From a virus (Duplodnaviria; Heunggongvirae; Uroviricota; Caudoviricetes): a stretch of 64,000 bases of DNA. How positions within the stretch are numbered: the stretch's first letter is position 1; each line of letters starts with the position of its first letter. Location of the stretch: the IMG/VR virus record IMGVR_UViG_2974628062_000001, positions 44,794 to 108,793 of that record; one strand, written 5' to 3'. The notes beneath the pieces were generated by a model. It saw only the letters and a program-made list of their open reading frames with translations, did no database searches and was not told where the DNA came from. The translations under genes were made by a program, and so were the position numbers. This document shows positions 1 through 64,000 of the stretch, in pieces.

Positions 1-865
1 GGGCCGGTTTACAAATAATGTCCGAGACGTAGATATCACAGATTACCTCTCAGCCGAATCACATTTTCAGGCTGTGCAGGAAAGGAGTGCGGCTCTTGGT
101 AGCCCTGGCATTCCAACAACTTTCAAGTCTATCGACTCGGTGTATCCTACTGGTATGGCCCCTGGTCACCTTATTGTGGCTATTGGTTGGCCTGGTAAGG
201 GTAAGACCTGGTTCACTTCCTATCTTGCGTGTAAGGCGTGGGAGCAGGGATTCAAGCCAATGATTGTCAGTCTTGAGATGAGCCCTGAGAATATGCGTGA
301 CCGAATCTATACAATGATGGGTTCTGGTCTATTTCGCGCAAGCGATTTCGCAAAGGGAGATGTCAATATCGATGACTTCCACGCTTGGGGTAAGCGAAGG
401 TTTGATAACAAGAACGGTTTCGTGGTAGTATCAAATGAGGGGCTTTCAGATGTAACCCCCAATACGGTTCAGGGCAAGATTGACCAGCACAAGCCTGACC
501 TGGTAATCTGTGACTATCATCAGCTCTTCCAGTGCAACAGCAGGTCAAACAGCCCGACCGAGCGTGGTATGGCCGTGTCGCGTGAGTTCAAGATGCTTGC
601 AGTGACCAACAATATTCCGCTGATTGATATTACGGCTGCTACTCAGTCTGACCTTTCTGACCGTGACCAGCCTCCGATGATGAGTCAGGTTGCCTGGTCC
701 AAGGCTATCGAGTATGATGCTGACATGGCGTTTGCGGTTCACCGCAATGAAGACTCTAATCTGATTGAGGTTGTTTGCCGCAAGAATCGTCATGGAAGCA
801 TGTTCGATTTCTATCTCGACTGGGATATCGACCGTGGTATCGTGGAAGAGAAGTTCACACTTTGA
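1..865 (+). CDS. DnaB-like replicative helicase, C-terminal RecA-fold domain (5' truncated by window edge)
   Basis: frame open back to nt 2; Walker A GWPGKGKT, SLEMS, DnaB C-domain pattern. Confidence 0.7.
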   Translation, partial: GRFTNNVRDVDITDYLSAESHFQAVQERSAALGSPGIPTTFKSIDSVYPTGMAPGHLIVAIGWPGKGKTWFTSYLACKAWEQGFKPMIVSLEMSPENMRDRIYTMMGSGLFRASDFAKGDVNIDDFHAWGKRRFDNKNGFVVVSNEGLSDVTPNTVQGKIDQHKPDLVICDYHQLFQCNSRSNSPTERGMAVSREFKMLAVTNNIPLIDITAATQSDLSDRDQPPMMSQVAWSKAIEYDADMAFAVHRNEDSNLIEVVCRKNRHGSMFDFYLDWDIDRGIVEEKFTL

Positions 866-868
866 GAC

Positions 869-1189
869 ATGCACAAGACGATTAAGAGGTTCGGATTTGA
901 GGGGAAAGTCAACGACGATGCCGACTTTCCCCGCATCCGAGCACAATACGAGTCCCTTATTTTGAGAGAGATGAGGGAATTGGGCTATGTCCCAGTACTT
1001 GACCTTGGACCATATTGGTCAACGGAGTACGTCAAGCCAGATGACGCATATGAATTTGTGCTTTCTGTATACGGCGTTTACCTAGGAAGGAGGCGTTCAT
1101 GGGAAGTAGAGGGGATTTCGAATGGGAGGGAAATAAAGAGACCTACACCCCCAACCAAGTCGAAGCAACCCTCCGAGCCTGCGGAGTAG
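869..1189 (+). CDS. hypothetical protein (3' end overlaps primase start)
   Basis: ORF track; no motif recognised. Confidence 0.3.
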   Translation: MHKTIKRFGFEGKVNDDADFPRIRAQYESLILREMRELGYVPVLDLGPYWSTEYVKPDDAYEFVLSVYGVYLGRRRSWEVEGISNGREIKRPTPPTKSKQPSEPAE

Positions 1190-2196
1190 AAATTGAGGGC
1201 GAAACCACAAACGACTTCCTGTGCTTCTGCCCTTTCCACGGAAATCGATTCAGTCCATCTTTCAGTGTTTCGAGAACAAGCGGAGCTTTTATCTGCTTCA
1301 ACCACTCTTGTGGTATCACTGGAACGCTGGTAGAGTTGGTCAAGCGGATTCCGATGAGTGATGGAACATTTCGAAACGAGTTTGCGGCCCGTCGCCTGAT
1401 TCTCAAGAAGAAGAGCGAGACGCAACAGGCTTTTGAGGATGAGCTGAATAAGCTCTTTGAACCGAAGGTTGACTTTGTAGAGTTTCCGCAGACCACACTC
1501 GACAGAATGTATGAAGATTTCTGGAGGAATCCAGAGGCTATTCGATACATGGTGGAAGAGCGCGGGTTTGAAGAAGAAACACTAGAGTTCTTTCGAATCG
1601 GATATTCAGCAAAGAAGGACATCATTGCAGTCCCTATGCACAATGCTAAGGGATTGCCAGTAGGCGTAATTGGCAGACCTGCCGACACAGAGAATAAGTT
1701 CTTCAAGAACTCTCGTGGTTTGCCAACGAGTAAGACACTCTGGAATATGCATCGTGCTAAGAGGCATGGTGCTACAGTGATTATCTGTGAAGCGTCCTTT
1801 GACGCAATGCGGATTCATCAGGCGGGCTATCCAAATGTGGTAGCCTGTCTGGGAGGAAACTTCAGTCCGTACCACTTTGACCAACTGAATAAGCACTTCT
1901 CGACCATTGTTATCATGACAGACTTTGATAAGAAGGAAAAGCATATTTACAAGGGTTGTCGTAAGTGCAAGAAGCGTGGATTGAATCTGTGTGTAGGACA
2001 CAATCCAGGAAGAGACCTTGGCGGAACAATTGCGGCGGGTCTCAACACGAAGACCATTCTATGGGCTTCATATGGTGATGAAATAATTTATCCCCACGAT
2101 GCGAAAGATGCTGGTGACATGACAGACGATGAAATTCGCCAGTGCCTCAGAAATGCAGTCCCCGATTACACATATGCTGAATGGGGAATGTACTGA
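1099..2196 (+). CDS. dnaG: DNA primase, DnaG-like (CHC2 zinc finger + TOPRIM)
   Basis: RBS GGAGG; CFCPFHGN..C..C zinc finger; TOPRIM VIICEASFDAMRIHQAGYPNVVACLGG. Confidence 0.8.
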   Translation: MGSRGDFEWEGNKETYTPNQVEATLRACGVEIEGETTNDFLCFCPFHGNRFSPSFSVSRTSGAFICFNHSCGITGTLVELVKRIPMSDGTFRNEFAARRLILKKKSETQQAFEDELNKLFEPKVDFVEFPQTTLDRMYEDFWRNPEAIRYMVEERGFEEETLEFFRIGYSAKKDIIAVPMHNAKGLPVGVIGRPADTENKFFKNSRGLPTSKTLWNMHRAKRHGATVIICEASFDAMRIHQAGYPNVVACLGGNFSPYHFDQLNKHFSTIVIMTDFDKKEKHIYKGCRKCKKRGLNLCVGHNPGRDLGGTIAAGLNTKTILWASYGDEIIYPHDAKDAGDMTDDEIRQCLRNAVPDYTYAEWGMY

Positions 2197-2199
2197 GGG

Positions 2200-2223
2200 C
2201 GGGGGAGCTTGCTCCCCAAGCTT
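2200..2223 (+). repeat. GC hairpin + AAGCTT intergenic motif
   Basis: ggggagc/gctcccc stem then AAGCTT. Confidence 0.6.
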
Positions 2224-2302
2224 GTACCGCACTACAAGACATGGTACAATGGTAGAAGCAGCCTCGGAGAAGGCTCAACTAATACTAGGAGATAAATAAA
2301 AC

Positions 2303-3019
2303 ATGGCACGAATTAAGGGACTTGCTTCCATTCAGGCAAACCAGAAGGCGCAGCAGGAGCGCGCTGAGGCTGGTAACCGACCTAAGGCGGACTGGTTTAA
2401 GTTCCCCAAGGGTCAGACCGCAATCGTCGTTCGATTCCTTCAGGAACTCGACCCCGAGATGCGTAATTACCGTGAGGACCGTGGAGTTGGCTTCATTGAG
2501 ACGGAGCACAATGCACCTGGTCCGGATGGCTGGAAGCGTCGCGGAATTTGCACCATCGCTGAAGAGGATGGTGGCGAGTGCTACGCATGTGAGCGTCACA
2601 AGCAGAATTACAAGGAGGGTTGGAGGCAGAAGCAGAACCTTTACATCAACGTCCTTGCCGACCTTGGCGATGGACCTAAGGTTTACATTCTGACTCGAAA
2701 CGCCAATTCTGTGTTCTCACAGAACCTCATTCAGGAAGCCCTTGATGAGGGAAGCATCACCGATGCAAATTACCGAATCACCAAGACTGGTGAGGGTACG
2801 ACTACTCAGTGGTCGCTGAAGCGTCTGAAGGATGAGCCTTTCGATGACAGCAAGGTTGAGGTCTTTGACCTTGAGGCTGCTGCGGTTCGTAAGGTAGAAT
2901 ATGACAAGCAGGCCGAATACTACGGTGCGGTTTACCAGGAGGACAATACTCCTGCGGCATCTAGCGGTGCTTCTCAGGCTCCACGTGCTTCCGCTTCATC
3001 TGCTGACGACGAGTGGTAA
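2303..3019 (+). CDS. single-stranded DNA-binding protein, T4 gp32-like
   Basis: AIVVRFLQ resembles gp32 AVIRFLP; H/C zinc cluster; acidic C-tail SSADDEW. Confidence 0.5.
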   Translation: MARIKGLASIQANQKAQQERAEAGNRPKADWFKFPKGQTAIVVRFLQELDPEMRNYREDRGVGFIETEHNAPGPDGWKRRGICTIAEEDGGECYACERHKQNYKEGWRQKQNLYINVLADLGDGPKVYILTRNANSVFSQNLIQEALDEGSITDANYRITKTGEGTTTQWSLKRLKDEPFDDSKVEVFDLEAAAVRKVEYDKQAEYYGAVYQEDNTPAASSGASQAPRASASSADDEW

Positions 3020-3036
3020 GATGACTTTGTAGAATG

Positions 3037-3067
3037 GCCCCAGATTGAAAAGTCTGGGGCCTTCTGC
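3037..3067 (+). terminator. intrinsic terminator
   Basis: 9-bp stem ggccccaga/tctggggcc then TTCTGCT. Confidence 0.6.
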
Positions 3068-3080
3068 TATAGTGAAGCTT

Positions 3081-3380
3081 ATGTCATTTGAATTCAGTAC
3101 GGAATACAAAACGTACATTAAGAGTCAAAGATGGAAGAGGGTCTGTACTAGATATTGGGCTGCCTACGGCCGGAAGTGTCAGGCATGTGGCAAGCGTAGA
3201 GACCTTCATGTACACCATCACACATATGTAAGGTTTGGTCGAGAGCTATTGACAGACCTTACAGGACTGTGCCATGATTGTCACAGACGAGTTCACCAAA
3301 GACATCGTGCAAATCGGCGGGTGTCGCTTGAACTGGTAACAAAGCAGTATGTAACCAATTATAAAGCTAAGAAGCTCTGA
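3081..3380 (+). CDS. HNH homing endonuclease
   Basis: HHHTYVRFG..CHDCHRRVHQ HNH motif; start uncertain (3045 or 3081). Confidence 0.7.
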   Translation: MSFEFSTEYKTYIKSQRWKRVCTRYWAAYGRKCQACGKRRDLHVHHHTYVRFGRELLTDLTGLCHDCHRRVHQRHRANRRVSLELVTKQYVTNYKAKKL

Positions 3381-3424
3381 TTCATAAGCCTTTAAGAATC
3401 AGAATACATTAAGGAGAAAAGGCT

Positions 3425-6400
3425 TTGGCATATACAGAACTACATCTTCATGATTACTACAGTACGCTGGATGGTCTGAATTCCCCGGCGGAATACATGG
3501 AGAGAGCTAAGGAACTGGGCATGACCCATCTTGCTCAGACCAATCACGGAAGTCTCATTGGGCACCGTGAATTTCAGAAGGCTGCATCTGCGGCGGGTAT
3601 CGTTCCCATTCTTGGTGTTGAGGCTTATATCTCACCTACCGACCGTTTTGACCGTCGTGCCAAGAACAAGCGTTCTGATGGAACGAACGTATATAACCAC
3701 CTCATCATTCTTGCTCAGGGTGAGACAGGTCTTAAGACTCTCAATACTCTGAATGAGATTGCTTGGACTGAGGGTTTCTACAACAAGCCTCGTATTGATA
3801 TGGAGGTTCTGGAGGAGCACAATGAGGGCTTGATTGTTCTTTCAGGATGTCTGAACTCGATGCTCTGTAAGGCTCTCGATGCGGGCAATTACGATGAGGC
3901 AGAGCGTATTGCTCTTGAGTTCAAGCGCATTCTCGGAGACCGATTCTACATTGAGGTTCAGGGACATAACCCTCTCGAAATCAATCAGGGTCTATTCAAG
4001 ATTGCTGACGACAATGGAATTCCGCCTGTCGTGACTTCCGACTGTCATTATGCCCGAAAGGAAGACCTCTGGATTGAAGAGGCTATGCTGATTATCTCTT
4101 CTAAGCCTAAGTTCGGTAAGGAGTTTGATTTCAGTAAGTCTCAGAAGATGGACCTCCTTGAGCGATACAACTATCTTTATCCAGACCGTATGATGTCTTT
4201 TGAGGAGATTGAGATTTATCTCCACTCCGCTGAAGAGCACCGTGCGGCATTTAAGAAGCAGGGATTCGACCGAGAGGATATCGTAAAGAACACTGAGGTA
4301 ATTTCTCAGCGTATTGGCGACTACCCTTTCCATCAGGGACTTGACCTTCTGCCACGCCCGAAGAATGGCAATCCCGATGACCTTCTGGAGAAGAAGGCTC
4401 GTGCTGGACTTCGTAACCGTGGACTGGACAAGAATCCGGAATATGTTGCGCGACTGGAAGAAGAGCTGGAGATTATCAAGTCTAAGGACTTCTCTACATA
4501 CTTCCTCATTGTTGCCAATATGATTAAGTGGGCAAAGGACCAGGGTATTTTTGTTGGTCCTGGTCGTGGTTCTGGCGCGGGTTCTTTGGTTAACTATTCG
4601 CTTGGAATCACTGAGGTAGACCCTATCAAGTATGGTCTGCTGTTCTTCCGATTCATCAATCCAGAGCGAAATGACTTCCCTGACATCGATACAGACTTTG
4701 AAGACCGTAGGCGAAACGAAATCAAGGATTACCTGACGCGTAAGTTCCACCACGTGGCATCTATTGCGACTGTTGGTTACTTCAAGAACAAGGGTGTTAT
4801 CCGTCGTGTCGCTGGTCTGTTCCGTATTGACCAGAAGGAAACTGACAAGGCTCTTGAGACTATTGAGACCTTTGAGGAATATCAGACATCTTCTGCAACT
4901 GAAGAGTACCGCAAGAAGTACCCTGAGGTTGAGATGGTTGCCAAGGAATTGCGTGGGCGCATCAGTAATACTGGTATGCACGCGGCTGGTATCGTTATTT
5001 CCAAGGAGCCTATCGCAAAGTATGCGGCCATGGAGACTGCTGCTGACCCTAAGGACAAGACAGCTCCCCGTAGGTCTCTTGTTGCGATGGACATGGAAGA
5101 GGCCGCTGACCTTGGTCTGATTAAGGTTGACGCCCTTGGACTCAAGACTCTCTCTGTGATTGGTGACGCACTAAAGGTTATCAAGGAGAGGCATAACCGA
5201 GACATCATCTTGACCGATATTCCTCTTGAGGATAAGAAGGTCTATGAGATGATTTCCAAGGGTTACACGAAGGGTGTCTTCCAGTGTGAAGCAACTCCGT
5301 ATACTGGTCTGATTCTCAACATGGGCGGTATCCATTCATTCGCTGAACTTGCGGCTTCCAATGCGCTTGTTCGTCCGGGTGCAATGAATACCATTGGTGC
5401 GGAGTACATCGCGCGAAAGAATGGCGAAACTCCTGTCACCTATGTGCATGAATTGATGAGGTCTTTCACCGAAGACACATATGGTGAAGTTCTTTATCAG
5501 GAGCAGGTCATGCTTGCGATGACTGAATTGGCCGGGATGTCTATGGCAACGGCTGATAAGGTCCGTAAGATTATTGGTAAGAAGAAGGATGCCAGTGAAT
5601 TCGATGCCTATAAGGCAGAGTTTATCAATGGCGCTTCTCAGCACATTTCAAAGTCTGTGGCTGAAAAGCTATGGCATGACTTTGAGGCGCACGCTGGCTA
5701 CTCCTTCAACAAGTCTCACGCTGTTGCATATTCCATGCTCTCTTACTGGACTGCATGGTTGAAGTACTACTATCCTGTCGAGTTCGTTTATGCTATGCTG
5801 AAGAACGAGAGTGATAAGGACGCGCGAACCACCTACCTGATTGAGGCGAAGCGAATGGGAGTGAAGGTCAAGTTGCCTCACATCAACCACTCGCAGCTTG
5901 ACTTCAGTATTGAAGGGGACGCTATTCGATTTGGTCTGGCCAACATCAAGTTCATTTCCGACAACCTTGGAAAGAAGTTGATTGAGGCTCGTCCTTTCGA
6001 GAATTATGCGGCTCTGGAAGAAGAGGTCAAGAAGCCAAAGAACGGCCTTAGTGTCCGAGTACTTCAGTCGCTTAATGCAATTGGTGGTGCGACATTCCCG
6101 GATAACCCGAAGCGTGGAGATGAGCGACACTACTTCTACGAATACCTTCAGATTCCCGCATTCGAAATTCCTGACATGCCCGCTGGAGTTCGTGCACAGT
6201 TCACTGACCTGTGCGACTTCCATGAGTCTGGTAACCATGTCGTGATGGGAATGGTTAAGGAGGTCAAGCGAGGAAAGGGATGGTCTCGAATTGAGATTGT
6301 CGATGAAACTGGCGAGGCTTCCTTCTTCCATAAGGAAGACACACTGATTCAGCCTGGTAATATGTATGTGATGCTCATCGCCAACAAGCGATTGGCTCGG

Positions 6401-6715
6401 TACGTTGAGGCTGTAGATTTTGTGCGGGAATCCAGCAATACCTTTGTACGCTATATGTACACCAAGAAGTTCGCTGCATTGACAGAAGGCTTCTACTATG
6501 TTGTCTCCAACCAGAGTCGAAAGACAAAGGCTGGAAAAAACATGGCAGACCTAGTGCTTGCGGATGAGGAGAAGAACCTGTATTCTGTACTAGTGTTCCC
6601 TCAGATGTTCCACAAGGCTTACGGCTTCTGCAAGGAGGGTTCCATCATTGAGGCAACTCTGAAGCAGACACAGGATGGCGACACCCTGTTCTTGGATGAG
6701 GTTATTCCTCGCTAA
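3425..6715 (+). CDS. dnaE: DNA polymerase III alpha subunit (DnaE-type, PHP domain)
   Basis: 1096 aa; N-terminal PHP HLHDYYSTLDG; conserved polymerase core blocks; RBS AAGGAG. Confidence 0.9.
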   Translation: MAYTELHLHDYYSTLDGLNSPAEYMERAKELGMTHLAQTNHGSLIGHREFQKAASAAGIVPILGVEAYISPTDRFDRRAKNKRSDGTNVYNHLIILAQGETGLKTLNTLNEIAWTEGFYNKPRIDMEVLEEHNEGLIVLSGCLNSMLCKALDAGNYDEAERIALEFKRILGDRFYIEVQGHNPLEINQGLFKIADDNGIPPVVTSDCHYARKEDLWIEEAMLIISSKPKFGKEFDFSKSQKMDLLERYNYLYPDRMMSFEEIEIYLHSAEEHRAAFKKQGFDREDIVKNTEVISQRIGDYPFHQGLDLLPRPKNGNPDDLLEKKARAGLRNRGLDKNPEYVARLEEELEIIKSKDFSTYFLIVANMIKWAKDQGIFVGPGRGSGAGSLVNYSLGITEVDPIKYGLLFFRFINPERNDFPDIDTDFEDRRRNEIKDYLTRKFHHVASIATVGYFKNKGVIRRVAGLFRIDQKETDKALETIETFEEYQTSSATEEYRKKYPEVEMVAKELRGRISNTGMHAAGIVISKEPIAKYAAMETAADPKDKTAPRRSLVAMDMEEAADLGLIKVDALGLKTLSVIGDALKVIKERHNRDIILTDIPLEDKKVYEMISKGYTKGVFQCEATPYTGLILNMGGIHSFAELAASNALVRPGAMNTIGAEYIARKNGETPVTYVHELMRSFTEDTYGEVLYQEQVMLAMTELAGMSMATADKVRKIIGKKKDASEFDAYKAEFINGASQHISKSVAEKLWHDFEAHAGYSFNKSHAVAYSMLSYWTAWLKYYYPVEFVYAMLKNESDKDARTTYLIEAKRMGVKVKLPHINHSQLDFSIEGDAIRFGLANIKFISDNLGKKLIEARPFENYAALEEEVKKPKNGLSVRVLQSLNAIGGATFPDNPKRGDERHYFYEYLQIPAFEIPDMPAGVRAQFTDLCDFHESGNHVVMGMVKEVKRGKGWSRIEIVDETGEASFFHKEDTLIQPGNMYVMLIANKRLARYVEAVDFVRESSNTFVRYMYTKKFAALTEGFYYVVSNQSRKTKAGKNMADLVLADEEKNLYSVLVFPQMFHKAYGFCKEGSIIEATLKQTQDGDTLFLDEVIPR

Positions 6716-6722
6716 TATGCCT

Positions 6723-6745
6723 GCCCCTTCGGGGGCGGCAAGCTT
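6723..6745 (+). repeat. GC hairpin + AAGCTT intergenic motif
   Basis: gcccc-ttcg-ggggc then AAGCTT, 6 nt before RBS. Confidence 0.6.
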
Positions 6746-6763
6746 ATCCTTAAGGAGGAAAAA

Positions 6764-6952
6764 TTGGCTGAAGAGCCTACACAGATTGACCTTGGTCCGT
6801 TTCTCGTTGCTGCAATTGAAGAAGCGGGTGGAGAGGTGCGTATTCCATATGACACGTTCCGGGCGCAGGTTGCCCCTAAGGCATTGGCAATTGATATTGA
6901 GGACGATGGTGCCACTCTCGTCCTCCGAGTAGTAGATGGGATTCCAGAGTGA
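6764..6952 (+). CDS. hypothetical protein (TTG start)
   Basis: RBS AAGGAGG 7 nt upstream of TTG. Confidence 0.35.
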   Translation: MAEEPTQIDLGPFLVAAIEEAGGEVRIPYDTFRAQVAPKALAIDIEDDGATLVLRVVDGIPE

Positions 6953-7386
6953 TTGTTGAATTCAAGAAGTTGGATGAAAATGCAGCGGCTCCAGTTTTCA
7001 TGAGGCCAGGAGATGCAGGTGCAGATATCTGTACTACGCAGGAATTTACTCTAGCCTCTGGTGAGCGCAAGATGGTTCACACTGGAGTGGCTGTTGCTGT
7101 TCCTGATGGCTACGCTGCATTTGTTCATCCACGTTCGAGTCTTGCGGCAATGCATGGAATTTCGATTGTGAATGCTCCAGGTACAATCGACGCGGGTTAT
7201 CGGGGTGAGGTTTGCGTTCTGCTAATCAACCACGGAGATGAGCCTGTAGAGTTTGTATCTGGACAGCGTATTGCACAGCTAGTCTTTCAGCGTGTAGAGC
7301 AGCCCCAGTTCGTTTATGTTCGGGAATTTACCGATGGTAAGACCGAGCGAGGAACTGGCGGTTTTGGCTCGACTGGCAAGAGCTAA
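6949..7386 (+). CDS. dut: dUTP diphosphatase
   Basis: GYRGEV and RGTGGFGSTG dUTPase motifs. Confidence 0.85.
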   Translation: MIVEFKKLDENAAAPVFMRPGDAGADICTTQEFTLASGERKMVHTGVAVAVPDGYAAFVHPRSSLAAMHGISIVNAPGTIDAGYRGEVCVLLINHGDEPVEFVSGQRIAQLVFQRVEQPQFVYVREFTDGKTERGTGGFGSTGKS

Positions 7387-7404
7387 CTGTAGTATAATGG
7401 TGAT

Positions 7405-7593
7405 ATGAGTACAAGCGGCTACTTCCTCCGGGGAATTTCTGAAGATAACATTCTCGTGTTTCGAAGCGAGGACCCGGAGGAATTGTTGCGTATCATTCAG
7501 CGGCTTTGTGCTAGCCGCGATAAGCAAATTAGAGCACTAGCAAAGCAACTAGAACTTGACTGGTATAGTCGAAATAACAATAAGGATAATTAA
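7405..7593 (+). CDS. hypothetical protein
   Basis: ORF track; TATAAT-like box upstream. Confidence 0.3.
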   Translation: MSTSGYFLRGISEDNILVFRSEDPEELLRIIQRLCASRDKQIRALAKQLELDWYSRNNNKDN

Positions 7594-7598
7594 AAGTA

Positions 7599-8621
7599 GT
7601 GGCATTTGAAGACTTCATGTCTAGGCTAGACCCTAAGACAGCTAAGAGACTGAAGACTGCTCAGCAAATTGAGCTGGTAAAGTTTCCTCTGGCTAGCTCT
7701 GGACTCACTCACGCTCTTGGCGGAGGAGTTGGAGCAGGGCGAATTACCCTTTGCTATGGAAATACAAGTTCAGGAAAGTCCGTTCTTATGATGCAGACCA
7801 TCGGTTTGCTACAGAAGATGGGTCTTGTATGTGCTTGGGTTGACGTTGAGGGTACATATGAAAAGAGTTTTGGTGCCAAGTTGGGCATCAATAATGACGA
7901 ACTTATTCTGATTCAGAAGAAGTCGTTCGGTGGAATCACAGATGAAATCATGCCGCTAATTCGCGCGGGTATTGATTTCTTGGTCATTGACTCAATCAGT
8001 GACGCTCTCCCAGAGGTCTTTGTAGACAAGGACGGAGAGGCTGTAGAGTTTGATAAGATGAAGCAGCTTGGTGCACACGCCAAGTCTTGTACGATGATGG
8101 TTAACGCCATTCACTATGAGAATGAAAAAACTGCGGTTGTTCTTATCTCTCAGACCACCACAAAGATTGAACAGACATACGTTAAGCAGGTACCTCACGG
8201 AGGCCAGAAGGTACCGTTTGCATCCTCCCAGATTATCAAGTTGACTAGCTCAAATACTGAGGGTCAGCAAATTATGGGTAACTCCTACGTGGGAGACCTT
8301 GTAATTGAGGCTCCAATTGGCCGTAAGGTCGAGTACTACGTAGAGAAGAACAAGTTGGGACCACAATCCCGTAAGGGCAAGTACGACTTGTACTACGATG
8401 GAGATTTCGTAGGCATTGATGCAATCGGTGAAGTTGTCGATACGGCAGAGGCTTTCGGTATTGTGACCAAGAAGGGCGCATGGTACACTGTTGAGGAGAA
8501 GCAGATTCAGGGCAGGCCCAAGGTGGTTGCCACTCTTCGTGAGGATGATGTGCTTCTGAAGACTCTCAAGGAGAAGGTGAATACCGTCCTAACGGGCGAA
8601 CTACCTGATGACGAAGTTTAG
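7599..8621 (+). CDS. RecA-family ATPase / recombinase-like protein
   Basis: Walker A GNTSSGKS; RecA/RadA-like core. Confidence 0.6.
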   Translation: MAFEDFMSRLDPKTAKRLKTAQQIELVKFPLASSGLTHALGGGVGAGRITLCYGNTSSGKSVLMMQTIGLLQKMGLVCAWVDVEGTYEKSFGAKLGINNDELILIQKKSFGGITDEIMPLIRAGIDFLVIDSISDALPEVFVDKDGEAVEFDKMKQLGAHAKSCTMMVNAIHYENEKTAVVLISQTTTKIEQTYVKQVPHGGQKVPFASSQIIKLTSSNTEGQQIMGNSYVGDLVIEAPIGRKVEYYVEKNKLGPQSRKGKYDLYYDGDFVGIDAIGEVVDTAEAFGIVTKKGAWYTVEEKQIQGRPKVVATLREDDVLLKTLKEKVNTVLTGELPDDEV

Positions 8622-8802
8622 TGATTTCGTCGCAAAGACTCAGGAGGCCGAGACACCCAAAGGTCTAGAAATCTCTGGTGCCTTTGGGTGTCAGGTCTGC
8701 CATGAGCAGTGCGATGATGCAGAGTATTTTCCAGTGGAAAAGATTTTGAAGTGGAAGTGTTCGGAGGGACACATTTCCTATGTTGAGGACTTTGTTCTCT
8801 GA
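8608..8802 (+). CDS. hypothetical Cys-rich protein
   Basis: CQVCHEQC..C..H. Confidence 0.35.
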   Translation: MTKFSDFVAKTQEAETPKGLEISGAFGCQVCHEQCDDAEYFPVEKILKWKCSEGHISYVEDFVL

Positions 8803-8906
8803 GATTGTAGAGAACGTAAGCCTATTTCTCGGCGGGATGCTTTTGGGGGTAGCTTTGGGAATCATTGCTACCCTCATTGGCGTTTCTGCATATATGAATA
8901 AGGAGA

Positions 8907-9236
8907 ATGATGAGCGAAGCAGACGAGATTAAGCGTGATGGTGCTACGCCTGTAAAGAACTCTGGAAGGTCAAAGGGAACGAACAAGGGTGATGCAATTC
9001 TTGAGCCATTTCTGGTAGACTATAAGGAGTACAACAAGACATTCGGAGTCAGTAAGGAATTCTGGGCAAAGATTTCCACTGATGCTATTAACAATGGTCG
9101 TCGTCAGCCCGCTCTTAAGCTGGTCATTCGTGACAGTGACGACCCTGAGTCGAGAACTCCAAAGACTCGTCTTTGGGTCATTGGAGATTCAATGTTTCAT
9201 GAGATGCTTGAGGCTTGGAAGGAAAAGTATGAGTAG
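8907..9236 (+). CDS. hypothetical protein
   Basis: RBS AAGGAG. Confidence 0.45.
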   Translation: MMSEADEIKRDGATPVKNSGRSKGTNKGDAILEPFLVDYKEYNKTFGVSKEFWAKISTDAINNGRRQPALKLVIRDSDDPESRTPKTRLWVIGDSMFHEMLEAWKEKYE

Positions 9237-9603
9237 GTTCTTTGTCCTTGCCGAAGAGGGCGTTGGTCCTGGTGGACAGATTTATTTCCGGAAGCACAGG
9301 GGTGGCGACGGATGGTACAACCTTTTCTTGGATGACAAGAAGGTTGGTATGATTATGAAGGACCCTGTATTCGGAAATTGGAATGCTGTTTCCTATTGTG
9401 ATGATAGCAAGTGGTTTGCTGTACGGTCGATGGATGGGTTTTCTCGCCGGATGGCCGCAGCAGAATTCATTATCAAGCATTGGGGATATTGGCTGAGTAA
9501 CGAAAGGGATATGCTGAAGAGCGAAATCCGCTCAGATAAGTTCCTCACCAAGTTCCGGATGAACAAGACTCTAGAGATTATGAAGGGACATAGAAGGATT
9601 TGA
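9229..9603 (+). CDS. hypothetical protein
   Basis: internal ATG of track ORF 9082; coupled to upstream stop. Confidence 0.4.
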   Translation: MSRFFVLAEEGVGPGGQIYFRKHRGGDGWYNLFLDDKKVGMIMKDPVFGNWNAVSYCDDSKWFAVRSMDGFSRRMAAAEFIIKHWGYWLSNERDMLKSEIRSDKFLTKFRMNKTLEIMKGHRRI

Positions 9604-10007
9604 AGTATAGAACAAAGCCGTTTGAGATTGAGGCAATGAGGTACTACAACGATGGAGAATCTTTCGAGAAGATTCAGCGTTGGGCAGGAACTCATGAAAC
9701 ACCAAACGGACATGTGCACCCTAACTTTGACCTTGCAAGTAATTGGGTCATGGAGAGTCCAGAGATTAAGGCTGTCGTCTGGGATTACTTGCATGAGACA
9801 TGGGTTGGTGTTAGGCTCGGTGACTACATCATCAAGGGCATGAAGGGTGAGTTTTATCCCTGTGACCCTGAGGTGTTCCAGTCAAAATATGAGCCGGTTC
9901 AGGAAATGAAGGTGGACATTAGCCTTCAGGGTGGTGTCGTAACCGCTGAGCAAATTAACAGGGCGGTTGGTAAGAGGATTCAGCAGAGCAGGAGGTTCCA
10001 GGGTTGA
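9600..10007 (+). CDS. hypothetical protein
   Basis: ORF track; overlapping stop/start. Confidence 0.4.
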   Translation: MKYRTKPFEIEAMRYYNDGESFEKIQRWAGTHETPNGHVHPNFDLASNWVMESPEIKAVVWDYLHETWVGVRLGDYIIKGMKGEFYPCDPEVFQSKYEPVQEMKVDISLQGGVVTAEQINRAVGKRIQQSRRFQG

Positions 10008-10333
10008 GCGACGAAAACCCGCTGGAGACAATCTCTACGATTACAGAATTCAATGACCTGACAGAATTCATGAATGACCCACAGCTAGACAGAGCACTTG
10101 AGCTTGCGATTCGTTGTATTGCTCAGCCTGAAATTGCTGCGGTCAAGGCACCAAAGTTGATTGTAGAACTTCAGGCTATCTCATTTAAGTTTGCGGTGAA
10201 GGCAGTAGAGTATGCGACCATTAAGAAAGACCGGGCGGGTACAGAAAACAATCACCGAAAGAACGTGTACTACAGCACAAAGGAAGCATTGGACCGACTA
10301 GTAGATGCTTTGAAGTACGCTGCTAGAGCGTAA
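10004..10333 (+). CDS. hypothetical protein
   Basis: ORF track. Confidence 0.4.
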   Translation: MSDENPLETISTITEFNDLTEFMNDPQLDRALELAIRCIAQPEIAAVKAPKLIVELQAISFKFAVKAVEYATIKKDRAGTENNHRKNVYYSTKEALDRLVDALKYAARA

Positions 10334-10363
10334 ACTAGTCAACCAAGATTTCACGTGTTATAA

Positions 10364-11176
10364 TTGATGTACAATAAAGAAACTAAGGATGAGATGGCTA
10401 GAGATATTATTCAGGGCCTGAAGTTTCGTGTACAGCCCAAGGGTTTCGACGCTAACAAGTTGTCCGAAATCCTTGAGGCTGCTTACATGCAGCAGAGGCG
10501 ACCTGACAAGCACACACAGAAGAAGACCTTTTCGCCAAGCACAATTGGTTATGGTCACGGCACCTGCCCACGATATTGGTTCCTTGCCTTTACAGGTGGA
10601 CCATATGTCGATGTGGTAGACGCTTTGGGCATTGCTAATATGTCTAATGGTACACAGGCTCATGAGCGCATCGAGAAGTTGTTTGATGACTCTGGTATCC
10701 GTCTCGGAAACGAGATTGAGATTACAATGACAGACCCGCCTGTGCGCGGGTTTGCTGACGTTGAAATTATGTGGGAAGGAGAAGAAGTCATTGGTGAAAT
10801 CAAGACCACTCGACAGGAAGCCTTCCTTGTACGTCAGTCTACAATGAAGCCTAGTGCCAATCACCTCTTCCAGATTCTCATTTATATGCGTGCAAGAAAG
10901 CGCAGGATTGGCTTCTTGCTCTATGAAAACAAGAATTCTCAGGAATTCCTTATCATTCCTATTGAAATGAATGAGACCAACTCTGCCATTCTAGACAAGG
11001 CTCTGGATTGGATGAGAGAGGTTTATAAGTCATATGAAGAGGGTCAGGTTCCTGAGCGTCCCCTGACACGACGTAGTAAGATTTGCAAGAGTTGCCCATT
11101 TTATGAATGGTGCTGGAGCGATGACTCTCCAGAGGGAATGGTTGAAATTCCTGTAATGGAGGTTCCAAAGATTTGA
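10364..11176 (+). CDS. PD-(D/E)XK nuclease, Cas4-like with 4Fe-4S cysteine cluster
   Basis: N-terminal C in GHGTCPRYWF and C-terminal CKSCPFYEWC cluster. Confidence 0.65.
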   Translation: MMYNKETKDEMARDIIQGLKFRVQPKGFDANKLSEILEAAYMQQRRPDKHTQKKTFSPSTIGYGHGTCPRYWFLAFTGGPYVDVVDALGIANMSNGTQAHERIEKLFDDSGIRLGNEIEITMTDPPVRGFADVEIMWEGEEVIGEIKTTRQEAFLVRQSTMKPSANHLFQILIYMRARKRRIGFLLYENKNSQEFLIIPIEMNETNSAILDKALDWMREVYKSYEEGQVPERPLTRRSKICKSCPFYEWCWSDDSPEGMVEIPVMEVPKI

Positions 11177-11457
11177 AAACATGTGCATACGCTGAGTGTG
11201 GCCAAGCATTTGAGGCAAAGACGCATAATCAGCGTTATTGCTCAGATGACTGCTGCCGTAAGGCAACCAACGCTCGGTTGATGGAGCAGTACTACGAAAA
11301 GAAGGCCAGAAGGCAGGGCCACATTCGTGTATGCAACACTCCCGACTGCAATACTCGTCTGAATAGATATAACGACAGTAATGTTTGTGGGAAGTGTGAA
11401 GCAGAACAGAAGGCTAAGGCTCGCTCTGAACTGCTGTTGACTTTTTCAGGAATTTAA
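11173..11457 (+). CDS. hypothetical zinc-ribbon protein
   Basis: multiple CxxC pairs. Confidence 0.4.
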   Translation: MKTCAYAECGQAFEAKTHNQRYCSDDCCRKATNARLMEQYYEKKARRQGHIRVCNTPDCNTRLNRYNDSNVCGKCEAEQKAKARSELLLTFSGI

Positions 11458-11463
11458 TCGCTA

Positions 11464-12051
11464 ATGGCACTAATCGACCTGAAGAGAACGAAAGCAAGCC
11501 GGGTTATGGGAATCGACTGTTCGACCCACTCACTTGCTTTCACTATCTTCTACAATAGAAGGCCCATTCAATGGGGAAAGATTATCTTTGAGGGTAACGA
11601 CGTTTTTGAACGTCTAGAGGATGCGGCAAATAAGTTGCGGGCAGTCAAGGATGAATTCAATGTTGACTACATCGCATTTGAGGCAGCAATCCTTGCCAAG
11701 ACAAAAAATGCAGACGTAACAATCAAACTCGCTATGGTGTACGGAGCCTGCATTGCAGAGCTTATGCGTAAGGGAGTAAAGGTTGTTACAGTTAAGCCGT
11801 TGTCCTGGCAGTCTTACATCGGTAATCCAAACTTCAAGGTGGCTGAAAAGAATGCCTTGAAGGCTGAATATCCTGGTAAGTCTGCTTCTTGGTACTCGTC
11901 TAAAATCAGAGAAATCAGGAAGCAGAGAACGATGGACTACTTCAATAAGAAGTGGCCCAAGATGGAACTTGAAGACAATGATGTTGGAGATTCCGCCGGG
12001 ATTGCTTACTATGCCTACTACATGCTGACCACTCGTGGTACAGTAGACTGA
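11464..12051 (+). CDS. RuvC-like Holliday junction resolvase
   Basis: MGIDCSTHSLAF N-terminal catalytic Asp motif. Confidence 0.7.
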   Translation: MALIDLKRTKASRVMGIDCSTHSLAFTIFYNRRPIQWGKIIFEGNDVFERLEDAANKLRAVKDEFNVDYIAFEAAILAKTKNADVTIKLAMVYGACIAELMRKGVKVVTVKPLSWQSYIGNPNFKVAEKNALKAEYPGKSASWYSSKIREIRKQRTMDYFNKKWPKMELEDNDVGDSAGIAYYAYYMLTTRGTVD

Positions 12052-12057
12052 TAGGCA

Positions 12058-12075
12058 GGGCTTCGGCCCAAGCTA
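12058..12075 (+). repeat. GC hairpin + AAGCTA variant motif
   Basis: gggc-ttcg-gccc then AAGCTA then GGAGG. Confidence 0.5.
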
Positions 12076-12084
12076 GGAGGTAAC

Positions 12085-12573
12085 ATGTGGGTTGGAATTA
12101 CGGGTCACAGGCCCGAACGACTTGAAGACCACGAGGATGCTGTAAAGGAGCTTATCTCAGAGGCCCTGCAACATTATGGAGCTACCAGACTTTTTCAGGG
12201 CATGGCTGCGGGGGTTGACCTGTGGTCCGCCAAGGAAGCATGGAAGCTCAAGATTCCTTACACAGCCTGCAAGCCTTGGGCTGGTCATACACCACGTCAA
12301 GGTGATATGATTGAATACACGAAAGTTATCCGACACGCGGACCAGGTTGTAGATGTGTCACCACATTTTGATTATCCTGGTCCATGGGTTTACGGAAAGC
12401 GAAATGAATTCATTGTAGATAGTGTAAGGGCCATGATTGCAGTCTGGGATGGACAGCCTTACGGAGGAACGTACCATTGCATTTCATATGCATGGAGCAA
12501 GTCCATTCCAGTTCTGAGAATTGACCCGGAGGAGCGAGAAATTGGGTATGTCTCGGAAGAGGTACCATTCTAA
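12085..12573 (+). CDS. SLOG-family YpsA-like (DUF1273-like) protein
   Basis: ITGHRPERL and GMAAGVDLWSAKEA match the YpsA pattern from memory. Confidence 0.55.
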   Translation: MWVGITGHRPERLEDHEDAVKELISEALQHYGATRLFQGMAAGVDLWSAKEAWKLKIPYTACKPWAGHTPRQGDMIEYTKVIRHADQVVDVSPHFDYPGPWVYGKRNEFIVDSVRAMIAVWDGQPYGGTYHCISYAWSKSIPVLRIDPEEREIGYVSEEVPF

Positions 12574-12700
12574 GAAATGGCTATACAAAAGGTACATTCT
12601 AGAAAATAAAACTGTTGAGGAAATGGCTGAAGAATGCGATGTTTCCAAAATGACAATTTCTAGATATCTAGAAACATTTAATATCACTAAGAAAAGGTAA
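12548..12700 (+). CDS. possible small HTH protein (overlaps end of previous gene)
   Basis: TVEEMAEECDVSKMTISRYLE helix-turn-helix-like; alternate frame. Confidence 0.25.
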   Translation: MSRKRYHSKKWLYKRYILENKTVEEMAEECDVSKMTISRYLETFNITKKR

Positions 12701-13324
12701 ATGAAGTATACAATCTTTAACGTGAGTAGCGAAAGGCAGCATTATATTGACATGATGTTGCCCAAGCTATCAGCATGGGAGCGAGCACAGACCTATGTTG
12801 TAGATGCCCGGATTCCAGAGGAGTTCGAAAAGGCAAGACAGCGATTCCCTTACGACATCAAGTTCAATGCTAGAATTGGTCACATGGGAATCTGGTATTC
12901 TGTGCTCACAGCGCTGGAGGATGCACCCATCGTAACCTTTGAAGATGATGCACTCCTTCATGACAGATTCATCAGAGAATTCGATGCACGTGTTGCTGAG
13001 CTTCCAGAAGATTTTGATTTCTTCTCTCTCTTCCTTCCAAGAGACAGCGACCACATGTACAGCAGCGAAAAGGCTGCGGGATGGTGTATCACCAGGACGT
13101 ATCAGAGATACGGCGGGGTTTCGATGTACTATTCTAAGCAGGGAGCTGAAAAGATTAAGGCTTTGCTTGAGAGAGATGGAATCACTGGTCAATATGACGA
13201 TACTCTATATGAGTATTCAAAGACTGGTGAACTGAACGGGTACTGTTCAAAGCCATCCATGCAAGACCTTGTGTTCATCACTGGTAGTGAGAACAGTTCC
13301 GTACAGGAAACAGATTACGTATGA
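12701..13324 (+). CDS. putative glycosyltransferase (GT25-like)
   Basis: ORF; weak family resemblance. Confidence 0.4.
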   Translation: MKYTIFNVSSERQHYIDMMLPKLSAWERAQTYVVDARIPEEFEKARQRFPYDIKFNARIGHMGIWYSVLTALEDAPIVTFEDDALLHDRFIREFDARVAELPEDFDFFSLFLPRDSDHMYSSEKAAGWCITRTYQRYGGVSMYYSKQGAEKIKALLERDGITGQYDDTLYEYSKTGELNGYCSKPSMQDLVFITGSENSSVQETDYV

Positions 13325-13971
13325 GAATGCTAATTATTGTGCCTACTAGAGGTAGGCCAGACAATGCCGCACGATTGTGGCAGGCTTTTATTGACACAGA
13401 CACTCAGGCCGATGTAGTGTTTTGTGCAGACAACGATGACCCATCATTGGCTGACTATGATTCATTGGATATTCCTCTATGGGTTGGTCCAAGAAAGAGA
13501 TTGGTCGGAACGCTAAACGATGTGTCCTCACATTTTGTAGATGACTTTGATATCATCGGCTTTCTTGGAGATGATACACTTCCCAAGGAAAAGAATTGGG
13601 ACAGTCAGATTGTTGACAGCTTCCGAAAGAACATGGTCGCCTATGGAAATGATGGTCATCAGGGTGAAGGTCTTCCAACCGGAGTATTTTTGGACAGCAA
13701 CATCATTAGAACTCTGGGGTACATGGTACCACCGACATTTATCCACTTGTTCGCAGACAATTACTGGAAGACGCTTGGCGAGGCTCTAGGCACGCTGACC
13801 TACCTACCAGACCTTGACATTGAGCATCTGCATCCGTATGCTGGTAAGGCACAGCATGACAAGACTTATGAGGAAGCAAATTCCGGGGCTGTTTGGGTAA
13901 ATGATGAGCTAGCATTCCACAACTATGTGGAAAACCAGCTCTCCCTTGATGTGGAGAAATTGAATGCCTAA
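13321..13971 (+). CDS. putative glycosyltransferase
   Basis: N-terminal IIVPTRGRPD motif. Confidence 0.4.
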   Translation: MRMLIIVPTRGRPDNAARLWQAFIDTDTQADVVFCADNDDPSLADYDSLDIPLWVGPRKRLVGTLNDVSSHFVDDFDIIGFLGDDTLPKEKNWDSQIVDSFRKNMVAYGNDGHQGEGLPTGVFLDSNIIRTLGYMVPPTFIHLFADNYWKTLGEALGTLTYLPDLDIEHLHPYAGKAQHDKTYEEANSGAVWVNDELAFHNYVENQLSLDVEKLNA

Positions 13972-14407
13972 CGTGTATACTGGAGGAACATTCGACTTGT
14001 TCCATGAAGGCCATGTAGAATTGCTCAGGTCTTGCAAGCGACTTGCTGGAGATGGTAAGGTTGTTGTTGCTCTGAACTCGGATGAATTTATCGCGCGGTT
14101 CAAAAACAATCCGCCAGTCCAGACTTTCCGTGAGCGTAAGACTGTGCTAGAGTCATGTCGTTACGTAGACCTTGTCATTGAAAATATTGGCGAGGAAGAT
14201 TCAAAGAAAACCATCTTTGAAGCATGTAAAATCCATATGATTGAGGTAATTGCTATTGGTTCAGATTGGGCTGGTCGAGATTACTATGGTCAAATGGGTT
14301 TTACCAAAGAATGGCTTGACCGTAATGACCTGATTCTGGTCTACATTGACAGAAGGACAGGAATGTCCACAACTAAGATTAAGGACAAGTTGAAGAATGG
14401 TTCCTGA
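13964..14407 (+). CDS. cytidylyltransferase (TagD/glycerol-3-phosphate cytidylyltransferase-like)
   Basis: GGTFDLFHEGHVELL HxGH nucleotidyltransferase motif. Confidence 0.7.
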   Translation: MPNVYTGGTFDLFHEGHVELLRSCKRLAGDGKVVVALNSDEFIARFKNNPPVQTFRERKTVLESCRYVDLVIENIGEEDSKKTIFEACKIHMIEVIAIGSDWAGRDYYGQMGFTKEWLDRNDLILVYIDRRTGMSTTKIKDKLKNGS

Positions 14408-14542
14408 AGACGGACGATACAAAGGTATCGAGATTCCAGGAATGGTAAAACTTCACTGGGAATCCAAGCCGGGTCGTTGGTGGAGAAAGGGCGTAGATAG
14501 CGTTCTAGACAGTGATATGTACAAGGACAACGCCGAAAAGGC

Positions 14543-15058
14543 ATGGATGTATGGAGATTTGGCAGAATGAAAGCGCTTGTATTTGTTGATACTGAGACTA
14601 CGGGCCTTGACCCTAAGACTGATAAGTTGGTAGAAGTTACCTATGCAGTCGAAATGGAAGAGCCTGTAACGCTGTACTTTGGGGTCAAGAAGGTTCCTGC
14701 CTTTATCGATGACCTGACAAAGTTTTCCGTTCGCAAGGTTTATGATGAGCCAGAGGCTACGGAAGAGCAGAAGGAAACATTCCGCGAGGCTCTGAGGAAT
14801 CAGACGATGGTTGCGGGTAACCCCAAGTTTGATGTAGGCTTCCTTGAAGCCAACGGATTGTACACGGCTCACTACCGGACACTTGATGTGCAGTCTTACG
14901 CTATGGCTAAGCTGAATCTTAGCTTTATGCCGAGCATGGCTGAAATCCACTTCGCACTTAGGGCGCGCGGCTTCAAGTTTACTGAGCCGGACCACTCTTC
15001 TCGCAATGACGTTCTGTTCATGCGAGAGGCATTCAACGTATTGAGGTATCAGATTTAA
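14543..15058 (+). CDS. DnaQ-like 3'-5' exonuclease
   Basis: VFVDTETTGLDP Exo I motif. Confidence 0.7.
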   Translation: MDVWRFGRMKALVFVDTETTGLDPKTDKLVEVTYAVEMEEPVTLYFGVKKVPAFIDDLTKFSVRKVYDEPEATEEQKETFREALRNQTMVAGNPKFDVGFLEANGLYTAHYRTLDVQSYAMAKLNLSFMPSMAEIHFALRARGFKFTEPDHSSRNDVLFMREAFNVLRYQI

Positions 15059-15609
15059 TGATTATCGGCTTGGCAGGATATGCTAGGTCAGGTAAGGATT
15101 CGGCAGCCGATGCTCTTGAGAGTGTCGGCTTTTGCCGTATTGCTTTCGCTGACAAGTTGAGAGAGTTTGTATATGCTCTCAATCCTGAGGTTGACGGAGG
15201 TCCAATGGGGGTATATCCTCTAAAGGAAATCATCGACCAGCACGGATGGGGAGGTTACAAGAACACGTATTGGGGAGATAGTATTCGAGAGCAGCTTCAG
15301 TTTATTGGAACTGACTGTGTGAGGAATATTCTAGGTCCAGATACCTGGGTTAACGCCACATTTAACGCCATCGACTTCAGCAAGGATTATGTCATCACTG
15401 ATGTCAGATTCCCCAATGAAGCGGAAGGTATTAGAGAAAAGGGCGGACGGGTTTACAGAGTGCTTCGTGAAGGTGTTGGCCCAGCCAACAGCCATTATTC
15501 AGAAGTAGCCCTAGACGATTTCTCATTTGATGATGTCATTTTGAACTATGGGACTCTAAGCGAATTCCATGAGACAGTAAGGAGCATGTTCCTTGAGGGT
15601 AGGAATTGA
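15058..15609 (+). CDS. deoxynucleoside monophosphate kinase (T4 gp1-like)
   Basis: P-loop GLAGYARSGKDS. Confidence 0.6.
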   Translation: MIIGLAGYARSGKDSAADALESVGFCRIAFADKLREFVYALNPEVDGGPMGVYPLKEIIDQHGWGGYKNTYWGDSIREQLQFIGTDCVRNILGPDTWVNATFNAIDFSKDYVITDVRFPNEAEGIREKGGRVYRVLREGVGPANSHYSEVALDDFSFDDVILNYGTLSEFHETVRSMFLEGRN

Positions 15610-16162
15610 CCTTGATGGTGTCTGCTACAATTTTGCAGACTCATTCATTCATTACATTAGCGGTATTGACCACAGCTACACGATTCCCAAGTATGATGGG
15701 GAAGTGGACAAGTGGCACTTTTATCGAGACTGGGGCATGACTGACGAAGAGTTCGTGAAGCACTGTCACAATGGTGCAGACGACATGATTATCTTCCGGC
15801 AGGGCGGTCAGCGAGATAATGCAGCGGAGGCCATCGATTTTATGAGGGCCTTCGGCAACACCATCCACATCGTGACTGACCGTTCCTTTGGGAGCACTCC
15901 TGAGTCATCTGAGGAGAACACTAAGTGGTGGCTCTTCAGTCATGGTATTCACTATGATACACTGACCTTCTCGGCAGATAAGACCTGTGTTCCTACCGAT
16001 GTCTTCATTGAGGACAAGTTGGAGAACTACGATGCACTTGTTGCGGCGGGTGTTGACTGCTATCTTGTAGACAGGCCATGGAATCAGGACGACACCAAGT
16101 ATCGTAAGCGGGTTCGAAGCATTCAGCAATTCGCTACTCTGGTCGGATGTATGTCTATTTGA
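15593..16162 (+). CDS. 5'(3')-deoxyribonucleotidase, HAD family
   Basis: GIDLDGVCYNF DxDG motif. Confidence 0.65.
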   Translation: MRVGIDLDGVCYNFADSFIHYISGIDHSYTIPKYDGEVDKWHFYRDWGMTDEEFVKHCHNGADDMIIFRQGGQRDNAAEAIDFMRAFGNTIHIVTDRSFGSTPESSEENTKWWLFSHGIHYDTLTFSADKTCVPTDVFIEDKLENYDALVAAGVDCYLVDRPWNQDDTKYRKRVRSIQQFATLVGCMSI

Positions 16163-16205
16163 CTTTTTCAGTCAACCAGAATACAATTGACCTAGAAAGG
16201 AAATT

Positions 16206-16382
16206 ATGCCAATTTATACATACTGGTGTCAGTGCTGTGACAATGACCAAGAGAAATTGATTCCCATCGCGCAACGTGATGAACAGAAGTGCGATGAATG
16301 TGGTAACCGACTCATCCGAGCCATTGATAGGCCAGGAGCAGTTTGGGCACCCACTAGCACAGGTGGAGGTATGAAGGTATAA
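16206..16382 (+). CDS. FmdB-like zinc-ribbon protein
   Basis: YWCQCC..CDECG; RBS GAAAGGA; below 60 aa so absent from track. Confidence 0.45.
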   Translation: MPIYTYWCQCCDNDQEKLIPIAQRDEQKCDECGNRLIRAIDRPGAVWAPTSTGGGMKV

Positions 16383-16690
16383 TGGCACCAAGGGCAAAGA
16401 GCGCTGCCAATCCAGATTCATGGTGGCAGGGCGCGTATCAGAATCATGCGACAATTGAAGCCTCATTCGAATATGAGTTCAATGGAGATACGATGGTTCC
16501 TGGTACGAAATTCAAGGTAAAGTACCATAGGGGTGAATTTAAGTTCCGTTGTCTTGCGACCAACACCGTGACTGGAAAGACATGGGTTGATTGTATTGAA
16601 GTAGGTTCTGCATTCCGGTCCTTCTATCCAGAAGCGATTAAGGGTGTAGTCAAGCCTAAGACAAGGCGACGACGAACTAAGAAGGCATGA
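16382..16690 (+). CDS. hypothetical protein
   Basis: ORF track. Confidence 0.4.
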   Translation: MAPRAKSAANPDSWWQGAYQNHATIEASFEYEFNGDTMVPGTKFKVKYHRGEFKFRCLATNTVTGKTWVDCIEVGSAFRSFYPEAIKGVVKPKTRRRRTKKA

Positions 16691-16905
16691 GACGTTTTAA
16701 CCTAGTAAGAAATGAAGATGAGTCCGGTGTCTCTGGCACCGGAACCGTCGCACAGGGAATTCAGTTTGACACTGGACGCTGTGCTATGGCGTGGCTAACA
16801 AATATTTCCAGCATTGCTATTTATGACAGCATTGAAGATTTGGTGAAGATTCATGGCCACGGCGGTAAGACTGTGATTGACTGGATTGACACTGTAAATG
16901 GCTAA
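16687..16905 (+). CDS. hypothetical protein
   Basis: ORF track. Confidence 0.35.
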   Translation: MRRFNLVRNEDESGVSGTGTVAQGIQFDTGRCAMAWLTNISSIAIYDSIEDLVKIHGHGGKTVIDWIDTVNG

Positions 16906-17440
16906 GGAAATCGAACTACTCGACAGATACGAGCAAATTAATGCCGTAGCCCAGATGTATATCAAGGGCACCACGAACCCAACTACTATTGCTAAGGAGT
17001 TGGGTATTAAGCGTGCAGAGGCTCTTGACCTCATTGAAGAGTGGCGAGACATCGCCAAGAGTAATGATGACATTCGTGAGCAGGCTTCGGAGGCTTTGCA
17101 GGCGGGTATTCAGCACTATTCAATGATTATTGAGCGCTTCTGGGAAACTGTTGAGCAGGCCGATACCGGAAACGATTACAAGACAAAGAATGCGGTACTG
17201 AAGAACATCGCTGATGTTGAAGCAAAGAAGATTGATATGCTTCAAAAGGCCGGGCTATATGATGATGCCTCCCTCGGTGATGAACTAGCAGAAATGGAAG
17301 AGAAGCAGGCTATCCTTGTAGCTATCCTTAAGGAAGTTACAAGTAACTGTGACCATTGTAAGTTTGAAGTCGCTCGTCGCCTGGCAAAGGTGACGGGTAA
17401 GACCGAACCAGTAACTATTGCTGGGGAGGTAGGCGAATAA
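16898..17440 (+). CDS. possible terminase small subunit (HTH protein upstream of terminase large subunit)
   Basis: position plus HTH-like TTIAKELGIKRAEAL. Confidence 0.3.
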   Translation: MAKEIELLDRYEQINAVAQMYIKGTTNPTTIAKELGIKRAEALDLIEEWRDIAKSNDDIREQASEALQAGIQHYSMIIERFWETVEQADTGNDYKTKNAVLKNIADVEAKKIDMLQKAGLYDDASLGDELAEMEEKQAILVAILKEVTSNCDHCKFEVARRLAKVTGKTEPVTIAGEVGE

Positions 17441-17479
17441 TACCCTGCCGCGAAAGCGGTGGGGTTATTCGTGTTTCTC

Positions 17480-19291
17480 ATGAATCTAGATTTTAATGAC
17501 CTACTGAACATGCTTGATGGAGAGGACTTTGAAGAGCGTCCTGTGTCCATTGAGGAATTCGTGCAGTCGGAAGACTATTTGAATCTTCCTACCCTGTCCG
17601 AGAATCAGTACAAGCTTATCAAGGCAAGCAGTCAGATTTACAAGAAGACAACTCTTATTGCTCTATATGGAGAGCTTGAGGCTGAGAAGCGATTTGCAGA
17701 AACAATGAATGAGGTTATCTTCCAGCTCGGAAAGGGTTCTGGTAAGGGTTATACTTCATCTATTGCTTGTGCATACATCGTGTACCTGCTGATGTGTCTA
17801 AAGGACCCGGCCAAGTATTATGGCAAGCCACCTGGTGACCACATCGCAATTCTGAACATCGCTATTAACGCTGCGCAGGCTCAGAACGTCTTCTTCAAGT
17901 ACTTCAAGCAGCGCATCACATCAAGCCCGTGGTTCGCAGGTAAGTACACAGAGAAGGCTGGAGAATTCCAGTTCGATAAGAACGTGTTCGTTTACTCTGG
18001 CCACTCCGAGCGTGAGGCTTGGGAGGGTTATAACGTAATCTTCGTTATTCTTGACGAGATTTCAGGTTTCGCTCTTGATTCAACTTCTGGAAATGAGCAG
18101 GCAAAGACGGCTTCCGCAGTTTACAAGATGTACAAGCAGTCTGTGACTTCTCGATTCCCTGAATTCGGGAAGGTAGTTCTTCTGTCGTTCCCCCGTTTCA
18201 AGAATGACTTCATTCAGCAGCGCTATGCAGATGTTATTGCTGAGAAGGAGACTATTACCAGAAGCTATCGTTTCAAGGTAAACCCTGACCTTCCTGACAA
18301 CACGGAAGGAAATGAATTCGATATTGAGTGGGAAGAAGACCACATCATTTCATATCGAATTCCAAAGGTGTTCGCCCTCAAGCGACCAACGTGGGAAATC
18401 AACCCGCTCATCAAGCTTGACGATTTGATGGCGGCGTTCTATGATGACCCGATTGACTCGCTGTCTCGTTTCGCCTGTATGCCACCTGACGCCATCGACG
18501 CGTTCTTCAAGGACCGTGCCAAGATTGAGTCAGCCTTTTCCTCACAGTCTTCCCTAAAGGAGGACAACAGCTTCCGCCCAGACTTTATCCCGAACCCTGA
18601 GAAAAGGTACTACGTCCACGTAGACCTTGCTCGTGTGCACGACCATGCGGCGGTTGCTCTGGCTCACGTGGAAAAGTGGGAACAGAGAAATATCGGCGGC
18701 AACTTGACAGAGCCAGCACCCGTAGTTATCGTGGACCAGGTTCGTTACTGGACACCTAGCAAGACGAAGAACGTAGACTTTACAGAGATTCGTGAATATA
18801 TCCTGAGCCTGAAGAGGCGCGGGTTCAATATTCGTCTCGTTACGTTTGACCGCTGGGAGTCTGCTGACACCATGCAGTACCTCAACGACCGTGGTCTAAG
18901 AGCAGAACGTCTGTCTGTGGCAAAGAAGCACTACGAAGACTTTGCGATGGTTATTGCTGAGCAGAGAGTAGTAGGACCAAAGATTGAGCTATTGATTGAA
19001 GAACTCTTGCAGCTTCGTATCATGAATAATGACAAGGTTGACCACCCTAGAAAGGGAAGTAAGGACTTGTCTGATGCTGTTTGTGGAGCTATCTTCAATG
19101 CAATTGCACATACTCCTAGAAACCTTGACGAAACAATTGAGGTCAAGACACTAGAGTCTGTACATAGAGAAGTCCGACAGAACAAGTTGGATGAATACGA
19201 GCAGGCAAAGGCAGATGGGGTTATTAGGGCACCTAGGCGACAGATGCCGCAGGAGCTTGAAGATTTTCTTGCCAGAATCTCCACCATCTGA
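17480..19291 (+). CDS. terminase large subunit
   Basis: Walker A GKGSGKGYTS; C-terminal RNaseH-like nuclease DLARVHDHAAVAL; ATG at 17480 within GTG-started track ORF. Confidence 0.65.
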   Translation: MNLDFNDLLNMLDGEDFEERPVSIEEFVQSEDYLNLPTLSENQYKLIKASSQIYKKTTLIALYGELEAEKRFAETMNEVIFQLGKGSGKGYTSSIACAYIVYLLMCLKDPAKYYGKPPGDHIAILNIAINAAQAQNVFFKYFKQRITSSPWFAGKYTEKAGEFQFDKNVFVYSGHSEREAWEGYNVIFVILDEISGFALDSTSGNEQAKTASAVYKMYKQSVTSRFPEFGKVVLLSFPRFKNDFIQQRYADVIAEKETITRSYRFKVNPDLPDNTEGNEFDIEWEEDHIISYRIPKVFALKRPTWEINPLIKLDDLMAAFYDDPIDSLSRFACMPPDAIDAFFKDRAKIESAFSSQSSLKEDNSFRPDFIPNPEKRYYVHVDLARVHDHAAVALAHVEKWEQRNIGGNLTEPAPVVIVDQVRYWTPSKTKNVDFTEIREYILSLKRRGFNIRLVTFDRWESADTMQYLNDRGLRAERLSVAKKHYEDFAMVIAEQRVVGPKIELLIEELLQLRIMNNDKVDHPRKGSKDLSDAVCGAIFNAIAHTPRNLDETIEVKTLESVHREVRQNKLDEYEQAKADGVIRAPRRQMPQELEDFLARISTI

Positions 19292-19355
19292 GGCTTGACA
19301 CGGGACGTAGGTCCCGTTAGACTAGAAAAAGATTAAAACAATTAGTAGCAAAGAG

Positions 19356-19598
19356 ATGAAGATTAGTCTAGTAGATTCTAATGAAGTATGTAAGTGTGTA
19401 GGGAAGCACATCCCGAAGCCAACCAAGCTCTACCGAATTGATTATTCGGGCGGGTTTATCTTCGTGTGTCCTACAGCCTACTTGAATCTGGTATCCTTGG
19501 AAGAAGAGTACGTGAAGCATGATGGTCTTCCGCCGGGTTCAGTAAGAAAGCACTTCTCAGAATTTACTCATGAACTGTACAGGCTCTTGACCAAGTAG
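19356..19598 (+). CDS. hypothetical protein
   Basis: ORF track. Confidence 0.4.
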   Translation: MKISLVDSNEVCKCVGKHIPKPTKLYRIDYSGGFIFVCPTAYLNLVSLEEEYVKHDGLPPGSVRKHFSEFTHELYRLLTK

Positions 19599-19664
19599 TT
19601 GCAGAGCCCAGAAGCTTGTGGTAGACTAAGAACATCGGGTTGGCCACTCGTTAACATGGCTATT

Positions 19665-19737
19665 GTGGGTATAGGAAAGTTTGGTAATCCGCTTGCTTTG
19701 GGAGCAAGAGACCGCAGGTTCGAATCCTGTTGCCCGC
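19665..19737 (+). tRNA. tRNA-like, anticodon loop UGG (Pro-like), weak D arm
   Basis: acceptor gtgggta/tgcccgc with 2 G-U; anticodon stem cttgc/gcaag; T-loop GGTTCGAATCC. Confidence 0.4.
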
Positions 19738-19812
19738 ACGTGAGGTTAGAGTTTCGCCCTCTCCAGGGAAAGAGCACAGCATCCGTAAGGGCTGGAGGAA
19801 AAACTCACTAAT

Positions 19813-19887
19813 CGGGATGTAGCTCAGCTTGGTCAGAGCGCGCGGTTTGGGACCGTGAAGTCGTAGGTTCGAATCCTATCATCCCGA
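19813..19887 (+). tRNA. tRNA-Pro(UGG)
   Basis: C1-G72; acceptor cgggatg/catcccg; anticodon loop tttggga; T-loop TTCGAAT. Confidence 0.8.
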
Positions 19888-19922
19888 CTTCCTGAATAAA
19901 ATGCCATGCAAAGGAAAGTCAA

Positions 19923-20441
19923 ATGAATGACATAATGACACGTGAGGAAATCATCCTTGCGATTGAGGCTAGAGACGGTTTAGACTGTTTCTTGTGTAAG
20001 GAACCTTTCTCAAAGGATGTAAACAGTCCCTTGTTTGAGGTAACTATTGACCACTGGTACCCACAGTCTATTGCTTTTGCAGAGGGTTGGACGTATGATG
20101 AGGTCAATGCACTCTCGAACTTGAGAAAGGCACACAGACCTTGTAACGCAAATAAGGGTGACCTGATTCCTAACCCTGATGGTACTCTTCCACAGAGGCC
20201 AGTCAAGGAAAGGACAATCAGACTCCCGCGTCCAATGTCATGTGATACCTGCATGAATGGTAGGATTCTTCTTCTTGGAGAAATTTGCCCAGACTGTAAT
20301 TCTGGACCACAACCCAGAGCATTCCCTAAGACTCTTCAGAAGACTCCAAAGGAATGTGACCACAGTAGCTATCACTGTTGGATGTGCGTCATCGGCCACA
20401 TCCCACGAAAGTCTGCACTCCAGACGATAATTACTGGATGA
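19923..20441 (+). CDS. HNH endonuclease
   Basis: IDHWYPQS..NLRKAHRPCNANKGD HNH motif. Confidence 0.7.
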   Translation: MNDIMTREEIILAIEARDGLDCFLCKEPFSKDVNSPLFEVTIDHWYPQSIAFAEGWTYDEVNALSNLRKAHRPCNANKGDLIPNPDGTLPQRPVKERTIRLPRPMSCDTCMNGRILLLGEICPDCNSGPQPRAFPKTLQKTPKECDHSSYHCWMCVIGHIPRKSALQTIITG

Positions 20442-20442
20442 C

Positions 20443-20471
20443 TTGACACCCCAGTCGTCAGGTGGTAAGGT
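20443..20471 (+). promoter_or_regulatory. sigma-70-like promoter
   Basis: TTGACA-17-TAAGGT. Confidence 0.45.
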
Positions 20472-20542
20472 AGTAACACGCCCTCAGGAACCGGCGATAA
20501 TGTTCCTCGCAGTTACATCTCTGCGACAGCAAAAGATGGCTA

Positions 20543-20613
20543 TGCTCCGTCGTATAACGGCAATACATTCGGCTCTGGACCGAAGAATTGAGGTTCGAAT
20601 CCTTGCGGGGCAG
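20543..20613 (+). tRNA. tRNA-Gln(CUG)
   Basis: U1-A72; acceptor tgctccg/cggggca; D stem gtat/atac; anticodon stem ttcgg/ccgaa, loop ctctgga. Confidence 0.65.
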
Positions 20614-20775
20614 CAAAGTCAAGTGCGACGGTACTTGACGGGAGTGGCGGAACGCCTTACTATGGAGGTAACGCACATCGGGGCCTAACCAGCCGGTTGA
20701 TAACCAAACTGATGGTCTAGACTAACGGAGTACATAGAGGTCTAGTGCCGGAAAACTTAATCCGGTCTCCCACAT

Positions 20776-20846
20776 ATCTGCTTGGTGTAATGGTAGCACA
20801 AGAGATTCCAAACCTCTTAGCGTGGGTTCGATTCCTACAGCAGGTG
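20776..20846 (+). tRNA. tRNA-Trp(CCA)
   Basis: acceptor atctgct/agcaggt; anticodon loop ttccaaa; T-loop TTCGATT. Confidence 0.6.
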
Positions 20847-20847
20847 C

Positions 20848-20876
20848 TTGACTTCCAAATTTGGGGGTGTCATAAT
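20848..20876 (+). promoter_or_regulatory. sigma-70-like promoter
   Basis: TTGACT-17-CATAAT. Confidence 0.5.
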
Positions 20877-20971
20877 GGTATACAAGTTGAAGGCTCTGTT
20901 CTTCAAGCTTCGCCCGGTGGTTGATAAGCTACTGAGCAGATGGTACACTAGAAGAACAAAGTAAGAAACAA

Positions 20972-21050
20972 GCTTTCGGGTCGGATGTAAACGGTTATCT
21001 TTCAATTTGGTGAATACAATATCCCGTTTACAACAACACATCCGAATCAT
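20972..21050 (+). ncRNA. Y RNA-like repeat element copy A (short form), abutting tRNA-Ile
   Basis: AAGCTT then CGGGTCGGATGTAAACGGTTATC; tcggatgt pairs acatccga and aaacgg pairs ccgttt around an 8-nt bulge. Confidence 0.5.
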
Positions 21051-21125
21051 TGGGGTATAGCTCGGTCTGGTTAGAGCAATCGTCTGATAAGCGATAGGTC
21101 GTGGGTTCGAATCCCACTGCCCCAA
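21051..21125 (+). tRNA. tRNA-Ile(GAU)
   Basis: acceptor tggggta/tgcccca; anticodon stem atcgt/gcgat, loop ctgataa. Confidence 0.8.
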
Positions 21126-21129
21126 CTGT

Positions 21130-21262
21130 GTGGGTCGAATGTTATCGATTATCTTCCAAACAGCGGGTTATAGGTTCGAATCCTATCCACGGCTTTCATG
21201 TCGTGGTAGCTCAATGGGTAGAGCAGCAGTCCTAAAAATACGATAGCAACAACATATCCACC
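21130..21262 (+). ncRNA. Y RNA-like element copy E (full form: 5' GGGTCGAATGTTATC, T-arm mimic, D-arm mimic, 3' CAACATATCC)
   Basis: atgttatcg pairs cgata[gcaaca]acat; internal gggttatagGTTCGAATCctatcc and tagctcaatgggtagagc. Confidence 0.5.
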
Positions 21263-21264
21263 AA

Positions 21265-21417
21265 GCTTGCGGGTCGGAGACATTCGGTTATCTTTGATTC
21301 CAATAATATCAGAATTCCGGTTCGACTCCGGATTGCGAATGAATAGGGGTAGGCCCAGCTAGCTCTGAAATGTTAGTGAATTCGCACCTTCCGATGTCAT
21401 ATATATCCGCATATAAT
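21265..21417 (+). ncRNA. Y RNA-like element copy B (full form), abutting tRNA-Ser
   Basis: AAGCTT then CGGGTCGGAGACATTCGGTTATC; cattcg pairs cgaatg; T-arm mimic ttccggTTCGACtccgga; 3' atatatccgc. Confidence 0.5.
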
Positions 21418-21504
21418 GGAGAGTCAATCCGATTGGCGACGGAACTTGTCTTGAAAACAAACGAGGTGTGAAAGCCCTTGGGGGTTCGACTCCCCCACTC
21501 TCCG
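21418..21504 (+). tRNA. tRNA-Ser(UGA), long variable arm
   Basis: acceptor ggagagt/actctcc perfect; D stem tccg/cgga; anticodon loop cttgaaa; 16-nt variable arm. Confidence 0.75.
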
Positions 21505-21526
21505 CTTCCTAGTACTAAGGAGTAGT

Positions 21527-21712
21527 ATGACTGAGACAGAAAATGTCGGTCCTTCTTCCTACCAGCTAGCAATCATCCTTGCTCTTCAGAGCAAGCACGT
21601 GTATGCTAATACGGTAGATGAGAACGAGATTGCACGACGACGTAAGGCAAGCAAGCGGGCGCGACTACAGCGCAGAGTAAATAGAAGGCTTGACACGACA
21701 CGTCGCTCGTGA
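21527..21712 (+). CDS. hypothetical basic protein
   Basis: ORF track; RBS AAGGAG. Confidence 0.35.
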   Translation: MTETENVGPSSYQLAIILALQSKHVYANTVDENEIARRRKASKRARLQRRVNRRLDTTRRS

Positions 21713-21799
21713 TAAGGTTTTAACAGAACAACAGATGGTCGGCAAGCAGGTAAGTGAGGGCTACAGGAGCTTGAACCACAACACCCTTCACCATCACAT

Positions 21800-21872
21800 G
21801 CGTCGTTAGTTCAGCGGTCAGAGCACTGCCCTGTCAAGGCAGAAGTCGCGGGTTCGAATCCCGTACGGCGCG
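21800..21872 (+). tRNA. tRNA-Asp(GUC)
   Basis: acceptor gcgtcgt/acggcgc; anticodon stem ctgcc/ggcag, loop ctgtcaa. Confidence 0.8.
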
Positions 21873-21909
21873 CATATTAAAGTAACTGTTGCCTATTGAT
21901 TGGAATGAA

Positions 21910-22113
21910 ATGGCACGCGTTAAGAAGTTTGACCTTGTCGAGCTTGACAAGGACGGCTGGTTCTCTGCTAAGGTTAGCGGAAAGTTCCGGGGTCTGGTTG
22001 AGAAGACAGGTCGTAGCAACTACACTCTCCACCTTGGCAAGGGTGACGTGACCAACTTTACTACAAAGAAGGCACTAGAGACTTGGCTCACAAACAAGTG
22101 GGCTTCTAACTAA
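21910..22113 (+). CDS. hypothetical protein
   Basis: internal ATG of track ORF 21889. Confidence 0.35.
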   Translation: MARVKKFDLVELDKDGWFSAKVSGKFRGLVEKTGRSNYTLHLGKGDVTNFTTKKALETWLTNKWASN

Positions 22114-22122
22114 ATACTTATA

Positions 22123-22190
22123 GCGTTCGGGTCGGAGGCTTTCGTTTATCATTGGCGAATAAGACGATTGCTACCAACATATCCGCTCAC
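22123..22190 (+). ncRNA. Y RNA-like element copy C (degenerate)
   Basis: CGGGTCGGAGGCTTTCGTTTATC then acgattgctaccaacatatccgc. Confidence 0.35.
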
Positions 22191-22197
22191 TAACTTC

Positions 22198-22368
22198 TAG
22201 GCCCTAACAATTTCGGGTCGGATGTTCCTCGGTTATCTAAATTATACTGTGAATATAAAGGTGTCGGTTCGAATCCGGCTAGTCTCCCTTTCGTGGAGGC
22301 TATGGTGTAATGGCAGCACTAAGAATCCCCCGAGAACGCTACATATCCGTCATAATTGTTAGGGCCTA
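22198..22368 (+). ncRNA. Y RNA-like element copy D (full form) closed by 13-bp perfect inverted repeat
   Basis: taggccctaacaa...ttgttagggccta; CGGGTCGGATGTTCCTCGGTTATC; T-arm mimic gtcggTTCGAATccggc; D-arm mimic tggtgtaatggcagcac; 3' ctacatatccg. Confidence 0.55.
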
Positions 22369-22396
22369 AGCTATTTCCAAAAACAAGGAGAGAATC

Positions 22397-22582
22397 ATGC
22401 CTCAGTACGAGAAGAAGCAGAAGATTACCGCGAATCTTGTCCGCAAGTATGGTGAAGAGCACTACCGAGTTCTTGACGACTATGAGATGATGCGGCTGAA
22501 GTGTTCTGGTAGGGTTGTTCCGGAAGGCAAGATGACTGAGAACAGCAAGTACATCATCAGCTATTACATCGAGAAGGACTAA
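22397..22582 (+). CDS. hypothetical protein
   Basis: RBS AAGGAG. Confidence 0.45.
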   Translation: MPQYEKKQKITANLVRKYGEEHYRVLDDYEMMRLKCSGRVVPEGKMTENSKYIISYYIEKD

Positions 22583-22585
22583 TTA

Positions 22586-22957
22586 ATGAAGACAGTCTGG
22601 GGTCAGGAAGTTTCTGTAGGCACCCTAGTTTATCGTGGGGCTCGTTCTGGAAGCTCTTCCGAATACAAGGTCGGTGTGGTACAGTCTTTCAGCAAGGGGA
22701 AGCCACGAGTTAACTGGCTCTATGAACAATCTGGAAAGTGGTTCTGGATTGGTGATGAGCGAGTGTGGTATGCTTACCCAAGTGCGCTGAAGAACAGCTT
22801 CGGCTCACCCGCTCCAGAGAGCATCGTTCCGATTGATGTTGACCTTGAAGAGCTTGAGCGACAGTCCGGCTTCTTTGAGCAACTAAAGTACGACACAAAG
22901 TTTGTAGACCAGTCCGAGTTCGACTATGCATTCGACAATTGGAGGAATGATGGCTGA
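22586..22957 (+). CDS. hypothetical protein
   Basis: ORF track. Confidence 0.45.
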   Translation: MKTVWGQEVSVGTLVYRGARSGSSSEYKVGVVQSFSKGKPRVNWLYEQSGKWFWIGDERVWYAYPSALKNSFGSPAPESIVPIDVDLEELERQSGFFEQLKYDTKFVDQSEFDYAFDNWRNDG

Positions 22958-23183
22958 GTGGAAAGAGCGTTTTAACGAGGCGCTAGCTGCGATGCTTCGT
23001 GAGGAATATGACCTTGACGCCGTTAAGGTTGTGTCCTTTGAAGACACTGAGCAGTCTGGTGGTTATTGTGAGACGTGTTATTACGAGTACATCGAATGTG
23101 TAATCAAGTACGAGAACTCTAAGGGTGAAACCGAAGAGTATCGCTACTATGGTTCATTCGCTGAACTTGTCGGTTCTCTCTGA
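22947..23183 (+). CDS. hypothetical protein
   Basis: RBS GGAGGA then ATG. Confidence 0.4.
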   Translation: MMAEWKERFNEALAAMLREEYDLDAVKVVSFEDTEQSGGYCETCYYEYIECVIKYENSKGETEEYRYYGSFAELVGSL

Positions 23184-23190
23184 GAATCCC

Positions 23191-23212
23191 GCCGGGTTTA
23201 CCCGGCAAGCTT
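23191..23212 (+). repeat. GC hairpin + AAGCTT intergenic motif
   Basis: gccggg-ttta-cccggc then AAGCTT. Confidence 0.6.
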
Positions 23213-23256
23213 ATAATCCATGCCCATAATGGGCCGAAACGAAAGGAAATTTCGAA

Positions 23257-24873
23257 ATGAAGAACTCTCTCGGTAAGTACGCTGCTTCTCAGAAGGCAGA
23301 GCGTACTTCAACGCCTCAGACCAAGCGGACTCCGGGACGCACTGATGAGGTAAAGAACAACGCTGGTGGTTTTACGTTTCAGGTGAACGACAAGACTCGT
23401 CTTGAGCGATTCCTGATTCTTGGAACCGACAAGGGTACGTACTACGTCAAGGAGCAGAAGCTCACCGCGCAGAACGTTGACTTTGTCCGTGAGCTGATTC
23501 GCAAGGATGAGCGCATGGTGGTTGACACTGTTGTGGATGTCTCTGTAAATGGTCGTGCGGCTAAGAATTCTCCTGCACTCTTCACCATGGCTCTGGTTAT
23601 GGCAGAGGGTCAAGATAAGGCTTACGCTCGTGAGGCTGTGACGAAGGTTGCTCGTACTTCCACTCACCTGTTCGAGTACGCACAGTACATCGATGACCTT
23701 GGTGGTTGGGGTCGTGCAAAGCGTCAGTCCGTGGCGGGTTGGTATGAGGGCAAGGATGTAGATTCTCTCGCATACCAGGCTGTAAAGTACCGTCAGCGTA
23801 ATGGCTGGACTCACCGTGACCTTTTCCGTCTCTCTCACCCAAAGGGTGTTGACGAGAAGGTTGGTAAGTTCATCCTCAATGGCGAAGTTTCCGAGACTTC
23901 TCCGCTGATTATTGAGGGTTTTGCCAAGATGCAGAAGGCGAAGTCTGTAAAGAATGTCCTTGATGTTCTTGAAGAGTTCCCTTACCTGCCTTGGGAGACC
24001 ATTCCTACGCAGTTCCTCACGGACGCTAAGGTTTGGCAGACCCTCTTTTACCAGGGTTCTCTTGGTCAGACTGCACTTCTTCGTAATGTGAAGCGATTCG
24101 CTAAGATGGGTGCATTCAATGACATGATGTTCGCTGGTGAAGTCGCTAAGCGTCTTGCTGATGCAGAGGCTATTCGAAAGGGTCGGGTTCACCCTGTCTC
24201 TTACCTGAATGCTCTTTACATCTACACCAAGGGCGAGTTCGCTCGTACTGGTTGGTCTGGCGCACGGTCTAAGGACTGGACGACCAATGCCAAGGTTGCT
24301 GGTGCTCTTGAGGCTGGTTTCTACAATGCCTTCGGGAATGTAGAGCCTGCAAACAAGCGCACGATGGTAAGTATTGACGTTAGCGCGTCAATGACTTGGC
24401 AGGCACCTGCGGGTCTTGTTGGTCTGGATTGCCGAGAGGCAGCCGCAGCAATGGCTATGGTGCTGGTTCGTTCCGAGCCTTACGTTACTGTTAATGCATT
24501 CTCTACGTATCTTCAGGATGCTGGAGTTTCCGACAGTGACTCTCTTCAGACGGTTATGAACAAGATTAGTCGTCTCCCAATGGGAGGCACTGACTGTGCA
24601 CAGCCGATGCTCTTTGCAGCTCAGAACAACATTGAGGTTGACACCTTCACGGTGTGGACTGACAATGAGACTTGGGCTGGTAGGGTGAAGCCTTTCCAGG
24701 CTCTGAAGCAGTACCGTCAGCAGACTGGTATTGACGCAAGGCTGGTTGTCGTTGGTCTTGAGGGTAACGAGTTTACCATTGCAGACCCAACAGACAAGGG
24801 AATGCTTGACGTTGTTGGATTTGACGCTAACGCCCCTGGTGTTATTGCCAACTTCAGCGCTGGTCGAGTGTGA
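23257..24873 (+). CDS. rsr: Ro60/Rsr ortholog (TROVE domain + C-terminal vWA)
   Basis: 538 aa; RFLILGTDKGTYY matches the Ro60 TROVE motif; vWA MIDAS-like DVSASMT. Confidence 0.8.
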   Translation: MKNSLGKYAASQKAERTSTPQTKRTPGRTDEVKNNAGGFTFQVNDKTRLERFLILGTDKGTYYVKEQKLTAQNVDFVRELIRKDERMVVDTVVDVSVNGRAAKNSPALFTMALVMAEGQDKAYAREAVTKVARTSTHLFEYAQYIDDLGGWGRAKRQSVAGWYEGKDVDSLAYQAVKYRQRNGWTHRDLFRLSHPKGVDEKVGKFILNGEVSETSPLIIEGFAKMQKAKSVKNVLDVLEEFPYLPWETIPTQFLTDAKVWQTLFYQGSLGQTALLRNVKRFAKMGAFNDMMFAGEVAKRLADAEAIRKGRVHPVSYLNALYIYTKGEFARTGWSGARSKDWTTNAKVAGALEAGFYNAFGNVEPANKRTMVSIDVSASMTWQAPAGLVGLDCREAAAAMAMVLVRSEPYVTVNAFSTYLQDAGVSDSDSLQTVMNKISRLPMGGTDCAQPMLFAAQNNIEVDTFTVWTDNETWAGRVKPFQALKQYRQQTGIDARLVVVGLEGNEFTIADPTDKGMLDVVGFDANAPGVIANFSAGRV

Positions 24874-24881
24874 CCAAAGAA

Positions 24882-24909
24882 CCCCGCCGAATGGGCGGGG
24901 TTCAAGCTT
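24882..24909 (+). repeat. GC hairpin + AAGCTT intergenic motif
   Basis: ccccgcc-gaatg-ggcgggg, TTC, AAGCTT. Confidence 0.6.
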
Positions 24910-24923
24910 GTAAGGAGAAATAA

Positions 24924-25904
24924 ATGTACTATGGAATTGCAGGTGGCGCTCAAGTATACGTTGACTGTAAAATGAATTATCAAGATGTTGACGTATGGGA
25001 TACCATTGGCTCGTTTAAGTTGACCATGGATAAAGAATGGACGCTTACAGCCAAGTACGATGACATGACAGTCAAGGTGTCTGTGAGGAGCTACGGAAAT
25101 GATGACAGGCGAGTAGTTATCTCTACCTTGCTCGCACCCCTGAAGCAATTCGAAGACAGCGCAATTTATGTTGCCTCGGTAGCAGCCATTGAAACCAAAC
25201 TAGGCTTCAAGGTGGACAGGGATATTCCGGCGGGTATTGGTGAAATCACAGATACAATTGTGTGGAATGACAGAGTAGAGTACGAAATGTATATCAGTCA
25301 CTCCATTAGTTCTAACTGGATTAAAGAGCCACTGCTTCTTGTCGAGCATATTGAAGACACCTTTAAGATTAGGATTTCAATGACTATTGATGGTCAAAAG
25401 GCAGCCGTAGAGATTGGTGATGAATTGTGGTTGGACAATCAAGAAAATGTTCTTAATTATGCCAAGCACATGTTGATTGACTCCTTCTATGAAAAGAAGT
25501 GGTCTCCACAACTGACATATCTCAAGTATTACATGTTTGAAGATGAGATGAAGGGTGTGTCTGGCGAGTCTGCCCACATAGCCATGAAGGACATGGAATG
25601 GGCTCACATTGGATTTACTGAGGAGCTGGAAATTAAGGGTCCTCACCAGTTCACTGTGAAAAATCCGGCGGCGGAGATGCATATGTACAAGCATCCCAGC
25701 GCTGAAGACCACAGAGTGCGAGAGCTTCCAGCCCTTAACGAAAGGGTAAAGCATCCCATCACACAGCAGACAGGAACACTGAAGAGTGTTATCATTAGTT
25801 TGAACGATGGTGCTAAGTGGACCAGAGAGCAAATTGCTGACTGGCTTGAGACTCTGGACATTGACATTTCATTCAAGACTAAGGAGAATGATGAACAAGA
25901 TTGA
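24924..25904 (+). CDS. hypothetical protein
   Basis: 326 aa ORF; RBS AAGGAG. Confidence 0.5.
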   Translation: MYYGIAGGAQVYVDCKMNYQDVDVWDTIGSFKLTMDKEWTLTAKYDDMTVKVSVRSYGNDDRRVVISTLLAPLKQFEDSAIYVASVAAIETKLGFKVDRDIPAGIGEITDTIVWNDRVEYEMYISHSISSNWIKEPLLLVEHIEDTFKIRISMTIDGQKAAVEIGDELWLDNQENVLNYAKHMLIDSFYEKKWSPQLTYLKYYMFEDEMKGVSGESAHIAMKDMEWAHIGFTEELEIKGPHQFTVKNPAAEMHMYKHPSAEDHRVRELPALNERVKHPITQQTGTLKSVIISLNDGAKWTREQIADWLETLDIDISFKTKENDEQD

Positions 25905-26097
25905 TGAGAAGGCGAAGGAACTTCAGGCGACCATTGACGAGATTGGTATGTCGGTTTACACTGGCTACACTCTTGCTGATGCTATTCGTGAAGGCTCTTC
26001 TGTATCAACTCAGGAGTATGGTTGGGGCAATGGTGAGACAGCCTGTGCTTTGACCAGTGCGGTTATCGCTGCAAAGGCTCGTGGCTACGTCGATTGA
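25888..26097 (+). CDS. hypothetical protein
   Basis: RBS AAGGAG then ATGATG. Confidence 0.4.
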   Translation: MMNKIDEKAKELQATIDEIGMSVYTGYTLADAIREGSSVSTQEYGWGNGETACALTSAVIAAKARGYVD

Positions 26098-26172
26098 CAT
26101 GCGCCGAGTTTTGTAGTAACATAGAAACACAGAGGGAGTTACGTCTTAATAACGTAGGGCTAACTCCTTCAT

Positions 26173-26244
26173 GCTTCCGTAGGCTAATGGATAAACCCTG
26201 GTGCTACGAACGCCATATTGTCGGTTCGAATCCGGCCGGAAGCG
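26173..26244 (+). tRNA. tRNA-Arg(ACG)
   Basis: acceptor gcttccg/cggaagc perfect; anticodon loop ctacgaa; T-arm gtcggTTCGAATccggc. Confidence 0.8.
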
Positions 26245-26352
26245 CAATGGTGGACCGTACAATCCACCAAGTCACTGTAGTTTAAGTATGGGAATAAAAC
26301 ATCCGTCCTAGGATAAGGACGGATGCACACGCGACCCGTGCCAGTGACGCTT

Positions 26353-26425
26353 GCCTCTGTAGAGTAATGGATAACTCAGCAGCCTTCTAAGCTGTAAAAT
26401 GCAGGTTCGAATCCTGTCAGGGGTA
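26353..26425 (+). tRNA. tRNA-Arg(UCU)
   Basis: acceptor gcctctg/caggggt; D stem gagt/actc; anticodon loop cttctaa. Confidence 0.7.
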
Positions 26426-26530
26426 CTTTATGAGAGACAAAATGCTTCGTAAAAGGTCCTCTTGGAGGACTTGGACCAAGACTTATGGGTCTGAGCAGAA
26501 AAGAAATGACCGCGCATTTGAGAAGAAGCA

Positions 26531-26713
26531 GTGGAGAAAAGAATGGCTGAGCGAAAGCTAACAGTATACTTTGAATCAGGCGATGACATTGATGAAGACG
26601 AGTTCTTCGAATATGTTCATCGCTTTTTCTGTAAGAATCCCAACGACCCGAACGTAGAAAATTGCAGGATTTATGCAATGACCGCTCAAAGTGTAGTTGA
26701 GGAAGAAGACTAG
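26531..26713 (+). CDS. hypothetical acidic protein
   Basis: ORF track. Confidence 0.3.
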   Translation: MEKRMAERKLTVYFESGDDIDEDEFFEYVHRFFCKNPNDPNVENCRIYAMTAQSVVEEED

Positions 26714-26755
26714 GCGTGCTATGATTGGTCTAACAAAGCCAAAGTAGGAGGCACG

Positions 26756-27361
26756 TTGCCTAAGAGAAAGTTCTTCTACGATACTGAGTTCCATGAAGAC
26801 GGAAAAACAATTGACCTAATTTCAATTGGAATGGTCCGTGGAGATGGAAAAGAATATTACGCAGTATCTTCAGAAGCAGATTACAGAAAGATTTATGAGA
26901 ACAGTTGGCTCATGAATCATGTTATGAACACGATTCCACACGTTGTAGTGGAAATTCCTAACGATGGTGGTTTCACCATTATTCCAACAGGTCCGGATGT
27001 CAAAACTCGTGCAGAGATTCGAGACGACATCATGAACTTTGTTGGTGAAAGCCAGGACTTGTTCAATGACCCTCATGGCGAGGCAAAGGCTGAGCTATGG
27101 GCTTGGTATGCCGATTATGACCATGTAGCATTGTGTCAACTATTCGGTAAGATGATTGACTTGCCTGAGAAGTTCCCAATGTTTACCCGAGATTTGAGGC
27201 AGCACTGGGAATACTGCGGTTATCCTGAACTTCCACGTCAGGATGATGGAGAGCACAACGCACTTGACGATGCCAGACACAATCTGGTAATGTGGAAGTA
27301 CATGGAGGAGCACTGCAAGCAATATGGAAACACACGTTTTCTCGGTAATGCTTCAAGTTGA
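26756..27361 (+). CDS. DEDDh 3'-5' exonuclease (RNase T/oligoribonuclease-like)
   Basis: FYDTEFHEDG Exo I; HNALDDARH Exo III. Confidence 0.65.
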   Translation: MPKRKFFYDTEFHEDGKTIDLISIGMVRGDGKEYYAVSSEADYRKIYENSWLMNHVMNTIPHVVVEIPNDGGFTIIPTGPDVKTRAEIRDDIMNFVGESQDLFNDPHGEAKAELWAWYADYDHVALCQLFGKMIDLPEKFPMFTRDLRQHWEYCGYPELPRQDDGEHNALDDARHNLVMWKYMEEHCKQYGNTRFLGNASS

Positions 27362-27450
27362 GGTAGAAGCACCATCAGAGGATGATGCTCGTGAAGCCAT
27401 CAGAGATTGCTTCGGAGAGGGTAGCAACTGTGGTGCAAACGTGGTAGAGT

Positions 27451-27672
27451 ATGAGGTGCTTGACCATGCTAGACTTGACTGACATCGAAAATCGCGGGGT
27501 TACGTTCAAAAAGTTTTGTGGACTTGATGCCGAAGATGGTGTAGGATGTACAGAAGAAGCGGTAGGAGACATCACCGCTGAACTGGAAGATGGAGTAAAG
27601 ATTCCAGTCCCAGTATGTGAAGGTCATCTACAAGAACTCATTGCCGCTTACAATGTTGAGCAAGTGAGTTGA
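27451..27672 (+). CDS. hypothetical protein
   Basis: ORF track. Confidence 0.35.
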   Translation: MRCLTMLDLTDIENRGVTFKKFCGLDAEDGVGCTEEAVGDITAELEDGVKIPVPVCEGHLQELIAAYNVEQVS

Positions 27673-27709
27673 CAGTGACACGAACTCTTGCTATGATAGA
27701 AGAGTTCCT

Positions 27710-27782
27710 GGGGGCTTAGCTCAGTTGGTAGAGCGCTTGCCTTGCAAGCAAGAGGTGGGGGGTTCGATTCCCCCAGTCTCCA
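27710..27782 (+). tRNA. tRNA-Ala(UGC)
   Basis: G3-U70 present; anticodon stem cttgc/gcaag, loop cttgcaa. Confidence 0.8.
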
Positions 27783-28087
27783 CTGACCATATTTGGTCTA
27801 CAAAGGGGGGGTGTACAGAATGTTGTACACACTACTAGTAATCTTGGTAATCATCGTTATCTTGATGCTTATCTTCTAAGGGGGTAAGTATGAGAGGCAG
27901 CGATGTAGTATGGACGATTGCAGGAGTTCTCTTTGCGATTGCTCTAATCGTCTGGCTTGCGGACAACGTAAGCTTCTGATAGAGTAAAGCTAGAAGGCTC
28001 TGAGGGAGGTCTGGTTAACACTGAAGTTGGTTAGGTGTTAACATCGGGTGAGACGCGGAACCAAACCTACGTCACTTTCCCTCACAT

Positions 28088-28160
28088 GCTCCGGTAGCTC
28101 AGTTGGCAGAGCAGGCGGCTCTTAACCGTCGTGTCGGGAGTTCAAGTCTCCCTCGGAGTA
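28088..28160 (+). tRNA. tRNA-Lys(CUU)
   Basis: acceptor gctccgg/tcggagt; anticodon loop ctcttaa; T-loop TTCAAGT. Confidence 0.7.
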
Positions 28161-28164
28161 CGTA

Positions 28165-28205
28165 TAATTAAAACACCCTCGTTGGTTTCCGGCGGGGGTT
28201 TTATT
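28165..28205 (+). terminator. probable terminator
   Basis: GC hairpin then GGGGGTTTTATTTTT. Confidence 0.4.
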
Positions 28206-28421
28206 TTTAGGGATGTCTCATGATGAGCGACGCTATTGACAAGGCAGTTGAAGCATGGCATACTTCAGGTGATGAAGAGACCCGCTCACTGCAAGAGTAT
28301 CTGGACATGAATGATGCTGAATTCCAGGTGTGGGTGGTTACAGGCAGGATGACTGAATCCTACCTTGACAGGCATCCAGAGATGATGTAAGATATAAGAA
28401 CAAGGCGTCGAGAGACGCTAT

Positions 28422-28494
28422 GGCTCGGTGGTGAAATCGGTTATCACGTTTCCCTCATAAGGAAGTATTTCGGGTTCGAGTCCCGGCTGAGCTA
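28422..28494 (+). tRNA. tRNA-Met(CAU) (elongator or Ile2-type)
   Basis: acceptor ggctcgg/ctgagct; 3-bp D stem with long D loop; anticodon loop ctcataa. Confidence 0.65.
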
Positions 28495-28496
28495 CT

Positions 28497-28572
28497 GCGG
28501 AGTGGACAAGTGGTAAGTCGCTGGCCTCATAAGCCAGAGAACGTCTCAAATGGTTCGAATCCTACCTCCGCC
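28497..28572 (+). tRNA. second CAU-anticodon tRNA, atypical T stem
   Basis: acceptor gcggagt/cctccgc; anticodon stem ctggc/gccag perfect; T stem aatgg/cctac pairs poorly. Confidence 0.5.
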
Positions 28573-28756
28573 ACTATGAATAACACAAGTTAAAAACCTT
28601 CTTCGTCAGAAGGAGGTGATTAAATTGCCAGGACCAATGTCCCGTCCAGATGGACACCGAGAGTCTTGCGAAGAGCGTAAAGCTCGTGGTAAGATGCTCA
28701 TGAATGGAAAGACTCCGAAGACCGGAAAGTCTTCAAGGTGAGCGCAAGCTCATCCT

Positions 28757-28828
28757 GTCCCTTTAGCTTAGTTGGAAAAGCGTTCGGTTGAAGCCCGAAA
28801 GTCTGCGGTTCGATTCCGCGAGGGGACA
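28757..28828 (+). tRNA. tRNA-Phe(GAA)
   Basis: acceptor gtccctt/aggggac; anticodon stem ttcgg/ccgaa, loop ttgaagc. Confidence 0.8.
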
Positions 28829-28855
28829 CTTTATCGTCTAACAAAGGATAGTACA

Positions 28856-29005
28856 ATGGGTTGGTTTAAGAGTGAACCCAAGGAAACGCCCAGAGAGACG
28901 ACCGATGAAGAAGAGGCAGAGGCTAGCTTGAAGTTCGCTACTGCTTCTGGTAGATTTGGTCCAGTAGGAAGGCGAGATGCAACATGGACGACATCCGGCG
29001 AGTAA
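28856..29005 (+). CDS. hypothetical protein
   Basis: internal ATG of track ORF; upstream part overlaps tRNA-Phe. Confidence 0.3.
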   Translation: MGWFKSEPKETPRETTDEEEAEASLKFATASGRFGPVGRRDATWTTSGE

Positions 29006-29199
29006 GCGATGAAGACCTGAACCGTCCTGGTCCGGGTTCACTTACAGACGAACGAGCTGCTGAAGCACTTGGTCTTGAAATGGATGAGCTTATCCGTATC
29101 ATGGATGTGTGGATGGAGTTCGCTGGTGAAGTTGCACGAGAGCGCATGAGGCGTCGCAAGGAACGGCTTGCCAACAAGGATAGAACGGTGGTAGAGTAG
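28984..29199 (+). CDS. hypothetical protein
   Basis: ORF track. Confidence 0.35.
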   Translation: MDDIRRVSDEDLNRPGPGSLTDERAAEALGLEMDELIRIMDVWMEFAGEVARERMRRRKERLANKDRTVVE

Positions 29200-29204
29200 T
29201 GAGC

Positions 29205-29357
29205 ATGACACCGGAACAGCATGAAGCATTCAAGGCTCGTGCAGAAGCGGCGGGTATCCCGATGAGCTTCCCTGAAGTCACAGAAGAGCGCAAGGAAGAG
29301 ATTCGACAGTACTTCCGAGACAACCCTCCAGTTGACTATCTGTCCTTGATGAAGTAA
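29205..29357 (+). CDS. hypothetical small protein
   Basis: 50 aa ORF below track threshold. Confidence 0.3.
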   Translation: MTPEQHEAFKARAEAAGIPMSFPEVTEERKEEIRQYFRDNPPVDYLSLMK

Positions 29358-29368
29358 GATGGTAGTAC

Positions 29369-29380
29369 CGCCCGAAAGGG
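29369..29380 (+). other. GC tetraloop hairpin 4 nt upstream of tRNA-Tyr
   Basis: gccc-gaaa-gggc. Confidence 0.5.
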
Positions 29381-29384
29381 CAAT

Positions 29385-29470
29385 GGATGTATAACGCGTA
29401 ATTGGTAGCGCCACGGCCTGTAAAGCCGTTGTCCGAAAGGGCTCTGGGGGTTCAAGTCCCTCTGCATCCA
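29385..29470 (+). tRNA. tRNA-Tyr(GUA), long variable arm
   Basis: acceptor ggatgta/tgcatcc; anticodon stem acggc/gccgt, loop ctgtaaa. Confidence 0.8.
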
Positions 29471-29472
29471 CT

Positions 29473-29544
29473 GTGTCGGTAGCTTAATGGTAGAGCGTTG
29501 CGTTGTGGTCGCAATGGTTGCGGGTTCAAATCCCGTCCGACACC
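29473..29544 (+). tRNA. tRNA-His(GUG), possibly genome-encoded CCA
   Basis: acceptor gtgtcgg/ccgacac perfect; anticodon loop ttgtggt; followed by C then CCA. Confidence 0.75.
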
Positions 29545-29547
29545 CCA

Positions 29548-29618
29548 GTCCCTATGTGCGAGAGGCTAGCAAGCAGTCTGCAAAACTGTACACGTCGGTT
29601 CGAATCCGACTAGGGGCT
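29548..29618 (+). tRNA. tRNA-Cys(GCA)
   Basis: acceptor gtcccta/taggggc; anticodon stem gcagt/actgt, loop ctgcaaa. Confidence 0.65.
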
Positions 29619-29639
29619 CTATACATTCCCCACCTGAAT

Positions 29640-29975
29640 GTAGAAGGTGAGTCTGGACCTTTCCAGCTAAATGAATTAGATTCAGCCTGTGTAAGTGGTA
29701 CGGGACTCCTCTAGCAGGGAGATTTGCCCAAGGAAATAAGCCCGTGAAAGTCCTTGGCACCACAGACTAACATGTGCTAGCATGGTGGTGGTTCCGAAGA
29801 AGAGATTAGTCACCTCCATTCGGTTTTGTTATTGGGAACTGACGGACTATGTCCTAAGCCCTAAAGGGTGTTTCACCAGTCGTCACCTTGTAAATCTAGG
29901 CTGGAGCGGGTAATGTAAGTCAGGGGCGTGGAGCCCAAACCTTACAGAATGGCCAAGGTTAGTCACCTTCCCGTG
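29640..29975 (+). ncRNA. rnpB: candidate RNase P RNA (rnpB-like, type A-like)
   Basis: ~335 nt ORF-free; GAAAGUCC-UUGGCACCACAG resembles P4/CR-I GGAAAGUCCGGGCUCCAUAG; 3' ACAGAAUGGCCAAGGUUAGUCACC resembles ACAGAACCCGGCUUAUCGGUCAG with covarying CCUUGG/CCAAGG; terminal gaaggtgagt pairs agtcaccttc. Confidence 0.5.
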
Positions 29976-30018
29976 AGATAACTCGTGGTACCCCATCACA
30001 CGTAAACCTGGGGCACAT

Positions 30019-30093
30019 TCCTCCGTAGCATAACGGCAGTGCAGCAGACTGTTAATCTGTACAGTCCTGGTTCGAATCCAGGCGGGGGAGCCA
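30019..30093 (+). tRNA. tRNA-Asn(GUU) with encoded CCA
   Basis: acceptor tcctccg/cggggga; anticodon loop ctgttaa; 3' GCCA. Confidence 0.75.
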
Positions 30094-30227
30094 CACGCAC
30101 AGAATTGCGACAAGAACGGATTTGGAACTCACATAATAACCATGGTAAAAGTGAGGAAAGATGAAGGGGAGATAGTGAAGAGCGGTGGGGCTGCGTAATG
30201 GCGGCTATGCCACCCGCGTGGGACCAA

Positions 30228-30298
30228 GCCTCTATGGTGTAAGGGATGCACAATAGTCTTCGGAACTATTAGTCCGGGTTCGAATCCTGGTGGGGGTA
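30228..30298 (+). tRNA. tRNA-Arg(UCG)-like, wobble-rich acceptor
   Basis: anticodon stem atagt/actat perfect, loop cttcgga; acceptor gcctcta/tgggggt has 3 G-U. Confidence 0.45.
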
Positions 30299-30300
30299 CT

Positions 30301-30338
30301 AGCCGATAATTCCAAATGAATTATCGGCTTTCTTTATA
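30301..30338 (+). terminator. intrinsic terminator inside tRNA island
   Basis: 11-bp stem agccgataatt/aattatcggct then TTCTTTAT. Confidence 0.65.
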
Positions 30339-30339
30339 G

Positions 30340-30411
30340 GCTCTTGAAGTTCAATGGATGAACAACTCCCTCCTAAGGAGCAGGTTGCTGGTTCGAATCC
30401 AGTCAGGAGCA
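30340..30411 (+). tRNA. tRNA-Arg(CCU)
   Basis: acceptor gctcttg/caggagc; D stem gttc/gaac; anticodon loop ctcctaa. Confidence 0.65.
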
Positions 30412-30415
30412 CTGC

Positions 30416-30512
30416 AAAGAGTAAATGGGGGTACTGTGGTTCGACTCCACAGGTCTAGGGGTCTAGTTTAAAATCATGGCCAGAGCCGAAGGTTCGATTC
30501 CTTCACTCTTTG
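30416..30512 (+). ncRNA. tRNA-like element with two T-arm hairpins (97 nt)
   Basis: acceptor-like aaagagt/actcttt perfect 7 bp; ctgtggTTCGACTccacag and gaaggTTCGATTccttc. Confidence 0.4.
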
Positions 30513-30786
30513 CTCAAGGGGTAGCTTGGTTTCGACTTTGCTAATCAGGAATATAGACGCAGCCGTTCTTTGGTAAGAGAACTGAAACAGACCAAACACA
30601 TAAATGCAAACTCTAAGAATGCATCTGCCTACGCCCTAGCGGCGTGATGGCCGGGTTAGTGGGGGACCTAGGAACAGAATGCCCCACCCAAAACAGCTCT
30701 CCGGAGCACTTGTGAAGATTGTGTGCAACACCTAGTAGTGTGATTGACATGGCTGTACATCGGATATATGCTAGATAGTGAAGGAC

Positions 30787-30811
30787 GCGGGTTCGACTCC
30801 CGCCTACTCCA
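30787..30811 (+). other. orphan tRNA T-arm + 3' acceptor strand; only 5' partner is ggggtag at 30518
   Basis: gcgggTTCGACTcccgc then ctactcc A. Confidence 0.4.
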
Positions 30812-30826
30812 CAAGATAGGAAGAAA

Positions 30827-31006
30827 ATGAAAGTATCAAATCTCTACATCTACGGTTCCAGTGAGTTCCTTCGTAGACTAGAAGAAGAGTACGTATTCCT
30901 GGGAAGGTCTGTTAGACTTGAAGAGGACCGACTTATCGTCTTCGCACTTCCGCGAAGGAAGAAGAACACCAAGAAGTCTCCCAAGGGCAAGTCACGCAGG
31001 CGTTGA
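30827..31006 (+). CDS. hypothetical small basic protein
   Basis: 59 aa; RBS AGGAAG; basic C-tail. Confidence 0.35.
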   Translation: MKVSNLYIYGSSEFLRRLEEEYVFLGRSVRLEEDRLIVFALPRRKKNTKKSPKGKSRRR

Positions 31007-31585
31007 CAAAGCCGGACGGGGTTTGATAGACTTCTATTGGTCAGCACGAAAGAGTTGACCAAGCTTGTACTGAACAACCATACGGCGTAAGCCCGGCAAG
31101 GCGTCACGGCCAAACCGGCAGACCAAAATTTCCTGGCCAAGGGTGGTTGACTCGGTATTGACAGTTCGCACGTGACTCTGATACTGTCAAGTTGTAGCAC
31201 ACGGACAAGGCTTAGGCGGATGAAACAAGCCGGTGGGATGCGAGTGGTGATGCTACAATAAACGGGAAGTAAGCCATCTATACCTACGACACTGCTTCCT
31301 AAGTTGTCACCCATAAGGTCATAAACCGTGAGGGAAACCACAGCGGATAATCTTTCCCAGCTAGGTATAGACGTGGGGACCTGAGGGTGATAAGCTTCTA
31401 CAGCAGGCAGGTCGAACGCCTTAGACAAGTATTCAGGGCACTGAACAAGCACGTAACACCCATTCGACAGGGTACAAAGTTACCGCCTGATTGAATACAT
31501 GCTGTAGGCTGTGAGGGTAACCGGAAATGCTCTCACAAGCTTCCTTTGTAAGCTTCAAATATTGCCAATCAAACAAAGGATTACC

Positions 31586-32497
31586 ATGCTGTACATTGTT
31601 CTCGCAAGTATTCTGGTTATTGCAATTCTCATCCTTGGGGCTATGTTCCTCTTCGGAAAGAATCCTGACAATGACTATGGTGTCCCAGTCAAGTCCATTG
31701 GTCTTGTTGGCGGCATCGTTGCAACGGTCGCGCTTCTTCTTCTGACTTTCTTCATGTCGCTTACCACTGTTGGTGCGCGTTCTGTTGGAATTCAGACGGC
31801 ATTCGGTCGTTACCAGAACACTCTCGATAACGGTCTTCAGTTGACCGCTCCGTGGTCCTCTACTGAGGAGTTCTCTACCCAGGTTCAGTACCTTGACCTT
31901 GACTCTACTGATGGTGGAGATGACGCTGTAAGCGTTACTTTCAAGGGCGGTGGCGGTGGTACCGTTTCGCTCACCCCTCGTTGGTCTATCAATGAGGACA
32001 AGGCGGAAGACCTGTGGAAGAAGTACAAGACGTTTGACAAGGTTCGTAATCAGCTCGTGAATTCTTCTGCGAAGGATTCTGTTCGTGTGGTAGTGTCCAA
32101 GTACACTCCGAATGACGCTCGTGATGGTGAGAATCTTCGTCCGATTGCTGACGAGATTCAGAGGGACCTTGCTCAGTCTCTTGCTGATGACGGAGTGAAC
32201 ATTGACTCTGTTAGCATCAAGAAGATTACGCTTGACGCTCGTTCTCAGGCTTCTCTTGATAAGATTGTTGAGGCTAACAACAACGTCGAGCGTGCAAAGG
32301 CTGAGCGTGAGCGTGCCAAGATTGACGCTGAGACTGCTAAGATTCGTGAGCAGTCGGGTCAGCTTTCCGAGAAGGCTGCACAGCGTTTCTGCCTTGAGAT
32401 GATGAACAACTGGGATGTAAAGAAGAACGGTCCTCTTCAGGCCGGTTTTGTTTGCCCCGGTACTAATTCTTCGGGCTACGTGACTACTAACAAGTAA
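31586..32497 (+). CDS. SPFH/band-7 (prohibitin/HflK-like) membrane protein
   Basis: N-terminal TM then TTVGARSVGIQTAFGRYQNTLDNGLQLTAPW band-7 pattern; start at internal ATG 31586. Confidence 0.6.
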   Translation: MLYIVLASILVIAILILGAMFLFGKNPDNDYGVPVKSIGLVGGIVATVALLLLTFFMSLTTVGARSVGIQTAFGRYQNTLDNGLQLTAPWSSTEEFSTQVQYLDLDSTDGGDDAVSVTFKGGGGGTVSLTPRWSINEDKAEDLWKKYKTFDKVRNQLVNSSAKDSVRVVVSKYTPNDARDGENLRPIADEIQRDLAQSLADDGVNIDSVSIKKITLDARSQASLDKIVEANNNVERAKAERERAKIDAETAKIREQSGQLSEKAAQRFCLEMMNNWDVKKNGPLQAGFVCPGTNSSGYVTTNK

Positions 32498-32504
32498 GTC
32501 ACAG

Positions 32505-32527
32505 CGGGGGTAAAACCCCGCAAGCTT
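32505..32527 (+). repeat. GC hairpin + AAGCTT intergenic motif
   Basis: cggggg-taaaa-ccccg, C, AAGCTT. Confidence 0.6.
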
Positions 32528-32550
32528 ACCAAATTCAAGCTATAGGAGAT

Positions 32551-32925
32551 ATGATGGCTACTGCCAAGGAACGTGGACACAAGGACTGGGGATTTGGCGG
32601 GGTTGTTAAGCGAGACTTCAAGGCTGACAAGTCCGATGGAGAATACGGAAGTCCTCGTGATTACGGAAAGCGCTGGTACTCCAACACTAAGCGACACTCA
32701 CCTAAGCGTAAGAAGGACACTAAGCGCTGGTGCAAGGGAATTGAGGGTCGTGAGCACATTTGGGCTCTTTACAAGAAGTATGACTTTGGAAACTGGTGGG
32801 AATACCGTTGCGATAACTGCCGTAAGGAGCTTTGGGGAAACCCCAAGCACGGTTTCGTAAAGAAGATTTCTTACCGCTCCAATGACGAATACGACATTAT
32901 TCCTGTGTCTGAGTTGAAGTCTTAG
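32551..32925 (+). CDS. hypothetical Cys/His-rich protein
   Basis: RBS AGGAG; CKGIEGREH..CDNC. Confidence 0.45.
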   Translation: MMATAKERGHKDWGFGGVVKRDFKADKSDGEYGSPRDYGKRWYSNTKRHSPKRKKDTKRWCKGIEGREHIWALYKKYDFGNWWEYRCDNCRKELWGNPKHGFVKKISYRSNDEYDIIPVSELKS

Positions 32926-32968
32926 TCAACTAGTTGGACACACAATCTCTCTGGCCGTATAATGGAGA

Positions 32969-33412
32969 ATGAATCCATCAAGTTGGGAGGAAATTATGAG
33001 CGATACATTCCTAGAACAAATGGGATTTAAGTTCATTGCCGACCTTTTGACGGAAATCCGAAATGGCCAGATGAGATTGGAGGAAACCATGGCAGACCTA
33101 CAGACAGAAGTTGCAGAACTTCGTGATGCAGTTTCAGGCGTGTCAGCACGTGTTGACGCACTCGTTGGACCACTTACGGATGCCGTACGAGAGGCACAGG
33201 ACGCACTTGCAGCAGAGCGTGAGGCAGCAGCAAATCTAGCAGCAGCGGAAGATGCTGAGGACGTTGAGCAGAACCGTCAGCTAGAGGAGGCTCGTGCAGC
33301 TACAGATGCAGCCCTAGCAAATGCACAGCAGGCAGCAGATGAAATCAGTGCTGAGACTGACCGACTAAATGCAGTCGCACAGCCAGCAAATCCTGAGACC
33401 CCTCAGGCGTAA
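32969..33412 (+). CDS. hypothetical coiled-coil protein
   Basis: Ala/Glu-rich heptad-like sequence. Confidence 0.45.
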   Translation: MNPSSWEEIMSDTFLEQMGFKFIADLLTEIRNGQMRLEETMADLQTEVAELRDAVSGVSARVDALVGPLTDAVREAQDALAAEREAAANLAAAEDAEDVEQNRQLEEARAATDAALANAQQAADEISAETDRLNAVAQPANPETPQA

Positions 33413-33437
33413 TTGACGATATAACTAAATATTCAGA

Positions 33438-33468
33438 GCCCCGCCTTTTTGGCGGGGTTTCTGCTTTA
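33438..33468 (+). terminator. canonical intrinsic terminator
   Basis: ccccgcc-ttttt-ggcgggg then TTTCTGCTTT. Confidence 0.7.
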
Positions 33469-33477
33469 GGGGATTCA

Positions 33478-33735
33478 ATGAAGAGCAGAAAGAAATTCCT
33501 CTGTCTTGACTGTGGAGTAGATACAGGTAAGATAGGAGAACACTACATGTTGATTGATGAGGTCTGGTCCTTGACAGGCTTGGGTCCTATCGGTATGCTT
33601 TGTGTTGAACACGTTGAAGAGCGTATTGGCAGGGAGCTTGTCAGCGCTGACTTCAATGATTCGTATCTCAACAATGCCCGAACGGGCATTATCAGCCAGA
33701 GACTTGCAGAACGTATGGGTCTTCTGGTAAGATAG
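33478..33735 (+). CDS. hypothetical zinc-ribbon protein
   Basis: CLDCG...C..H. Confidence 0.4.
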   Translation: MKSRKKFLCLDCGVDTGKIGEHYMLIDEVWSLTGLGPIGMLCVEHVEERIGRELVSADFNDSYLNNARTGIISQRLAERMGLLVR

Positions 33736-33742
33736 TTCTATC

Positions 33743-33754
33743 GCCCTTCGGGGC
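33743..33754 (+). other. GC tetraloop hairpin 3 nt upstream of tRNA-Leu
   Basis: gccc-ttcg-gggc. Confidence 0.5.
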
Positions 33755-33757
33755 AAT

Positions 33758-33842
33758 GCACATGTGGCGGAATGGTATACGCGCTACGTTGAGGTCGTAG
33801 TCTCTGAAATACGGGATGCAGGTTCGACTCCTGTCATGTGCA
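33758..33842 (+). tRNA. tRNA-Leu(GAG), long variable arm
   Basis: acceptor gcacatg/catgtgc perfect; anticodon stem ctacg/cgtag, loop ttgaggt. Confidence 0.8.
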
Positions 33843-34032
33843 CATGTCTCTTAGAGTAGGTCAACAAATTGTCGTTGCTCAATTCGTCAGGAAGGGAATT
33901 GAATACTCTGGAAGAAAGGGCTTTGTAGAAATCGCACAAAGCCGGGGCAGAATCACAGTCCTATTGTATAAGACGGATACAATGCCAGAATGTACGATTG
34001 ATATGCACGAACGAAACGTAAGGACTGTATAG
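33838..34032 (+). CDS. hypothetical protein (start overlaps tRNA 3' end)
   Basis: ORF track. Confidence 0.3.
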   Translation: MHMSLRVGQQIVVAQFVRKGIEYSGRKGFVEIAQSRGRITVLLYKTDTMPECTIDMHERNVRTV

Positions 34033-34310
34033 TGAGCTACATCGTTTATCGTGACGTTTTCGGTATGGAGCAGGATGACCCCCTGCTTGACAAGGTTGAT
34101 AAGCTCGATGATAAGATTATCGAGAAGTATCAACAGGGTTGGGTTGATGATGAATTCGGGGCGGGTATGAGTCTGCAAGAGGCAGAGGAATACATTAAGT
34201 CTCAAGAATACAATTGTTGGCCTCCCCCAGAGCCTCGCAGTTACGATACACTCCTTATCCTTGTACAGATGATTAAGAACGGGGAAATCGATATCAATGG
34301 GTATCTTTAA
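34032..34310 (+). CDS. hypothetical protein
   Basis: ORF track. Confidence 0.4.
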   Translation: MSYIVYRDVFGMEQDDPLLDKVDKLDDKIIEKYQQGWVDDEFGAGMSLQEAEEYIKSQEYNCWPPPEPRSYDTLLILVQMIKNGEIDINGYL

Positions 34311-34467
34311 CCGAGACGGATTCAAGAACGGTCAAAAGGTATACATTCCAAAGATGGGGCAGTATGGCGTTGTAAGGATGAAGCGTGGTGGCCTCATTAA
34401 GGTAAAGCCATACAAGAGTGACAATGAAATTTGGGTTCATCCACACGAAATTGAGGATGGACGCTAA
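34297..34467 (+). CDS. hypothetical small protein
   Basis: 56 aa ORF below track threshold. Confidence 0.3.
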   Translation: MGIFNRDGFKNGQKVYIPKMGQYGVVRMKRGGLIKVKPYKSDNEIWVHPHEIEDGR

Positions 34468-34479
34468 GCCCGAAAGGGC
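34468..34479 (+). other. GC tetraloop hairpin 2 nt upstream of tRNA-Ser
   Basis: gccc-gaaa-gggc. Confidence 0.5.
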
Positions 34480-34481
34480 AT

Positions 34482-34570
34482 GGAAGAGCAAGCCAATTGG
34501 AGATGGCACCCGACTGCTAATCGGACGAGTCCAGAAATGGGCCTTGCGAGTTCGACTCTCGTCTCTTCCG
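34482..34570 (+). tRNA. tRNA-Ser(GCU), long variable arm
   Basis: acceptor ggaagag/ctcttcc perfect; anticodon stem ccga/tcgg, loop ctgctaa. Confidence 0.75.
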
Positions 34571-34602
34571 CTTATGGTTCGAATCTATGATATAATTGAA
34601 CC

Positions 34603-34968
34603 ATGCCATATAAAGATGTTGAAAAGCAGCGCGCGGCTCAAAGAGCCTACTACGAAAAGAACAAAGAGCGTGTGAAGCAAGTAGCTAGAGATAGACGCTC
34701 ACATGTGAGAAAGTATGTGCAGGAATATAAGCAGTCACGTGGTTGCATCGATTGTGGAATCATGTATCCATATTGGGTGCTAGAGTTTGACCATTGTCGT
34801 GGTGAGAAGATTGCTCACGTCACAACTATGATTACAACACACTCGTTTGATGAAGTTAAGAATGAAATTGAAAAATGTGATGTTGTCTGTGCAAATTGTC
34901 ATAAAGATAGAACATACCAGAGATTGGTAACATCTGGTGCTTCTGTGTTGGATGTTGTTGACATCTAA
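34603..34968 (+). CDS. HNH endonuclease
   Basis: CIDCG..EFDHCRGEK..CANCH. Confidence 0.7.
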   Translation: MPYKDVEKQRAAQRAYYEKNKERVKQVARDRRSHVRKYVQEYKQSRGCIDCGIMYPYWVLEFDHCRGEKIAHVTTMITTHSFDEVKNEIEKCDVVCANCHKDRTYQRLVTSGASVLDVVDI

Positions 34969-35011
34969 TGTCAAGCTGCTACCCTATGTAGAACCGTGTA
35001 GGGGCTATGCA

Positions 35012-35365
35012 ATGTACCACGGGGTTGGTATCCCGAACGGTTCAAGCTATAATGATGCTATGGAGATTAATAAGCATCGTTACGAGGGGAGCTTTGTCAG
35101 GCGTCACAGTCTGTCTCTGGCTCTCCTTTTTGTTTTCTTGCTCCAGTCAGTCATCGTATGGTACAGTGGCTACTCAGATTGGAAGCAAGACCAGATTACA
35201 CACCATCAAGATGTTGCAATTTGGCCGGGTTTCGTGATTTACTACCTGTACCAGATGTCAGTCAGCATTGTAGCAGATACATATGGAGCATTGCTTCTGG
35301 TACTATTTGCTAAATGGTTTTACGAAAAGGGAAGTCCAGAGTCAAACGACGAGGAGAAGAAATGA
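35012..35365 (+). CDS. hypothetical membrane protein
   Basis: two hydrophobic segments; 35007 frame is an alternative. Confidence 0.4.
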   Translation: MYHGVGIPNGSSYNDAMEINKHRYEGSFVRRHSLSLALLFVFLLQSVIVWYSGYSDWKQDQITHHQDVAIWPGFVIYYLYQMSVSIVADTYGALLLVLFAKWFYEKGSPESNDEEKK

Positions 35366-36411
35366 CTCACGTTTCCGCAATTTTCTCAGTTGAGGAGTTG
35401 CAGAAGGCAATTGAAGACGGTTGGGTTCGAGTTCAGACGAATGAGGACAACACTCTTTCGATTTACAATTATACGGAAGCCGCGCAATACCGTCGTTACT
35501 GGAATGATGTAACGCTGAATTGTCGGGGTTTGATTCTCGACAATGACATGAACATTGTTGCCCGTCCGTGGAAGAAGTTCTTCAATTATGGAGAGCGCCC
35601 ATTGAACATTTCCACAGATGACCCGGTTGAGGTAACGGACAAGAAGGATGGCTCTTTGGGCATTCTTTATCGTCACCCGATGACTGGTGATTGGGAGGTT
35701 GCGACTCGTGGGTCTTTCCTTTCTGAGCAGGCTATTCACGCAACTGCACTCTTCAATGACCGATACAGCCACATTGCGATTCCAACTGAGGGATTGACTT
35801 GTCTCTTTGAGATTGTTTACCCTGAGAACCGCATTGTTCTGGACTATGGTGAGATGGATGACCTTATCCTTCTTGGTTCTGTTCAGAACAAGTATGGTTG
35901 GTACTATGGTCCGAACGAGACAGCAGCCATGGTGAACTGGACTGGTCCTGTCACTGAGGTGTTCGAGTACCGAACCATGAACGAGGCATTCGCAGACTAC
36001 CGTCCAAATGCAGAGGGTCTGGTAATTCGGGCGGGTAGTGAGATGCTGAAGTTGAAGCAGGCAGATTACGTAGCTTTGCACAAGCTCGTCACGGGTCTGA
36101 ATGAGCGTGCAGTATGGGAGCGCTTGCGTGACGGGGAGACTCGTGATAGCATCTGTGCATCGCTTCCCGACGAGTTCCACGGATTCGTTGACAAGGTTGC
36201 TGATGAGTTGGAGCAGAAGTTCAAGGACATCTACTTGACAGCTCACCAGAACTACTGTACTGTTCTCAACAAGATGAAGGCAGGATACAGCCGCAAGGAC
36301 TTTGCTCTTGAGGCAATCAAGTATCCTAACCCTTCGCTTCTGTTCAATTTCCTTGACAACAAGTCGAATCGTCAGTCAGTATGGGATATGATTCGACCGA
36401 AGGGTGAGTAA
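35362..36411 (+). CDS. rnlA: RNA ligase 1-like (T4 RnlA-like) tRNA repair ligase
   Basis: RBS GAGGAG; motif I KKDGSL matches T4 Rnl1 KEDGSL; directly upstream of Pnkp. Confidence 0.65.
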   Translation: MTHVSAIFSVEELQKAIEDGWVRVQTNEDNTLSIYNYTEAAQYRRYWNDVTLNCRGLILDNDMNIVARPWKKFFNYGERPLNISTDDPVEVTDKKDGSLGILYRHPMTGDWEVATRGSFLSEQAIHATALFNDRYSHIAIPTEGLTCLFEIVYPENRIVLDYGEMDDLILLGSVQNKYGWYYGPNETAAMVNWTGPVTEVFEYRTMNEAFADYRPNAEGLVIRAGSEMLKLKQADYVALHKLVTGLNERAVWERLRDGETRDSICASLPDEFHGFVDKVADELEQKFKDIYLTAHQNYCTVLNKMKAGYSRKDFALEAIKYPNPSLLFNFLDNKSNRQSVWDMIRPKGE

Positions 36412-36641
36412 TGGACTGGCAAGTCAAGGTCTTCCTTATCTGTATCGCTATCAGTGTTGTTTGCAAGATTGGAACGATTCTGCTAAGTTCTACAGAGACA
36501 GAAGAGCCTGAGGTTGTGGTTCCAATGAATCGCCAACAGAGGCGACACCCTAATGGCAAGGTTCCTGCTCAGCGATTCCAGCGCGTAAGTGCTAAGGGTC
36601 GTCAGAAGCAGGGCAACAATCGAGCCATCAAGGGCTGGTAG
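36411..36641 (+). CDS. hypothetical small membrane/basic protein
   Basis: ORF track. Confidence 0.35.
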   Translation: MDWQVKVFLICIAISVVCKIGTILLSSTETEEPEVVVPMNRQQRRHPNGKVPAQRFQRVSAKGRQKQGNNRAIKGW

Positions 36642-36644
36642 TAT

Positions 36645-36678
36645 AGCTGGGGAGGCGGAAACAAATCCCCAGCAAGCT
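36645..36678 (+). repeat. GC hairpin + AAGCTT intergenic motif
   Basis: gctgggga...tccccagc then AAGCTT. Confidence 0.6.
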
Positions 36679-36697
36679 TGTCTAACAAAGGAATAAA

Positions 36698-36946
36698 ATG
36701 AATTACGAAGAGATTATCGACGGCTACAATGACCTTCGGGAAAAGTGTCTGGAGTTGGCAAAGGCTGACAGTGATAATCTGATGCTTGAGGGTGCATGGT
36801 TCAAGAGCGTTATCATTGAATCGGATGTTACTCTTGATTATTCAGAGAGTGGTATTCATGGTCATGGACACGCCTATACTTGTCAAACCATGAGTCTTGA
36901 GTACTTTAGCTTCATTATCCCGTTCGAGCTTCTTGAGGAGAAGTAA
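36698..36946 (+). CDS. hypothetical protein
   Basis: RBS AAGGAA. Confidence 0.4.
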   Translation: MNYEEIIDGYNDLREKCLELAKADSDNLMLEGAWFKSVIIESDVTLDYSESGIHGHGHAYTCQTMSLEYFSFIIPFELLEEK

Positions 36947-37837
36947 ATGCTAGAGCTGGTTATTAATCGCGGAATTCCTGGCAGTGGAAAGTCTACTTTC
37001 GCTGAGGCATGGGTTAATTCCGCAAATGGGCGGGTTCGTAGTAATCGAGATGACATTCGTCTTTCTGGTTATGGTGTTGAATTCGGTCCGCCTATCGATG
37101 AAAAGATTGTTACTGAGATTCAGCACGCAGGAATTCGAGCCGCACTTGCGGCGGGTGTTTCTGTTATTGTTGATGACTGCAACATTGAGCAGAAGTACAT
37201 CAATGTCCTTGCTCGGATTGGTTATGAGTACGGAGCAGAGGTTTCCATCAATCTGATTGATGTTCCTGTCGCTGTTGCTCTTGAGCGGAATCGTATTCGA
37301 AAGGACCACGGCGGACGATTTGTTCCGGAGAATGTAATTGTTTCTATGCATTCTCGACTTCAGGGCCTAAAGAATGTCAGTCTTCCTGAGCGAATTGTGT
37401 TCCAGAAGTACAATGGATATCACAAGAACCCTGAAGCCGTTATGGTTGATATCGATGGGACTCTTGCTAAGATGACTAAGCGCGGTCCATTCGACTGGCT
37501 TCGTGTTGGTGAGGATGAGCCTATCGAGCGGGTTATTGAGATTGTCAACCTGTACTGGAGTGCTGGCAAGAAGATTGTGGTAATGTCTGGTCGTGACAGT
37601 GTTTGCCGAGAGCAGACGATTGAATGGCTTGACAGGAACGAGGTTCCGTGGGATGCTCTGTTCATGAGGCCAGAGAAGGACATGCGAAAGGACAGCATCG
37701 TCAAGCATGAGCTGTTCTGGGCACATGTTGCTCCCTGGTTCAATGTTCAGCTAGTTCTTGATGACCGCAAGCAGGTTGTTGACATGTGGCGTGAAATTGG
37801 CCTGACCTGCTTCCAAGTTGCCCCTGGAGATTTCTGA
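36947..37837 (+). CDS. pnkp: polynucleotide 5'-kinase/3'-phosphatase (T4 Pnk/PseT-like)
   Basis: P-loop GIPGSGKSTFAEAW as in T4 GCPGSGKSTWAREF; phosphatase DIDGTLA; C-terminus LDDRKQVVDMWREIGLTCFQVAPGDF nearly identical to T4 [26 protein letters not shown]. Confidence 0.85.
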   Translation: MLELVINRGIPGSGKSTFAEAWVNSANGRVRSNRDDIRLSGYGVEFGPPIDEKIVTEIQHAGIRAALAAGVSVIVDDCNIEQKYINVLARIGYEYGAEVSINLIDVPVAVALERNRIRKDHGGRFVPENVIVSMHSRLQGLKNVSLPERIVFQKYNGYHKNPEAVMVDIDGTLAKMTKRGPFDWLRVGEDEPIERVIEIVNLYWSAGKKIVVMSGRDSVCREQTIEWLDRNEVPWDALFMRPEKDMRKDSIVKHELFWAHVAPWFNVQLVLDDRKQVVDMWREIGLTCFQVAPGDF

Positions 37838-38043
37838 TGGAAATTCTTGGCGCTCTGTTTTTGACCATCATTGCTGTAATTGCTGTATTGTGGTGTATCG
37901 GAATGCCTTGGCTTGCGCTAGGGTTTGGTGGACCATCAGTTGGTAATTGGGCATGGATGATTGGTGGACTTGCGGTTGCCTCAGTCATTGTGCTAGGATG
38001 GTGGCACTTCGTAGGCACAAACATTCACTTCAGCTTCGGCTAA
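37837..38043 (+). CDS. hypothetical membrane protein
   Basis: hydrophobic 68 aa. Confidence 0.4.
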   Translation: MEILGALFLTIIAVIAVLWCIGMPWLALGFGGPSVGNWAWMIGGLAVASVIVLGWWHFVGTNIHFSFG

Positions 38044-38049
38044 AGTGGG

Positions 38050-38073
38050 GGCGGAGGAAACTCCGCCAAGCTT
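38050..38073 (+). repeat. GC hairpin + AAGCTT intergenic motif
   Basis: ggcggag-gaaa-ctccgcc then AAGCTT. Confidence 0.6.
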
Positions 38074-38087
38074 AGAAAGGAGACAAA

Positions 38088-38363
38088 GTGTCTGATGTAG
38101 AAATCAGCCTCTCAAAGGGGCGTGCAATTCTTGTCAAGAACATTCTGCTTAATTACCCGTCTTCATCTGTACTAGAGTTGAGGCGAATCGGTGAAATTGT
38201 AGAACAGCTTGAAACAGAAATTGCGCGGGTGTGGGACGAGAACCGAGACCAAGATGAACTGTGTAAGTGTTCACACCCTTATCACAGGCATTTTGACTCG
38301 TATGAAGACATGCACCCAATCGGCTGTAAGTATTGTGAGTGTGATACGTTTGAACGCGTTTGA
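38088..38363 (+). CDS. hypothetical protein
   Basis: RBS AAGGAG; GTG start. Confidence 0.45.
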   Translation: MSDVEISLSKGRAILVKNILLNYPSSSVLELRRIGEIVEQLETEIARVWDENRDQDELCKCSHPYHRHFDSYEDMHPIGCKYCECDTFERV

Positions 38364-38817
38364 GTTCTTTGAAGAGCAGTGGAAAGAGCCAGTATGGGAT
38401 GCGCTCAGTGAGACCGAACAGCTACTTCTTGTGCACGAAGCATATGCGGAGAAGAAGTTTCGAGAGTGTGATGGCCACGCCTGGTCACTTGTGGTAGACT
38501 GTGGTCAAGCCAGCATCCAGTGCTTCAACTGCGAGGGTAGTTTCGAATATATCGCTGGTCCTGATTATCAGGAAATGATTAACTGCGAAGTAGACATTTA
38601 CTACCCACGCATTGAGATTGAAATTTCGGGGTCGTATGACAACCCCGAGCGGGAACCTGTGCTAGAGTTCTACACAGAGCATCCCGAAGATTTGTCAGGC
38701 TGTGCCTACTTCCAAGGTAAGGGAACATGTTCCTATGGTTGTTGGGAAGAGCCTAGGTGTCATACTGATGAGCCTGAGGGTGGTTGGCCATCTGAACGAT
38801 TTAAGGATTCACCTTGA
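38341..38817 (+). CDS. hypothetical Cys-rich protein (start uncertain)
   Basis: upstream half of track ORF 38209 overlaps previous gene. Confidence 0.35.
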   Translation: MIRLNAFEFFEEQWKEPVWDALSETEQLLLVHEAYAEKKFRECDGHAWSLVVDCGQASIQCFNCEGSFEYIAGPDYQEMINCEVDIYYPRIEIEISGSYDNPEREPVLEFYTEHPEDLSGCAYFQGKGTCSYGCWEEPRCHTDEPEGGWPSERFKDSP

Positions 38818-39026
38818 AGCAATATCCAAGTCCAGACAATTTCATGGACATCGTAGTAACTCAGCATGAAGATGACTTCACAAAGTGGCGGGTTGTCGGT
38901 GTTAGTGTAGACTGGGATGCAGTCAGACAGCTAGACATCGAGACAGACTTTGCCAACAAGGCACTTGCAGAAGCCTTCGTCAGAGGGTATACTGATAAGT
39001 ACGTCAGAAGGAACTTCTTCGATTGA
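38814..39026 (+). CDS. hypothetical protein
   Basis: ORF track. Confidence 0.4.
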   Translation: MKQYPSPDNFMDIVVTQHEDDFTKWRVVGVSVDWDAVRQLDIETDFANKALAEAFVRGYTDKYVRRNFFD

Positions 39027-39032
39027 GATATT

Positions 39033-39052
39033 GCGGCTTCGGCCGCAAGCTT
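39033..39052 (+). repeat. GC hairpin + AAGCTT motif fused to promoter -35
   Basis: gcggc-ttcg-gccgc then AAGCTTGACA. Confidence 0.6.
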
Positions 39053-39080
39053 GACAGACCAACACAAAGTCTGTTATGAT
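39051..39080 (+). promoter_or_regulatory. sigma-70-like promoter for tRNA-Leu(UAG)
   Basis: TTGACA-18-TATGAT, 13 nt before tRNA 5' end. Confidence 0.55.
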
Positions 39081-39092
39081 TGATAACATCAA

Positions 39093-39173
39093 GCCCGTGT
39101 GGTGGAATTAGGCAGACACGCTAGTCTTAGGAACTAGTCTTTCGGGGTGCAGGTTCGAGTCCTGTCACGGGTA
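39093..39173 (+). tRNA. tRNA-Leu(UAG), long variable arm
   Basis: acceptor gcccgtg/cacgggt; anticodon stem ctagt/actag, loop cttagga. Confidence 0.75.
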
Positions 39174-39202
39174 CTTTATCGTTAAATTACAAAGGGGATG
39201 TA

Positions 39203-39382
39203 ATGAGCAACTTCAACTATGGTGACGACGTTGTTGATGTCAGTGGCGCTGAGGGCAGGGTCGTTGATGAGACTCGTGGTGGCGGAAAGGTTACCGTCCG
39301 AATCACCAAGGAAGGTCCCAATTCGGTTTTCCGAAAGGGACAGCGTGTAGACATTCTTGAGCGACAGCTCAGGAAGAAGTAG
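39203..39382 (+). CDS. hypothetical small protein
   Basis: 59 aa; RBS AAGGGGA. Confidence 0.4.
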   Translation: MSNFNYGDDVVDVSGAEGRVVDETRGGGKVTVRITKEGPNSVFRKGQRVDILERQLRKK

Positions 39383-39390
39383 TAAAATCT

Positions 39391-39410
39391 GGAGCTTCGG
39401 CTCCAAGCTT
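39391..39410 (+). repeat. GC hairpin + AAGCTT intergenic motif
   Basis: ggagc-ttcg-gctcc then AAGCTT then AGGAGG. Confidence 0.6.
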
Positions 39411-39421
39411 AGGAGGTCATA

Positions 39422-39613
39422 ATGGCTAAGAGAGCAAGAATGAATTCTCCTGTTAAGATTTCAAAACCAAATAATGCCATCAACAGGAGATACAAGGATG
39501 AGCTAGGAATCATCTTTGATATCAAGACTGAAGAAAGACGAACTTATTACATGGTTCGTCTGAATGGAGGGCATACTATCTCTGTTGATAGAGATGAAAT
39601 TACAGTGCTATGA
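39422..39613 (+). CDS. hypothetical protein
   Basis: RBS AGGAGG. Confidence 0.45.
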   Translation: MAKRARMNSPVKISKPNNAINRRYKDELGIIFDIKTEERRTYYMVRLNGGHTISVDRDEITVL

Positions 39614-39798
39614 AACTTCCACATTACATCAGTCGAAAGTCATGGTCACAAGGTGACAGAGTAGTTGTAGCAGTTGGACAGCACAAGGGCAAGCATGGTA
39701 CAGTGAAGCTATTCGCTACAAAGCACAACTACCTTGTTCTTCTCGATGGAGAAGAAAGGCCAAGACAGTTCCATAAGGGTGCATTGGACCCTGAATAG
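39610..39798 (+). CDS. hypothetical protein
   Basis: ORF track. Confidence 0.4.
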   Translation: MKLPHYISRKSWSQGDRVVVAVGQHKGKHGTVKLFATKHNYLVLLDGEERPRQFHKGALDPE

Positions 39799-39811
39799 GA
39801 GATAGAAACAA

Positions 39812-39970
39812 ATGGCTAATGAAAGCGGAATTCCGAAGCCTGCAAAGTACGCAGTTAAGTGTGACAAGTCCCCTTCTGGGAAGCACACTCCTACTACGCG
39901 TGAAACCAAGGTTGATGGCAAGCACATCAAGTACAAGGTTTGTACGAATTGCAACGGAACGCTTAAGTAA
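39812..39970 (+). CDS. hypothetical zinc-ribbon peptide
   Basis: 52 aa; VKCDK..CTNC. Confidence 0.35.
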   Translation: MANESGIPKPAKYAVKCDKSPSGKHTPTTRETKVDGKHIKYKVCTNCNGTLK

Positions 39971-39977
39971 AACCAAT

Positions 39978-39989
39978 GCCCTTCGGGGC
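39978..39989 (+). other. GC tetraloop hairpin 3 nt upstream of tRNA-Val
   Basis: gccc-ttcg-gggc. Confidence 0.5.
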
Positions 39990-39992
39990 TAT

Positions 39993-40064
39993 GCGGGGTT
40001 AGCTCAGTGGGAGAGCGTCTGCCTTACAAGCAGAGGGCCGGGGGTTCGAATCCCTCACTCCGTA
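39993..40064 (+). tRNA. tRNA-Val(UAC)
   Basis: acceptor gcggggt/actccgt; anticodon stem tctgc/gcaga, loop cttacaa. Confidence 0.75.
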
Positions 40065-40232
40065 CAATGGGAGAAATACCGAAAGGCTGGCACCTTTCGG
40101 CGGGTTTAGCAATGCTGTGCCAGCAGTAAGTTGTTAACACCGGGAATGGATTATAACCCCATTCCGTAATCCCGTAAGCTAAATCCTCAGTGCAGATACG
40201 TAAACAGTGGGGTTGAAAGAAGTCTGCACAAT

Positions 40233-40312
40233 GCCCGCGTAGGCGAATGGTATAGCCGCTGGTCTCAAACACCAGGCCGAAAGGCGTGTCGGTTCGACTC
40301 CGACCGTGGGTA
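40233..40312 (+). tRNA. tRNA-Leu(CAA), long variable arm
   Basis: acceptor gcccgcg/cgtgggt; anticodon stem ctggt/accag, loop ctcaaac; T-arm gtcggTTCGACTccgac. Confidence 0.75.
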
Positions 40313-40416
40313 CATGTCTCTTGGAAGACCTCCGGGTGAAATCCCGAATCCAAGTGGTGGCACTAAGCCACGACAGCCTAAACCGCCAACCGGTCCAGGC
40401 CGATAAAAGGAGAAAA

Positions 40417-40602
40417 ATGATGCAGTTTACGAAGGTTGATGAAGACGCTTACACAGTTCTTGTGAATCTTGATACGATTCGTAGGATTGGTTCTCTCAGT
40501 GGAGATGAGCGAGACGCAGTAATTGCTACGGGGTTCCGTAATGCGCATGAGCGTCTGTCACAGCCTGAGACTTCTGAAGAGTCGGTAGAGACCTCAGAGT
40601 GA
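40417..40602 (+). CDS. hypothetical protein
   Basis: RBS AAAGGAG then ATGATG. Confidence 0.4.
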   Translation: MMQFTKVDEDAYTVLVNLDTIRRIGSLSGDERDAVIATGFRNAHERLSQPETSEESVETSE

Positions 40603-40607
40603 ACAGC

Positions 40608-40631
40608 GGCCCCGGAAACGGGGCCAAGCTT
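40608..40631 (+). repeat. GC hairpin + AAGCTT intergenic motif
   Basis: ggccccg-gaaa-cggggcc then AAGCTT. Confidence 0.6.
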
Positions 40632-40649
40632 TTGAGAGAGGGTGGTAAA

Positions 40650-40868
40650 ATGGCGAAGACCAAGTGGGTGCCAGTAGGAAATAGGATGATGGACAGAGCT
40701 TATCTGAGAGATGGCAATGTCGTTCATACTGGTGAGGCTCTGCTACTTGCACTTCTGTTTCATGCTAAGGGAAAGACAAAGCGTGGAAATGATGAGCTGA
40801 AGCAAGTTTCTAAGATGCTGGATGACCCTAATCTCAACAATAAGAGGACTCCCCGCAGGAAGAAGTAA
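40650..40868 (+). CDS. hypothetical protein
   Basis: RBS GAGGGTGG. Confidence 0.45.
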   Translation: MAKTKWVPVGNRMMDRAYLRDGNVVHTGEALLLALLFHAKGKTKRGNDELKQVSKMLDDPNLNNKRTPRRKK

Positions 40869-40877
40869 TTCTTTCTT

Positions 40878-40896
40878 GGCGGGGTTTTCCCGTTTT
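40878..40896 (+). terminator. weak terminator
   Basis: ggcgggg-tttt-cccg then TTTT. Confidence 0.35.
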
Positions 40897-40905
40897 AGGA
40901 GCGTA

Positions 40906-41250
40906 ATGGCACAACTAATTATGAATAGAACAGATTCCCGTTGTGGAAACTGTAATAAGCCTGCTGACCTGTATGAGTCAGGTCACCACACCATCCTTGG
41001 CTACACAGAAAATGGTCAGCCGGGTTGCGGTGAAGAGTGGGACAGTGTAAGCTCTGATTATGTGAACATGCCAGAGCAGATGACTGAGTGGCACTTCAAC
41101 AAGACTCATCTCATCGGCTTGCCAGTGTATAGTTGGTCAAGCAAGGAACCGATTGGACTATTTGGTGGCCAGACAAGAGAGAATGCGACGTTGCCCACAG
41201 TGTCAGAAGAAGACGATGACACCATTTATGAGGCAGAAGATTTGCGGTAA
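40906..41250 (+). CDS. hypothetical Cys-containing protein
   Basis: RBS TAGGAG. Confidence 0.45.
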   Translation: MAQLIMNRTDSRCGNCNKPADLYESGHHTILGYTENGQPGCGEEWDSVSSDYVNMPEQMTEWHFNKTHLIGLPVYSWSSKEPIGLFGGQTRENATLPTVSEEDDDTIYEAEDLR

Positions 41251-41282
41251 CTGTTCCGCAGAAGAAATTATTAGGAGTATTC

Positions 41283-41513
41283 GTGGCGGGTCTGCCGAAG
41301 AAGTTGTACTATGTCCTAGTGAAGCCAGGGGGAACACCCCTGAAGTACCGTCAGAAGGGCGGAGGGACATACACGAACGAGAAGTTTGCGAAGAGTCAGT
41401 ATGAGAGCTTGAAGACTCACGGTTCTCGTGTAGAATTGTACAGTACCGAACTTGAGTGGAAGCTAGAAGAGACTTCTACCAACCCTATGGAAGGAATGCC
41501 AGGACTATGGTAA
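41283..41513 (+). CDS. hypothetical protein (GTG start)
   Basis: RBS AGGAG 6 nt upstream of GTG. Confidence 0.4.
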   Translation: MAGLPKKLYYVLVKPGGTPLKYRQKGGGTYTNEKFAKSQYESLKTHGSRVELYSTELEWKLEETSTNPMEGMPGLW

Positions 41514-41983
41514 CTTACGTCAAGGGTGATGCGACCAATCCTCAGGGTGATGGTCCAAAGATTATCGCTCACGTCTGTAATGATGAAGGCGGATGGGGAG
41601 CAGGGTTTGTTCTGGCAGTTGATAAGCTGTCTCCGCGCCCGAAGAATTTTTACAAGAATGAGTATGCATTCTACATGGATGCCGGTTATGCATTCATGCC
41701 TCTTGGCGTGATTGACGTTGTTCCTGTTGGTGGCGACACCTATGTGTGTAATATGATTGCTCAGCATCGAACGATTCGTAATCAGCCCCGTCCGCTTTGT
41801 TACAAGTCTCTTGAGATTTGCCTAACCAAGTTGGCTGAGTATGCGGTTGCAGAGGGTGCTACAATTCATATGCCTCGCATCGGTTGCGGTCTTGCAGGTG
41901 GCGACTGGAATGTGGTAGAGTCGATTATCAATCGTACCCTCACGCTTCGTGATGTTGACGTGACAGTGTACGACCTTCCGTAA
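41507..41983 (+). CDS. macro domain protein (ADP-ribose binding/hydrolase-like)
   Basis: IAHVCNDEGGWGAGFVLAV macro-fold glycine motif. Confidence 0.55.
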   Translation: MVTYVKGDATNPQGDGPKIIAHVCNDEGGWGAGFVLAVDKLSPRPKNFYKNEYAFYMDAGYAFMPLGVIDVVPVGGDTYVCNMIAQHRTIRNQPRPLCYKSLEICLTKLAEYAVAEGATIHMPRIGCGLAGGDWNVVESIINRTLTLRDVDVTVYDLP

Positions 41984-41990
41984 GGAAGGT

Positions 41991-42012
41991 GGGGAGGAAA
42001 CTCCCCAAGCTT
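41991..42012 (+). repeat. GC hairpin + AAGCTT intergenic motif
   Basis: ggggag-gaaa-ctcccc then AAGCTT. Confidence 0.6.
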
Positions 42013-42040
42013 CATTGGTACAACAAAGGAGAATTAACCA

Positions 42041-43966
42041 ATGCGACCCAACACTGCAATTGCCGAGCGTCAGGGTGACCTTGGTGGTGAAAAGGTCCAG
42101 ATGACCTTTGACCAGAACAGTCTTGCCCACTTGATGTCTGTTCTGACCGACCTGTATTCTGACCCTGAGCTTGCGGTAATCCGTGAGTACAGCACCAATG
42201 CCTATGATGCACAGCTTCGTGCAGGAGTTGTTCGGCCCATTGAGGTTGTTACTCCGAATCAGCTTTCACCTTTCTTCAAGGTGAAGGATTATGGTATTGG
42301 AATGAACGCAACCGATATCCGGGAGATTTATTCTCAGTACGGTGCGTCTACTAAGCGTGATAGCGATGACCAGGTTGGTATGCTTGGTCTCGGATGCAAG
42401 TCTGCTCTGACTTACACCAATAGCTTTACTGTTTCGGCGGTAAAGGATGGCGTAAAGACTCTGGTTGTTGTTTCTCGTTCTGAGGACGGTTCTGGAGTTA
42501 TGGAGATTCTTTCTGAGGCTGAAACGACCGACCCGAATGGTGTTGAGATTATCGTTCCGGTCAAGAGCTACAATCAGTTTGAGCAGAAGGCTAAGAACTT
42601 CTTCCGATTCTGGGATGACAATACAGTTCTTCTGAATGGAAAGCCTGTCGAGCGTATTTCCGGCCGGGTTATTTCCGATAACATGCTCATCGCAAATGGT
42701 CTGAATCAGGACTATGTTGTTATGGGTAACGTTCCCTATCAGATTAGTTCTGGTTTCAGTATCTCGAACCGTGGCTACGGCTATCAGAACGGTGTGGTCG
42801 CTCGTGTCGAAATTGGAGACGTGAGTTTTACTCCGTCCCGTGAGGCACTGCACTACACTATTCGAACCAAGGAGACAATTAAGAGGCTCCAGGAAGAGTA
42901 TGCGGCGGGTATCAAGGATGCTCTTCAGCGTGATGTTGATGCCGCAGAGACTAACAAGGATGCTGTCATGGCATACTTTGAATGGTCTAAGATTCTGTAT
43001 GGTAGTGTCCAGCGTGCTCCCAAGATTGAGTACAAGGGCAAGAACATCCCGACTCATGTCAGTGTGAAGAACTTCCTTTACAAGATGACGAGTTCGCGGT
43101 ATGCTGTACAGGAGGGCACGGGCCTCTACCTTGACAACATGATGGATATTCCGGTAATTCACGGATTCAAGTTCCACAAGGTTGCTTCTCATCACCGTGA
43201 GAAGATTCGTCTATGGTGCTCTAAGACCGGGATTACCTCTCACAGTGTTATTCTAGTTGATGAGGTTCCTGAGGCTTATAAGGAGTGGGTTGGTGAAGAC
43301 CAGCTCTATTCTTGGGAGACTGAGGTCAAGGTCGTAAAGAAGGACCGACCGAAGGTTGTGCGACGGGAAAAGGTTGAGTACGATGTATATCGTGAGGGCA
43401 CTGCCCGACGAGAATCCATCACTCTTGATGAGTTCCCCGATGATGTCGAAATGGTTCTGGTTTCCGCTGCGGAACTTAAGAACGTCGATTACCATTGGTT
43501 CAATACCTTCAAGGAGATTTTCCCGGACATGATGATTGTGCGTATCCCGACAACTCGTTGGGGTAAGTTCGAGCGGGATTTCGGAAAGACTCAGTCGCTC
43601 CGTGACTTCCTTGAAGAGAAGAGTCAGGATGCTGCTGACCTTCTTACCGAGGATGATAAGACATACATGAACCTTGATTGGCACGCTCGTAGGGCTCTGC
43701 CGAGACTTGATGACAAGAAGATTGACGACAAGCAGCTTGCTCGATTTATTCGAGTGACCCGCCGGGACAGTGAATCCAATGAAATCAGGAATTACAAGCG
43801 TATCAACTCTCTCTGCTCTGGAATTCATGCGCAGCAAACGGGTGTGGAACATGAGGCTTACACTCCTTTCGTTGAGTACCCTCTTCTGAGTGGCCTTGGC
43901 GATAGCAGGAATTCAATTGTCTATGACCACGCAGTCCTGTATGTCAATGCAGTATACAATTCGTAA
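42041..43966 (+). CDS. Hsp90/HtpG-like GHKL ATPase
   Basis: 641 aa; IREYSTNAYDA vs Hsp90 LRELISNASDA; DYGIGM vs DTGIGM; GMLGLGCKSAL vs GQFGVGFYSAF. Confidence 0.55.
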   Translation: MRPNTAIAERQGDLGGEKVQMTFDQNSLAHLMSVLTDLYSDPELAVIREYSTNAYDAQLRAGVVRPIEVVTPNQLSPFFKVKDYGIGMNATDIREIYSQYGASTKRDSDDQVGMLGLGCKSALTYTNSFTVSAVKDGVKTLVVVSRSEDGSGVMEILSEAETTDPNGVEIIVPVKSYNQFEQKAKNFFRFWDDNTVLLNGKPVERISGRVISDNMLIANGLNQDYVVMGNVPYQISSGFSISNRGYGYQNGVVARVEIGDVSFTPSREALHYTIRTKETIKRLQEEYAAGIKDALQRDVDAAETNKDAVMAYFEWSKILYGSVQRAPKIEYKGKNIPTHVSVKNFLYKMTSSRYAVQEGTGLYLDNMMDIPVIHGFKFHKVASHHREKIRLWCSKTGITSHSVILVDEVPEAYKEWVGEDQLYSWETEVKVVKKDRPKVVRREKVEYDVYREGTARRESITLDEFPDDVEMVLVSAAELKNVDYHWFNTFKEIFPDMMIVRIPTTRWGKFERDFGKTQSLRDFLEEKSQDAADLLTEDDKTYMNLDWHARRALPRLDDKKIDDKQLARFIRVTRRDSESNEIRNYKRINSLCSGIHAQQTGVEHEAYTPFVEYPLLSGLGDSRNSIVYDHAVLYVNAVYNS

Positions 43967-43973
43967 GAATTGT

Positions 43974-43993
43974 GCCCCTTCGGGGGCAAGCTT
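43974..43993 (+). repeat. GC hairpin + AAGCTT intergenic motif
   Basis: gcccc-ttcg-ggggc then AAGCTT. Confidence 0.6.
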
Positions 43994-44021
43994 CCCGAAA
44001 AGATATCTAAGGAGATACAAA

Positions 44022-44951
44022 ATGAGTTTCCCTTTCAGCATCTTCCGCTTCTCCGAGTCCGATGAGGTTAACCTTACCGCCTTCGTGGACGGACAGATGT
44101 ATTCTGCTACGGATTCGCACCCGAATTACGAGCGAATTAAGGAGCTGTGCGAGGCGGGGGACGAGAGTGTTGTTGAACTCTTTGACCTTTCCTTCACTGC
44201 ACAGAGGCGTTTCGAGCGCCTTTCTGAGCGAGTGAGCATTACTTCCGGCCGGATTTACTTTGATGGCGAAGAGGTTGATAACGCTCTTACTCAGCAGGTT
44301 GTTCGATTCATCAATGAGGGTGTAGAGGACTTTAAGCCTCTCGTTCTGTTCTTTGAGAAGGTGCAGACGAACCCGAATTCACATTCTCAGGAGCAGCTTT
44401 ACCGCTGGCTCAAGGACCGTGCTTTCACGATTAACCAGGACGGCAACATTGTTGCTTACAAGGGTGTGAAGAAGGTCACGGCTGACCATCAGTACGAGAG
44501 TATTTCTCACGGTACTGCTATGGTTGATGGTGTTGAGCACACGGGTGGTATTCCTAACCCGCTCGGTGCAGTTGTTGAGATGCCTCGTTCTGAGGTTCAG
44601 CACAACCCGGCGGTTGGCTGTCACACTGGTCTGCACGCTGGTACGTGGAATTACGCGTCCGGGTTTGCTCAGGGTGCGGTTCTGACCGTTGAGATTAACC
44701 CGCGCGATGTGGTTTCGGTTCCGACCGATTGCCAGGACCAGAAGATGCGCGTTTGCCGTTACACTGTGACTGGAGTCACTGAGCAGGAGCTTGGCAGTTA
44801 TGTAACTGACGAGTATGATGAGGACGAAGAGGTTGAGGACGTTGAGCTTCCGGAGGAGACTCCGGAGCCCGTGAAGTATCAGCAGGTTGGTTGGCTGACT
44901 TCTGTGCCTTACCCTTACGATGATGATGAGGAAGAGGACGACGTTTTCTGA
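44022..44951 (+). CDS. hypothetical protein, acidic C-terminus
   Basis: RBS AAGGAG; 309 aa. Confidence 0.5.
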   Translation: MSFPFSIFRFSESDEVNLTAFVDGQMYSATDSHPNYERIKELCEAGDESVVELFDLSFTAQRRFERLSERVSITSGRIYFDGEEVDNALTQQVVRFINEGVEDFKPLVLFFEKVQTNPNSHSQEQLYRWLKDRAFTINQDGNIVAYKGVKKVTADHQYESISHGTAMVDGVEHTGGIPNPLGAVVEMPRSEVQHNPAVGCHTGLHAGTWNYASGFAQGAVLTVEINPRDVVSVPTDCQDQKMRVCRYTVTGVTEQELGSYVTDEYDEDEEVEDVELPEETPEPVKYQQVGWLTSVPYPYDDDEEEDDVF

Positions 44952-44958
44952 TTCATCT

Positions 44959-44978
44959 GCCCCTTCGGGGGCAAGCTT
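44959..44978 (+). repeat. GC hairpin + AAGCTT intergenic motif
   Basis: gcccc-ttcg-ggggc then AAGCTT. Confidence 0.6.
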
Positions 44979-44981
44979 CCA

Positions 44982-45176
44982 ATGACAGAGGAGAATGAAA
45001 TGGTGTCACACGAGAATGTTTCAACGGTAGGCCAGCTCATGGCAGTTTTGATGGGATATGAGTCTGATACTCCTGTTAAGATTCGTGTAGATGATGGCTG
45101 TGGATGCTGCTCTTCGGGTGGCACCTTGGAAGTCGTTTCAGTAGAGTTTGATGGCAAGGAGATTGAACTCAACTAA
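44982..45176 (+). CDS. hypothetical protein
   Basis: RBS GAGGAG. Confidence 0.4.
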   Translation: MTEENEMVSHENVSTVGQLMAVLMGYESDTPVKIRVDDGCGCCSSGGTLEVVSVEFDGKEIELN

Positions 45177-45182
45177 TCAGAT

Positions 45183-45202
45183 GGCCCGAAAGGGCCAAGC
45201 TT
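45183..45202 (+). repeat. GC hairpin + AAGCTT intergenic motif
   Basis: ggccc-gaaa-gggcc then AAGCTT then AGGAGG. Confidence 0.6.
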
Positions 45203-45212
45203 AGGAGGTATA

Positions 45213-45377
45213 ATGTTTGACCCAGAAGACTTCTTCCCTGAAGAAATTCTTGAAGAGCTTGAAGATACAGACACAAGCCTGTATGATATTCTTCCAGAAG
45301 AACTTCTTCAGTATCTTGAAGATGAAGATGACAGAAACCATTGGGACCGATACGACGAGATGCCTTGGAATGGGTGA
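45213..45377 (+). CDS. hypothetical highly acidic small protein
   Basis: 54 aa; RBS AGGAGG. Confidence 0.4.
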   Translation: MFDPEDFFPEEILEELEDTDTSLYDILPEELLQYLEDEDDRNHWDRYDEMPWNG

Positions 45378-45381
45378 TTAA

Positions 45382-46155
45382 ATGAAGATTCTGGTCTTGG
45401 GCGACACTCATGGTGAGACGCAGTGGACTAAGGACATGGTAAAGCGTGCTCATCGAATGAAGGTCGAAAAGATTATTCAAGTTGGTGACTTCGGCATTTG
45501 GACGCACGAGGCTGAGGGTCACCGCTTTCTGGATACTGTCAATGAAGAATTGCGCCGGGTTGGCATTAAGCTTTACTTCGTTGGCGGGAATCACGAGAAT
45601 TGGGACCACCTTAATTGGTTCCAGAAGAACAACGCAAAGAGCGGAGATGGACACATTTACATCCGCTCTCACATCCTCTATACTGGCCGTGTACATCGGT
45701 GGGTTTGGGGAGAGAAGGGTTCAGAGAAGGTTTTCCAGGCTGTTGGTGGAGCTGTCTCCGTTGACAAGAACTGGCGTACCGTAGGAAAGACCCTCTGGCT
45801 TGATGAGGAAATTCCTGAGCCTGTCGTTTATGGTCTTGAGCAGGCTGGTCGTCAGTGCGATTATCTTTTCACTCATGATGCACCTAGCTGTGTGCCAATG
45901 AGCAATCTGAAGCCTGATATGGATTCGGCTCGGCATCGTGGATACATGGACCGAATTGGGCGGGCTACCCGACCCAATCTTTGGTTCCACGGTCATTACC
46001 ACAAGTGGATGGAGTATAGCTTTATGCATCAGCAGGGTTATGCTTTCGTCTATGGTCTTGACCGTGACTTCCAGTTCTACAGTCACGTCATTCTTGACAC
46101 AGAGAGTGACAATGTAACTACTGCAACTGGCAAGGTTGTCGAGCACGGTAACTAA
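45382..46155 (+). CDS. calcineurin-like metallophosphoesterase
   Basis: MKILVLGDTHGE, GNHE motifs. Confidence 0.65.
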   Translation: MKILVLGDTHGETQWTKDMVKRAHRMKVEKIIQVGDFGIWTHEAEGHRFLDTVNEELRRVGIKLYFVGGNHENWDHLNWFQKNNAKSGDGHIYIRSHILYTGRVHRWVWGEKGSEKVFQAVGGAVSVDKNWRTVGKTLWLDEEIPEPVVYGLEQAGRQCDYLFTHDAPSCVPMSNLKPDMDSARHRGYMDRIGRATRPNLWFHGHYHKWMEYSFMHQQGYAFVYGLDRDFQFYSHVILDTESDNVTTATGKVVEHGN

Positions 46156-46242
46156 GCATTTGCCATTTGAAAACATTTCCAATACAATGAAATGTATGGA
46201 GGCTTACGCCTCCGATAGATTTTGAGGAGGTGTACAATTCAA

Positions 46243-46680
46243 ATGGCAAATGAAGAGAAGAACGAGCCACGTATTCTTTCAAACGATGAGCGTGCCGCAT
46301 CCCTAAAGGAGGCTGACGCTCGTGCGGCAAAGAGAGACTACAAGCCAACCACAGCTCAGGATGCTGTTGCCCCACACGGACCACATGGTGTTGAGGAGGC
46401 TGCTGCTAAGCGTGCAAAGGACGCTGGTGTTATTGACCCTGCCTTCGTAAATTACGAAGAGGCTCTAGAGAACTACCAGGCTCGTCCAGACGTTGAGCCA
46501 CTAGATGAGCGTCGCGCTCGTGAGGGTGGACGTGACTTCCAGGCTGCTGCATTCCGTCGTGAAATCGGTGGTACCGACAACTCTGGAGTAACCACTTCTG
46601 AGGATGTTGCTACTGGAGCGGCTGAGGATAACAAGGACAACAACAAGACTGTTGCTGCCCGTAAGCCTGCATCTAAGTAA
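46243..46680 (+). CDS. hypothetical Ala-rich protein
   Basis: RBS GAGGAGG. Confidence 0.45.
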   Translation: MANEEKNEPRILSNDERAASLKEADARAAKRDYKPTTAQDAVAPHGPHGVEEAAAKRAKDAGVIDPAFVNYEEALENYQARPDVEPLDERRAREGGRDFQAAAFRREIGGTDNSGVTTSEDVATGAAEDNKDNNKTVAARKPASK

Positions 46681-46698
46681 GCGTTGATATTCGTAAAA

Positions 46699-46737
46699 AG
46701 ACCGGGGTTGACAAGGCCCCGGTCTTTTGCGTATACT
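46699..46737 (+). promoter_or_regulatory. terminator hairpin overlapping a sigma-70-like promoter for tRNA-Lys
   Basis: agaccgggg...ccccggtct then TTTT; TTGACA (in loop) -18- TATACT. Confidence 0.55.
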
Positions 46738-46753
46738 GTAGGAACACAAACGA

Positions 46754-46826
46754 AATCCCTTAGCTCAGTTGGCAGAGCGCTGGACTTTTAATCCAAGTGT
46801 CGTCGGTTCGAGTCCGACAGGGATTA
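46754..46826 (+). tRNA. tRNA-Lys(UUU)
   Basis: acceptor aatccct/agggatt perfect; anticodon stem ctgga/tccag, loop cttttaa. Confidence 0.75.
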
Positions 46827-46828
46827 CT

Positions 46829-46855
46829 CTTGACACTCCAGTGTCAAAAATGTTA
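46829..46855 (+). terminator. hairpin terminator after tRNA-Lys
   Basis: ttgacact/agtgtcaa then AAAAT. Confidence 0.4.
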
Positions 46856-46896
46856 AGATGCATGTATGATGCAAATTGAACGAAAGGTAAGGACTT

Positions 46897-47133
46897 ATGC
46901 CTAATCTCGATTACAAGGCCGCTCACAAGTTTGTCAAGGAGCAGCGCCGTATGGGTAACGCTGTTCGCTGGGATGGCTGGGACATGGTATTCTGGAAGCC
47001 CACTCGACACGGGTTCACGAATGTCAATGGTGCCTTTGATAGGGACAAGGGTCGTTGGGGCGTAGAGTCCCGAGTTTCCGTCAACACAGACGGTGTTTGG
47101 ATGGTCCCTAAGAAGAATGTCAAGTCTGCTTGA
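46897..47133 (+). CDS. hypothetical protein
   Basis: RBS AAGGA. Confidence 0.4.
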   Translation: MPNLDYKAAHKFVKEQRRMGNAVRWDGWDMVFWKPTRHGFTNVNGAFDRDKGRWGVESRVSVNTDGVWMVPKKNVKSA

Positions 47134-47425
47134 GGAATTCGGGCTAGACCCGGAGGATTTCGAATGGCAAGACTTGGCTCTATGCTCTAATATGCCGACA
47201 GCTTTCTTCTATGATTCTTATGAATCGGACCAGGAAACGGCAAAGTCCATCGACCAAGTCTGCCTTCGATGTCCTGTTATCAAAGAGTGTTTCTTTGCAG
47301 GTGCTAGAGGGGAACACGGAGTTTGGGGCGGGTTTTATTGGAACGGCTCTGGTAGCCCAGACAAAAATAAAAACTCCCACAAAACTGATGAAGTAAAAGC
47401 GGAGATTCTAAGGAGGGTAGAATGA
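47117..47425 (+). CDS. WhiB-like transcription factor (4-Cys Fe-S)
   Basis: C..CLRCPVIKECFFAGARGEHGVWGG WhiB signature. Confidence 0.7.
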   Translation: MSSLLEEFGLDPEDFEWQDLALCSNMPTAFFYDSYESDQETAKSIDQVCLRCPVIKECFFAGARGEHGVWGGFYWNGSGSPDKNKNSHKTDEVKAEILRRVE

Positions 47426-47679
47426 GTCAATACTCTCCTGAAGTACAAAGAATCTTTAAGACGATGAAGCCTCCCTATAACGGCTTCATCGTGGATATGG
47501 TAGAATATCCAGACTACCTTGCACTGAGGGTTTACAAGCCTAACATTGAAGAGTTCAGCGAGATGCAGAAAGTGGCGCTCGCTGAATATCTGTTTCAGCT
47601 AAGAGATACAATTAGGTCAGAAGAAGTCAAGTGCCACATTGAGGGAGTCACTGATGCACCACCTTCTGGAAAACGATAA
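47422..47679 (+). CDS. hypothetical protein
   Basis: RBS AAGGAGGG. Confidence 0.45.
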   Translation: MSQYSPEVQRIFKTMKPPYNGFIVDMVEYPDYLALRVYKPNIEEFSEMQKVALAEYLFQLRDTIRSEEVKCHIEGVTDAPPSGKR

Positions 47680-47848
47680 GCGTTACCCTCGCATTCTTAT
47701 GATTGAGGAGAACGTCATCGGACATCTTGTCCAGCGCAATGCTTATTTTTCGCGGGTTAAGTACAGTGTGCTTGGACATGAATACAACATTGAGGTAGAC
47801 AACGATGAATATCTGGAGCTGCCTCAGATTGGATATGAGAGCGATTGA
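47639..47848 (+). CDS. hypothetical protein
   Basis: ORF track. Confidence 0.35.
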   Translation: MRESLMHHLLENDKRYPRILMIEENVIGHLVQRNAYFSRVKYSVLGHEYNIEVDNDEYLELPQIGYESD

Positions 47849-48093
47849 GCGAGTCGGTTGTTTGTGCTTGCTGCGGAAAGCAGCACAATGAGCTACGTGC
47901 CCAGAACTCCAAACTGATTGCCGGAAATAAGTTCTTCGCATGTCCGTCATGCAAGGCAGACAAGAAAGAGCCTCGCGCTTACGTGATTCTTGTCGGCAGG
48001 GCTTCCGGTCCTGATTCAGTGACAGACTATATTCTTAACCGCCGTTATTGCGGAGAAGAGATTCTGGCCAAGGAACTGGTTACAAGGCGTTAA
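47845..48093 (+). CDS. hypothetical zinc-ribbon protein
   Basis: CACCGK...CPSC. Confidence 0.4.
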   Translation: MSESVVCACCGKQHNELRAQNSKLIAGNKFFACPSCKADKKEPRAYVILVGRASGPDSVTDYILNRRYCGEEILAKELVTRR

Positions 48094-48101
48094 AACTTAA
48101 T

Positions 48102-48117
48102 AGGCGGGTTTTCCCGC
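48102..48117 (+). terminator. hairpin ahead of tRNA
   Basis: ggcggg-tttt-cccgcc. Confidence 0.35.
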
Positions 48118-48122
48118 CATAC

Positions 48123-48195
48123 CCCCGGTTAGCTTAACTGGTAAAAGCGGCGTACTTATACTACGCATTTATGAGTTCGAATCTCATACTGGGGA
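48123..48195 (+). tRNA. tRNA with UAU anticodon (Ile, AUA-decoding type)
   Basis: acceptor ccccggt/actgggg; anticodon stem gcgta/tacgc perfect, loop cttatac. Confidence 0.6.
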
Positions 48196-48245
48196 CCCAT
48201 AAAGTATGATTGGACTTTTAAGCATCAGAACGTTATACTTTAATC

Positions 48246-48677
48246 ATGTCCAGACTAGTGAGTTTCTTTAAGGCTGTGGCTGAACGTCCCACGGAAGCCA
48301 TTGAAGGAATTGTCGCTACGGCGGTTTTCCTTGTTGGTTTGTGGTTTGTCAGTCCCTTTTATGAGCCTACTACATCTGTGCAATCCCAGATTTGGGAAAG
48401 TGCAAATATCCCACAGTTTACTGGTGTCTTCCAATCACTGGTTGCCGGAATTCTCCTATTTGCTCTGGTCAGAAAGGGTTGGGCAAGAAGGCAAATGGTT
48501 CGTCGGCAGGCGACATTTGCCATTTTCATTCTCTACCTGTTTTACGGACTCTCCTCTACCATGATTCTAGGAATGGGGAGGGTTTCATGGGTGGCTACAT
48601 TCGCTCTTGCTCTTATCTCGGGTGTGGCTCATCTAAGGCTAAAGTGGGAGGAGGGTGAAGCCAATGCCAGAGATTAG
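48246..48677 (+). CDS. hypothetical membrane protein
   Basis: multiple hydrophobic segments. Confidence 0.45.
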   Translation: MSRLVSFFKAVAERPTEAIEGIVATAVFLVGLWFVSPFYEPTTSVQSQIWESANIPQFTGVFQSLVAGILLFALVRKGWARRQMVRRQATFAIFILYLFYGLSSTMILGMGRVSWVATFALALISGVAHLRLKWEEGEANARD

Positions 48678-48960
48678 TCAGGCGTGGCTAGCCCTGCTAG
48701 GTGCTTTGCTTGGTGGTTCCGGACTCAAGATTATTGAGTATTGGCTAAATCGCTCGAAGGTGAGGGAAGATGCTGCTGCGCAGATGCGTACTGAGCTGAG
48801 AGATGAAATTAAAGTTCTCCGTGAAGAATTGCGTACAGTTGAAGACGAACTTGACAAGTGGCGCGGCAAGTACTATGAATTGATGGATGAGTTCATGAAG
48901 GCCAAGAGTGACCTAGCTGAGGCTCTAAGCCGTGCACGTAACCAAGCCGAAGGGTCTTGA
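48655..48960 (+). CDS. hypothetical protein (N-terminal TM, coiled coil)
   Basis: ORF track. Confidence 0.4.
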   Translation: MKPMPEISQAWLALLGALLGGSGLKIIEYWLNRSKVREDAAAQMRTELRDEIKVLREELRTVEDELDKWRGKYYELMDEFMKAKSDLAEALSRARNQAEGS

Positions 48961-49130
48961 CGAGACGCTAGAAGCTGTGTATAGTAGTAGATGCGAGTGG
49001 GAGAGAGACCCACAAACTTTTCCGGCGGGGTGAGGATGAAAATCTGTAGAAACACCGGATGCGAGCGGAGCGCACAATCTCCGCATTAAGCTTTTGAACG
49101 ATTATGTAGTAGAATAGTTACGGAAGGGAG

Positions 49131-49415
49131 GTGCCTAATTTGGCATTTTACGCCGTTAACTCATTCTATTACAATGAGGAGACTGGAAACATGTTCCTCT
49201 ATCTGACTAAGCCTACAGAGGTTTCTTACGAACACTCATCAGAGTATCTTCCTGAGGACATCTTTGAGGCTCAGATTTTCCTTGATGGAGGAATCGCTTT
49301 GATTGGAAAGAACCGACCACCTTCTGAGGATGGTACAATTCCTGGTGGAATGTATGGTAGAACAGCAAGTCCTAGCGATGACACAGTTAACCCTCTAGAA
49401 GACGCTCCCGAGTGA
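49131..49415 (+). CDS. hypothetical protein
   Basis: RBS GGAAGGGAGG. Confidence 0.4.
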   Translation: MPNLAFYAVNSFYYNEETGNMFLYLTKPTEVSYEHSSEYLPEDIFEAQIFLDGGIALIGKNRPPSEDGTIPGGMYGRTASPSDDTVNPLEDAPE

Positions 49416-49487
49416 CTTGACAGAGCTTAAGACGCTCTGCTAGAGTATAGATACAAGGTAAGGCAACCGCCCAAGAGTTGCCAACAT

Positions 49488-49560
49488 GCTCCCGTAGAGT
49501 AAAGGTTATCTCGCTTCCCTCTCAAGGAAGAGACTGCCGGTTCGAATCCGGTCGGGAGTA
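49488..49560 (+). tRNA. tRNA-Glu(CUC)
   Basis: acceptor gctcccg/cgggagt; anticodon stem cttcc/ggaag, loop ctctcaa. Confidence 0.65.
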
Positions 49561-49667
49561 CAAATCAAATCTGGTTGACATATTAAAAGGTTGCAACCAC
49601 CCCAGATTTGGTCTAGGCTGAGTAGGACACATTACGAACCCTCAATAGCCGATTCACTTAGTATCAG

Positions 49668-49874
49668 ATGAATACTAACCGTGAATTTTGTGAGCATTGT
49701 CGTCACTCTCTTGTTCCTTCAGAAGGAAAGTGGGATAACGTGGATTATCCGGATTGGGCGTGTGATGGAATTCTGACTTTCGAGCCGGACCCATTTGCAC
49801 AAGAAATCCATGATGACCACGAGAACTACTGGAATTGTGATGGAGGAAGGTACGAGTCGGCAATGGACATCTGA
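49668..49874 (+). CDS. hypothetical Cys/His-rich protein
   Basis: ORF track. Confidence 0.35.
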   Translation: MNTNREFCEHCRHSLVPSEGKWDNVDYPDWACDGILTFEPDPFAQEIHDDHENYWNCDGGRYESAMDI

Positions 49875-49880
49875 ATATTG

Positions 49881-49892
49881 GGCCTTCGGGCC
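49881..49892 (+). other. GC tetraloop hairpin 4 nt upstream of tRNA-Glu
   Basis: ggcc-ttcg-ggcc. Confidence 0.5.
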
Positions 49893-49896
49893 ACAT

Positions 49897-49967
49897 GCCC
49901 CCATCGTCTAAGGGTAGGACGTCAGACTTTCAATCTGATAATCGGAGTTCAATTCTCCGTGGGGGTG
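49897..49967 (+). tRNA. tRNA-Glu(UUC)
   Basis: acceptor gccccca/tgggggt; anticodon stem tcaga/tctga, loop ctttcaa. Confidence 0.75.
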
Positions 49968-50098
49968 CAATGAATAGCTAATATTTCTGATTTCGAATAG
50001 GAAATTGCAGCTATACAGGAGACCCAAGATACTAGTTAGGGTAACAGATGTTGCATGACGGCTTCGGGCATCTATAAATAATCAGGAAACCGTCCCCA

Positions 50099-50169
50099 TC
50101 CGGCGTAGTAAAATGGTATTACATCTGCTTGCCAAGCAGAAAGCGCGAGTTCGATTCTCGTCGCCGGGA
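50099..50169 (+). tRNA. tRNA-Gly(GCC)
   Basis: acceptor tccggcg/cgccggg; anticodon stem tctgc/gcaga, loop ttgccaa. Confidence 0.7.
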
Positions 50170-50175
50170 CTTCCA

Positions 50176-50205
50176 GGGCTTACATAAAGTAAGCCCTCTT
50201 TTTAT
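50176..50205 (+). terminator. intrinsic terminator
   Basis: gggcttac-ataa-gtaagccc then TCTTTTTATT. Confidence 0.7.
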
Positions 50206-50215
50206 TGGAGCTAAC

Positions 50216-50413
50216 ATGGGCATTAGTCTATGGAAGAATGGTGAAGTTGAAAGCGCAGTTTCACTAATCTACATTGGTGATGACGTGGTTCTGGAAACTG
50301 ATGGGCTTGGAAAGCCAACACCACACTATTTCGAAAGTACTCCTGCGGCTAAGGAGTTCATCATCAAGCAGGCTTACGCTCTGCTTTCTCTTGGATATGA
50401 GGTTCACGGATGA
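50216..50413 (+). CDS. hypothetical protein
   Basis: internal ATG of track ORF 50129. Confidence 0.4.
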   Translation: MGISLWKNGEVESAVSLIYIGDDVVLETDGLGKPTPHYFESTPAAKEFIIKQAYALLSLGYEVHG

Positions 50414-50934
50414 TTCAGCTCAATTCTCGTGTGAAGATTAACGACACCTATTCCGGCGGGATTCCCGATGTCATTGGGAAGGTCGGCAAGGTTGAGCACG
50501 TTGCGGGCACTGTGTATCAGCTCAGCGTCTCCGGAAAGCGTGAGAGCAGCTATTACAAGGGCCACTTCTACGACTACAAGGTTATTGCTACCGCCTCAGA
50601 AATTGATGAGGTTCCATACGACTTCAAGGACATGGAAGGCACCACGGTTGAACTTGGCGACATTGTGGTGTATGGTAGCAACACTGGGAACCTCACGAAG
50701 GGTAAGGTTGTAGATTTCAAGGACATGACCTATCCTAGGTGGGAGCAGCCTCGCCAAGAGTTGAAGTTCCAGCTTGAGTACGAGGTTGATGACTACCTGT
50801 ATGATGGTGGTGACCGTAGGCTGACTCGAACGGAAACCCGCCGGATGTGGCTTTCCAAGAGCAGTCGCACTCTAGTTGTACAGAAGGGGCTCTCCAGTTA
50901 TTTCCCTGGGGAGTTGATTATTCAGGATGTCTGA
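50410..50934 (+). CDS. hypothetical protein
   Basis: ORF track. Confidence 0.45.
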   Translation: MIQLNSRVKINDTYSGGIPDVIGKVGKVEHVAGTVYQLSVSGKRESSYYKGHFYDYKVIATASEIDEVPYDFKDMEGTTVELGDIVVYGSNTGNLTKGKVVDFKDMTYPRWEQPRQELKFQLEYEVDDYLYDGGDRRLTRTETRRMWLSKSSRTLVVQKGLSSYFPGELIIQDV

Positions 50935-51121
50935 CAGACAAAAGAAGCCAAAGCCCATGGGTAGTGGAAACTACACACTTTGCAAGAAGTGTGGTGGGTA
51001 TGGTACAGTAGTTGAAACGAAGCATTACAGAGGCAAGCGTCTGGCCAACAAGAACAATGAAGTTGACCTCTTCGTGAGATGTCCAAGATGTCTCGGTGGA
51101 GGCTGGACAGTCGCCAAGTAG
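50927..51121 (+). CDS. hypothetical zinc-ribbon protein
   Basis: CKKCGG...CPRC. Confidence 0.4.
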   Translation: MSDRQKKPKPMGSGNYTLCKKCGGYGTVVETKHYRGKRLANKNNEVDLFVRCPRCLGGGWTVAK

Positions 51122-51135
51122 TATGCTATGATGGA

Positions 51136-51236
51136 TACATCGGGTCGGAGATAAATGGTTATCATGGATAAAATTGACTCATAATCAATCGGGTTTCGAT
51201 ACCCAACTCCGTTTATCACACCACATCCGATGTAGT
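51136..51236 (+). ncRNA. Y RNA-like repeat element copy F, abutting tRNA-Gly
   Basis: CGGGTCGGAGATAAATGGTTATC; ataaatgg pairs ccgtttat; tcgga pairs tccga across bulge cacaccaca; internal T-arm-like gggtTTCGATAccc. Confidence 0.5.
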
Positions 51237-51307
51237 GCGAGTGTAGTTTAATGGTAGAACAACAGACTTCCACTCTGTTAGCGGGGGTTCGATTCCCCCT
51301 ACTCGCT
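51237..51307 (+). tRNA. tRNA-Gly(UCC)
   Basis: acceptor gcgagtg/tactcgc; anticodon stem acaga/tctgt, loop cttccac. Confidence 0.75.
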
Positions 51308-51319
51308 CGAAATGAATGT

Positions 51320-51356
51320 CCCCGCTGGTAAAAACTAGCGGGGCTTCGTTGTTTCT
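51320..51356 (+). terminator. intrinsic terminator
   Basis: ccccgctgg...ctagcgggg then CTTCGTTGTTTC. Confidence 0.55.
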
Positions 51357-51372
51357 ATGGTAAGATGGGTAC

Positions 51373-51570
51373 ATGGAAGAGATTGTTTCATACAGCTTCG
51401 CTGTAGATATTTACAAGACTGAGTCTGGGACGTATGCTTACGGAGTGTTCCAAGAGCTAGAGTCTGAGACCGAAGATGACCTACAGTTGCTAGAAACTGG
51501 TGAGGCTGATACACTTGCTGAAGCAGCCGACATGGCAAGCAAGAGTATCCGAACACTGTTTTCTGTGTGA
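51373..51570 (+). CDS. hypothetical acidic protein (weak)
   Basis: ORF track; no clear RBS. Confidence 0.25.
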   Translation: MEEIVSYSFAVDIYKTESGTYAYGVFQELESETEDDLQLLETGEADTLAEAADMASKSIRTLFSV

Positions 51571-51571
51571 C

Positions 51572-51600
51572 TTCTGACCCTTTCGTAAAGGGTCTTTCCC
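51572..51600 (+). terminator. hairpin with recurrent CGU tri-loop stem gacccttt/aaagggtc
   Basis: gaccctttcgtaaagggtc then TTTCCCC. Confidence 0.45.
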
Positions 51601-51669
51601 CCTTAGTGTAATCAGGCAGCACCACGGATTTTGGTTCCGTTAGTTCCAGTTCGAATCTGGCCGGGGGAG
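51597..51669 (+). tRNA. tRNA-Gln(UUG)
   Basis: U1-A72; anticodon stem acgga/tccgt, loop ttttggt; acceptor tccccct/cggggga with one terminal mismatch. Confidence 0.6.
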
Positions 51670-51691
51670 CTGGTCTAAAAAGGAGAAGAAA

Positions 51692-52189
51692 ATGTTTAAT
51701 TGGATTCCGTTTGACTCTGTCCTCTTCTGGATTTGGTTTGGGGGATTCCTTCTGTTGTCCATCCCAACGTCTATCGCTTGGTTGTTCAACATGGCGTTCC
51801 TCGGGGATTCAATGGACAAGTCATACCAACGCAGGATGGGAGTGGTATTCACTCTTTGCGCAATCGGTATGACGTGGTTCTGGCCCATCGGCTTGATTGT
51901 CTTTGTCTCGATTGACCAGTACAAGAAGGCAAAGCAGCGTAAGTGGGACAGGGTTTGGAAGCAAAAGAAGGCTACAGTTCCTAATTACTGGAAGAACTAC
52001 TACCTGATTCTCAATGGCAATGTCACTGACATTCAGGTTCGCGTTCTTGATTGGGATTATTACGGTGGCAAGGCTCGTCTGGCCATGTGGCGAGGAGAGC
52101 AGCGTTTCTGGGCTGAGGGCAAGGAAATTATTGTCTACTGGCCCAACACCGACCTTGAGCCTATTCCTGAGGATAAGGAAAAGGTCTAA
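51692..52189 (+). CDS. hypothetical membrane protein
   Basis: RBS AGGAGAAG; 3 TM segments. Confidence 0.5.
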   Translation: MFNWIPFDSVLFWIWFGGFLLLSIPTSIAWLFNMAFLGDSMDKSYQRRMGVVFTLCAIGMTWFWPIGLIVFVSIDQYKKAKQRKWDRVWKQKKATVPNYWKNYYLILNGNVTDIQVRVLDWDYYGGKARLAMWRGEQRFWAEGKEIIVYWPNTDLEPIPEDKEKV

Positions 52190-52195
52190 GGTACT

Positions 52196-52217
52196 GGGGA
52201 CTTCGGTCCCCAAGCTT
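52196..52217 (+). repeat. GC hairpin + AAGCTT intergenic motif
   Basis: ggggac-ttcg-gtcccc then AAGCTT. Confidence 0.6.
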
Positions 52218-52239
52218 TCAACTACATAAAGGAGGCAGG

Positions 52240-52548
52240 ATGAATGTCCTGATTGTACTTGCACTTCTTGCGCTCTTCCTGTATCTTTATGAGCGTAACC
52301 GAGGGGTTCGTGCAGCACGTAATTCTCGACAGAGGCTTGAGAATTTGAAGAAGGGCGAGAATTACGGCCGGTGGTTTACCATTGCCAGCTCTCTTGACTC
52401 AGGTCGTGTATACTATGGTAAGGTAATCAGGTGGGATGTTCCTGAGGACCCGCGAAATGTTGCTGAACTCTATTGTGTGGAAGGCTCCAATCCTGATGGC
52501 TGGACACCTTCTTTCCTGTGGGATAAGGATGACCTAATCCTTCAGTAG
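52240..52548 (+). CDS. hypothetical protein with N-terminal TM
   Basis: RBS AAGGAGG. Confidence 0.45.
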   Translation: MNVLIVLALLALFLYLYERNRGVRAARNSRQRLENLKKGENYGRWFTIASSLDSGRVYYGKVIRWDVPEDPRNVAELYCVEGSNPDGWTPSFLWDKDDLILQ

Positions 52549-52555
52549 CATTTCT

Positions 52556-52575
52556 GCCCGGATTCGGGCAAGCTT
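52556..52575 (+). repeat. GC hairpin + AAGCTT intergenic motif
   Basis: gcccg-gatt-cgggc then AAGCTT. Confidence 0.6.
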
Positions 52576-52600
52576 CAAATATAATCAACAGATAGGCATT

Positions 52601-52804
52601 GTGATGATTGCTCTGCTCATTACCGTTTACACCATTGGTTTCCTCGGAATGGCAGCGTTCATTCTGGTCATGCTTGGTGTTGGAGCAATGTTTGGCAGCT
52701 ATCCCACCAAGGACATCTGGAAGGCATTTGCTTTTGCGTCTGTCTGGCCTGTTCTTATCGTGTGGGGAGCGGTCAATTGGACCGTTTACAAGATTAGGAA
52801 CTAA
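52601..52804 (+). CDS. hypothetical small membrane protein
   Basis: two hydrophobic helices. Confidence 0.4.
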   Translation: MMIALLITVYTIGFLGMAAFILVMLGVGAMFGSYPTKDIWKAFAFASVWPVLIVWGAVNWTVYKIRN

Positions 52805-53398
52805 ATGGATTTCAAAACGCTACATGAGGCTATTCCATATGCAACTGGAGAAAAGCTCCATGTAATGGAAATGAAGCCTTACCCGAATATTACTCTGTCA
52901 ATGCCGGGTCGTCATCAGAATGACACTGACCCTAAGGGCGGGGATTTCGTGGTAATGGTTGACAGTAAGTCTCTTGGATGGGTTAAGCACCAATTCACTC
53001 ATGGTGACCTTTGGGATGACCTTGAAAAGAAGAAGGTTGCTGATAATGCCAAAGCGGCACTCCTTATGAAGGAGTATGCTAAGGTAGTCCGTGGAGCTGA
53101 ACCTAATTGGGTACCCCTCCCTGATGGACAGAGCGACCCTTGGGCTGCTACACTAGACCCAACGACGTTTCTTCATGCAGTACAGTGTCTAGCGGTTGCT
53201 GAACATCGCCGGTACTGGCCTCACGAGTGTCAGGGTGGTGGAAGGTACTTGCCAGCACGCTTCTCAATGGGTATCATTGAGTGGTACTGGACAGCAGAAG
53301 ATGCGAAGGCTTATCAGTATCGTGGTCGTCAAGGACTTGAAAATCTAATCAAGGAAAAGGGACGACCGACTCCGCTCAAGAAGTATGCCGAGAGCTAA
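52805..53398 (+). CDS. hypothetical protein
   Basis: ORF track. Confidence 0.45.
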   Translation: MDFKTLHEAIPYATGEKLHVMEMKPYPNITLSMPGRHQNDTDPKGGDFVVMVDSKSLGWVKHQFTHGDLWDDLEKKKVADNAKAALLMKEYAKVVRGAEPNWVPLPDGQSDPWAATLDPTTFLHAVQCLAVAEHRRYWPHECQGGGRYLPARFSMGIIEWYWTAEDAKAYQYRGRQGLENLIKEKGRPTPLKKYAES

Positions 53399-53413
53399 AA
53401 ACTCTGGGTATTT

Positions 53414-53441
53414 GGACCCTTTCGTAAAGGGGTCCAAGCTA
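53414..53441 (+). repeat. GC hairpin + AAGCTA variant, A of AAGCTA shared with the start codon
   Basis: ggaccctttcgtaaaggggtcc then AAGCTATG. Confidence 0.55.
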
Positions 53442-53710
53442 TGGACAACAATATCGATGAGATTGCAGAGGAACTTGAAAGACATTTCTTGGTCCACAAT
53501 TATGAATGGAAATTCGATTACGGGCTTTCTAATCCCGATGCTGATGACTTGAAGAAGGCCATTCAAAAGGCTGTAATTATTCTTGAAGCTCAGGAAGGTG
53601 ATACCAATCTAGAGGTTGGGCATCTGCTCTTTGCTAAGAGGGCAAATGTAATTGACATCTTCGTCCATACTGGAACAATTGGAGAAACGCATGAAGACGA
53701 CTCGGTTTGA
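53441..53710 (+). CDS. hypothetical protein (no SD; start within motif)
   Basis: ORF track. Confidence 0.4.
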   Translation: MDNNIDEIAEELERHFLVHNYEWKFDYGLSNPDADDLKKAIQKAVIILEAQEGDTNLEVGHLLFAKRANVIDIFVHTGTIGETHEDDSV

Positions 53711-54164
53711 GTACACTCACAAGACTGAGGTTGACAGCAGTCTTGCACAGGCCGTGTATTACAATGAGAACGACCAGACCATGGCTATCGAATTCCATGA
53801 GCTTTCCTACGCTTACGCTGGTTCGGCTATCTATGGTGAAGTTCCTAAGGCTTTCTACGAAGGCTTTGTGACGGTTGACAGCATCGGCAAGACCTACAAT
53901 GGGTTTGTCAAGAAGACTTTCCCGAACATTGTTCAGGGAACTGTTTACGATGTTGAGTATGTAGACCTGAATGAGGTGAGTGCGCCTATCTCTGACCAGA
54001 AGGAGGCTTCTCACAGGTACATGGTCAAGGGTTATGTTCGTCACTCTGGTACATTTACGGCGGGTAATCTTGAAGAGGCCCGCGAACTCTTCCTTGACAG
54101 CCTGACTGAAGATGGCTATGATGGAAGTGACCTTGCAGTTACGGAGGTATACATCGTTGAGTGA
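53691..54164 (+). CDS. hypothetical protein
   Basis: RBS GGAGAAACGC then ATG. Confidence 0.45.
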   Translation: MKTTRFEYTHKTEVDSSLAQAVYYNENDQTMAIEFHELSYAYAGSAIYGEVPKAFYEGFVTVDSIGKTYNGFVKKTFPNIVQGTVYDVEYVDLNEVSAPISDQKEASHRYMVKGYVRHSGTFTAGNLEEARELFLDSLTEDGYDGSDLAVTEVYIVE

Positions 54165-54468
54165 GGTTCGTAAGGCTCAGTCTTTGGCTGAGCTTACCGA
54201 AATTATCAACAGCAATGATTCAGTTGTTGTTGACTTCAGCAAGTCTGAGGGTTGTGTTTACTGTAAGCGACTTACTCCGCACTTTGAAAAGGCTGCGGCA
54301 AAGTCTGATGTTCAGTTTGTTGAGGTAGACGTTCTTAACGTCACTGAGGCAATTGAAGCATTTGGTATTCAGTCAGTGCCTACAGTACTGCACTTTAAGA
54401 CGGGAGAGCCAACGGCTACTCTGTCTGGCCGAACCTCTGTTAAACTTCTTCAGGAGATTAACGGCTAA
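54157..54468 (+). CDS. thioredoxin
   Basis: VVVDFSKSEGCVYCKRLTPHFEKAA CxxC fold; TTG start 7 nt after GGAGGT. Confidence 0.65.
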   Translation: MSEVRKAQSLAELTEIINSNDSVVVDFSKSEGCVYCKRLTPHFEKAAAKSDVQFVEVDVLNVTEAIEAFGIQSVPTVLHFKTGEPTATLSGRTSVKLLQEING

Positions 54469-54474
54469 GTTCGG

Positions 54475-54501
54475 GCGGGTTCGTAAAGGACCCGCAAGCT
54501 T
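54475..54501 (+). repeat. GC hairpin + AAGCTT intergenic motif
   Basis: gcgggt-tcgtaaagg-acccgc then AAGCTT. Confidence 0.6.
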
Positions 54502-54520
54502 TCTACAGATTGGAATAATC

Positions 54521-54706
54521 ATGGCTGAGAGTTATGACCTTGCCCTTATTAAGGGTCGGTCGTTCTACGGTGAGTCTACTGTCGATGTTCTTCAGGCAGT
54601 CACCGATTTTGCTGCGGAGAAGGAAGGCTATACCATTCTCTCTGTGAACCTTGGATATATCCCTGATGACGGTACTATTACCGCAGAGGTTATTTACGAG
54701 GGCTGA
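54521..54706 (+). CDS. hypothetical protein
   Basis: internal ATG of track ORF 54353. Confidence 0.4.
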   Translation: MAESYDLALIKGRSFYGESTVDVLQAVTDFAAEKEGYTILSVNLGYIPDDGTITAEVIYEG

Positions 54707-54713
54707 TACAATG

Positions 54714-54743
54714 GGGCTAGGGAGAAATCCCTAGCCCTTTTTG
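54714..54743 (+). terminator. canonical intrinsic terminator
   Basis: gggctaggga-gaaa-tccctagccc then TTTTTG. Confidence 0.75.
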
Positions 54744-54745
54744 TA

Positions 54746-55012
54746 TTGGAGGAAGCTTCATTGAATATGGAAACATGGGAAAACGAAGGAGGATTCGTGC
54801 CTAGGCAGGATTTCACAGTTGTTGAAGTAACTGTTCATTATCTCTGTGATGAATGTGGTTCTCGAATGCGTGTATGTGGTGAGACCCTGACTAATGATGG
54901 AGTTGTTTATTCATACATGTGTCTGGAGAACAGCGACCATCGCCACAAGGACACCCTTCGCTACCCACGAACGGAGACCAGGGAGGTCCCATTTAATGCA
55001 CGTCGTGCCTAA
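54746..55012 (+). CDS. hypothetical zinc-finger protein
   Basis: CDECGSRMRVCG...C..H. Confidence 0.35.
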   Translation: MEEASLNMETWENEGGFVPRQDFTVVEVTVHYLCDECGSRMRVCGETLTNDGVVYSYMCLENSDHRHKDTLRYPRTETREVPFNARRA

Positions 55013-55511
55013 ATTTGAGGGAGACTACTTCTTCCTCAGCAACTTTTACGAGGCTCCGATAATTTTCTCCAGTCCCATCCTGGCCCCTGGTGAGGATGGC
55101 CTCAAGTTCATGACTGGAGAGCACGCGTTCCAAGCAGCTAAGATTCATGCGATGGACCCTGTTGACAAGCAGGCTCGAATGAACTATGTTGTGAGCGTTG
55201 CAAATGCTCCGACCCCTTCCAAGGCGAAGTATCTTGGTCGTTCGGTCAAGATTGACCTTGACAAGTGGGACTCAATTAAGGATGAATGTATGCGAGAGGT
55301 TGTCTTTCAGAAGTTCTTGCAGCATCCTGAATTGCGTACACAGCTACGTGCAACTGGTAGCGCCATGCTTGTTGAAGGAAATACGTGGGGCGATACTTAT
55401 TGGGGCAGGGCAGATGGCAAGGGTTATAATAAGCTCGGTGCCATTTTGATGGAGGTACGCGGATGGTGGCATTGGCAGGCCAGACGCAATCAACCGGAGA
55501 TGGGTTCATGA
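54996..55511 (+). CDS. NADAR (DUF1768, YbiA-like) domain protein
   Basis: RBS GGGAGGT; FLSNFY...GEHAFQAAK NADAR signature. Confidence 0.6.
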   Translation: MHVVPKFEGDYFFLSNFYEAPIIFSSPILAPGEDGLKFMTGEHAFQAAKIHAMDPVDKQARMNYVVSVANAPTPSKAKYLGRSVKIDLDKWDSIKDECMREVVFQKFLQHPELRTQLRATGSAMLVEGNTWGDTYWGRADGKGYNKLGAILMEVRGWWHWQARRNQPEMGS

Positions 55512-55645
55512 AGAAGCATCACATGACCAAGTATCGTAAGGCTCAAGCCTTTATAAAGACTCGCAGAGAAATTGCGCGGGTTAGGAGTCGATGGCTAAAG
55601 TATGGATGTGCTTGTGGTCATCACAACATGCGAGGAGACAGATGA
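55508..55645 (+). CDS. hypothetical small basic protein
   Basis: 45 aa; weak. Confidence 0.25.
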   Translation: MKKHHMTKYRKAQAFIKTRREIARVRSRWLKYGCACGHHNMRGDR

Positions 55646-55809
55646 GCGACCGACAGCCCAATTTTGAAGTTGGGGATAGGGTATTACATTCAGGATATGT
55701 TGGGGTCGTAAAGAAGGTCATCAAGGATGGCCCAAGTAAGTACAAGTATCGTGTTGAATTCCAGCACAATACCCTTACTGTTCCTGAGGGAAGGCTAAGA
55801 AGGGCATGA
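55642..55809 (+). CDS. hypothetical small protein
   Basis: RBS GAGGAGACAG then ATG. Confidence 0.35.
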   Translation: MSDRQPNFEVGDRVLHSGYVGVVKKVIKDGPSKYKYRVEFQHNTLTVPEGRLRRA

Positions 55810-55988
55810 AGTATAGAGTAATTGTACAGACTGGTCCTAGCAGCTTTGATAACTATAGTGTTATCCGTCACAGGTTGACAGAGGGCTGTCTTGTGCTTAC
55901 TATGGGTACGCTTGAGTGCGGGGCTATGGATGAGAAGATGATTCCAATCCGCACATTTGTGCAGGCATGGTCTGAGGACCTTGACTAA
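55806..55988 (+). CDS. hypothetical protein
   Basis: ORF track. Confidence 0.35.
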   Translation: MKYRVIVQTGPSSFDNYSVIRHRLTEGCLVLTMGTLECGAMDEKMIPIRTFVQAWSEDLD

Positions 55989-55999
55989 GTCGTTACCTA

Positions 56000-56036
56000 G
56001 GGAGGGGTTGACAACTTCTCCCAAGCTCGTTAAACT
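56000..56036 (+). promoter_or_regulatory. hairpin + AAGCTC variant overlapping sigma-70-like promoter
   Basis: gggag...ctccc; TTGACA-17-TAAACT. Confidence 0.45.
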
Positions 56037-56094
56037 AGTAATCAAATACACTAATTATCGGCAAAGAGAAGAATAGAAAGAATAGATAATAATT

Positions 56095-56283
56095 ATGACT
56101 CTGTCGTTAACAATTATCATGACAATCATCGTTGTCCTTCTCGTCGCTAAGTTTGACCTCAAGTGGTTCCATGCACTACTCTGTATCTTGTGTGGCTTGA
56201 CTTTGGGTGGAACGGAAGTCGGCGGGTTTCTTCTTGAAGGACTCGAAACGCTTGCTGCCTCACTTGCACAGTTGAAGTTCTAA
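56095..56283 (+). CDS. hypothetical small membrane protein
   Basis: hydrophobic 62 aa. Confidence 0.4.
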   Translation: MTLSLTIIMTIIVVLLVAKFDLKWFHALLCILCGLTLGGTEVGGFLLEGLETLAASLAQLKF

Positions 56284-56298
56284 AACCTGTGCAGTATT

Positions 56299-56326
56299 GA
56301 GACCTTTCGTAAAGGGTCTCAAGCTT
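56299..56326 (+). repeat. GC hairpin + AAGCTT intergenic motif
   Basis: gagacctttcgtaaagggtctc then AAGCTT. Confidence 0.6.
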
Positions 56327-56346
56327 CGTCTATATAAGGAGATACA

Positions 56347-57006
56347 ATGCGCGAGTACCCTAAGATTGATAATCTGTACAAGCGTAACCCGGACAAGAAG
56401 TCTCAGCTTCTTGTTGGTAAGTACACCCGTCCGGAATTTGCACTGATTGATTCTTGGGATGTTACGGAGAAGGTTGACGGAACCAATGTTCAACTGAAGT
56501 TCCACAAGGTTTTCAACGGCAGTTTTGATTACAATGGTCGTACCGAGCGTGCTCAGTTCACTATTGGCCAGGAGAATTTCCTTGAAGAGCTTGGTGAGCG
56601 GATTCGTGGTAAGGTTCTCAACACCATCAATGCGTTTGGTCTGGATGACCTGACCGTGTATGGTGAGCTGTACGGTCCTAAGATTCAGGCGGGCGGTAAC
56701 TATTCAGACAGCCTCGGATTCCGAGCGTTTGACATGCTGGTGAATGACAAGGTATGGTTGTCACCAGAGGATGTGCGCAAGAATGCAGAGTACTTTGAGG
56801 TTGAGCAGGTTCCGAATCTTGGAACTATGACCACAGAGGATATCTTCTACCTTGTTGCAAATGGCTTCAAGTCTACGTTCTCAAGGAATGAAGACTACGA
56901 TGCAGAGGGTGTTATCGCAAAGCCGTCGTTCAATCTGTATGACCAGCGGGGCTCACGAGTAATGTTTAAGCTCAAGACTTGTGACCTCAAGCATCTTCAC
57001 TACTGA
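56347..57006 (+). CDS. Rnl2-like ATP-dependent RNA ligase (nucleotidyltransferase domain only)
   Basis: motif I KVDGTN; later GELYGPKIQ resembles T4 Rnl2 GEFAGPGIQ. Confidence 0.55.
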   Translation: MREYPKIDNLYKRNPDKKSQLLVGKYTRPEFALIDSWDVTEKVDGTNVQLKFHKVFNGSFDYNGRTERAQFTIGQENFLEELGERIRGKVLNTINAFGLDDLTVYGELYGPKIQAGGNYSDSLGFRAFDMLVNDKVWLSPEDVRKNAEYFEVEQVPNLGTMTTEDIFYLVANGFKSTFSRNEDYDAEGVIAKPSFNLYDQRGSRVMFKLKTCDLKHLHY

Positions 57007-57012
57007 AGATGC

Positions 57013-57032
57013 GGCCCGAAAGGGCCAAGCTT
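57013..57032 (+). repeat. GC hairpin + AAGCTT intergenic motif
   Basis: ggccc-gaaa-gggcc then AAGCTT. Confidence 0.6.
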
Positions 57033-57057
57033 CCATATCCAAACAAGGAGAAATGAT

Positions 57058-57732
57058 ATGATTACCGAGCGTACCGCTGCAATCATCTCGGCTTACACTG
57101 GCATTACCTTTGGTGATTTCGGCAACACTCGTGATTACATTGAAGAACTGATGGAGAAGGACCCGCGAGTCAATCCCTTTGGCAATGATGATTCTGTTGC
57201 CAATGCTTCAAAGCCCGACTTTGTTGCTATCAAGGTTGACGACAATGACCCTACGGCTATGACGGAGCGAGAGGCTGCAATTGTTACAGCTTTCACCGGA
57301 ATTGCCCTTGGTAATTTTGGTGCAGCACAGCTTTACATGGAGGAGGTCATGGGTCACCCGATTTGGACTCACGAGTTGGGCTCCCCGCTCATCTGGAAGG
57401 CTATTAAGGAAAAGTCTCGACCTGACTTTATTGCTCTGAGCGAGAATGTTGGCAAGGAGTCTGTGAAGCCTGCCAATTATGTCAAGACTACCCTTGACAA
57501 GGTTAGCGAGAATCTGCCGGGTCTTCCTGATGAGCTGCTTGACCTTTACACTCTGCTTGCCATGGTTAAGGGTAAGGATGTTACTCTTAAGGACGTGCAC
57601 GATGCTTGGGCGGTTTGGAAGAATCGCATTCGTGCAGACCACAAGTCGCTCGTTCCCTTTGAGGCTCTTGAATTCCACGTCCAGGAGCTTGACCGTAAGT
57701 ATGCTGAGGGAATTGCAAAGGCTGCTGAGTAA
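57058..57732 (+). CDS. hypothetical protein with internal tandem duplication
   Basis: RBS AAGGAG; repeated TAAIISAYTGITFGDFG / EAAIVTAFTGIALGNFG. Confidence 0.5.
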   Translation: MITERTAAIISAYTGITFGDFGNTRDYIEELMEKDPRVNPFGNDDSVANASKPDFVAIKVDDNDPTAMTEREAAIVTAFTGIALGNFGAAQLYMEEVMGHPIWTHELGSPLIWKAIKEKSRPDFIALSENVGKESVKPANYVKTTLDKVSENLPGLPDELLDLYTLLAMVKGKDVTLKDVHDAWAVWKNRIRADHKSLVPFEALEFHVQELDRKYAEGIAKAAE

Positions 57733-57738
57733 GCAGTT

Positions 57739-57760
57739 GCCGGGTAAAACCGGCAAGCTT
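57739..57760 (+). repeat. GC hairpin + AAGCTT motif followed by a second hairpin
   Basis: gccggg-taaaa-ccggc then AAGCTT then ccctttcgtaaagg. Confidence 0.6.
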
Positions 57761-57787
57761 TTTGACCCTTTCGTAAAGGAGCATTTA

Positions 57788-57979
57788 ATGTACAAATACG
57801 AAATTACCGTGATGGAATCTGAGCGGGGTTGGGGAAGAAATTCCTGGGAAGAGGAATTCGATACTCCTGAAGAAGCTCAGAAGCGTATTGATGAAATCAA
57901 TAGCCGCAATAAGCCTGGACCTGCACCTGATTACTACATGCAGGCATATGACGAGATTCGAGCAATCCTTAAGGATTAA
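57788..57979 (+). CDS. hypothetical protein
   Basis: RBS AAAGGAG; 63 aa. Confidence 0.4.
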   Translation: MYKYEITVMESERGWGRNSWEEEFDTPEEAQKRIDEINSRNKPGPAPDYYMQAYDEIRAILKD

Positions 57980-57980
57980 G

Positions 57981-58256
57981 ATGACTACATTTTATCAAGA
58001 CATTACGCGGGCTCTTCGAAAGATGCTTGTAAAGAACATTCACGGCGGCGAACAGAATGTCGATATGGTCATGAAGACTATTGAAAAGACATTCGTTGCA
58101 GAATTCGTGGTTCGGGCTAATGATTTCTGCAAGCCTCACAAGAAGGGTTATCGATACAGCAAGGGATACAATGACGCCATGGACGATATGGTGGCATTCT
58201 TTAAGGAGAATTATGGCGACACTTCCAGGACACGCATGGCGTTTGATAAGGACTGA
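57981..58256 (+). CDS. hypothetical protein
   Basis: RBS AAGGA; 91 aa. Confidence 0.4.
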   Translation: MTTFYQDITRALRKMLVKNIHGGEQNVDMVMKTIEKTFVAEFVVRANDFCKPHKKGYRYSKGYNDAMDDMVAFFKENYGDTSRTRMAFDKD

Positions 58257-58356
58257 CAGGAAGGCGCAAGCTTTCGTGTACGGCTGCAAGCGATGCGGTT
58301 GTCAGACACTTAGCGGAACTCCACTACCGGCCCCATATGATAAGGTGTGCAAGTGA
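58213..58356 (+). CDS. possible small zinc protein in alternate frame
   Basis: RBS AAGGAG; CKRCGC; overlaps previous gene. Confidence 0.25.
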   Translation: MATLPGHAWRLIRTDRKAQAFVYGCKRCGCQTLSGTPLPAPYDKVCK

Positions 58357-59108
58357 AGATTCTCGTAGGTTCTAGAGCACTCAAGTGGTGGTTCGTAGAC
58401 TCTCGTGAACCAAAGGACACAGATTATTTCTCAGACGCTCCAATTGAGGGTGCTGAGACTTTCTGGCATCCAAATTTGGCGGGTTATGAGTGGCTTGACA
58501 AGCAAGCTGCAACCCCTATTGAGCTATACACCATCAAGGTCTCTCATGCATTCTGGGACCTTCACGGTACATGGAACAAGCACATGCATGATATTGCTTT
58601 TATCCAGAGTAAGGGATATGGATATATCGTTCCTGAGCTTTATGATATCCTTTACCCAATCTGGGAAGAGCGATACGGCAAGAAGAAGGTAAATCTAAAT
58701 GCTTCTCCTGAGGACTTCTTCAACAAGAATGTAGTCCGTGTCTTTGACCATGACAGCATTCACCGCAGCATTGCCTATCACGACCGACCACTTTATGAGA
58801 GCATCCTCCGAGATGGTCATGCAGTGATGGTAGACAAAGCCAAGTTTGATGCGCTATCCTATGAAGACAAGTTGAGGCTTGTCCGAGAAGAGGTTTACGC
58901 CACTGCGCTAGAACGTCAGGTAATTCCGAGCGGGTATACTTGTAGTCCCCGTGGTGCATATGCGTGGGCACTAAAGAAAACCATCACATCATTTTCCAAG
59001 GGATGGTTTCCTCTCTTTATCGTAGACAATTACAATGAGCTAAAGTCGCCTGATGTGGATTACGTTAAGCGACACAAGGACAACGAAGATAGGTTGATTA
59101 GACTATGA
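58347..59108 (+). CDS. hypothetical protein
   Basis: 253 aa ORF. Confidence 0.5.
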   Translation: MQVKILVGSRALKWWFVDSREPKDTDYFSDAPIEGAETFWHPNLAGYEWLDKQAATPIELYTIKVSHAFWDLHGTWNKHMHDIAFIQSKGYGYIVPELYDILYPIWEERYGKKKVNLNASPEDFFNKNVVRVFDHDSIHRSIAYHDRPLYESILRDGHAVMVDKAKFDALSYEDKLRLVREEVYATALERQVIPSGYTCSPRGAYAWALKKTITSFSKGWFPLFIVDNYNELKSPDVDYVKRHKDNEDRLIRL

Positions 59109-59443
59109 ACGATGAGTTTGATAAGGACGAGTTCGAGCGCTACCTTGACGATGAGTGGTGTTTGCACAAGGACTATTACACGATTCATGGCTCTCGCGGT
59201 TTCTGGACGTATCTTTGGGAGGAGACTCTAGTTCTTCAGACCAAGTATGGTACAGTTGAGCGTGTAGATGTTGGGACTGATTACGACGATGGCCGTGAAG
59301 AGCGAACCATGGTCGTAAAGATTGGTGACAGGTATTTCCAGAAGACGGGTTACTACGACTCTTGGGATAGTACCTATTGGGATGGTAGTTTTGTTGAGGT
59401 GAAGCCGGTTGAGAAGACGGTTATCTCTTACGAGATTATCTAA
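59105..59443 (+). CDS. hypothetical protein, paralog family member 1
   Basis: RYFQKTGYYDSWDSTYWDGSFVEV shared with next gene. Confidence 0.45.
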   Translation: MNDEFDKDEFERYLDDEWCLHKDYYTIHGSRGFWTYLWEETLVLQTKYGTVERVDVGTDYDDGREERTMVVKIGDRYFQKTGYYDSWDSTYWDGSFVEVKPVEKTVISYEII

Positions 59444-59449
59444 TTCCAT

Positions 59450-59469
59450 GCCCCGAAAGGGGCAAGCTT
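59450..59469 (+). repeat. GC hairpin + AAGCTT intergenic motif
   Basis: gcccc-gaaa-ggggc then AAGCTT. Confidence 0.6.
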
Positions 59470-59485
59470 TCGAAAGGAGACAGTA

Positions 59486-59803
59486 ATGATTACTGTACAG
59501 CAGGTTAAAGACGCCGTTGAGGATACTTTTGAAGGCTATGAAAGCGAATTCTATGGCGAGATTCGCTATGCCGGAAAGAACGGCATGGAACTAAATGGTC
59601 TCGGTACTGCCTACAGCGTTGATTATGAGGGCGGTGGAGAAGGTCAGGGTGAGAATATGTGGGTTGTATTCCGAATCGGTGACCAACTCTTCCGCAAGTA
59701 CGGTTACTACTCGTCTTGGGATGGTAGTGACTGGGATGGTGACCTTGAAGAGGTTGAACCTTACGAGGTAACTGTGGTACGCTATCGTGAGGTCAAGCGC
59801 TGA
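59486..59803 (+). CDS. hypothetical protein, paralog family member 2
   Basis: QLFRKYGYYSSWDGSDWDGDLEEV. Confidence 0.45.
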   Translation: MITVQQVKDAVEDTFEGYESEFYGEIRYAGKNGMELNGLGTAYSVDYEGGGEGQGENMWVVFRIGDQLFRKYGYYSSWDGSDWDGDLEEVEPYEVTVVRYREVKR

Positions 59804-59810
59804 AAAACTG

Positions 59811-59867
59811 GCGGGGTTCGTAAAGAGCCTCGCAAGCTTGACAATCCATTAGAAGGGTTGGTATTCT
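59811..59867 (+). promoter_or_regulatory. hairpin + AAGCTT fused to sigma-70-like promoter (leaderless ORF follows)
   Basis: AAGCTTGACA-18-TATTCT; ATG 7 nt after -10. Confidence 0.45.
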
Positions 59868-59873
59868 CTGACT

Positions 59874-60041
59874 ATGAGATACGAAGTTAAAGAAGAGAAT
59901 ACAGATGGTCTACAGCAGTGGGTCATCTGGGATAATCTCTATAGTGAAGTCTTTGCCCGTTTCGGAACGGAAAAGGAAGCCACTGACATTATTGATAAGT
60001 GGAAGGCTGCACAACTAGCCGCTGAAGCATCTGGAGAGTAA
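59874..60041 (+). CDS. hypothetical small protein, possibly leaderless
   Basis: 55 aa; no SD. Confidence 0.3.
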   Translation: MRYEVKEENTDGLQQWVIWDNLYSEVFARFGTEKEATDIIDKWKAAQLAAEASGE

Positions 60042-60042
60042 T

Positions 60043-60432
60043 ATGATTACTGTGCAAACTGAAGTGCAGGCTCTAGGCCATATGGTCCCTGTTGAGATTT
60101 GCTTTACTCCAGAAGACCCAGCGTGTATTACATTTACCTTCTTCAATCAGGCAGACGATTCCACTCCTGAGTGGCTTGTCGGTCGTGAACTTTTGAAGGA
60201 TGTCCTTGAAAAGGGCTACTCTGGTCTTGGCGATGTAAGGTTCCTCGCCATTGAAAACGATATTAAAATGGGCCTAAGCTCCCCTGAGGGTCAAGGCTAT
60301 GTCCTCTTTGAAAGAGAAATCATTGAGGAATTCGTAGAGATGATTTACGAAGAAGTTCCTGAGGGCGAAGATGTTTACGAGATTCCGGACGGGGTTCCAG
60401 AAGAGTGGGAAGACACGTTTGACGAATCTTGA
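60043..60432 (+). CDS. hypothetical acidic protein
   Basis: ORF track. Confidence 0.45.
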   Translation: MITVQTEVQALGHMVPVEICFTPEDPACITFTFFNQADDSTPEWLVGRELLKDVLEKGYSGLGDVRFLAIENDIKMGLSSPEGQGYVLFEREIIEEFVEMIYEEVPEGEDVYEIPDGVPEEWEDTFDES

Positions 60433-60456
60433 GGTATAATAGTCTCAGGAGGCGAC

Positions 60457-60651
60457 ATGGTTGATGGAGAGTTGATTACTGACATCACGGTATGGTTTGG
60501 TATGAGAGAGCCAGAGTGGTGGCCAGAAGACGAAGATGATTTTGAGGACAGAGCGAATCTTTCCAGAAATATTCCGGAAAAGAAAAAGAAGCCAATCAGA
60601 ATCGACCTTCGTAAAAGTCAAAAATCTGCCAGTATTTTGACCCTTTCGTAA
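60457..60651 (+). CDS. hypothetical protein
   Basis: RBS CAGGAGG. Confidence 0.4.
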   Translation: MVDGELITDITVWFGMREPEWWPEDEDDFEDRANLSRNIPEKKKKPIRIDLRKSQKSASILTLS

Positions 60652-60663
60652 AGGGCCATTTTC

Positions 60664-60691
60664 GCCCCGGTCCGTATGACGGGGCAAGCTT
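60664..60691 (+). repeat. GC hairpin + AAGCTT intergenic motif
   Basis: gccccgg...ggggc then AAGCTT. Confidence 0.55.
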
Positions 60692-60752
60692 CTGCGCATT
60701 CTAAGGAACGTGCGCACGCGTGATACCACACTTCGGTTGAGGAATCAAGAGG

Positions 60753-60781
60753 TTGACTTCCGTCCCTCGCTCCCGTAGTGT
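60753..60781 (+). promoter_or_regulatory. sigma-70-like promoter
   Basis: TTGACT-17-TAGTGT. Confidence 0.45.
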
Positions 60782-60818
60782 TTGACCCATCGAAGCAACG
60801 CCCCAGAAAAATCGGGGG

Positions 60819-60847
60819 TTGACAGAGAGAAGCAAGACAGCTAGAGT
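60819..60847 (+). promoter_or_regulatory. sigma-70-like promoter
   Basis: TTGACA-17-TAGAGT. Confidence 0.5.
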
Positions 60848-60881
60848 TCTACTAACGGAAACGACACAGGAGGAAACGGTC

Positions 60882-61244
60882 ATGAAGGTTTCGGCTCGCA
60901 TCGTCAAGGGTAAGAACAACAAGCGCGGTATCTCCATCAAGAAGCTGGGGAAGCGCCCTGAGGCTCACATGGCCGGTACGGTGGTCATGTCCGGAGTCAA
61001 GTTTGGTCGCACGATGCTCGGTACGGTCGTGGAAGAGCTTGAGAAGGTCTACATGCCCCGTGCAAAGTCGGGTGTGGACTTTACTGCGGACGGAGACATT
61101 CGTATCGTCTCGGCTGTCTCTGACTGGGACCAGGCTCGTTACATCGGTTCCCTTGGTGGGTACTACAACCCCAAGACCGGTGAGCGTGTCACGGAAGCGT
61201 CTTTCGTGTACATGGCTGGTGACCGTATCTACTACACCAAGTGA
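60882..61244 (+). CDS. hypothetical protein
   Basis: RBS CAGGAGG; 120 aa. Confidence 0.45.
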   Translation: MKVSARIVKGKNNKRGISIKKLGKRPEAHMAGTVVMSGVKFGRTMLGTVVEELEKVYMPRAKSGVDFTADGDIRIVSAVSDWDQARYIGSLGGYYNPKTGERVTEASFVYMAGDRIYYTK

Positions 61245-61245
61245 C

Positions 61246-61274
61246 TTGACATCCATCCCTTCAACCCATAGTAT
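61246..61274 (+). promoter_or_regulatory. sigma-70-like promoter
   Basis: TTGACA-17-TAGTAT. Confidence 0.5.
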
Positions 61275-61304
61275 CTAGCTAATCGAAACAGAAGGAGTAA
61301 GAAG

Positions 61305-61889
61305 ATGGCTACCGAGCGTGAGTGGCTGGTTTCTCAGGGTCTTGCCAATCCGGGTCGTGGGCGGTACTCTAAGGATGCCCGTGCGGCACTTGACAAGGCT
61401 AAGGCGGGTGGTATGAAGTTTGACCTTACCCCTGCTGAAAAGGCTAAGCTGGAGCGTGCCAATAAGCCTAAGAAGGAAAAGAAGGCTTCTGTCCAGACTC
61501 CTAAGGAGGTTCGTCCGTCTCAGGAATCGTATGACGCTAAGGCCGTTCGGGCTTGGGGTGAGCAGACTGGTGCCATTGAGAAGGGTAAGCGTGGTAAGCT
61601 GCCTACGGCTCTTATCAATGCCTACCTTGCGGCGAACAAGACTCAGAAGGCTGTGACTGTGCGCCGTGCGCCTGCTACTAAGCGTGCGGTTGTGCGAAAG
61701 GAAAGCGTTGGGTATACTTTCATTCGGCGCGGACCGAAGGACCCTGCTTACATCTCTGAGCCTCTTGTGGCAGTCTCTAGCTGTGGCGGATGCTCTCGTG
61801 GTGTGGCATACTGCGGTTGCAAGAGTGGTCCGACTGCCCCTAAGTACCTTGGTGGAGAAGTTCTGATGTTGACTCGTCCGTCCAAGTAG
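61305..61889 (+). CDS. lsr2: Lsr2-like nucleoid-associated DNA-binding protein
   Basis: VRAWGEQTGAIEKGKRGKLPTALINAYLAA matches Lsr2 C-domain IREWAR..RGRIPADVIDAY. Confidence 0.55.
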   Translation: MATEREWLVSQGLANPGRGRYSKDARAALDKAKAGGMKFDLTPAEKAKLERANKPKKEKKASVQTPKEVRPSQESYDAKAVRAWGEQTGAIEKGKRGKLPTALINAYLAANKTQKAVTVRRAPATKRAVVRKESVGYTFIRRGPKDPAYISEPLVAVSSCGGCSRGVAYCGCKSGPTAPKYLGGEVLMLTRPSK

Positions 61890-61942
61890 GCTACAGTAGT
61901 CGGTGTGGGGGAGGAAAAACCTCCCCCACCTAAGGAGATAAA

Positions 61943-62260
61943 ATGTACGGAGACAATAACCGCATGGACCCGACTGGCGTTCGCCTTTCGAATTCTGCTC
62001 ACCTCTCTGACCGCATGTATCGCACCATCATGAATAAGCTTTCGGAGTCCCTTTACCGCCGGGATTTCGATGTGAACATTTTCGCTCGCAACATGATGGC
62101 TCATGGCAATCCTCTGCTTCGTGACCGTATGATGCAACTCGCACTTGCGTTCATCGATGCTGGTGCGGAAATGTACGACTCGTGCATGATTGAGGATGGT
62201 ACAGTACAGGCTAAGCGACTCAAGGAAACTGCGGACCTTTACCAGATGCCTCGGGGTTGA
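61943..62260 (+). CDS. hypothetical protein
   Basis: RBS AAGGAG. Confidence 0.45.
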   Translation: MYGDNNRMDPTGVRLSNSAHLSDRMYRTIMNKLSESLYRRDFDVNIFARNMMAHGNPLLRDRMMQLALAFIDAGAEMYDSCMIEDGTVQAKRLKETADLYQMPRG

Positions 62261-62285
62261 CAGACCCCCTCAACCCTGATAGTCT
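62257..62285 (+). promoter_or_regulatory. sigma-70-like promoter
   Basis: TTGACA-17-TAGTCT. Confidence 0.5.
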
Positions 62286-62323
62286 TCAGACACCAAGCCA
62301 GACAAAACTAGGAGTAAACAAAG

Positions 62324-63337
62324 ATGGACGCTGTTGAGAAGTACAAGAACATGGCTGCTTTCGCTTCTCTTCGTCGGAATGCGTGGTGGGACCTTGAGGG
62401 TGCTCACACTTTCGACAAGCCTGTGACCACTTCCGAAATGCTCGACCTTGCTCACCTTTCCAACTGGAATCTCCGCATGGAAGTTCTTGACACGGGTGAG
62501 TATTGTGACAGGGTTGAGTACAAGGTTCTTCGTGACAATCCCTTCATGGGTCGTGTTGAGCGACTGGGAATTGTTGGAACTCGGTATAAGCTGTTCTCGA
62601 ATGAGGAACTGTTCGCCTTTGGTGACAACCTCACCAATCAGCGGCGACGTTGGGAAACGGCAGGAAGTCTTTTCGGTGGTCGCACGGTTTTTGCTACCCT
62701 TGCTGACACTGAGGACATTGTTCTTGACCCCAAGGGTGCGGGTGACCGTATCAAGAAGTATCTGATGCTCACCACTTCTCACGATGGTTCGGGTAAGATT
62801 GTCGCCAAGAAGGTGAATACCCGAGTCGAATGTGCCAACACCCTGAACATGGCAATGCGGGAGAATGGCGCGGAATTCAGTATTCGTCACACTCAGAAGT
62901 TGGAAGGTCGTCTTGCAGAGGCTAAGCTTGCGCTTGGCTTTGCTGATGACTATGACGCTGAGTTCGAAGAGGCAATGAAGGTTCTTTACGCTAAGGACAT
63001 GACGCTTTCGCAGTTTGAGCGAATTGTTCTTGCGGAATTCCCTGAGCCGGATGCCGAAAAGAAGGGCGCTGTTACTCGGTGGGAAAACAAGGTTGACGAC
63101 ATCAAGAGTGTTTGGCGGGGTTCTTCTCGTTCCATGGACAACCTTCCGAACAATGCTTACAAGGGACTTCAGGTTCTCAGTGAGCACAACCAGTGGTTCC
63201 GTGGAATTCGAAAGGATTCCGAGACGGAAACTCCGAATGTTGAGAACTTCCTGGCAGCGGGGATGGGTTTCGATAAGCCCACCAATGATTTCCGTAACCG
63301 GGTCTTCGGTCGCATGATGGAGTTCGCTACTTCTTAA
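62324..63337 (+). CDS. hypothetical protein
   Basis: 337 aa; RBS AGGAG. Confidence 0.5.
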   Translation: MDAVEKYKNMAAFASLRRNAWWDLEGAHTFDKPVTTSEMLDLAHLSNWNLRMEVLDTGEYCDRVEYKVLRDNPFMGRVERLGIVGTRYKLFSNEELFAFGDNLTNQRRRWETAGSLFGGRTVFATLADTEDIVLDPKGAGDRIKKYLMLTTSHDGSGKIVAKKVNTRVECANTLNMAMRENGAEFSIRHTQKLEGRLAEAKLALGFADDYDAEFEEAMKVLYAKDMTLSQFERIVLAEFPEPDAEKKGAVTRWENKVDDIKSVWRGSSRSMDNLPNNAYKGLQVLSEHNQWFRGIRKDSETETPNVENFLAAGMGFDKPTNDFRNRVFGRMMEFATS

Positions 63338-63343
63338 GTAGCA

Positions 63344-63375
63344 GAGGGGGAGTCGAAAGACTCCCCCTCAAGCTT
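63344..63375 (+). repeat. GC hairpin + AAGCTT intergenic motif
   Basis: gagggggagtc-gaaa-gactccccctc then AAGCTT. Confidence 0.6.
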
Positions 63376-63391
63376 TTCCTAAGGAGGGAAT

Positions 63392-63574
63392 ATGAAGGAA
63401 TTTTGGTGGTCTGTAATTGGTTCTGCTGCAATTGGCGGGATTATTACAGGGGTCGCTAATAGCAATCAGTTCAATCAACACTGGAATTTCCTCATTGTGT
63501 GGGGGATACTCTTTGTGGTATATTGGATTCTGAGAGCAACAAAGGGCGATGCTGACTGGGACTTTGATTGGTGA
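63392..63574 (+). CDS. hypothetical small membrane protein
   Basis: RBS AAGGAGGG. Confidence 0.4.
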   Translation: MKEFWWSVIGSAAIGGIITGVANSNQFNQHWNFLIVWGILFVVYWILRATKGDADWDFDW

Positions 63575-63581
63575 AAGTCCG

Positions 63582-63601
63582 GGGGGTTCGCCCCCAAGCT
63601 T
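63582..63601 (+). repeat. GC hairpin + AAGCTT intergenic motif
   Basis: ggggg-ttcg-ccccc then AAGCTT then AGGAGG. Confidence 0.6.
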
Positions 63602-63617
63602 GTAAGGAGGAAAACAA

Positions 63618-63941
63618 TTGGATATGCCAAATCTATCTCAGGCAATTGACGTTCAAGCATTCGATGGTAAGCTATACTTTGACCTAGACAAGACGCTTGA
63701 AATCATGTTTGAGGTAGCTTCAACGTCTCAGGTGGTGGCAACAGAGAACCACGATGCTGCACTAGGCATCATGACGATGGGCATGGTAAGCATGTGTAGG
63801 GCTCTGGAAGCCGTTCTAGAGGCTCACAAGCCCCTGCTTGAGGAGAGATACCCCAAGAGGATTTGCAGCTTCTCTAAGGGCCATCCAGAGCACGTGTGGA
63901 TGCAAGCGCGTAGGCCGTTCCAGTGTCCTGGGGTTGCCTGA
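63618..63941 (+). CDS. hypothetical protein
   Basis: RBS AGGAGG; TTG or ATG start. Confidence 0.4.
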   Translation: MDMPNLSQAIDVQAFDGKLYFDLDKTLEIMFEVASTSQVVATENHDAALGIMTMGMVSMCRALEAVLEAHKPLLEERYPKRICSFSKGHPEHVWMQARRPFQCPGVA

Positions 63942-64000
63942 GGCTGGCAAACATGCTACACTAGATACATTCGTTGAGGTTATACACCTTTCTCTCATCG

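What the first reader, a model, noticed from the sequence alone, without database searches (positions are those of the whole stretch)
35362..37837. T4-like tRNA repair pair (Rnl1-like ligase + Pnkp) in an actinophage with a giant tRNA island
36947-37837 encodes a kinase-phosphatase with a P-loop (GIPGSGKSTF) and DIDGTLA. Its last ~25 residues are almost identical to T4 Pnk (..DDRxQVVxMWRxIGxxCxQVAxGDF). The gene immediately upstream has ligase motif I KKDGSL, like T4 Rnl1 KEDGSL. In T4 this pair heals and seals tRNA-Lys cut by the PrrC anticodon nuclease. An Rnl2-like ligase at 56347-57006 (KVDGTN) adds a second sealing activity. Together with the tRNA array, the RNase P candidate and the Ro60/Y RNA genes, the phage seems heavily invested in keeping tRNAs intact. 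That predicts a host anticodon-nuclease defence.
Basis: partly seen in the sequence, partly recalled or inferred. Interest (0 to 1): 0.6.

Follow-up and report, generated by a model that had tools for sequence, protein, structure and literature searches.

The report
Phage RNA ligase plus end-healing kinase-phosphatase
This Streptomyces phage carries clear relatives of the two phage T4 enzymes that mend cut transfer RNAs, but both genes are already named this way in the public record and the idea is already published, so the finding is correct but ordinary.

Summary
The window is Streptomyces phage Blueeyedbeauty (NC_048720.1, cluster BE, Stanwilliamsviridae), matched at 100% identity.

- **Ligase:** 35362-36411 encodes an Rnl1-family RNA ligase. 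It matches Pfam PF09511, has T4 Rnl1 as its best solved-structure and fold match, and keeps all but one of the T4 Rnl1 residues I recall as essential (K119 becomes R116).
- **Pnkp:** 36947-37837 encodes a full-length T4-type polynucleotide kinase-phosphatase. It matches T4 Pnkp at E 1.5e-46, and all kinase and phosphatase catalytic residues are kept.

- Two small ORFs lie between the two genes, so the ligase is not "immediately upstream".
- The "Rnl2-like" gene (56347-57006) is only the nucleotidyltransferase domain.
- No RNase P RNA is detectable.
- Y-RNA-like elements are only sub-threshold.

GenBank already annotates the genes as "RNA ligase" and "polynucleotide kinase". The ligase-to-Pnk(p) order is conserved across the phage family. 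Published work already proposes RNA repair or a counter to tRNA degradation for such phages. The host anticodon nuclease remains an untested inference, and codon compensation (phage 47-49% GC) rivals the defence reading of the tRNA array.

Seen in passing:
- Sister genera carry a kinase-only Pnk.
- About 50 strand-specific "hairpin + AAGCTT" intergenic elements punctuate the small-gene arm of the genome.

Verdict: real, correctly read, already known; low interest.

The parts
34952..35365 (+). gp140, a 137-aa predicted membrane protein (DUF6766). Its stop codon overlaps the ligase start codon (ATGA).
   Evidence: GenBank gene 140; PF20554 5e-11; ATGA overlap read from the sequence.
35362..36411 (+). 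gp141, an Rnl1-family ATP-dependent RNA ligase (349 aa). It has an adenylyltransferase domain with motif I KKDGSL (K94) and an all-helical C-terminal domain (about residues 234-349).
   Evidence: PF09511 5e-16; phrog_562 2e-77; T4 Rnl1 2c5u E 8e-19; hhalign probability 99.4% over query 42-330 and T4 41-340; AlphaFold2 pLDDT 91.8; Foldseek top hits T4 Rnl1, E 6e-18, TM 0.6; residue map. The start at 35362 is supported by homologue N-termini.
36411..36641 (+). gp142, a 76-aa ORF with a hydrophobic N-terminus and a basic C-terminus. Its start overlaps the ligase stop (TAATG). Function unknown.
   Evidence: No Pfam, PHROG, NCBIfam or PADLOC match. Conserved in Annadreamy.
36646..36679 (+). Intergenic element: an 8-bp GC-rich hairpin directly followed by AAGCTT. 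It is one of 27 such elements in the window and separates the ligase block from the Pnkp block.
   Evidence: An orthologous element with a different stem sequence is present in Gilson and Comrade.
36698..36946 (+). gp143, an 82-aa conserved small protein (phrog_20718). It abuts the Pnkp start codon (TAAATG). Function unknown.
   Evidence: phrog_20718 3e-24. Homologues sit directly upstream of the kinase gene in Gilson, Faust and Comrade. Not similar to T4 PseT.1. No PDB match.
36947..37837 (+). gp144, a bifunctional polynucleotide 5'-kinase / 3'-phosphatase (Pnkp, 296 aa). It has an N-terminal P-loop kinase domain (residues 1 to about 145) and a C-terminal HAD-type phosphatase domain (162-296).
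   Evidence: PF25109 3e-56 and PF13671 1e-16; phrog_505 3.5e-98; T4 Pnkp 1ltq E 1.5e-46 and Capnocytophaga Pnkp1 4xrp E 1.1e-46, both full length. Catalytic residues K15, S16, D35, R38, R118 (T4 R126), D168, D170, R179, R216, D249, D272 and D273 are conserved.
37837..38043 (+). gp145, a 68-aa predicted membrane protein. Its start overlaps the Pnkp stop (TGATG).
   Evidence: A homologue directly follows the kinase-only gene in Faust.
38050..38073 (+). Intergenic element: a 7-bp GC-rich hairpin followed by AAGCTT. It closes the gp143-Pnkp-gp145 block.
56347..57006 (+). gp201, an Rnl2-family nucleotidyltransferase domain only (219 aa, motif I KVDGTN). It lacks the C-terminal domain of T4 Rnl2.
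   Evidence: PF09414 4.8e-17; phrog_548 matches profile positions 3-231 of 341; T4 Rnl2 1s68/2hvq aligned to residues 29-230 only; TIGR02307 30 bits against a cutoff of 197. This short form occurs in 67 phage records, 40 of them Streptomyces phages.
19665..51670 (+). Context: an array of 32 tRNA genes plus one tmRNA (30518-30814), within which the ligase and Pnkp genes are embedded.
   Evidence: ARAGORN; Rfam; GenBank annotation. Three tRNA-Thr genes lie in the left arm of the genome, so all 20 amino acids are covered.

Best explanation
The two genes encode a T4-type RNA 'heal and seal' pathway in a lytic, roughly 130-kb Streptomyces siphovirus.

Proposed mechanism:
1. An RNase that cuts by transesterification (an anticodon nuclease or similar) leaves a 2',3'-cyclic phosphate and a 5'-OH on tRNA.
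2. The HAD-type domain of Pnkp (nucleophile D168 in DIDGT) removes the 3' or cyclic phosphate.
3. The P-loop domain of Pnkp (K15/S16, with D35 as general base) phosphorylates the 5'-OH.
4. The Rnl1-type ligase seals the break. It is adenylylated on K94, transfers AMP to the 5'-phosphate, and then joins the two ends.

What is shown here: family membership, domain architecture, conservation of every catalytic residue checked, and conserved gene linkage across the phage family. What is inferred: enzymatic activity, tRNA as the substrate, and the existence and identity of a Streptomyces nuclease that creates the breaks.
For: - **Ligase family:** PF09511, phrog_562, and T4 Rnl1 as the best sequence, profile and fold match.
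- **Ligase residues:** the T4 Rnl1 residues I know to be essential map to identical residues R55, K72, F74, K94, D96, G97, E150, K230, K232 and Y236. E218-G219 align to T4 E227-G228 in the HMMER alignment.
- **Ligase architecture:** the profile alignment and the AlphaFold2 model both extend into an all-helical C-terminal domain, as in T4 Rnl1.
- **Pnkp:** full-length match to T4 Pnkp at E 1.5e-46, with all kinase and phosphatase catalytic residues identical.
- **Gene organisation:** the genes sit in two translationally coupled blocks on one strand.
- **Conserved linkage:** the order ligase, small ORFs, Pnk(p) recurs in both subfamilies of Stanwilliamsviridae. T4 shows a similar order, rnlA then four small genes then pseT.
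- **Distribution:** 133 Streptomyces phage records carry the ligase and 140 carry the Pnkp.
- **Setting:** the genes lie inside an island of 32 tRNAs plus a tmRNA, with a Ro60 homologue nearby.
- **Host substrate:** Streptomyces coelicolor cleaves essentially all tRNAs in the anticodon loop during development (PMC2241913).
Against: - There are no biochemical or genetic data for this phage.
- No host anticodon nuclease was identified. Papers holding the terms did not report PrrC or RloC in Streptomyces, and the S. coelicolor study found no colicin D or E5 homologues.
- The ligase scores far below NCBIfam's T4-RnlA equivalog cutoff (94 against 242 bits). Equivalence of substrate specificity is therefore not established.
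- Sister genera (Gilson, Comrade, Faust) keep the ligase but have a kinase-only Pnk of 139-147 aa. For Gilson, no PNKP-type phosphatase domain is found anywhere in the genome at E <= 1e-5. A complete T4-style healing step is therefore not universally required, or is supplied by another enzyme.
- T4-type Pnkp also acts on DNA ends (my knowledge), so a DNA-repair role is not excluded.
Confidence: 0.72

Rival explanations
1. The enzymes are real, but their natural substrates are not host-nuclease-damaged tRNAs. They would serve general RNA or DNA end repair, or processing of phage transcripts. Examples are DNA 3'-phosphate removal during replication or recombination, and repair of phage mRNA, tmRNA or Y-RNA-like RNAs.
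For: - Pnkp is much more widespread than Rnl1 in actinophages: 307 Mycobacterium phage records carry Pnkp, while Mycobacterium is not among the top genera for the Rnl1 match. Pnkp therefore often works without this ligase.
- Kinase-only variants in Gilson, Faust and Comrade show that the T4-style two-step healing is dispensable in close relatives.
- The phage also encodes Ro60, Y-RNA-like modules, a tmRNA and an Rv2179c-like exoribonuclease, which suggests a broader RNA-quality-control toolkit.
Against: - The ligase belongs to the Rnl1 family, whose characterised members (T4 Rnl1, fungal Trl1) act on tRNA anticodon-loop breaks. Those are the top fold matches.
- The ligase and Pnk(p) are linked across the whole phage family and embedded among tRNA genes.
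Confidence: 0.18
2. The tRNA island and the repair genes are unrelated in purpose. The tRNAs exist for codon compensation, because a ~48% GC phage infects a far more GC-rich host. The ligase-Pnkp pair is an accessory cassette with little current selective role.
For: - Window GC is 46-51%.
- The published description of cluster BE phages gives about 50% GC, roughly 20 points below the hosts, and lists codon optimisation as one explanation for the tRNAs (PMC5764925).
- An HNH endonuclease gene lies just upstream of the cassette, at 34603-34968, hinting at local mobility.
Against: - The cassette is conserved in position and order across both subfamilies at 47-57% protein identity, with all catalytic residues intact. 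That argues for sustained selection.
- The same publication also proposes a counter to tRNA degradation.
Confidence: 0.07
3. The ligase functions as a tail-fibre attachment catalyst, which is the second activity of T4 gp63 that the RefSeq product name carries.
For: RefSeq names gene 141 'RNA ligase and tail fiber protein attachment catalyst'. That name is inherited from the PHROG and T4 annotation.
Against: - Cluster BE phages are siphoviruses (PMC5764925) without T4-type long tail fibres.
- The gene lies in the tRNA and small-gene arm of the genome, far from the tail genes at record 21-40 kb.
- The original GenBank submission says only 'RNA ligase'.
Confidence: 0.02

Closest known systems
Phage T4 RnlA (Rnl1) and PseT (Pnkp), the tRNA-Lys repair pathway that counters the PrrC anticodon nuclease
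   Same: - Same two protein families, same domain architectures and same catalytic residues.
- Same strand and same order, ligase then small ORFs then Pnkp (one search compared).
- Pnkp is about 38-41% identical and the ligase about 24-33% identical to the T4 proteins.
   Different: - The host is an actinobacterium, with no known PrrC or Stp trigger.
- The ligase is below NCBIfam's T4-RnlA equivalog cutoff.
- The small ORF abutting Pnkp (gp143) is unrelated to T4 PseT.1.
- The phage also carries tRNAs for all 20 amino acids, including both tRNA-Lys isoacceptors.
RNA ligase and polynucleotide kinase pairs already noted in other actinobacteriophages (Microbacterium cluster ED; mycobacteriophage LeBron, cluster L1)
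   Same: - Papers on these phages annotate an RNA ligase and a polynucleotide kinase, and propose countering RNA-cleaving host defence or RNA repair (PMC7302621; PMC13148394).
- LeBron also has a Ro-like protein.
   Different: - Different phage clusters and hosts.
- The LeBron ligase is 425 aa, and I did not determine its family.
- No biochemical assay of these proteins is reported in the passages I read. In LeBron, overexpression of all three RNA-metabolism genes was toxic to M. smegmatis.
Bacterial Pnkp1-Rnl-Hen1 RNA repair system (Capnocytophaga gingivalis Pnkp1, PDB 4xrp)
   Same: Pnkp1 is as close to gp144 as T4 Pnkp is (E 1.1e-46, full length).
   Different: No Hen1 methyltransferase was seen next to the phage genes. 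The phage ligase is Rnl1-type.
Fungal and plant tRNA ligase Trl1, ligase domain (Rnl1 family)
   Same: It is the second-best group of fold matches (6n67 and 8rbj, E about 4e-11), and it also seals tRNA anticodon-loop breaks.
   Different: In Trl1 the kinase and cyclic phosphodiesterase are fused to the ligase, and the junction carries a 2'-phosphate. Here the healing enzyme is a separate T4-type Pnkp.

Membership tests
Rnl1 family of ATP-dependent RNA ligases (T4 RnlA type; Pfam PF09511) | Match to the family profile above the curated threshold | tested here: met
   PF09511 scores 59.6 bits against a cutoff of 28.3, covering profile positions 1-224 of 227. phrog_562 scores 2e-77.
Rnl1 family of ATP-dependent RNA ligases (T4 RnlA type; Pfam PF09511) | Adenylyltransferase motifs with the lysine nucleophile (motif I KxDGS), plus motifs III, IV and V and the N-terminal residues essential in T4 Rnl1 (R54, K75, F77). 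The residue list is from my knowledge of the Shuman laboratory's mutational work. | tested here: met
   K94/D96/G97/S98 correspond to T4 K99/D101/G102/S103. Also conserved are R55, K72, F74, E150, K230, K232 and Y236. T4 K119 is replaced conservatively by R116. E218-G219 align to T4 E227-G228 in the HMMER alignment. These positions are invariant across 44 homologues.
Rnl1 family of ATP-dependent RNA ligases (T4 RnlA type; Pfam PF09511) | All-helical C-terminal domain appended to the adenylyltransferase domain. In T4 Rnl1 this domain confers tRNA specificity (my knowledge). | tested here: met
   The AlphaFold2 model (pLDDT 91.8) has seven helices from residue 234 to 343. hhalign extends to query residue 330 and T4 residue 340. 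Foldseek aligns the whole length to 2c5u, 5tt6 and 9do4 with TM about 0.6. Whether this domain binds tRNA cannot be tested here.
T4 RnlA equivalog (NCBIfam TIGR02308) | Score above the curated equivalog cutoff | tested here: not met
   94.3 bits against a cutoff of 242.25. The protein is a divergent Rnl1-family member, not a T4 RnlA equivalog by NCBI's criterion.
T4-type bifunctional polynucleotide kinase-phosphatase (Pnkp) | N-terminal P-loop 5'-kinase domain with the catalytic residues of T4 Pnkp (K15, S16, D35, R38, R126) | tested here: met
   All are identical in the alignment: K15, S16, D35, R38 and R118. PF13671 scores 1e-16. The match to the T4 kinase domain 1ly1 is E 5.7e-17.
T4-type bifunctional polynucleotide kinase-phosphatase (Pnkp) | C-terminal PNKP-type HAD phosphatase domain with the DxDGT nucleophile motif and the acidic and basic residues of T4 Pnkp (D165, D167, R176, R213, D254, D277, D278) | tested here: met
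   D168, D170, R179, R216, D249, D272 and D273 are all identical. PF25109 HAD_PNKP scores 190 bits, covering profile positions 1-143 of 143. The match to the T4 phosphatase domain 5uj0 is E 2.2e-33.
T4-type bifunctional polynucleotide kinase-phosphatase (Pnkp) | Kinase, 3'-phosphatase and 2',3'-cyclic phosphodiesterase activity on RNA ends | not testable with these tools
   This needs a biochemical assay.
Phage anti-anticodon-nuclease tRNA repair system (T4 paradigm) | A host nuclease that cleaves tRNA during infection, and dependence of phage growth on the repair genes in hosts that carry it | not testable with these tools
   No host genome analysis was possible, because I had no seed sequence for PrrC or RloC. 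The literature gives only a global developmental tRNA cleavage in S. coelicolor by an unidentified nuclease. No report of PrrC or RloC in Streptomyces was found.
Rnl2 family nick-sealing RNA ligase (for gp201, 56347-57006) | Nucleotidyltransferase domain plus the C-terminal domain. In T4 Rnl2 that domain is needed for sealing a 3'-OH/5'-PO4 nick (my knowledge of work on Rnl2(1-249)). | tested here: not met
   The NTase motifs are present (PF09414 4.8e-17; aligned to T4 Rnl2 residues 29-230). The protein ends at 219 aa. It matches only positions 3-231 of the 341-position PHROG profile and scores 30 bits against a cutoff of 197 for TIGR02307.

The most novel reading that the evidence does not exclude
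Stanwilliamsviridae phages may run a complete programme to replace and repair the tRNA pool. Its parts would be tRNAs for all 20 amino acids, a tmRNA, Ro60 with Y-RNA-like RNAs, an Rnl1 ligase, Pnk(p) and a minimal Rnl2-like enzyme. The target would not be a PrrC-like, phage-triggered nuclease. It would be the still-unidentified activity that cleaves essentially all tRNAs in the anticodon loop during Streptomyces development. The natural kinase-only Pnk variants in Gilsonvirus and Faustvirus would then show that 3'-end healing is modular, supplied by another phosphoesterase or by the host.
Probability: 0.15. Interest if true: 0.55.

Novelty: already known. Interest (0 to 1): 0.2.

Why it matters
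If the pair does repair tRNAs, it marks Streptomyces phages of this family as targets of a tRNA-cleaving host activity. These phages could then serve as a genetic handle for finding that nuclease, which is still unidentified for the developmental tRNA cleavage reported in S. coelicolor.

However, the gene identities are already in the public annotation. The RNA-repair reading has been published for other actinophages, and the idea that the tRNA array counters tRNA degradation has been published for cluster BE. The finding adds confirmation, not discovery.

The more useful by-products are two. One is the natural kinase-only variants in sister genera, which offer a ready-made comparison for testing whether the phosphatase matters. 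The other is the abundant hairpin + AAGCTT intergenic element.

Tried and rejected
1. **Is gp143 the counterpart of T4 PseT.1?** PseT.1 is the small ORF abutting pseT. No: BLASTP gives E = 5, and the two fall in different PHROGs, 20718 and 2347.
2. **Is the HGHGH string in gp143 a metal site?** It is not conserved among homologues, and there is no PDB match.
3. **Is gp143 linked to Pnkp beyond this subfamily?** A scan of viral contigs found only two close relatives. It is absent from Birchlyn.
4. **Is there an RNase P RNA candidate?** No Rfam match at gathering score or at E <= 1 over the whole window.
5. **Do sigma-70 promoters or U-tract terminators flank the pair?** Counts are not above shuffled expectation: 11 against 8.3 +/- 2.8, and 6 against 4.0 +/- 2.0.
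6. **Do the cassette proteins match defence-system profiles?** No PADLOC match.
7. **Could gp160 (41507-41983) be the missing 3'-phosphatase?** It matches phrog_335 'phosphatase', but it is a macrodomain protein: E 1.5e-36 to 5e3b 'Macrodomain protein' and E 4e-39 to 2afc/2fg1.
8. **Could gp165, the metallophosphoesterase, be tied to an RNA-end phosphoesterase with a solved structure?** No PDB sequence match at E <= 0.01, so this remains speculation.
9. **Does the host carry a PrrC or RloC nuclease?** I had no seed sequence to scan genomes, and literature searches gave no Streptomyces example.


Full report
**Identity of the window.** Bases 35000-38100 match Streptomyces phage Blueeyedbeauty (NC_048720.1 / MH536814.1) at 100% identity over their full length. 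The phage belongs to Stanwilliamsviridae, Loccivirinae, Annadreamyvirus, and its host is S. griseus ATCC 10137. Window coordinate equals record coordinate minus 44793.
- gene 141 (window 35362-36411) as "RNA ligase"; RefSeq adds "and tail fiber protein attachment catalyst";
- gene 144 (36947-37837) as "polynucleotide kinase";
- gene 201 (56347-57006) as "RNA ligase";
- gene 103 (23257-24873) as "Ro-like RNA-binding protein".

**Check of the observation.** Both ORFs are present as described.

The 296-aa product of 36947-37837 is a full-length T4-type Pnkp:
- It matches Pfam HAD_PNKP (PF25109, E 3e-56, the whole 143-position profile) and a P-loop kinase domain (PF13671, E 1e-16).
- It matches phrog_505 "polynucleotide kinase" (E 3.5e-98) end to end.
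- Among solved structures it matches T4 Pnkp (1ltq, E 1.5e-46) and Capnocytophaga Pnkp1 (4xrp, E 1.1e-46) over the full length.

The 349-aa product of 35362-36411 is an Rnl1-family ligase:
- It matches PF09511 RNA_lig_T4_1 (59.6 bits against a cutoff of 28.3) and phrog_562 (E 2e-77).
- It matches T4 Rnl1 structures 2c5u, 9do4 and 5tt6 (E about 1e-18).

One detail is wrong. The ligase is not immediately upstream of Pnkp, because two small ORFs (36411-36641 and 36698-36946) lie between them.

**Anatomy of the ligase.**
- I mapped the T4 Rnl1 residues I know to be essential onto gp141. R55, K72, F74, K94 (the motif I nucleophile), D96, G97, S98, E150, K230, K232 and Y236 are identical, and K119 becomes R116.
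- The motif IV pair E218-G219 aligns to T4 E227-G228 in the HMMER alignment.
- These positions are invariant in an alignment of 44 homologues at 47-88% identity.
- A profile-sequence comparison with T4 Rnl1 gives 99.4% probability over query residues 42-330 and T4 residues 41-340, which reaches well into the C-terminal domain.
- An AlphaFold2 model (mean pLDDT 91.8) shows an alpha/beta N-terminal domain followed by seven helices at residues 234-343.
- Foldseek against the PDB ranks the three T4 Rnl1 entries first (E 6e-18 to 6e-16, TM about 0.6, whole-length alignment), then the fungal Trl1 ligase domains, then archaeal Rnl3, Naegleria Rnl5 and T4 Rnl2.
- The protein scores only 94 bits against NCBIfam's T4-RnlA equivalog cutoff of 242. 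It is therefore a divergent Rnl1-family member rather than a strict T4 RnlA equivalent.
- The start at 35362, rather than the in-frame ATG at 35314, is supported by the N-termini of homologues and by a GAGGAG ribosome-binding site upstream.

**Anatomy of Pnkp.** Every catalytic residue I checked is identical to T4.
- Kinase: K15, S16, T17, D35, R38, R114 and R118 correspond to T4 K15, S16, T17, D35, R38, R122 and R126.
- Phosphatase: D168, D170, T172, R179, S214, R216, D249, K253, D272 and D273 correspond to T4 D165, D167, T169, R176, S211, R213, D254, K258, D277 and D278.

**Operon structure.** Start and stop codons overlap or abut in two runs.
- First run: gp140/gp141 (ATGA) and gp141/gp142 (TAATG).
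- Second run: gp143/gp144 (TAAATG) and gp144/gp145 (TGATG).

These form two translationally coupled blocks, gp140-ligase-gp142 and gp143-Pnkp-gp145. Each block ends with a GC-rich hairpin followed by AAGCTT (36646-36679 and 38050-38073). A generic sigma-70 promoter and U-tract terminator scan found nothing above shuffled expectation.

**Relatives.**
- tblastn finds the Pnkp in 3080 phage records, 140 of them Streptomyces phages, and the ligase in 2000 records, 133 of them Streptomyces phages.
- The order ligase, small ORFs, Pnk(p) is kept in Birchlyn, which belongs to the other subfamily, Boydwoodruffvirinae. Its Pnkp is full length at 47% identity.
- The same order is kept in Gilson, Comrade and Faust.
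- T4 itself has rnlA, four small genes, then pseT on one strand.

In Gilson, Comrade and Faust the "polynucleotide kinase" is only 139-147 aa. The HAD phosphatase domain is absent, and the next gene follows directly. In Faust that gene is detectably the gp145 homologue. The Gilson genome has no other match to the phosphatase domain at E <= 1e-5. The outgroup subfamily and Annadreamyvirus both have the full-length enzyme, and the Gilson kinase is closer to Blueeyedbeauty's (58% identity) than Birchlyn's is (47%). I therefore infer loss of the domain in those lineages.

This matters for the mechanism. Either 3'-end healing is supplied by another phosphoesterase (these phages encode several metallophosphoesterases) or by the host, or the pathway does not always need it.

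- **gp201** has the Rnl2 motifs: KVDGTN, GELYG, EGVIAKP and FKLK aligned to T4 Rnl2. It stops at 219 aa and corresponds only to the nucleotidyltransferase domain. From my knowledge of T4 Rnl2(1-249), that domain alone adenylylates itself and seals pre-adenylylated nicks, but does not seal a 3'-OH/5'-PO4 nick. A "second sealing activity" is therefore uncertain. This short form is conserved in 40 Streptomyces phage records and also occurs in crAss-like and Lak phages.
- **Ro60** is confirmed: TROVE plus the Ro60 vWA domain.
- **RNase P RNA:** no Rfam match appears at gathering score or at E <= 1.
- **Y RNA:** Rfam gives only a sub-threshold YrlA match at 21163-21227 (34 bits against a gathering score of 69; E 1.2e-5 in a local search). 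Reading the sequence shows three similar modules at about 20976-21050, 21131-21262 and 21269-21412. Each starts with GGGUCGRA...GUUAUCUU, and each folds into a long bulged closing stem; the second and third enclose a T-arm-like hairpin. Y-RNA-like genes are therefore plausible but not established.

**How it most likely works.** The best-supported reading is the T4 heal-and-seal mechanism. The Pnkp phosphatase domain removes the 2',3'-cyclic or 3'-phosphate. The kinase domain phosphorylates the 5'-OH. The Rnl1-type ligase then seals the break through ligase-AMP and AppRNA intermediates. Family membership, architecture, catalytic residues and conserved linkage are shown here. Activity, tRNA as the substrate and the nuclease that makes the breaks are inferred.

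**Rival explanations.**
- The enzymes serve broader RNA or DNA end repair rather than defence-related tRNA repair.
- The tRNA island exists for codon compensation. The window is 46-51% GC, about 20 points below its hosts (PMC5764925).
- The ligase acts in tail-fibre attachment, as the RefSeq product name implies. This is very unlikely for a siphovirus, and the gene lies far from the tail genes.

**Host side.** I could not test for an anticodon nuclease in Streptomyces genomes, because I had no seed sequence for PrrC or RloC.
- Literature searches turned up no Streptomyces PrrC or RloC report.
- What is published is that S. coelicolor cleaves essentially all tRNAs in the anticodon loop in step with development, that the nuclease is unidentified, and that it has no colicin D or E5 homologues (PMC2241913).
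- That gives a concrete but untested candidate source of substrate.

**Novelty.** The gene functions are already in GenBank.
- Pairs of RNA ligase and polynucleotide kinase have been noted, with the same interpretation, in Microbacterium cluster ED phages (PMC7302621) and in mycobacteriophage LeBron, which also has a Ro-like protein (PMC13148394).
- The T4 paradigm is cited in work on phage tRNAs and anticodon nucleases (PMC10264068).

The finding is correct, and it is a good example of reading function from raw sequence. It is also already known, so I score interest at 0.2.

**Things seen in passing.** The most striking is a strand-specific intergenic element: a GC-rich hairpin, mostly with a UUCG or GAAA tetraloop, directly followed by AAGCTT.
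- AAGCTT occurs 43 times in the window, against 20.4 +/- 4.1 expected.
- 27 of the 43 sites have an abutting upstream hairpin in the + orientation, against 2 in the - orientation. The background rate is 4.6% of positions.
- After GC-rich hairpins the next hexamer is AAGCTT 21 times and CAAGCT 8 times, and no other hexamer occurs more than 3 times.
- In the whole genome there are 52 copies in + orientation and 6 in - orientation, concentrated at record 68-123 kb in the small-gene arm.
- By my reading of the contexts, about 19 of the 27 window copies are followed within about 30 nt by a ribosome-binding site and a start codon.
- Copies at orthologous positions in Gilson, Faust and Comrade have different stem sequences but keep the hairpin and the AAGCTT. 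Birchlyn and T4 lack the element.

It may be a terminator without a U-tract, an RNA processing or 3'-stabilising site, or an analogue of the start-associated sequences of cluster K mycobacteriophages (that comparison is from my knowledge). I did not resolve which.

Noticed in passing
window 36646-36679, 38050-38073, 23191-23212, 24879-24909, 56299-56326, 57013-57032 and 21 further sites; whole genome NC_048720.1, mainly 68-123 kb: A strand-specific repeated intergenic element: a GC-rich hairpin (5-11 bp stem, mostly UUCG or GAAA tetraloops) directly followed by AAGCTT. About two thirds of the window copies lie 10-30 nt before a ribosome-binding site and start codon. There are 27 copies in the window and 52 in the genome, against 6 in the opposite orientation. 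It is conserved with different stem sequences in Gilson, Faust and Comrade, and absent from Birchlyn and T4. It is not annotated in the record and has no Rfam match. Possible roles are a terminator without a U-tract, an RNA processing or stabilising site, or a start-associated sequence.
   Followed up: partly
L003 4001-4420 (Gilson gp153), L004 3857-4300 (Faust gp142), L005 3991-4416 (Comrade gp146): Sister genera keep the Rnl1 ligase and the gp143 homologue, but their 'polynucleotide kinase' is only the kinase domain (139-147 aa). The HAD 3'-phosphatase domain appears to have been lost. In Gilson there is no other PNKP-type phosphatase match in the genome.
   Followed up: partly
window about 20976-21050, 21131-21262 and 21269-21412: Three similar modules lie about 2 kb upstream of the Ro60 gene. 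Each starts with GGGUCGRA...GUUAUCUU and folds into a long bulged closing stem; the second and third enclose T-arm-like hairpins. The middle one gives a sub-threshold Rfam YrlA (Y RNA-like) match of 34 bits against a gathering score of 69. They are likely Y-RNA-like genes and are not annotated in the record.
   Followed up: partly
window 22215-22287: GenBank annotates a tRNA-His(gtg) here (gene 99). ARAGORN does not call it, and Rfam tRNA scores only 23.4 bits, below the gathering score of 29, with the D-arm missing. A normal tRNA-His(gtg) exists at 29473-29547. This may be a degenerate or tRNA-like element.
   Followed up: partly
window 56347-57006 and 57058-57732: The Rnl2-like ligase is a 219-aa nucleotidyltransferase domain without the Rnl2 C-terminal domain. 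The same short form occurs in Loccivirinae, crAss-like phages and Lak megaphages. The next gene, gp202, carries DUF7736 and DUF7701. Whether it is a partner of gp201 is unknown.
   Followed up: partly
window 41507-41983: gp160 is annotated as hypothetical and matches phrog_335 'phosphatase'. It is a macrodomain protein closely similar to solved macrodomains: 5e3b at E 1.5e-36, and 2afc and 2fg1 at E 4e-39. It is a candidate ADP-ribosyl hydrolase.
   Followed up: partly
window 26756-27361: gp110 is annotated 'RNase H'. It matches the Rv2179c-like 3'-5' exoribonuclease domain (PF16473, E 6e-12), so it is another RNA-processing enzyme inside the tRNA island.
   Followed up: no
window 48123-48197: The phage encodes a tRNA-Ile with anticodon UAU (tat). 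Bacteria usually read AUA with a lysidine-modified CAU tRNA instead (my knowledge).
   Followed up: no
window 39047-39080: In some copies of the hairpin + AAGCTT element, the motif runs into a good sigma-70-like promoter: AAGCTTGACA, 18 nt, TATGAT (11/12 matches, TG-extended). This copy lies just upstream of tRNA-Leu(tag) at 39093.
   Followed up: no
window 34603-34968: An HNH endonuclease gene (phrog_2255, E 1e-24) lies two genes upstream of the ligase. Comrade also has an HNH gene directly upstream of its ligase. This may indicate local mobility of the cassette.
   Followed up: no
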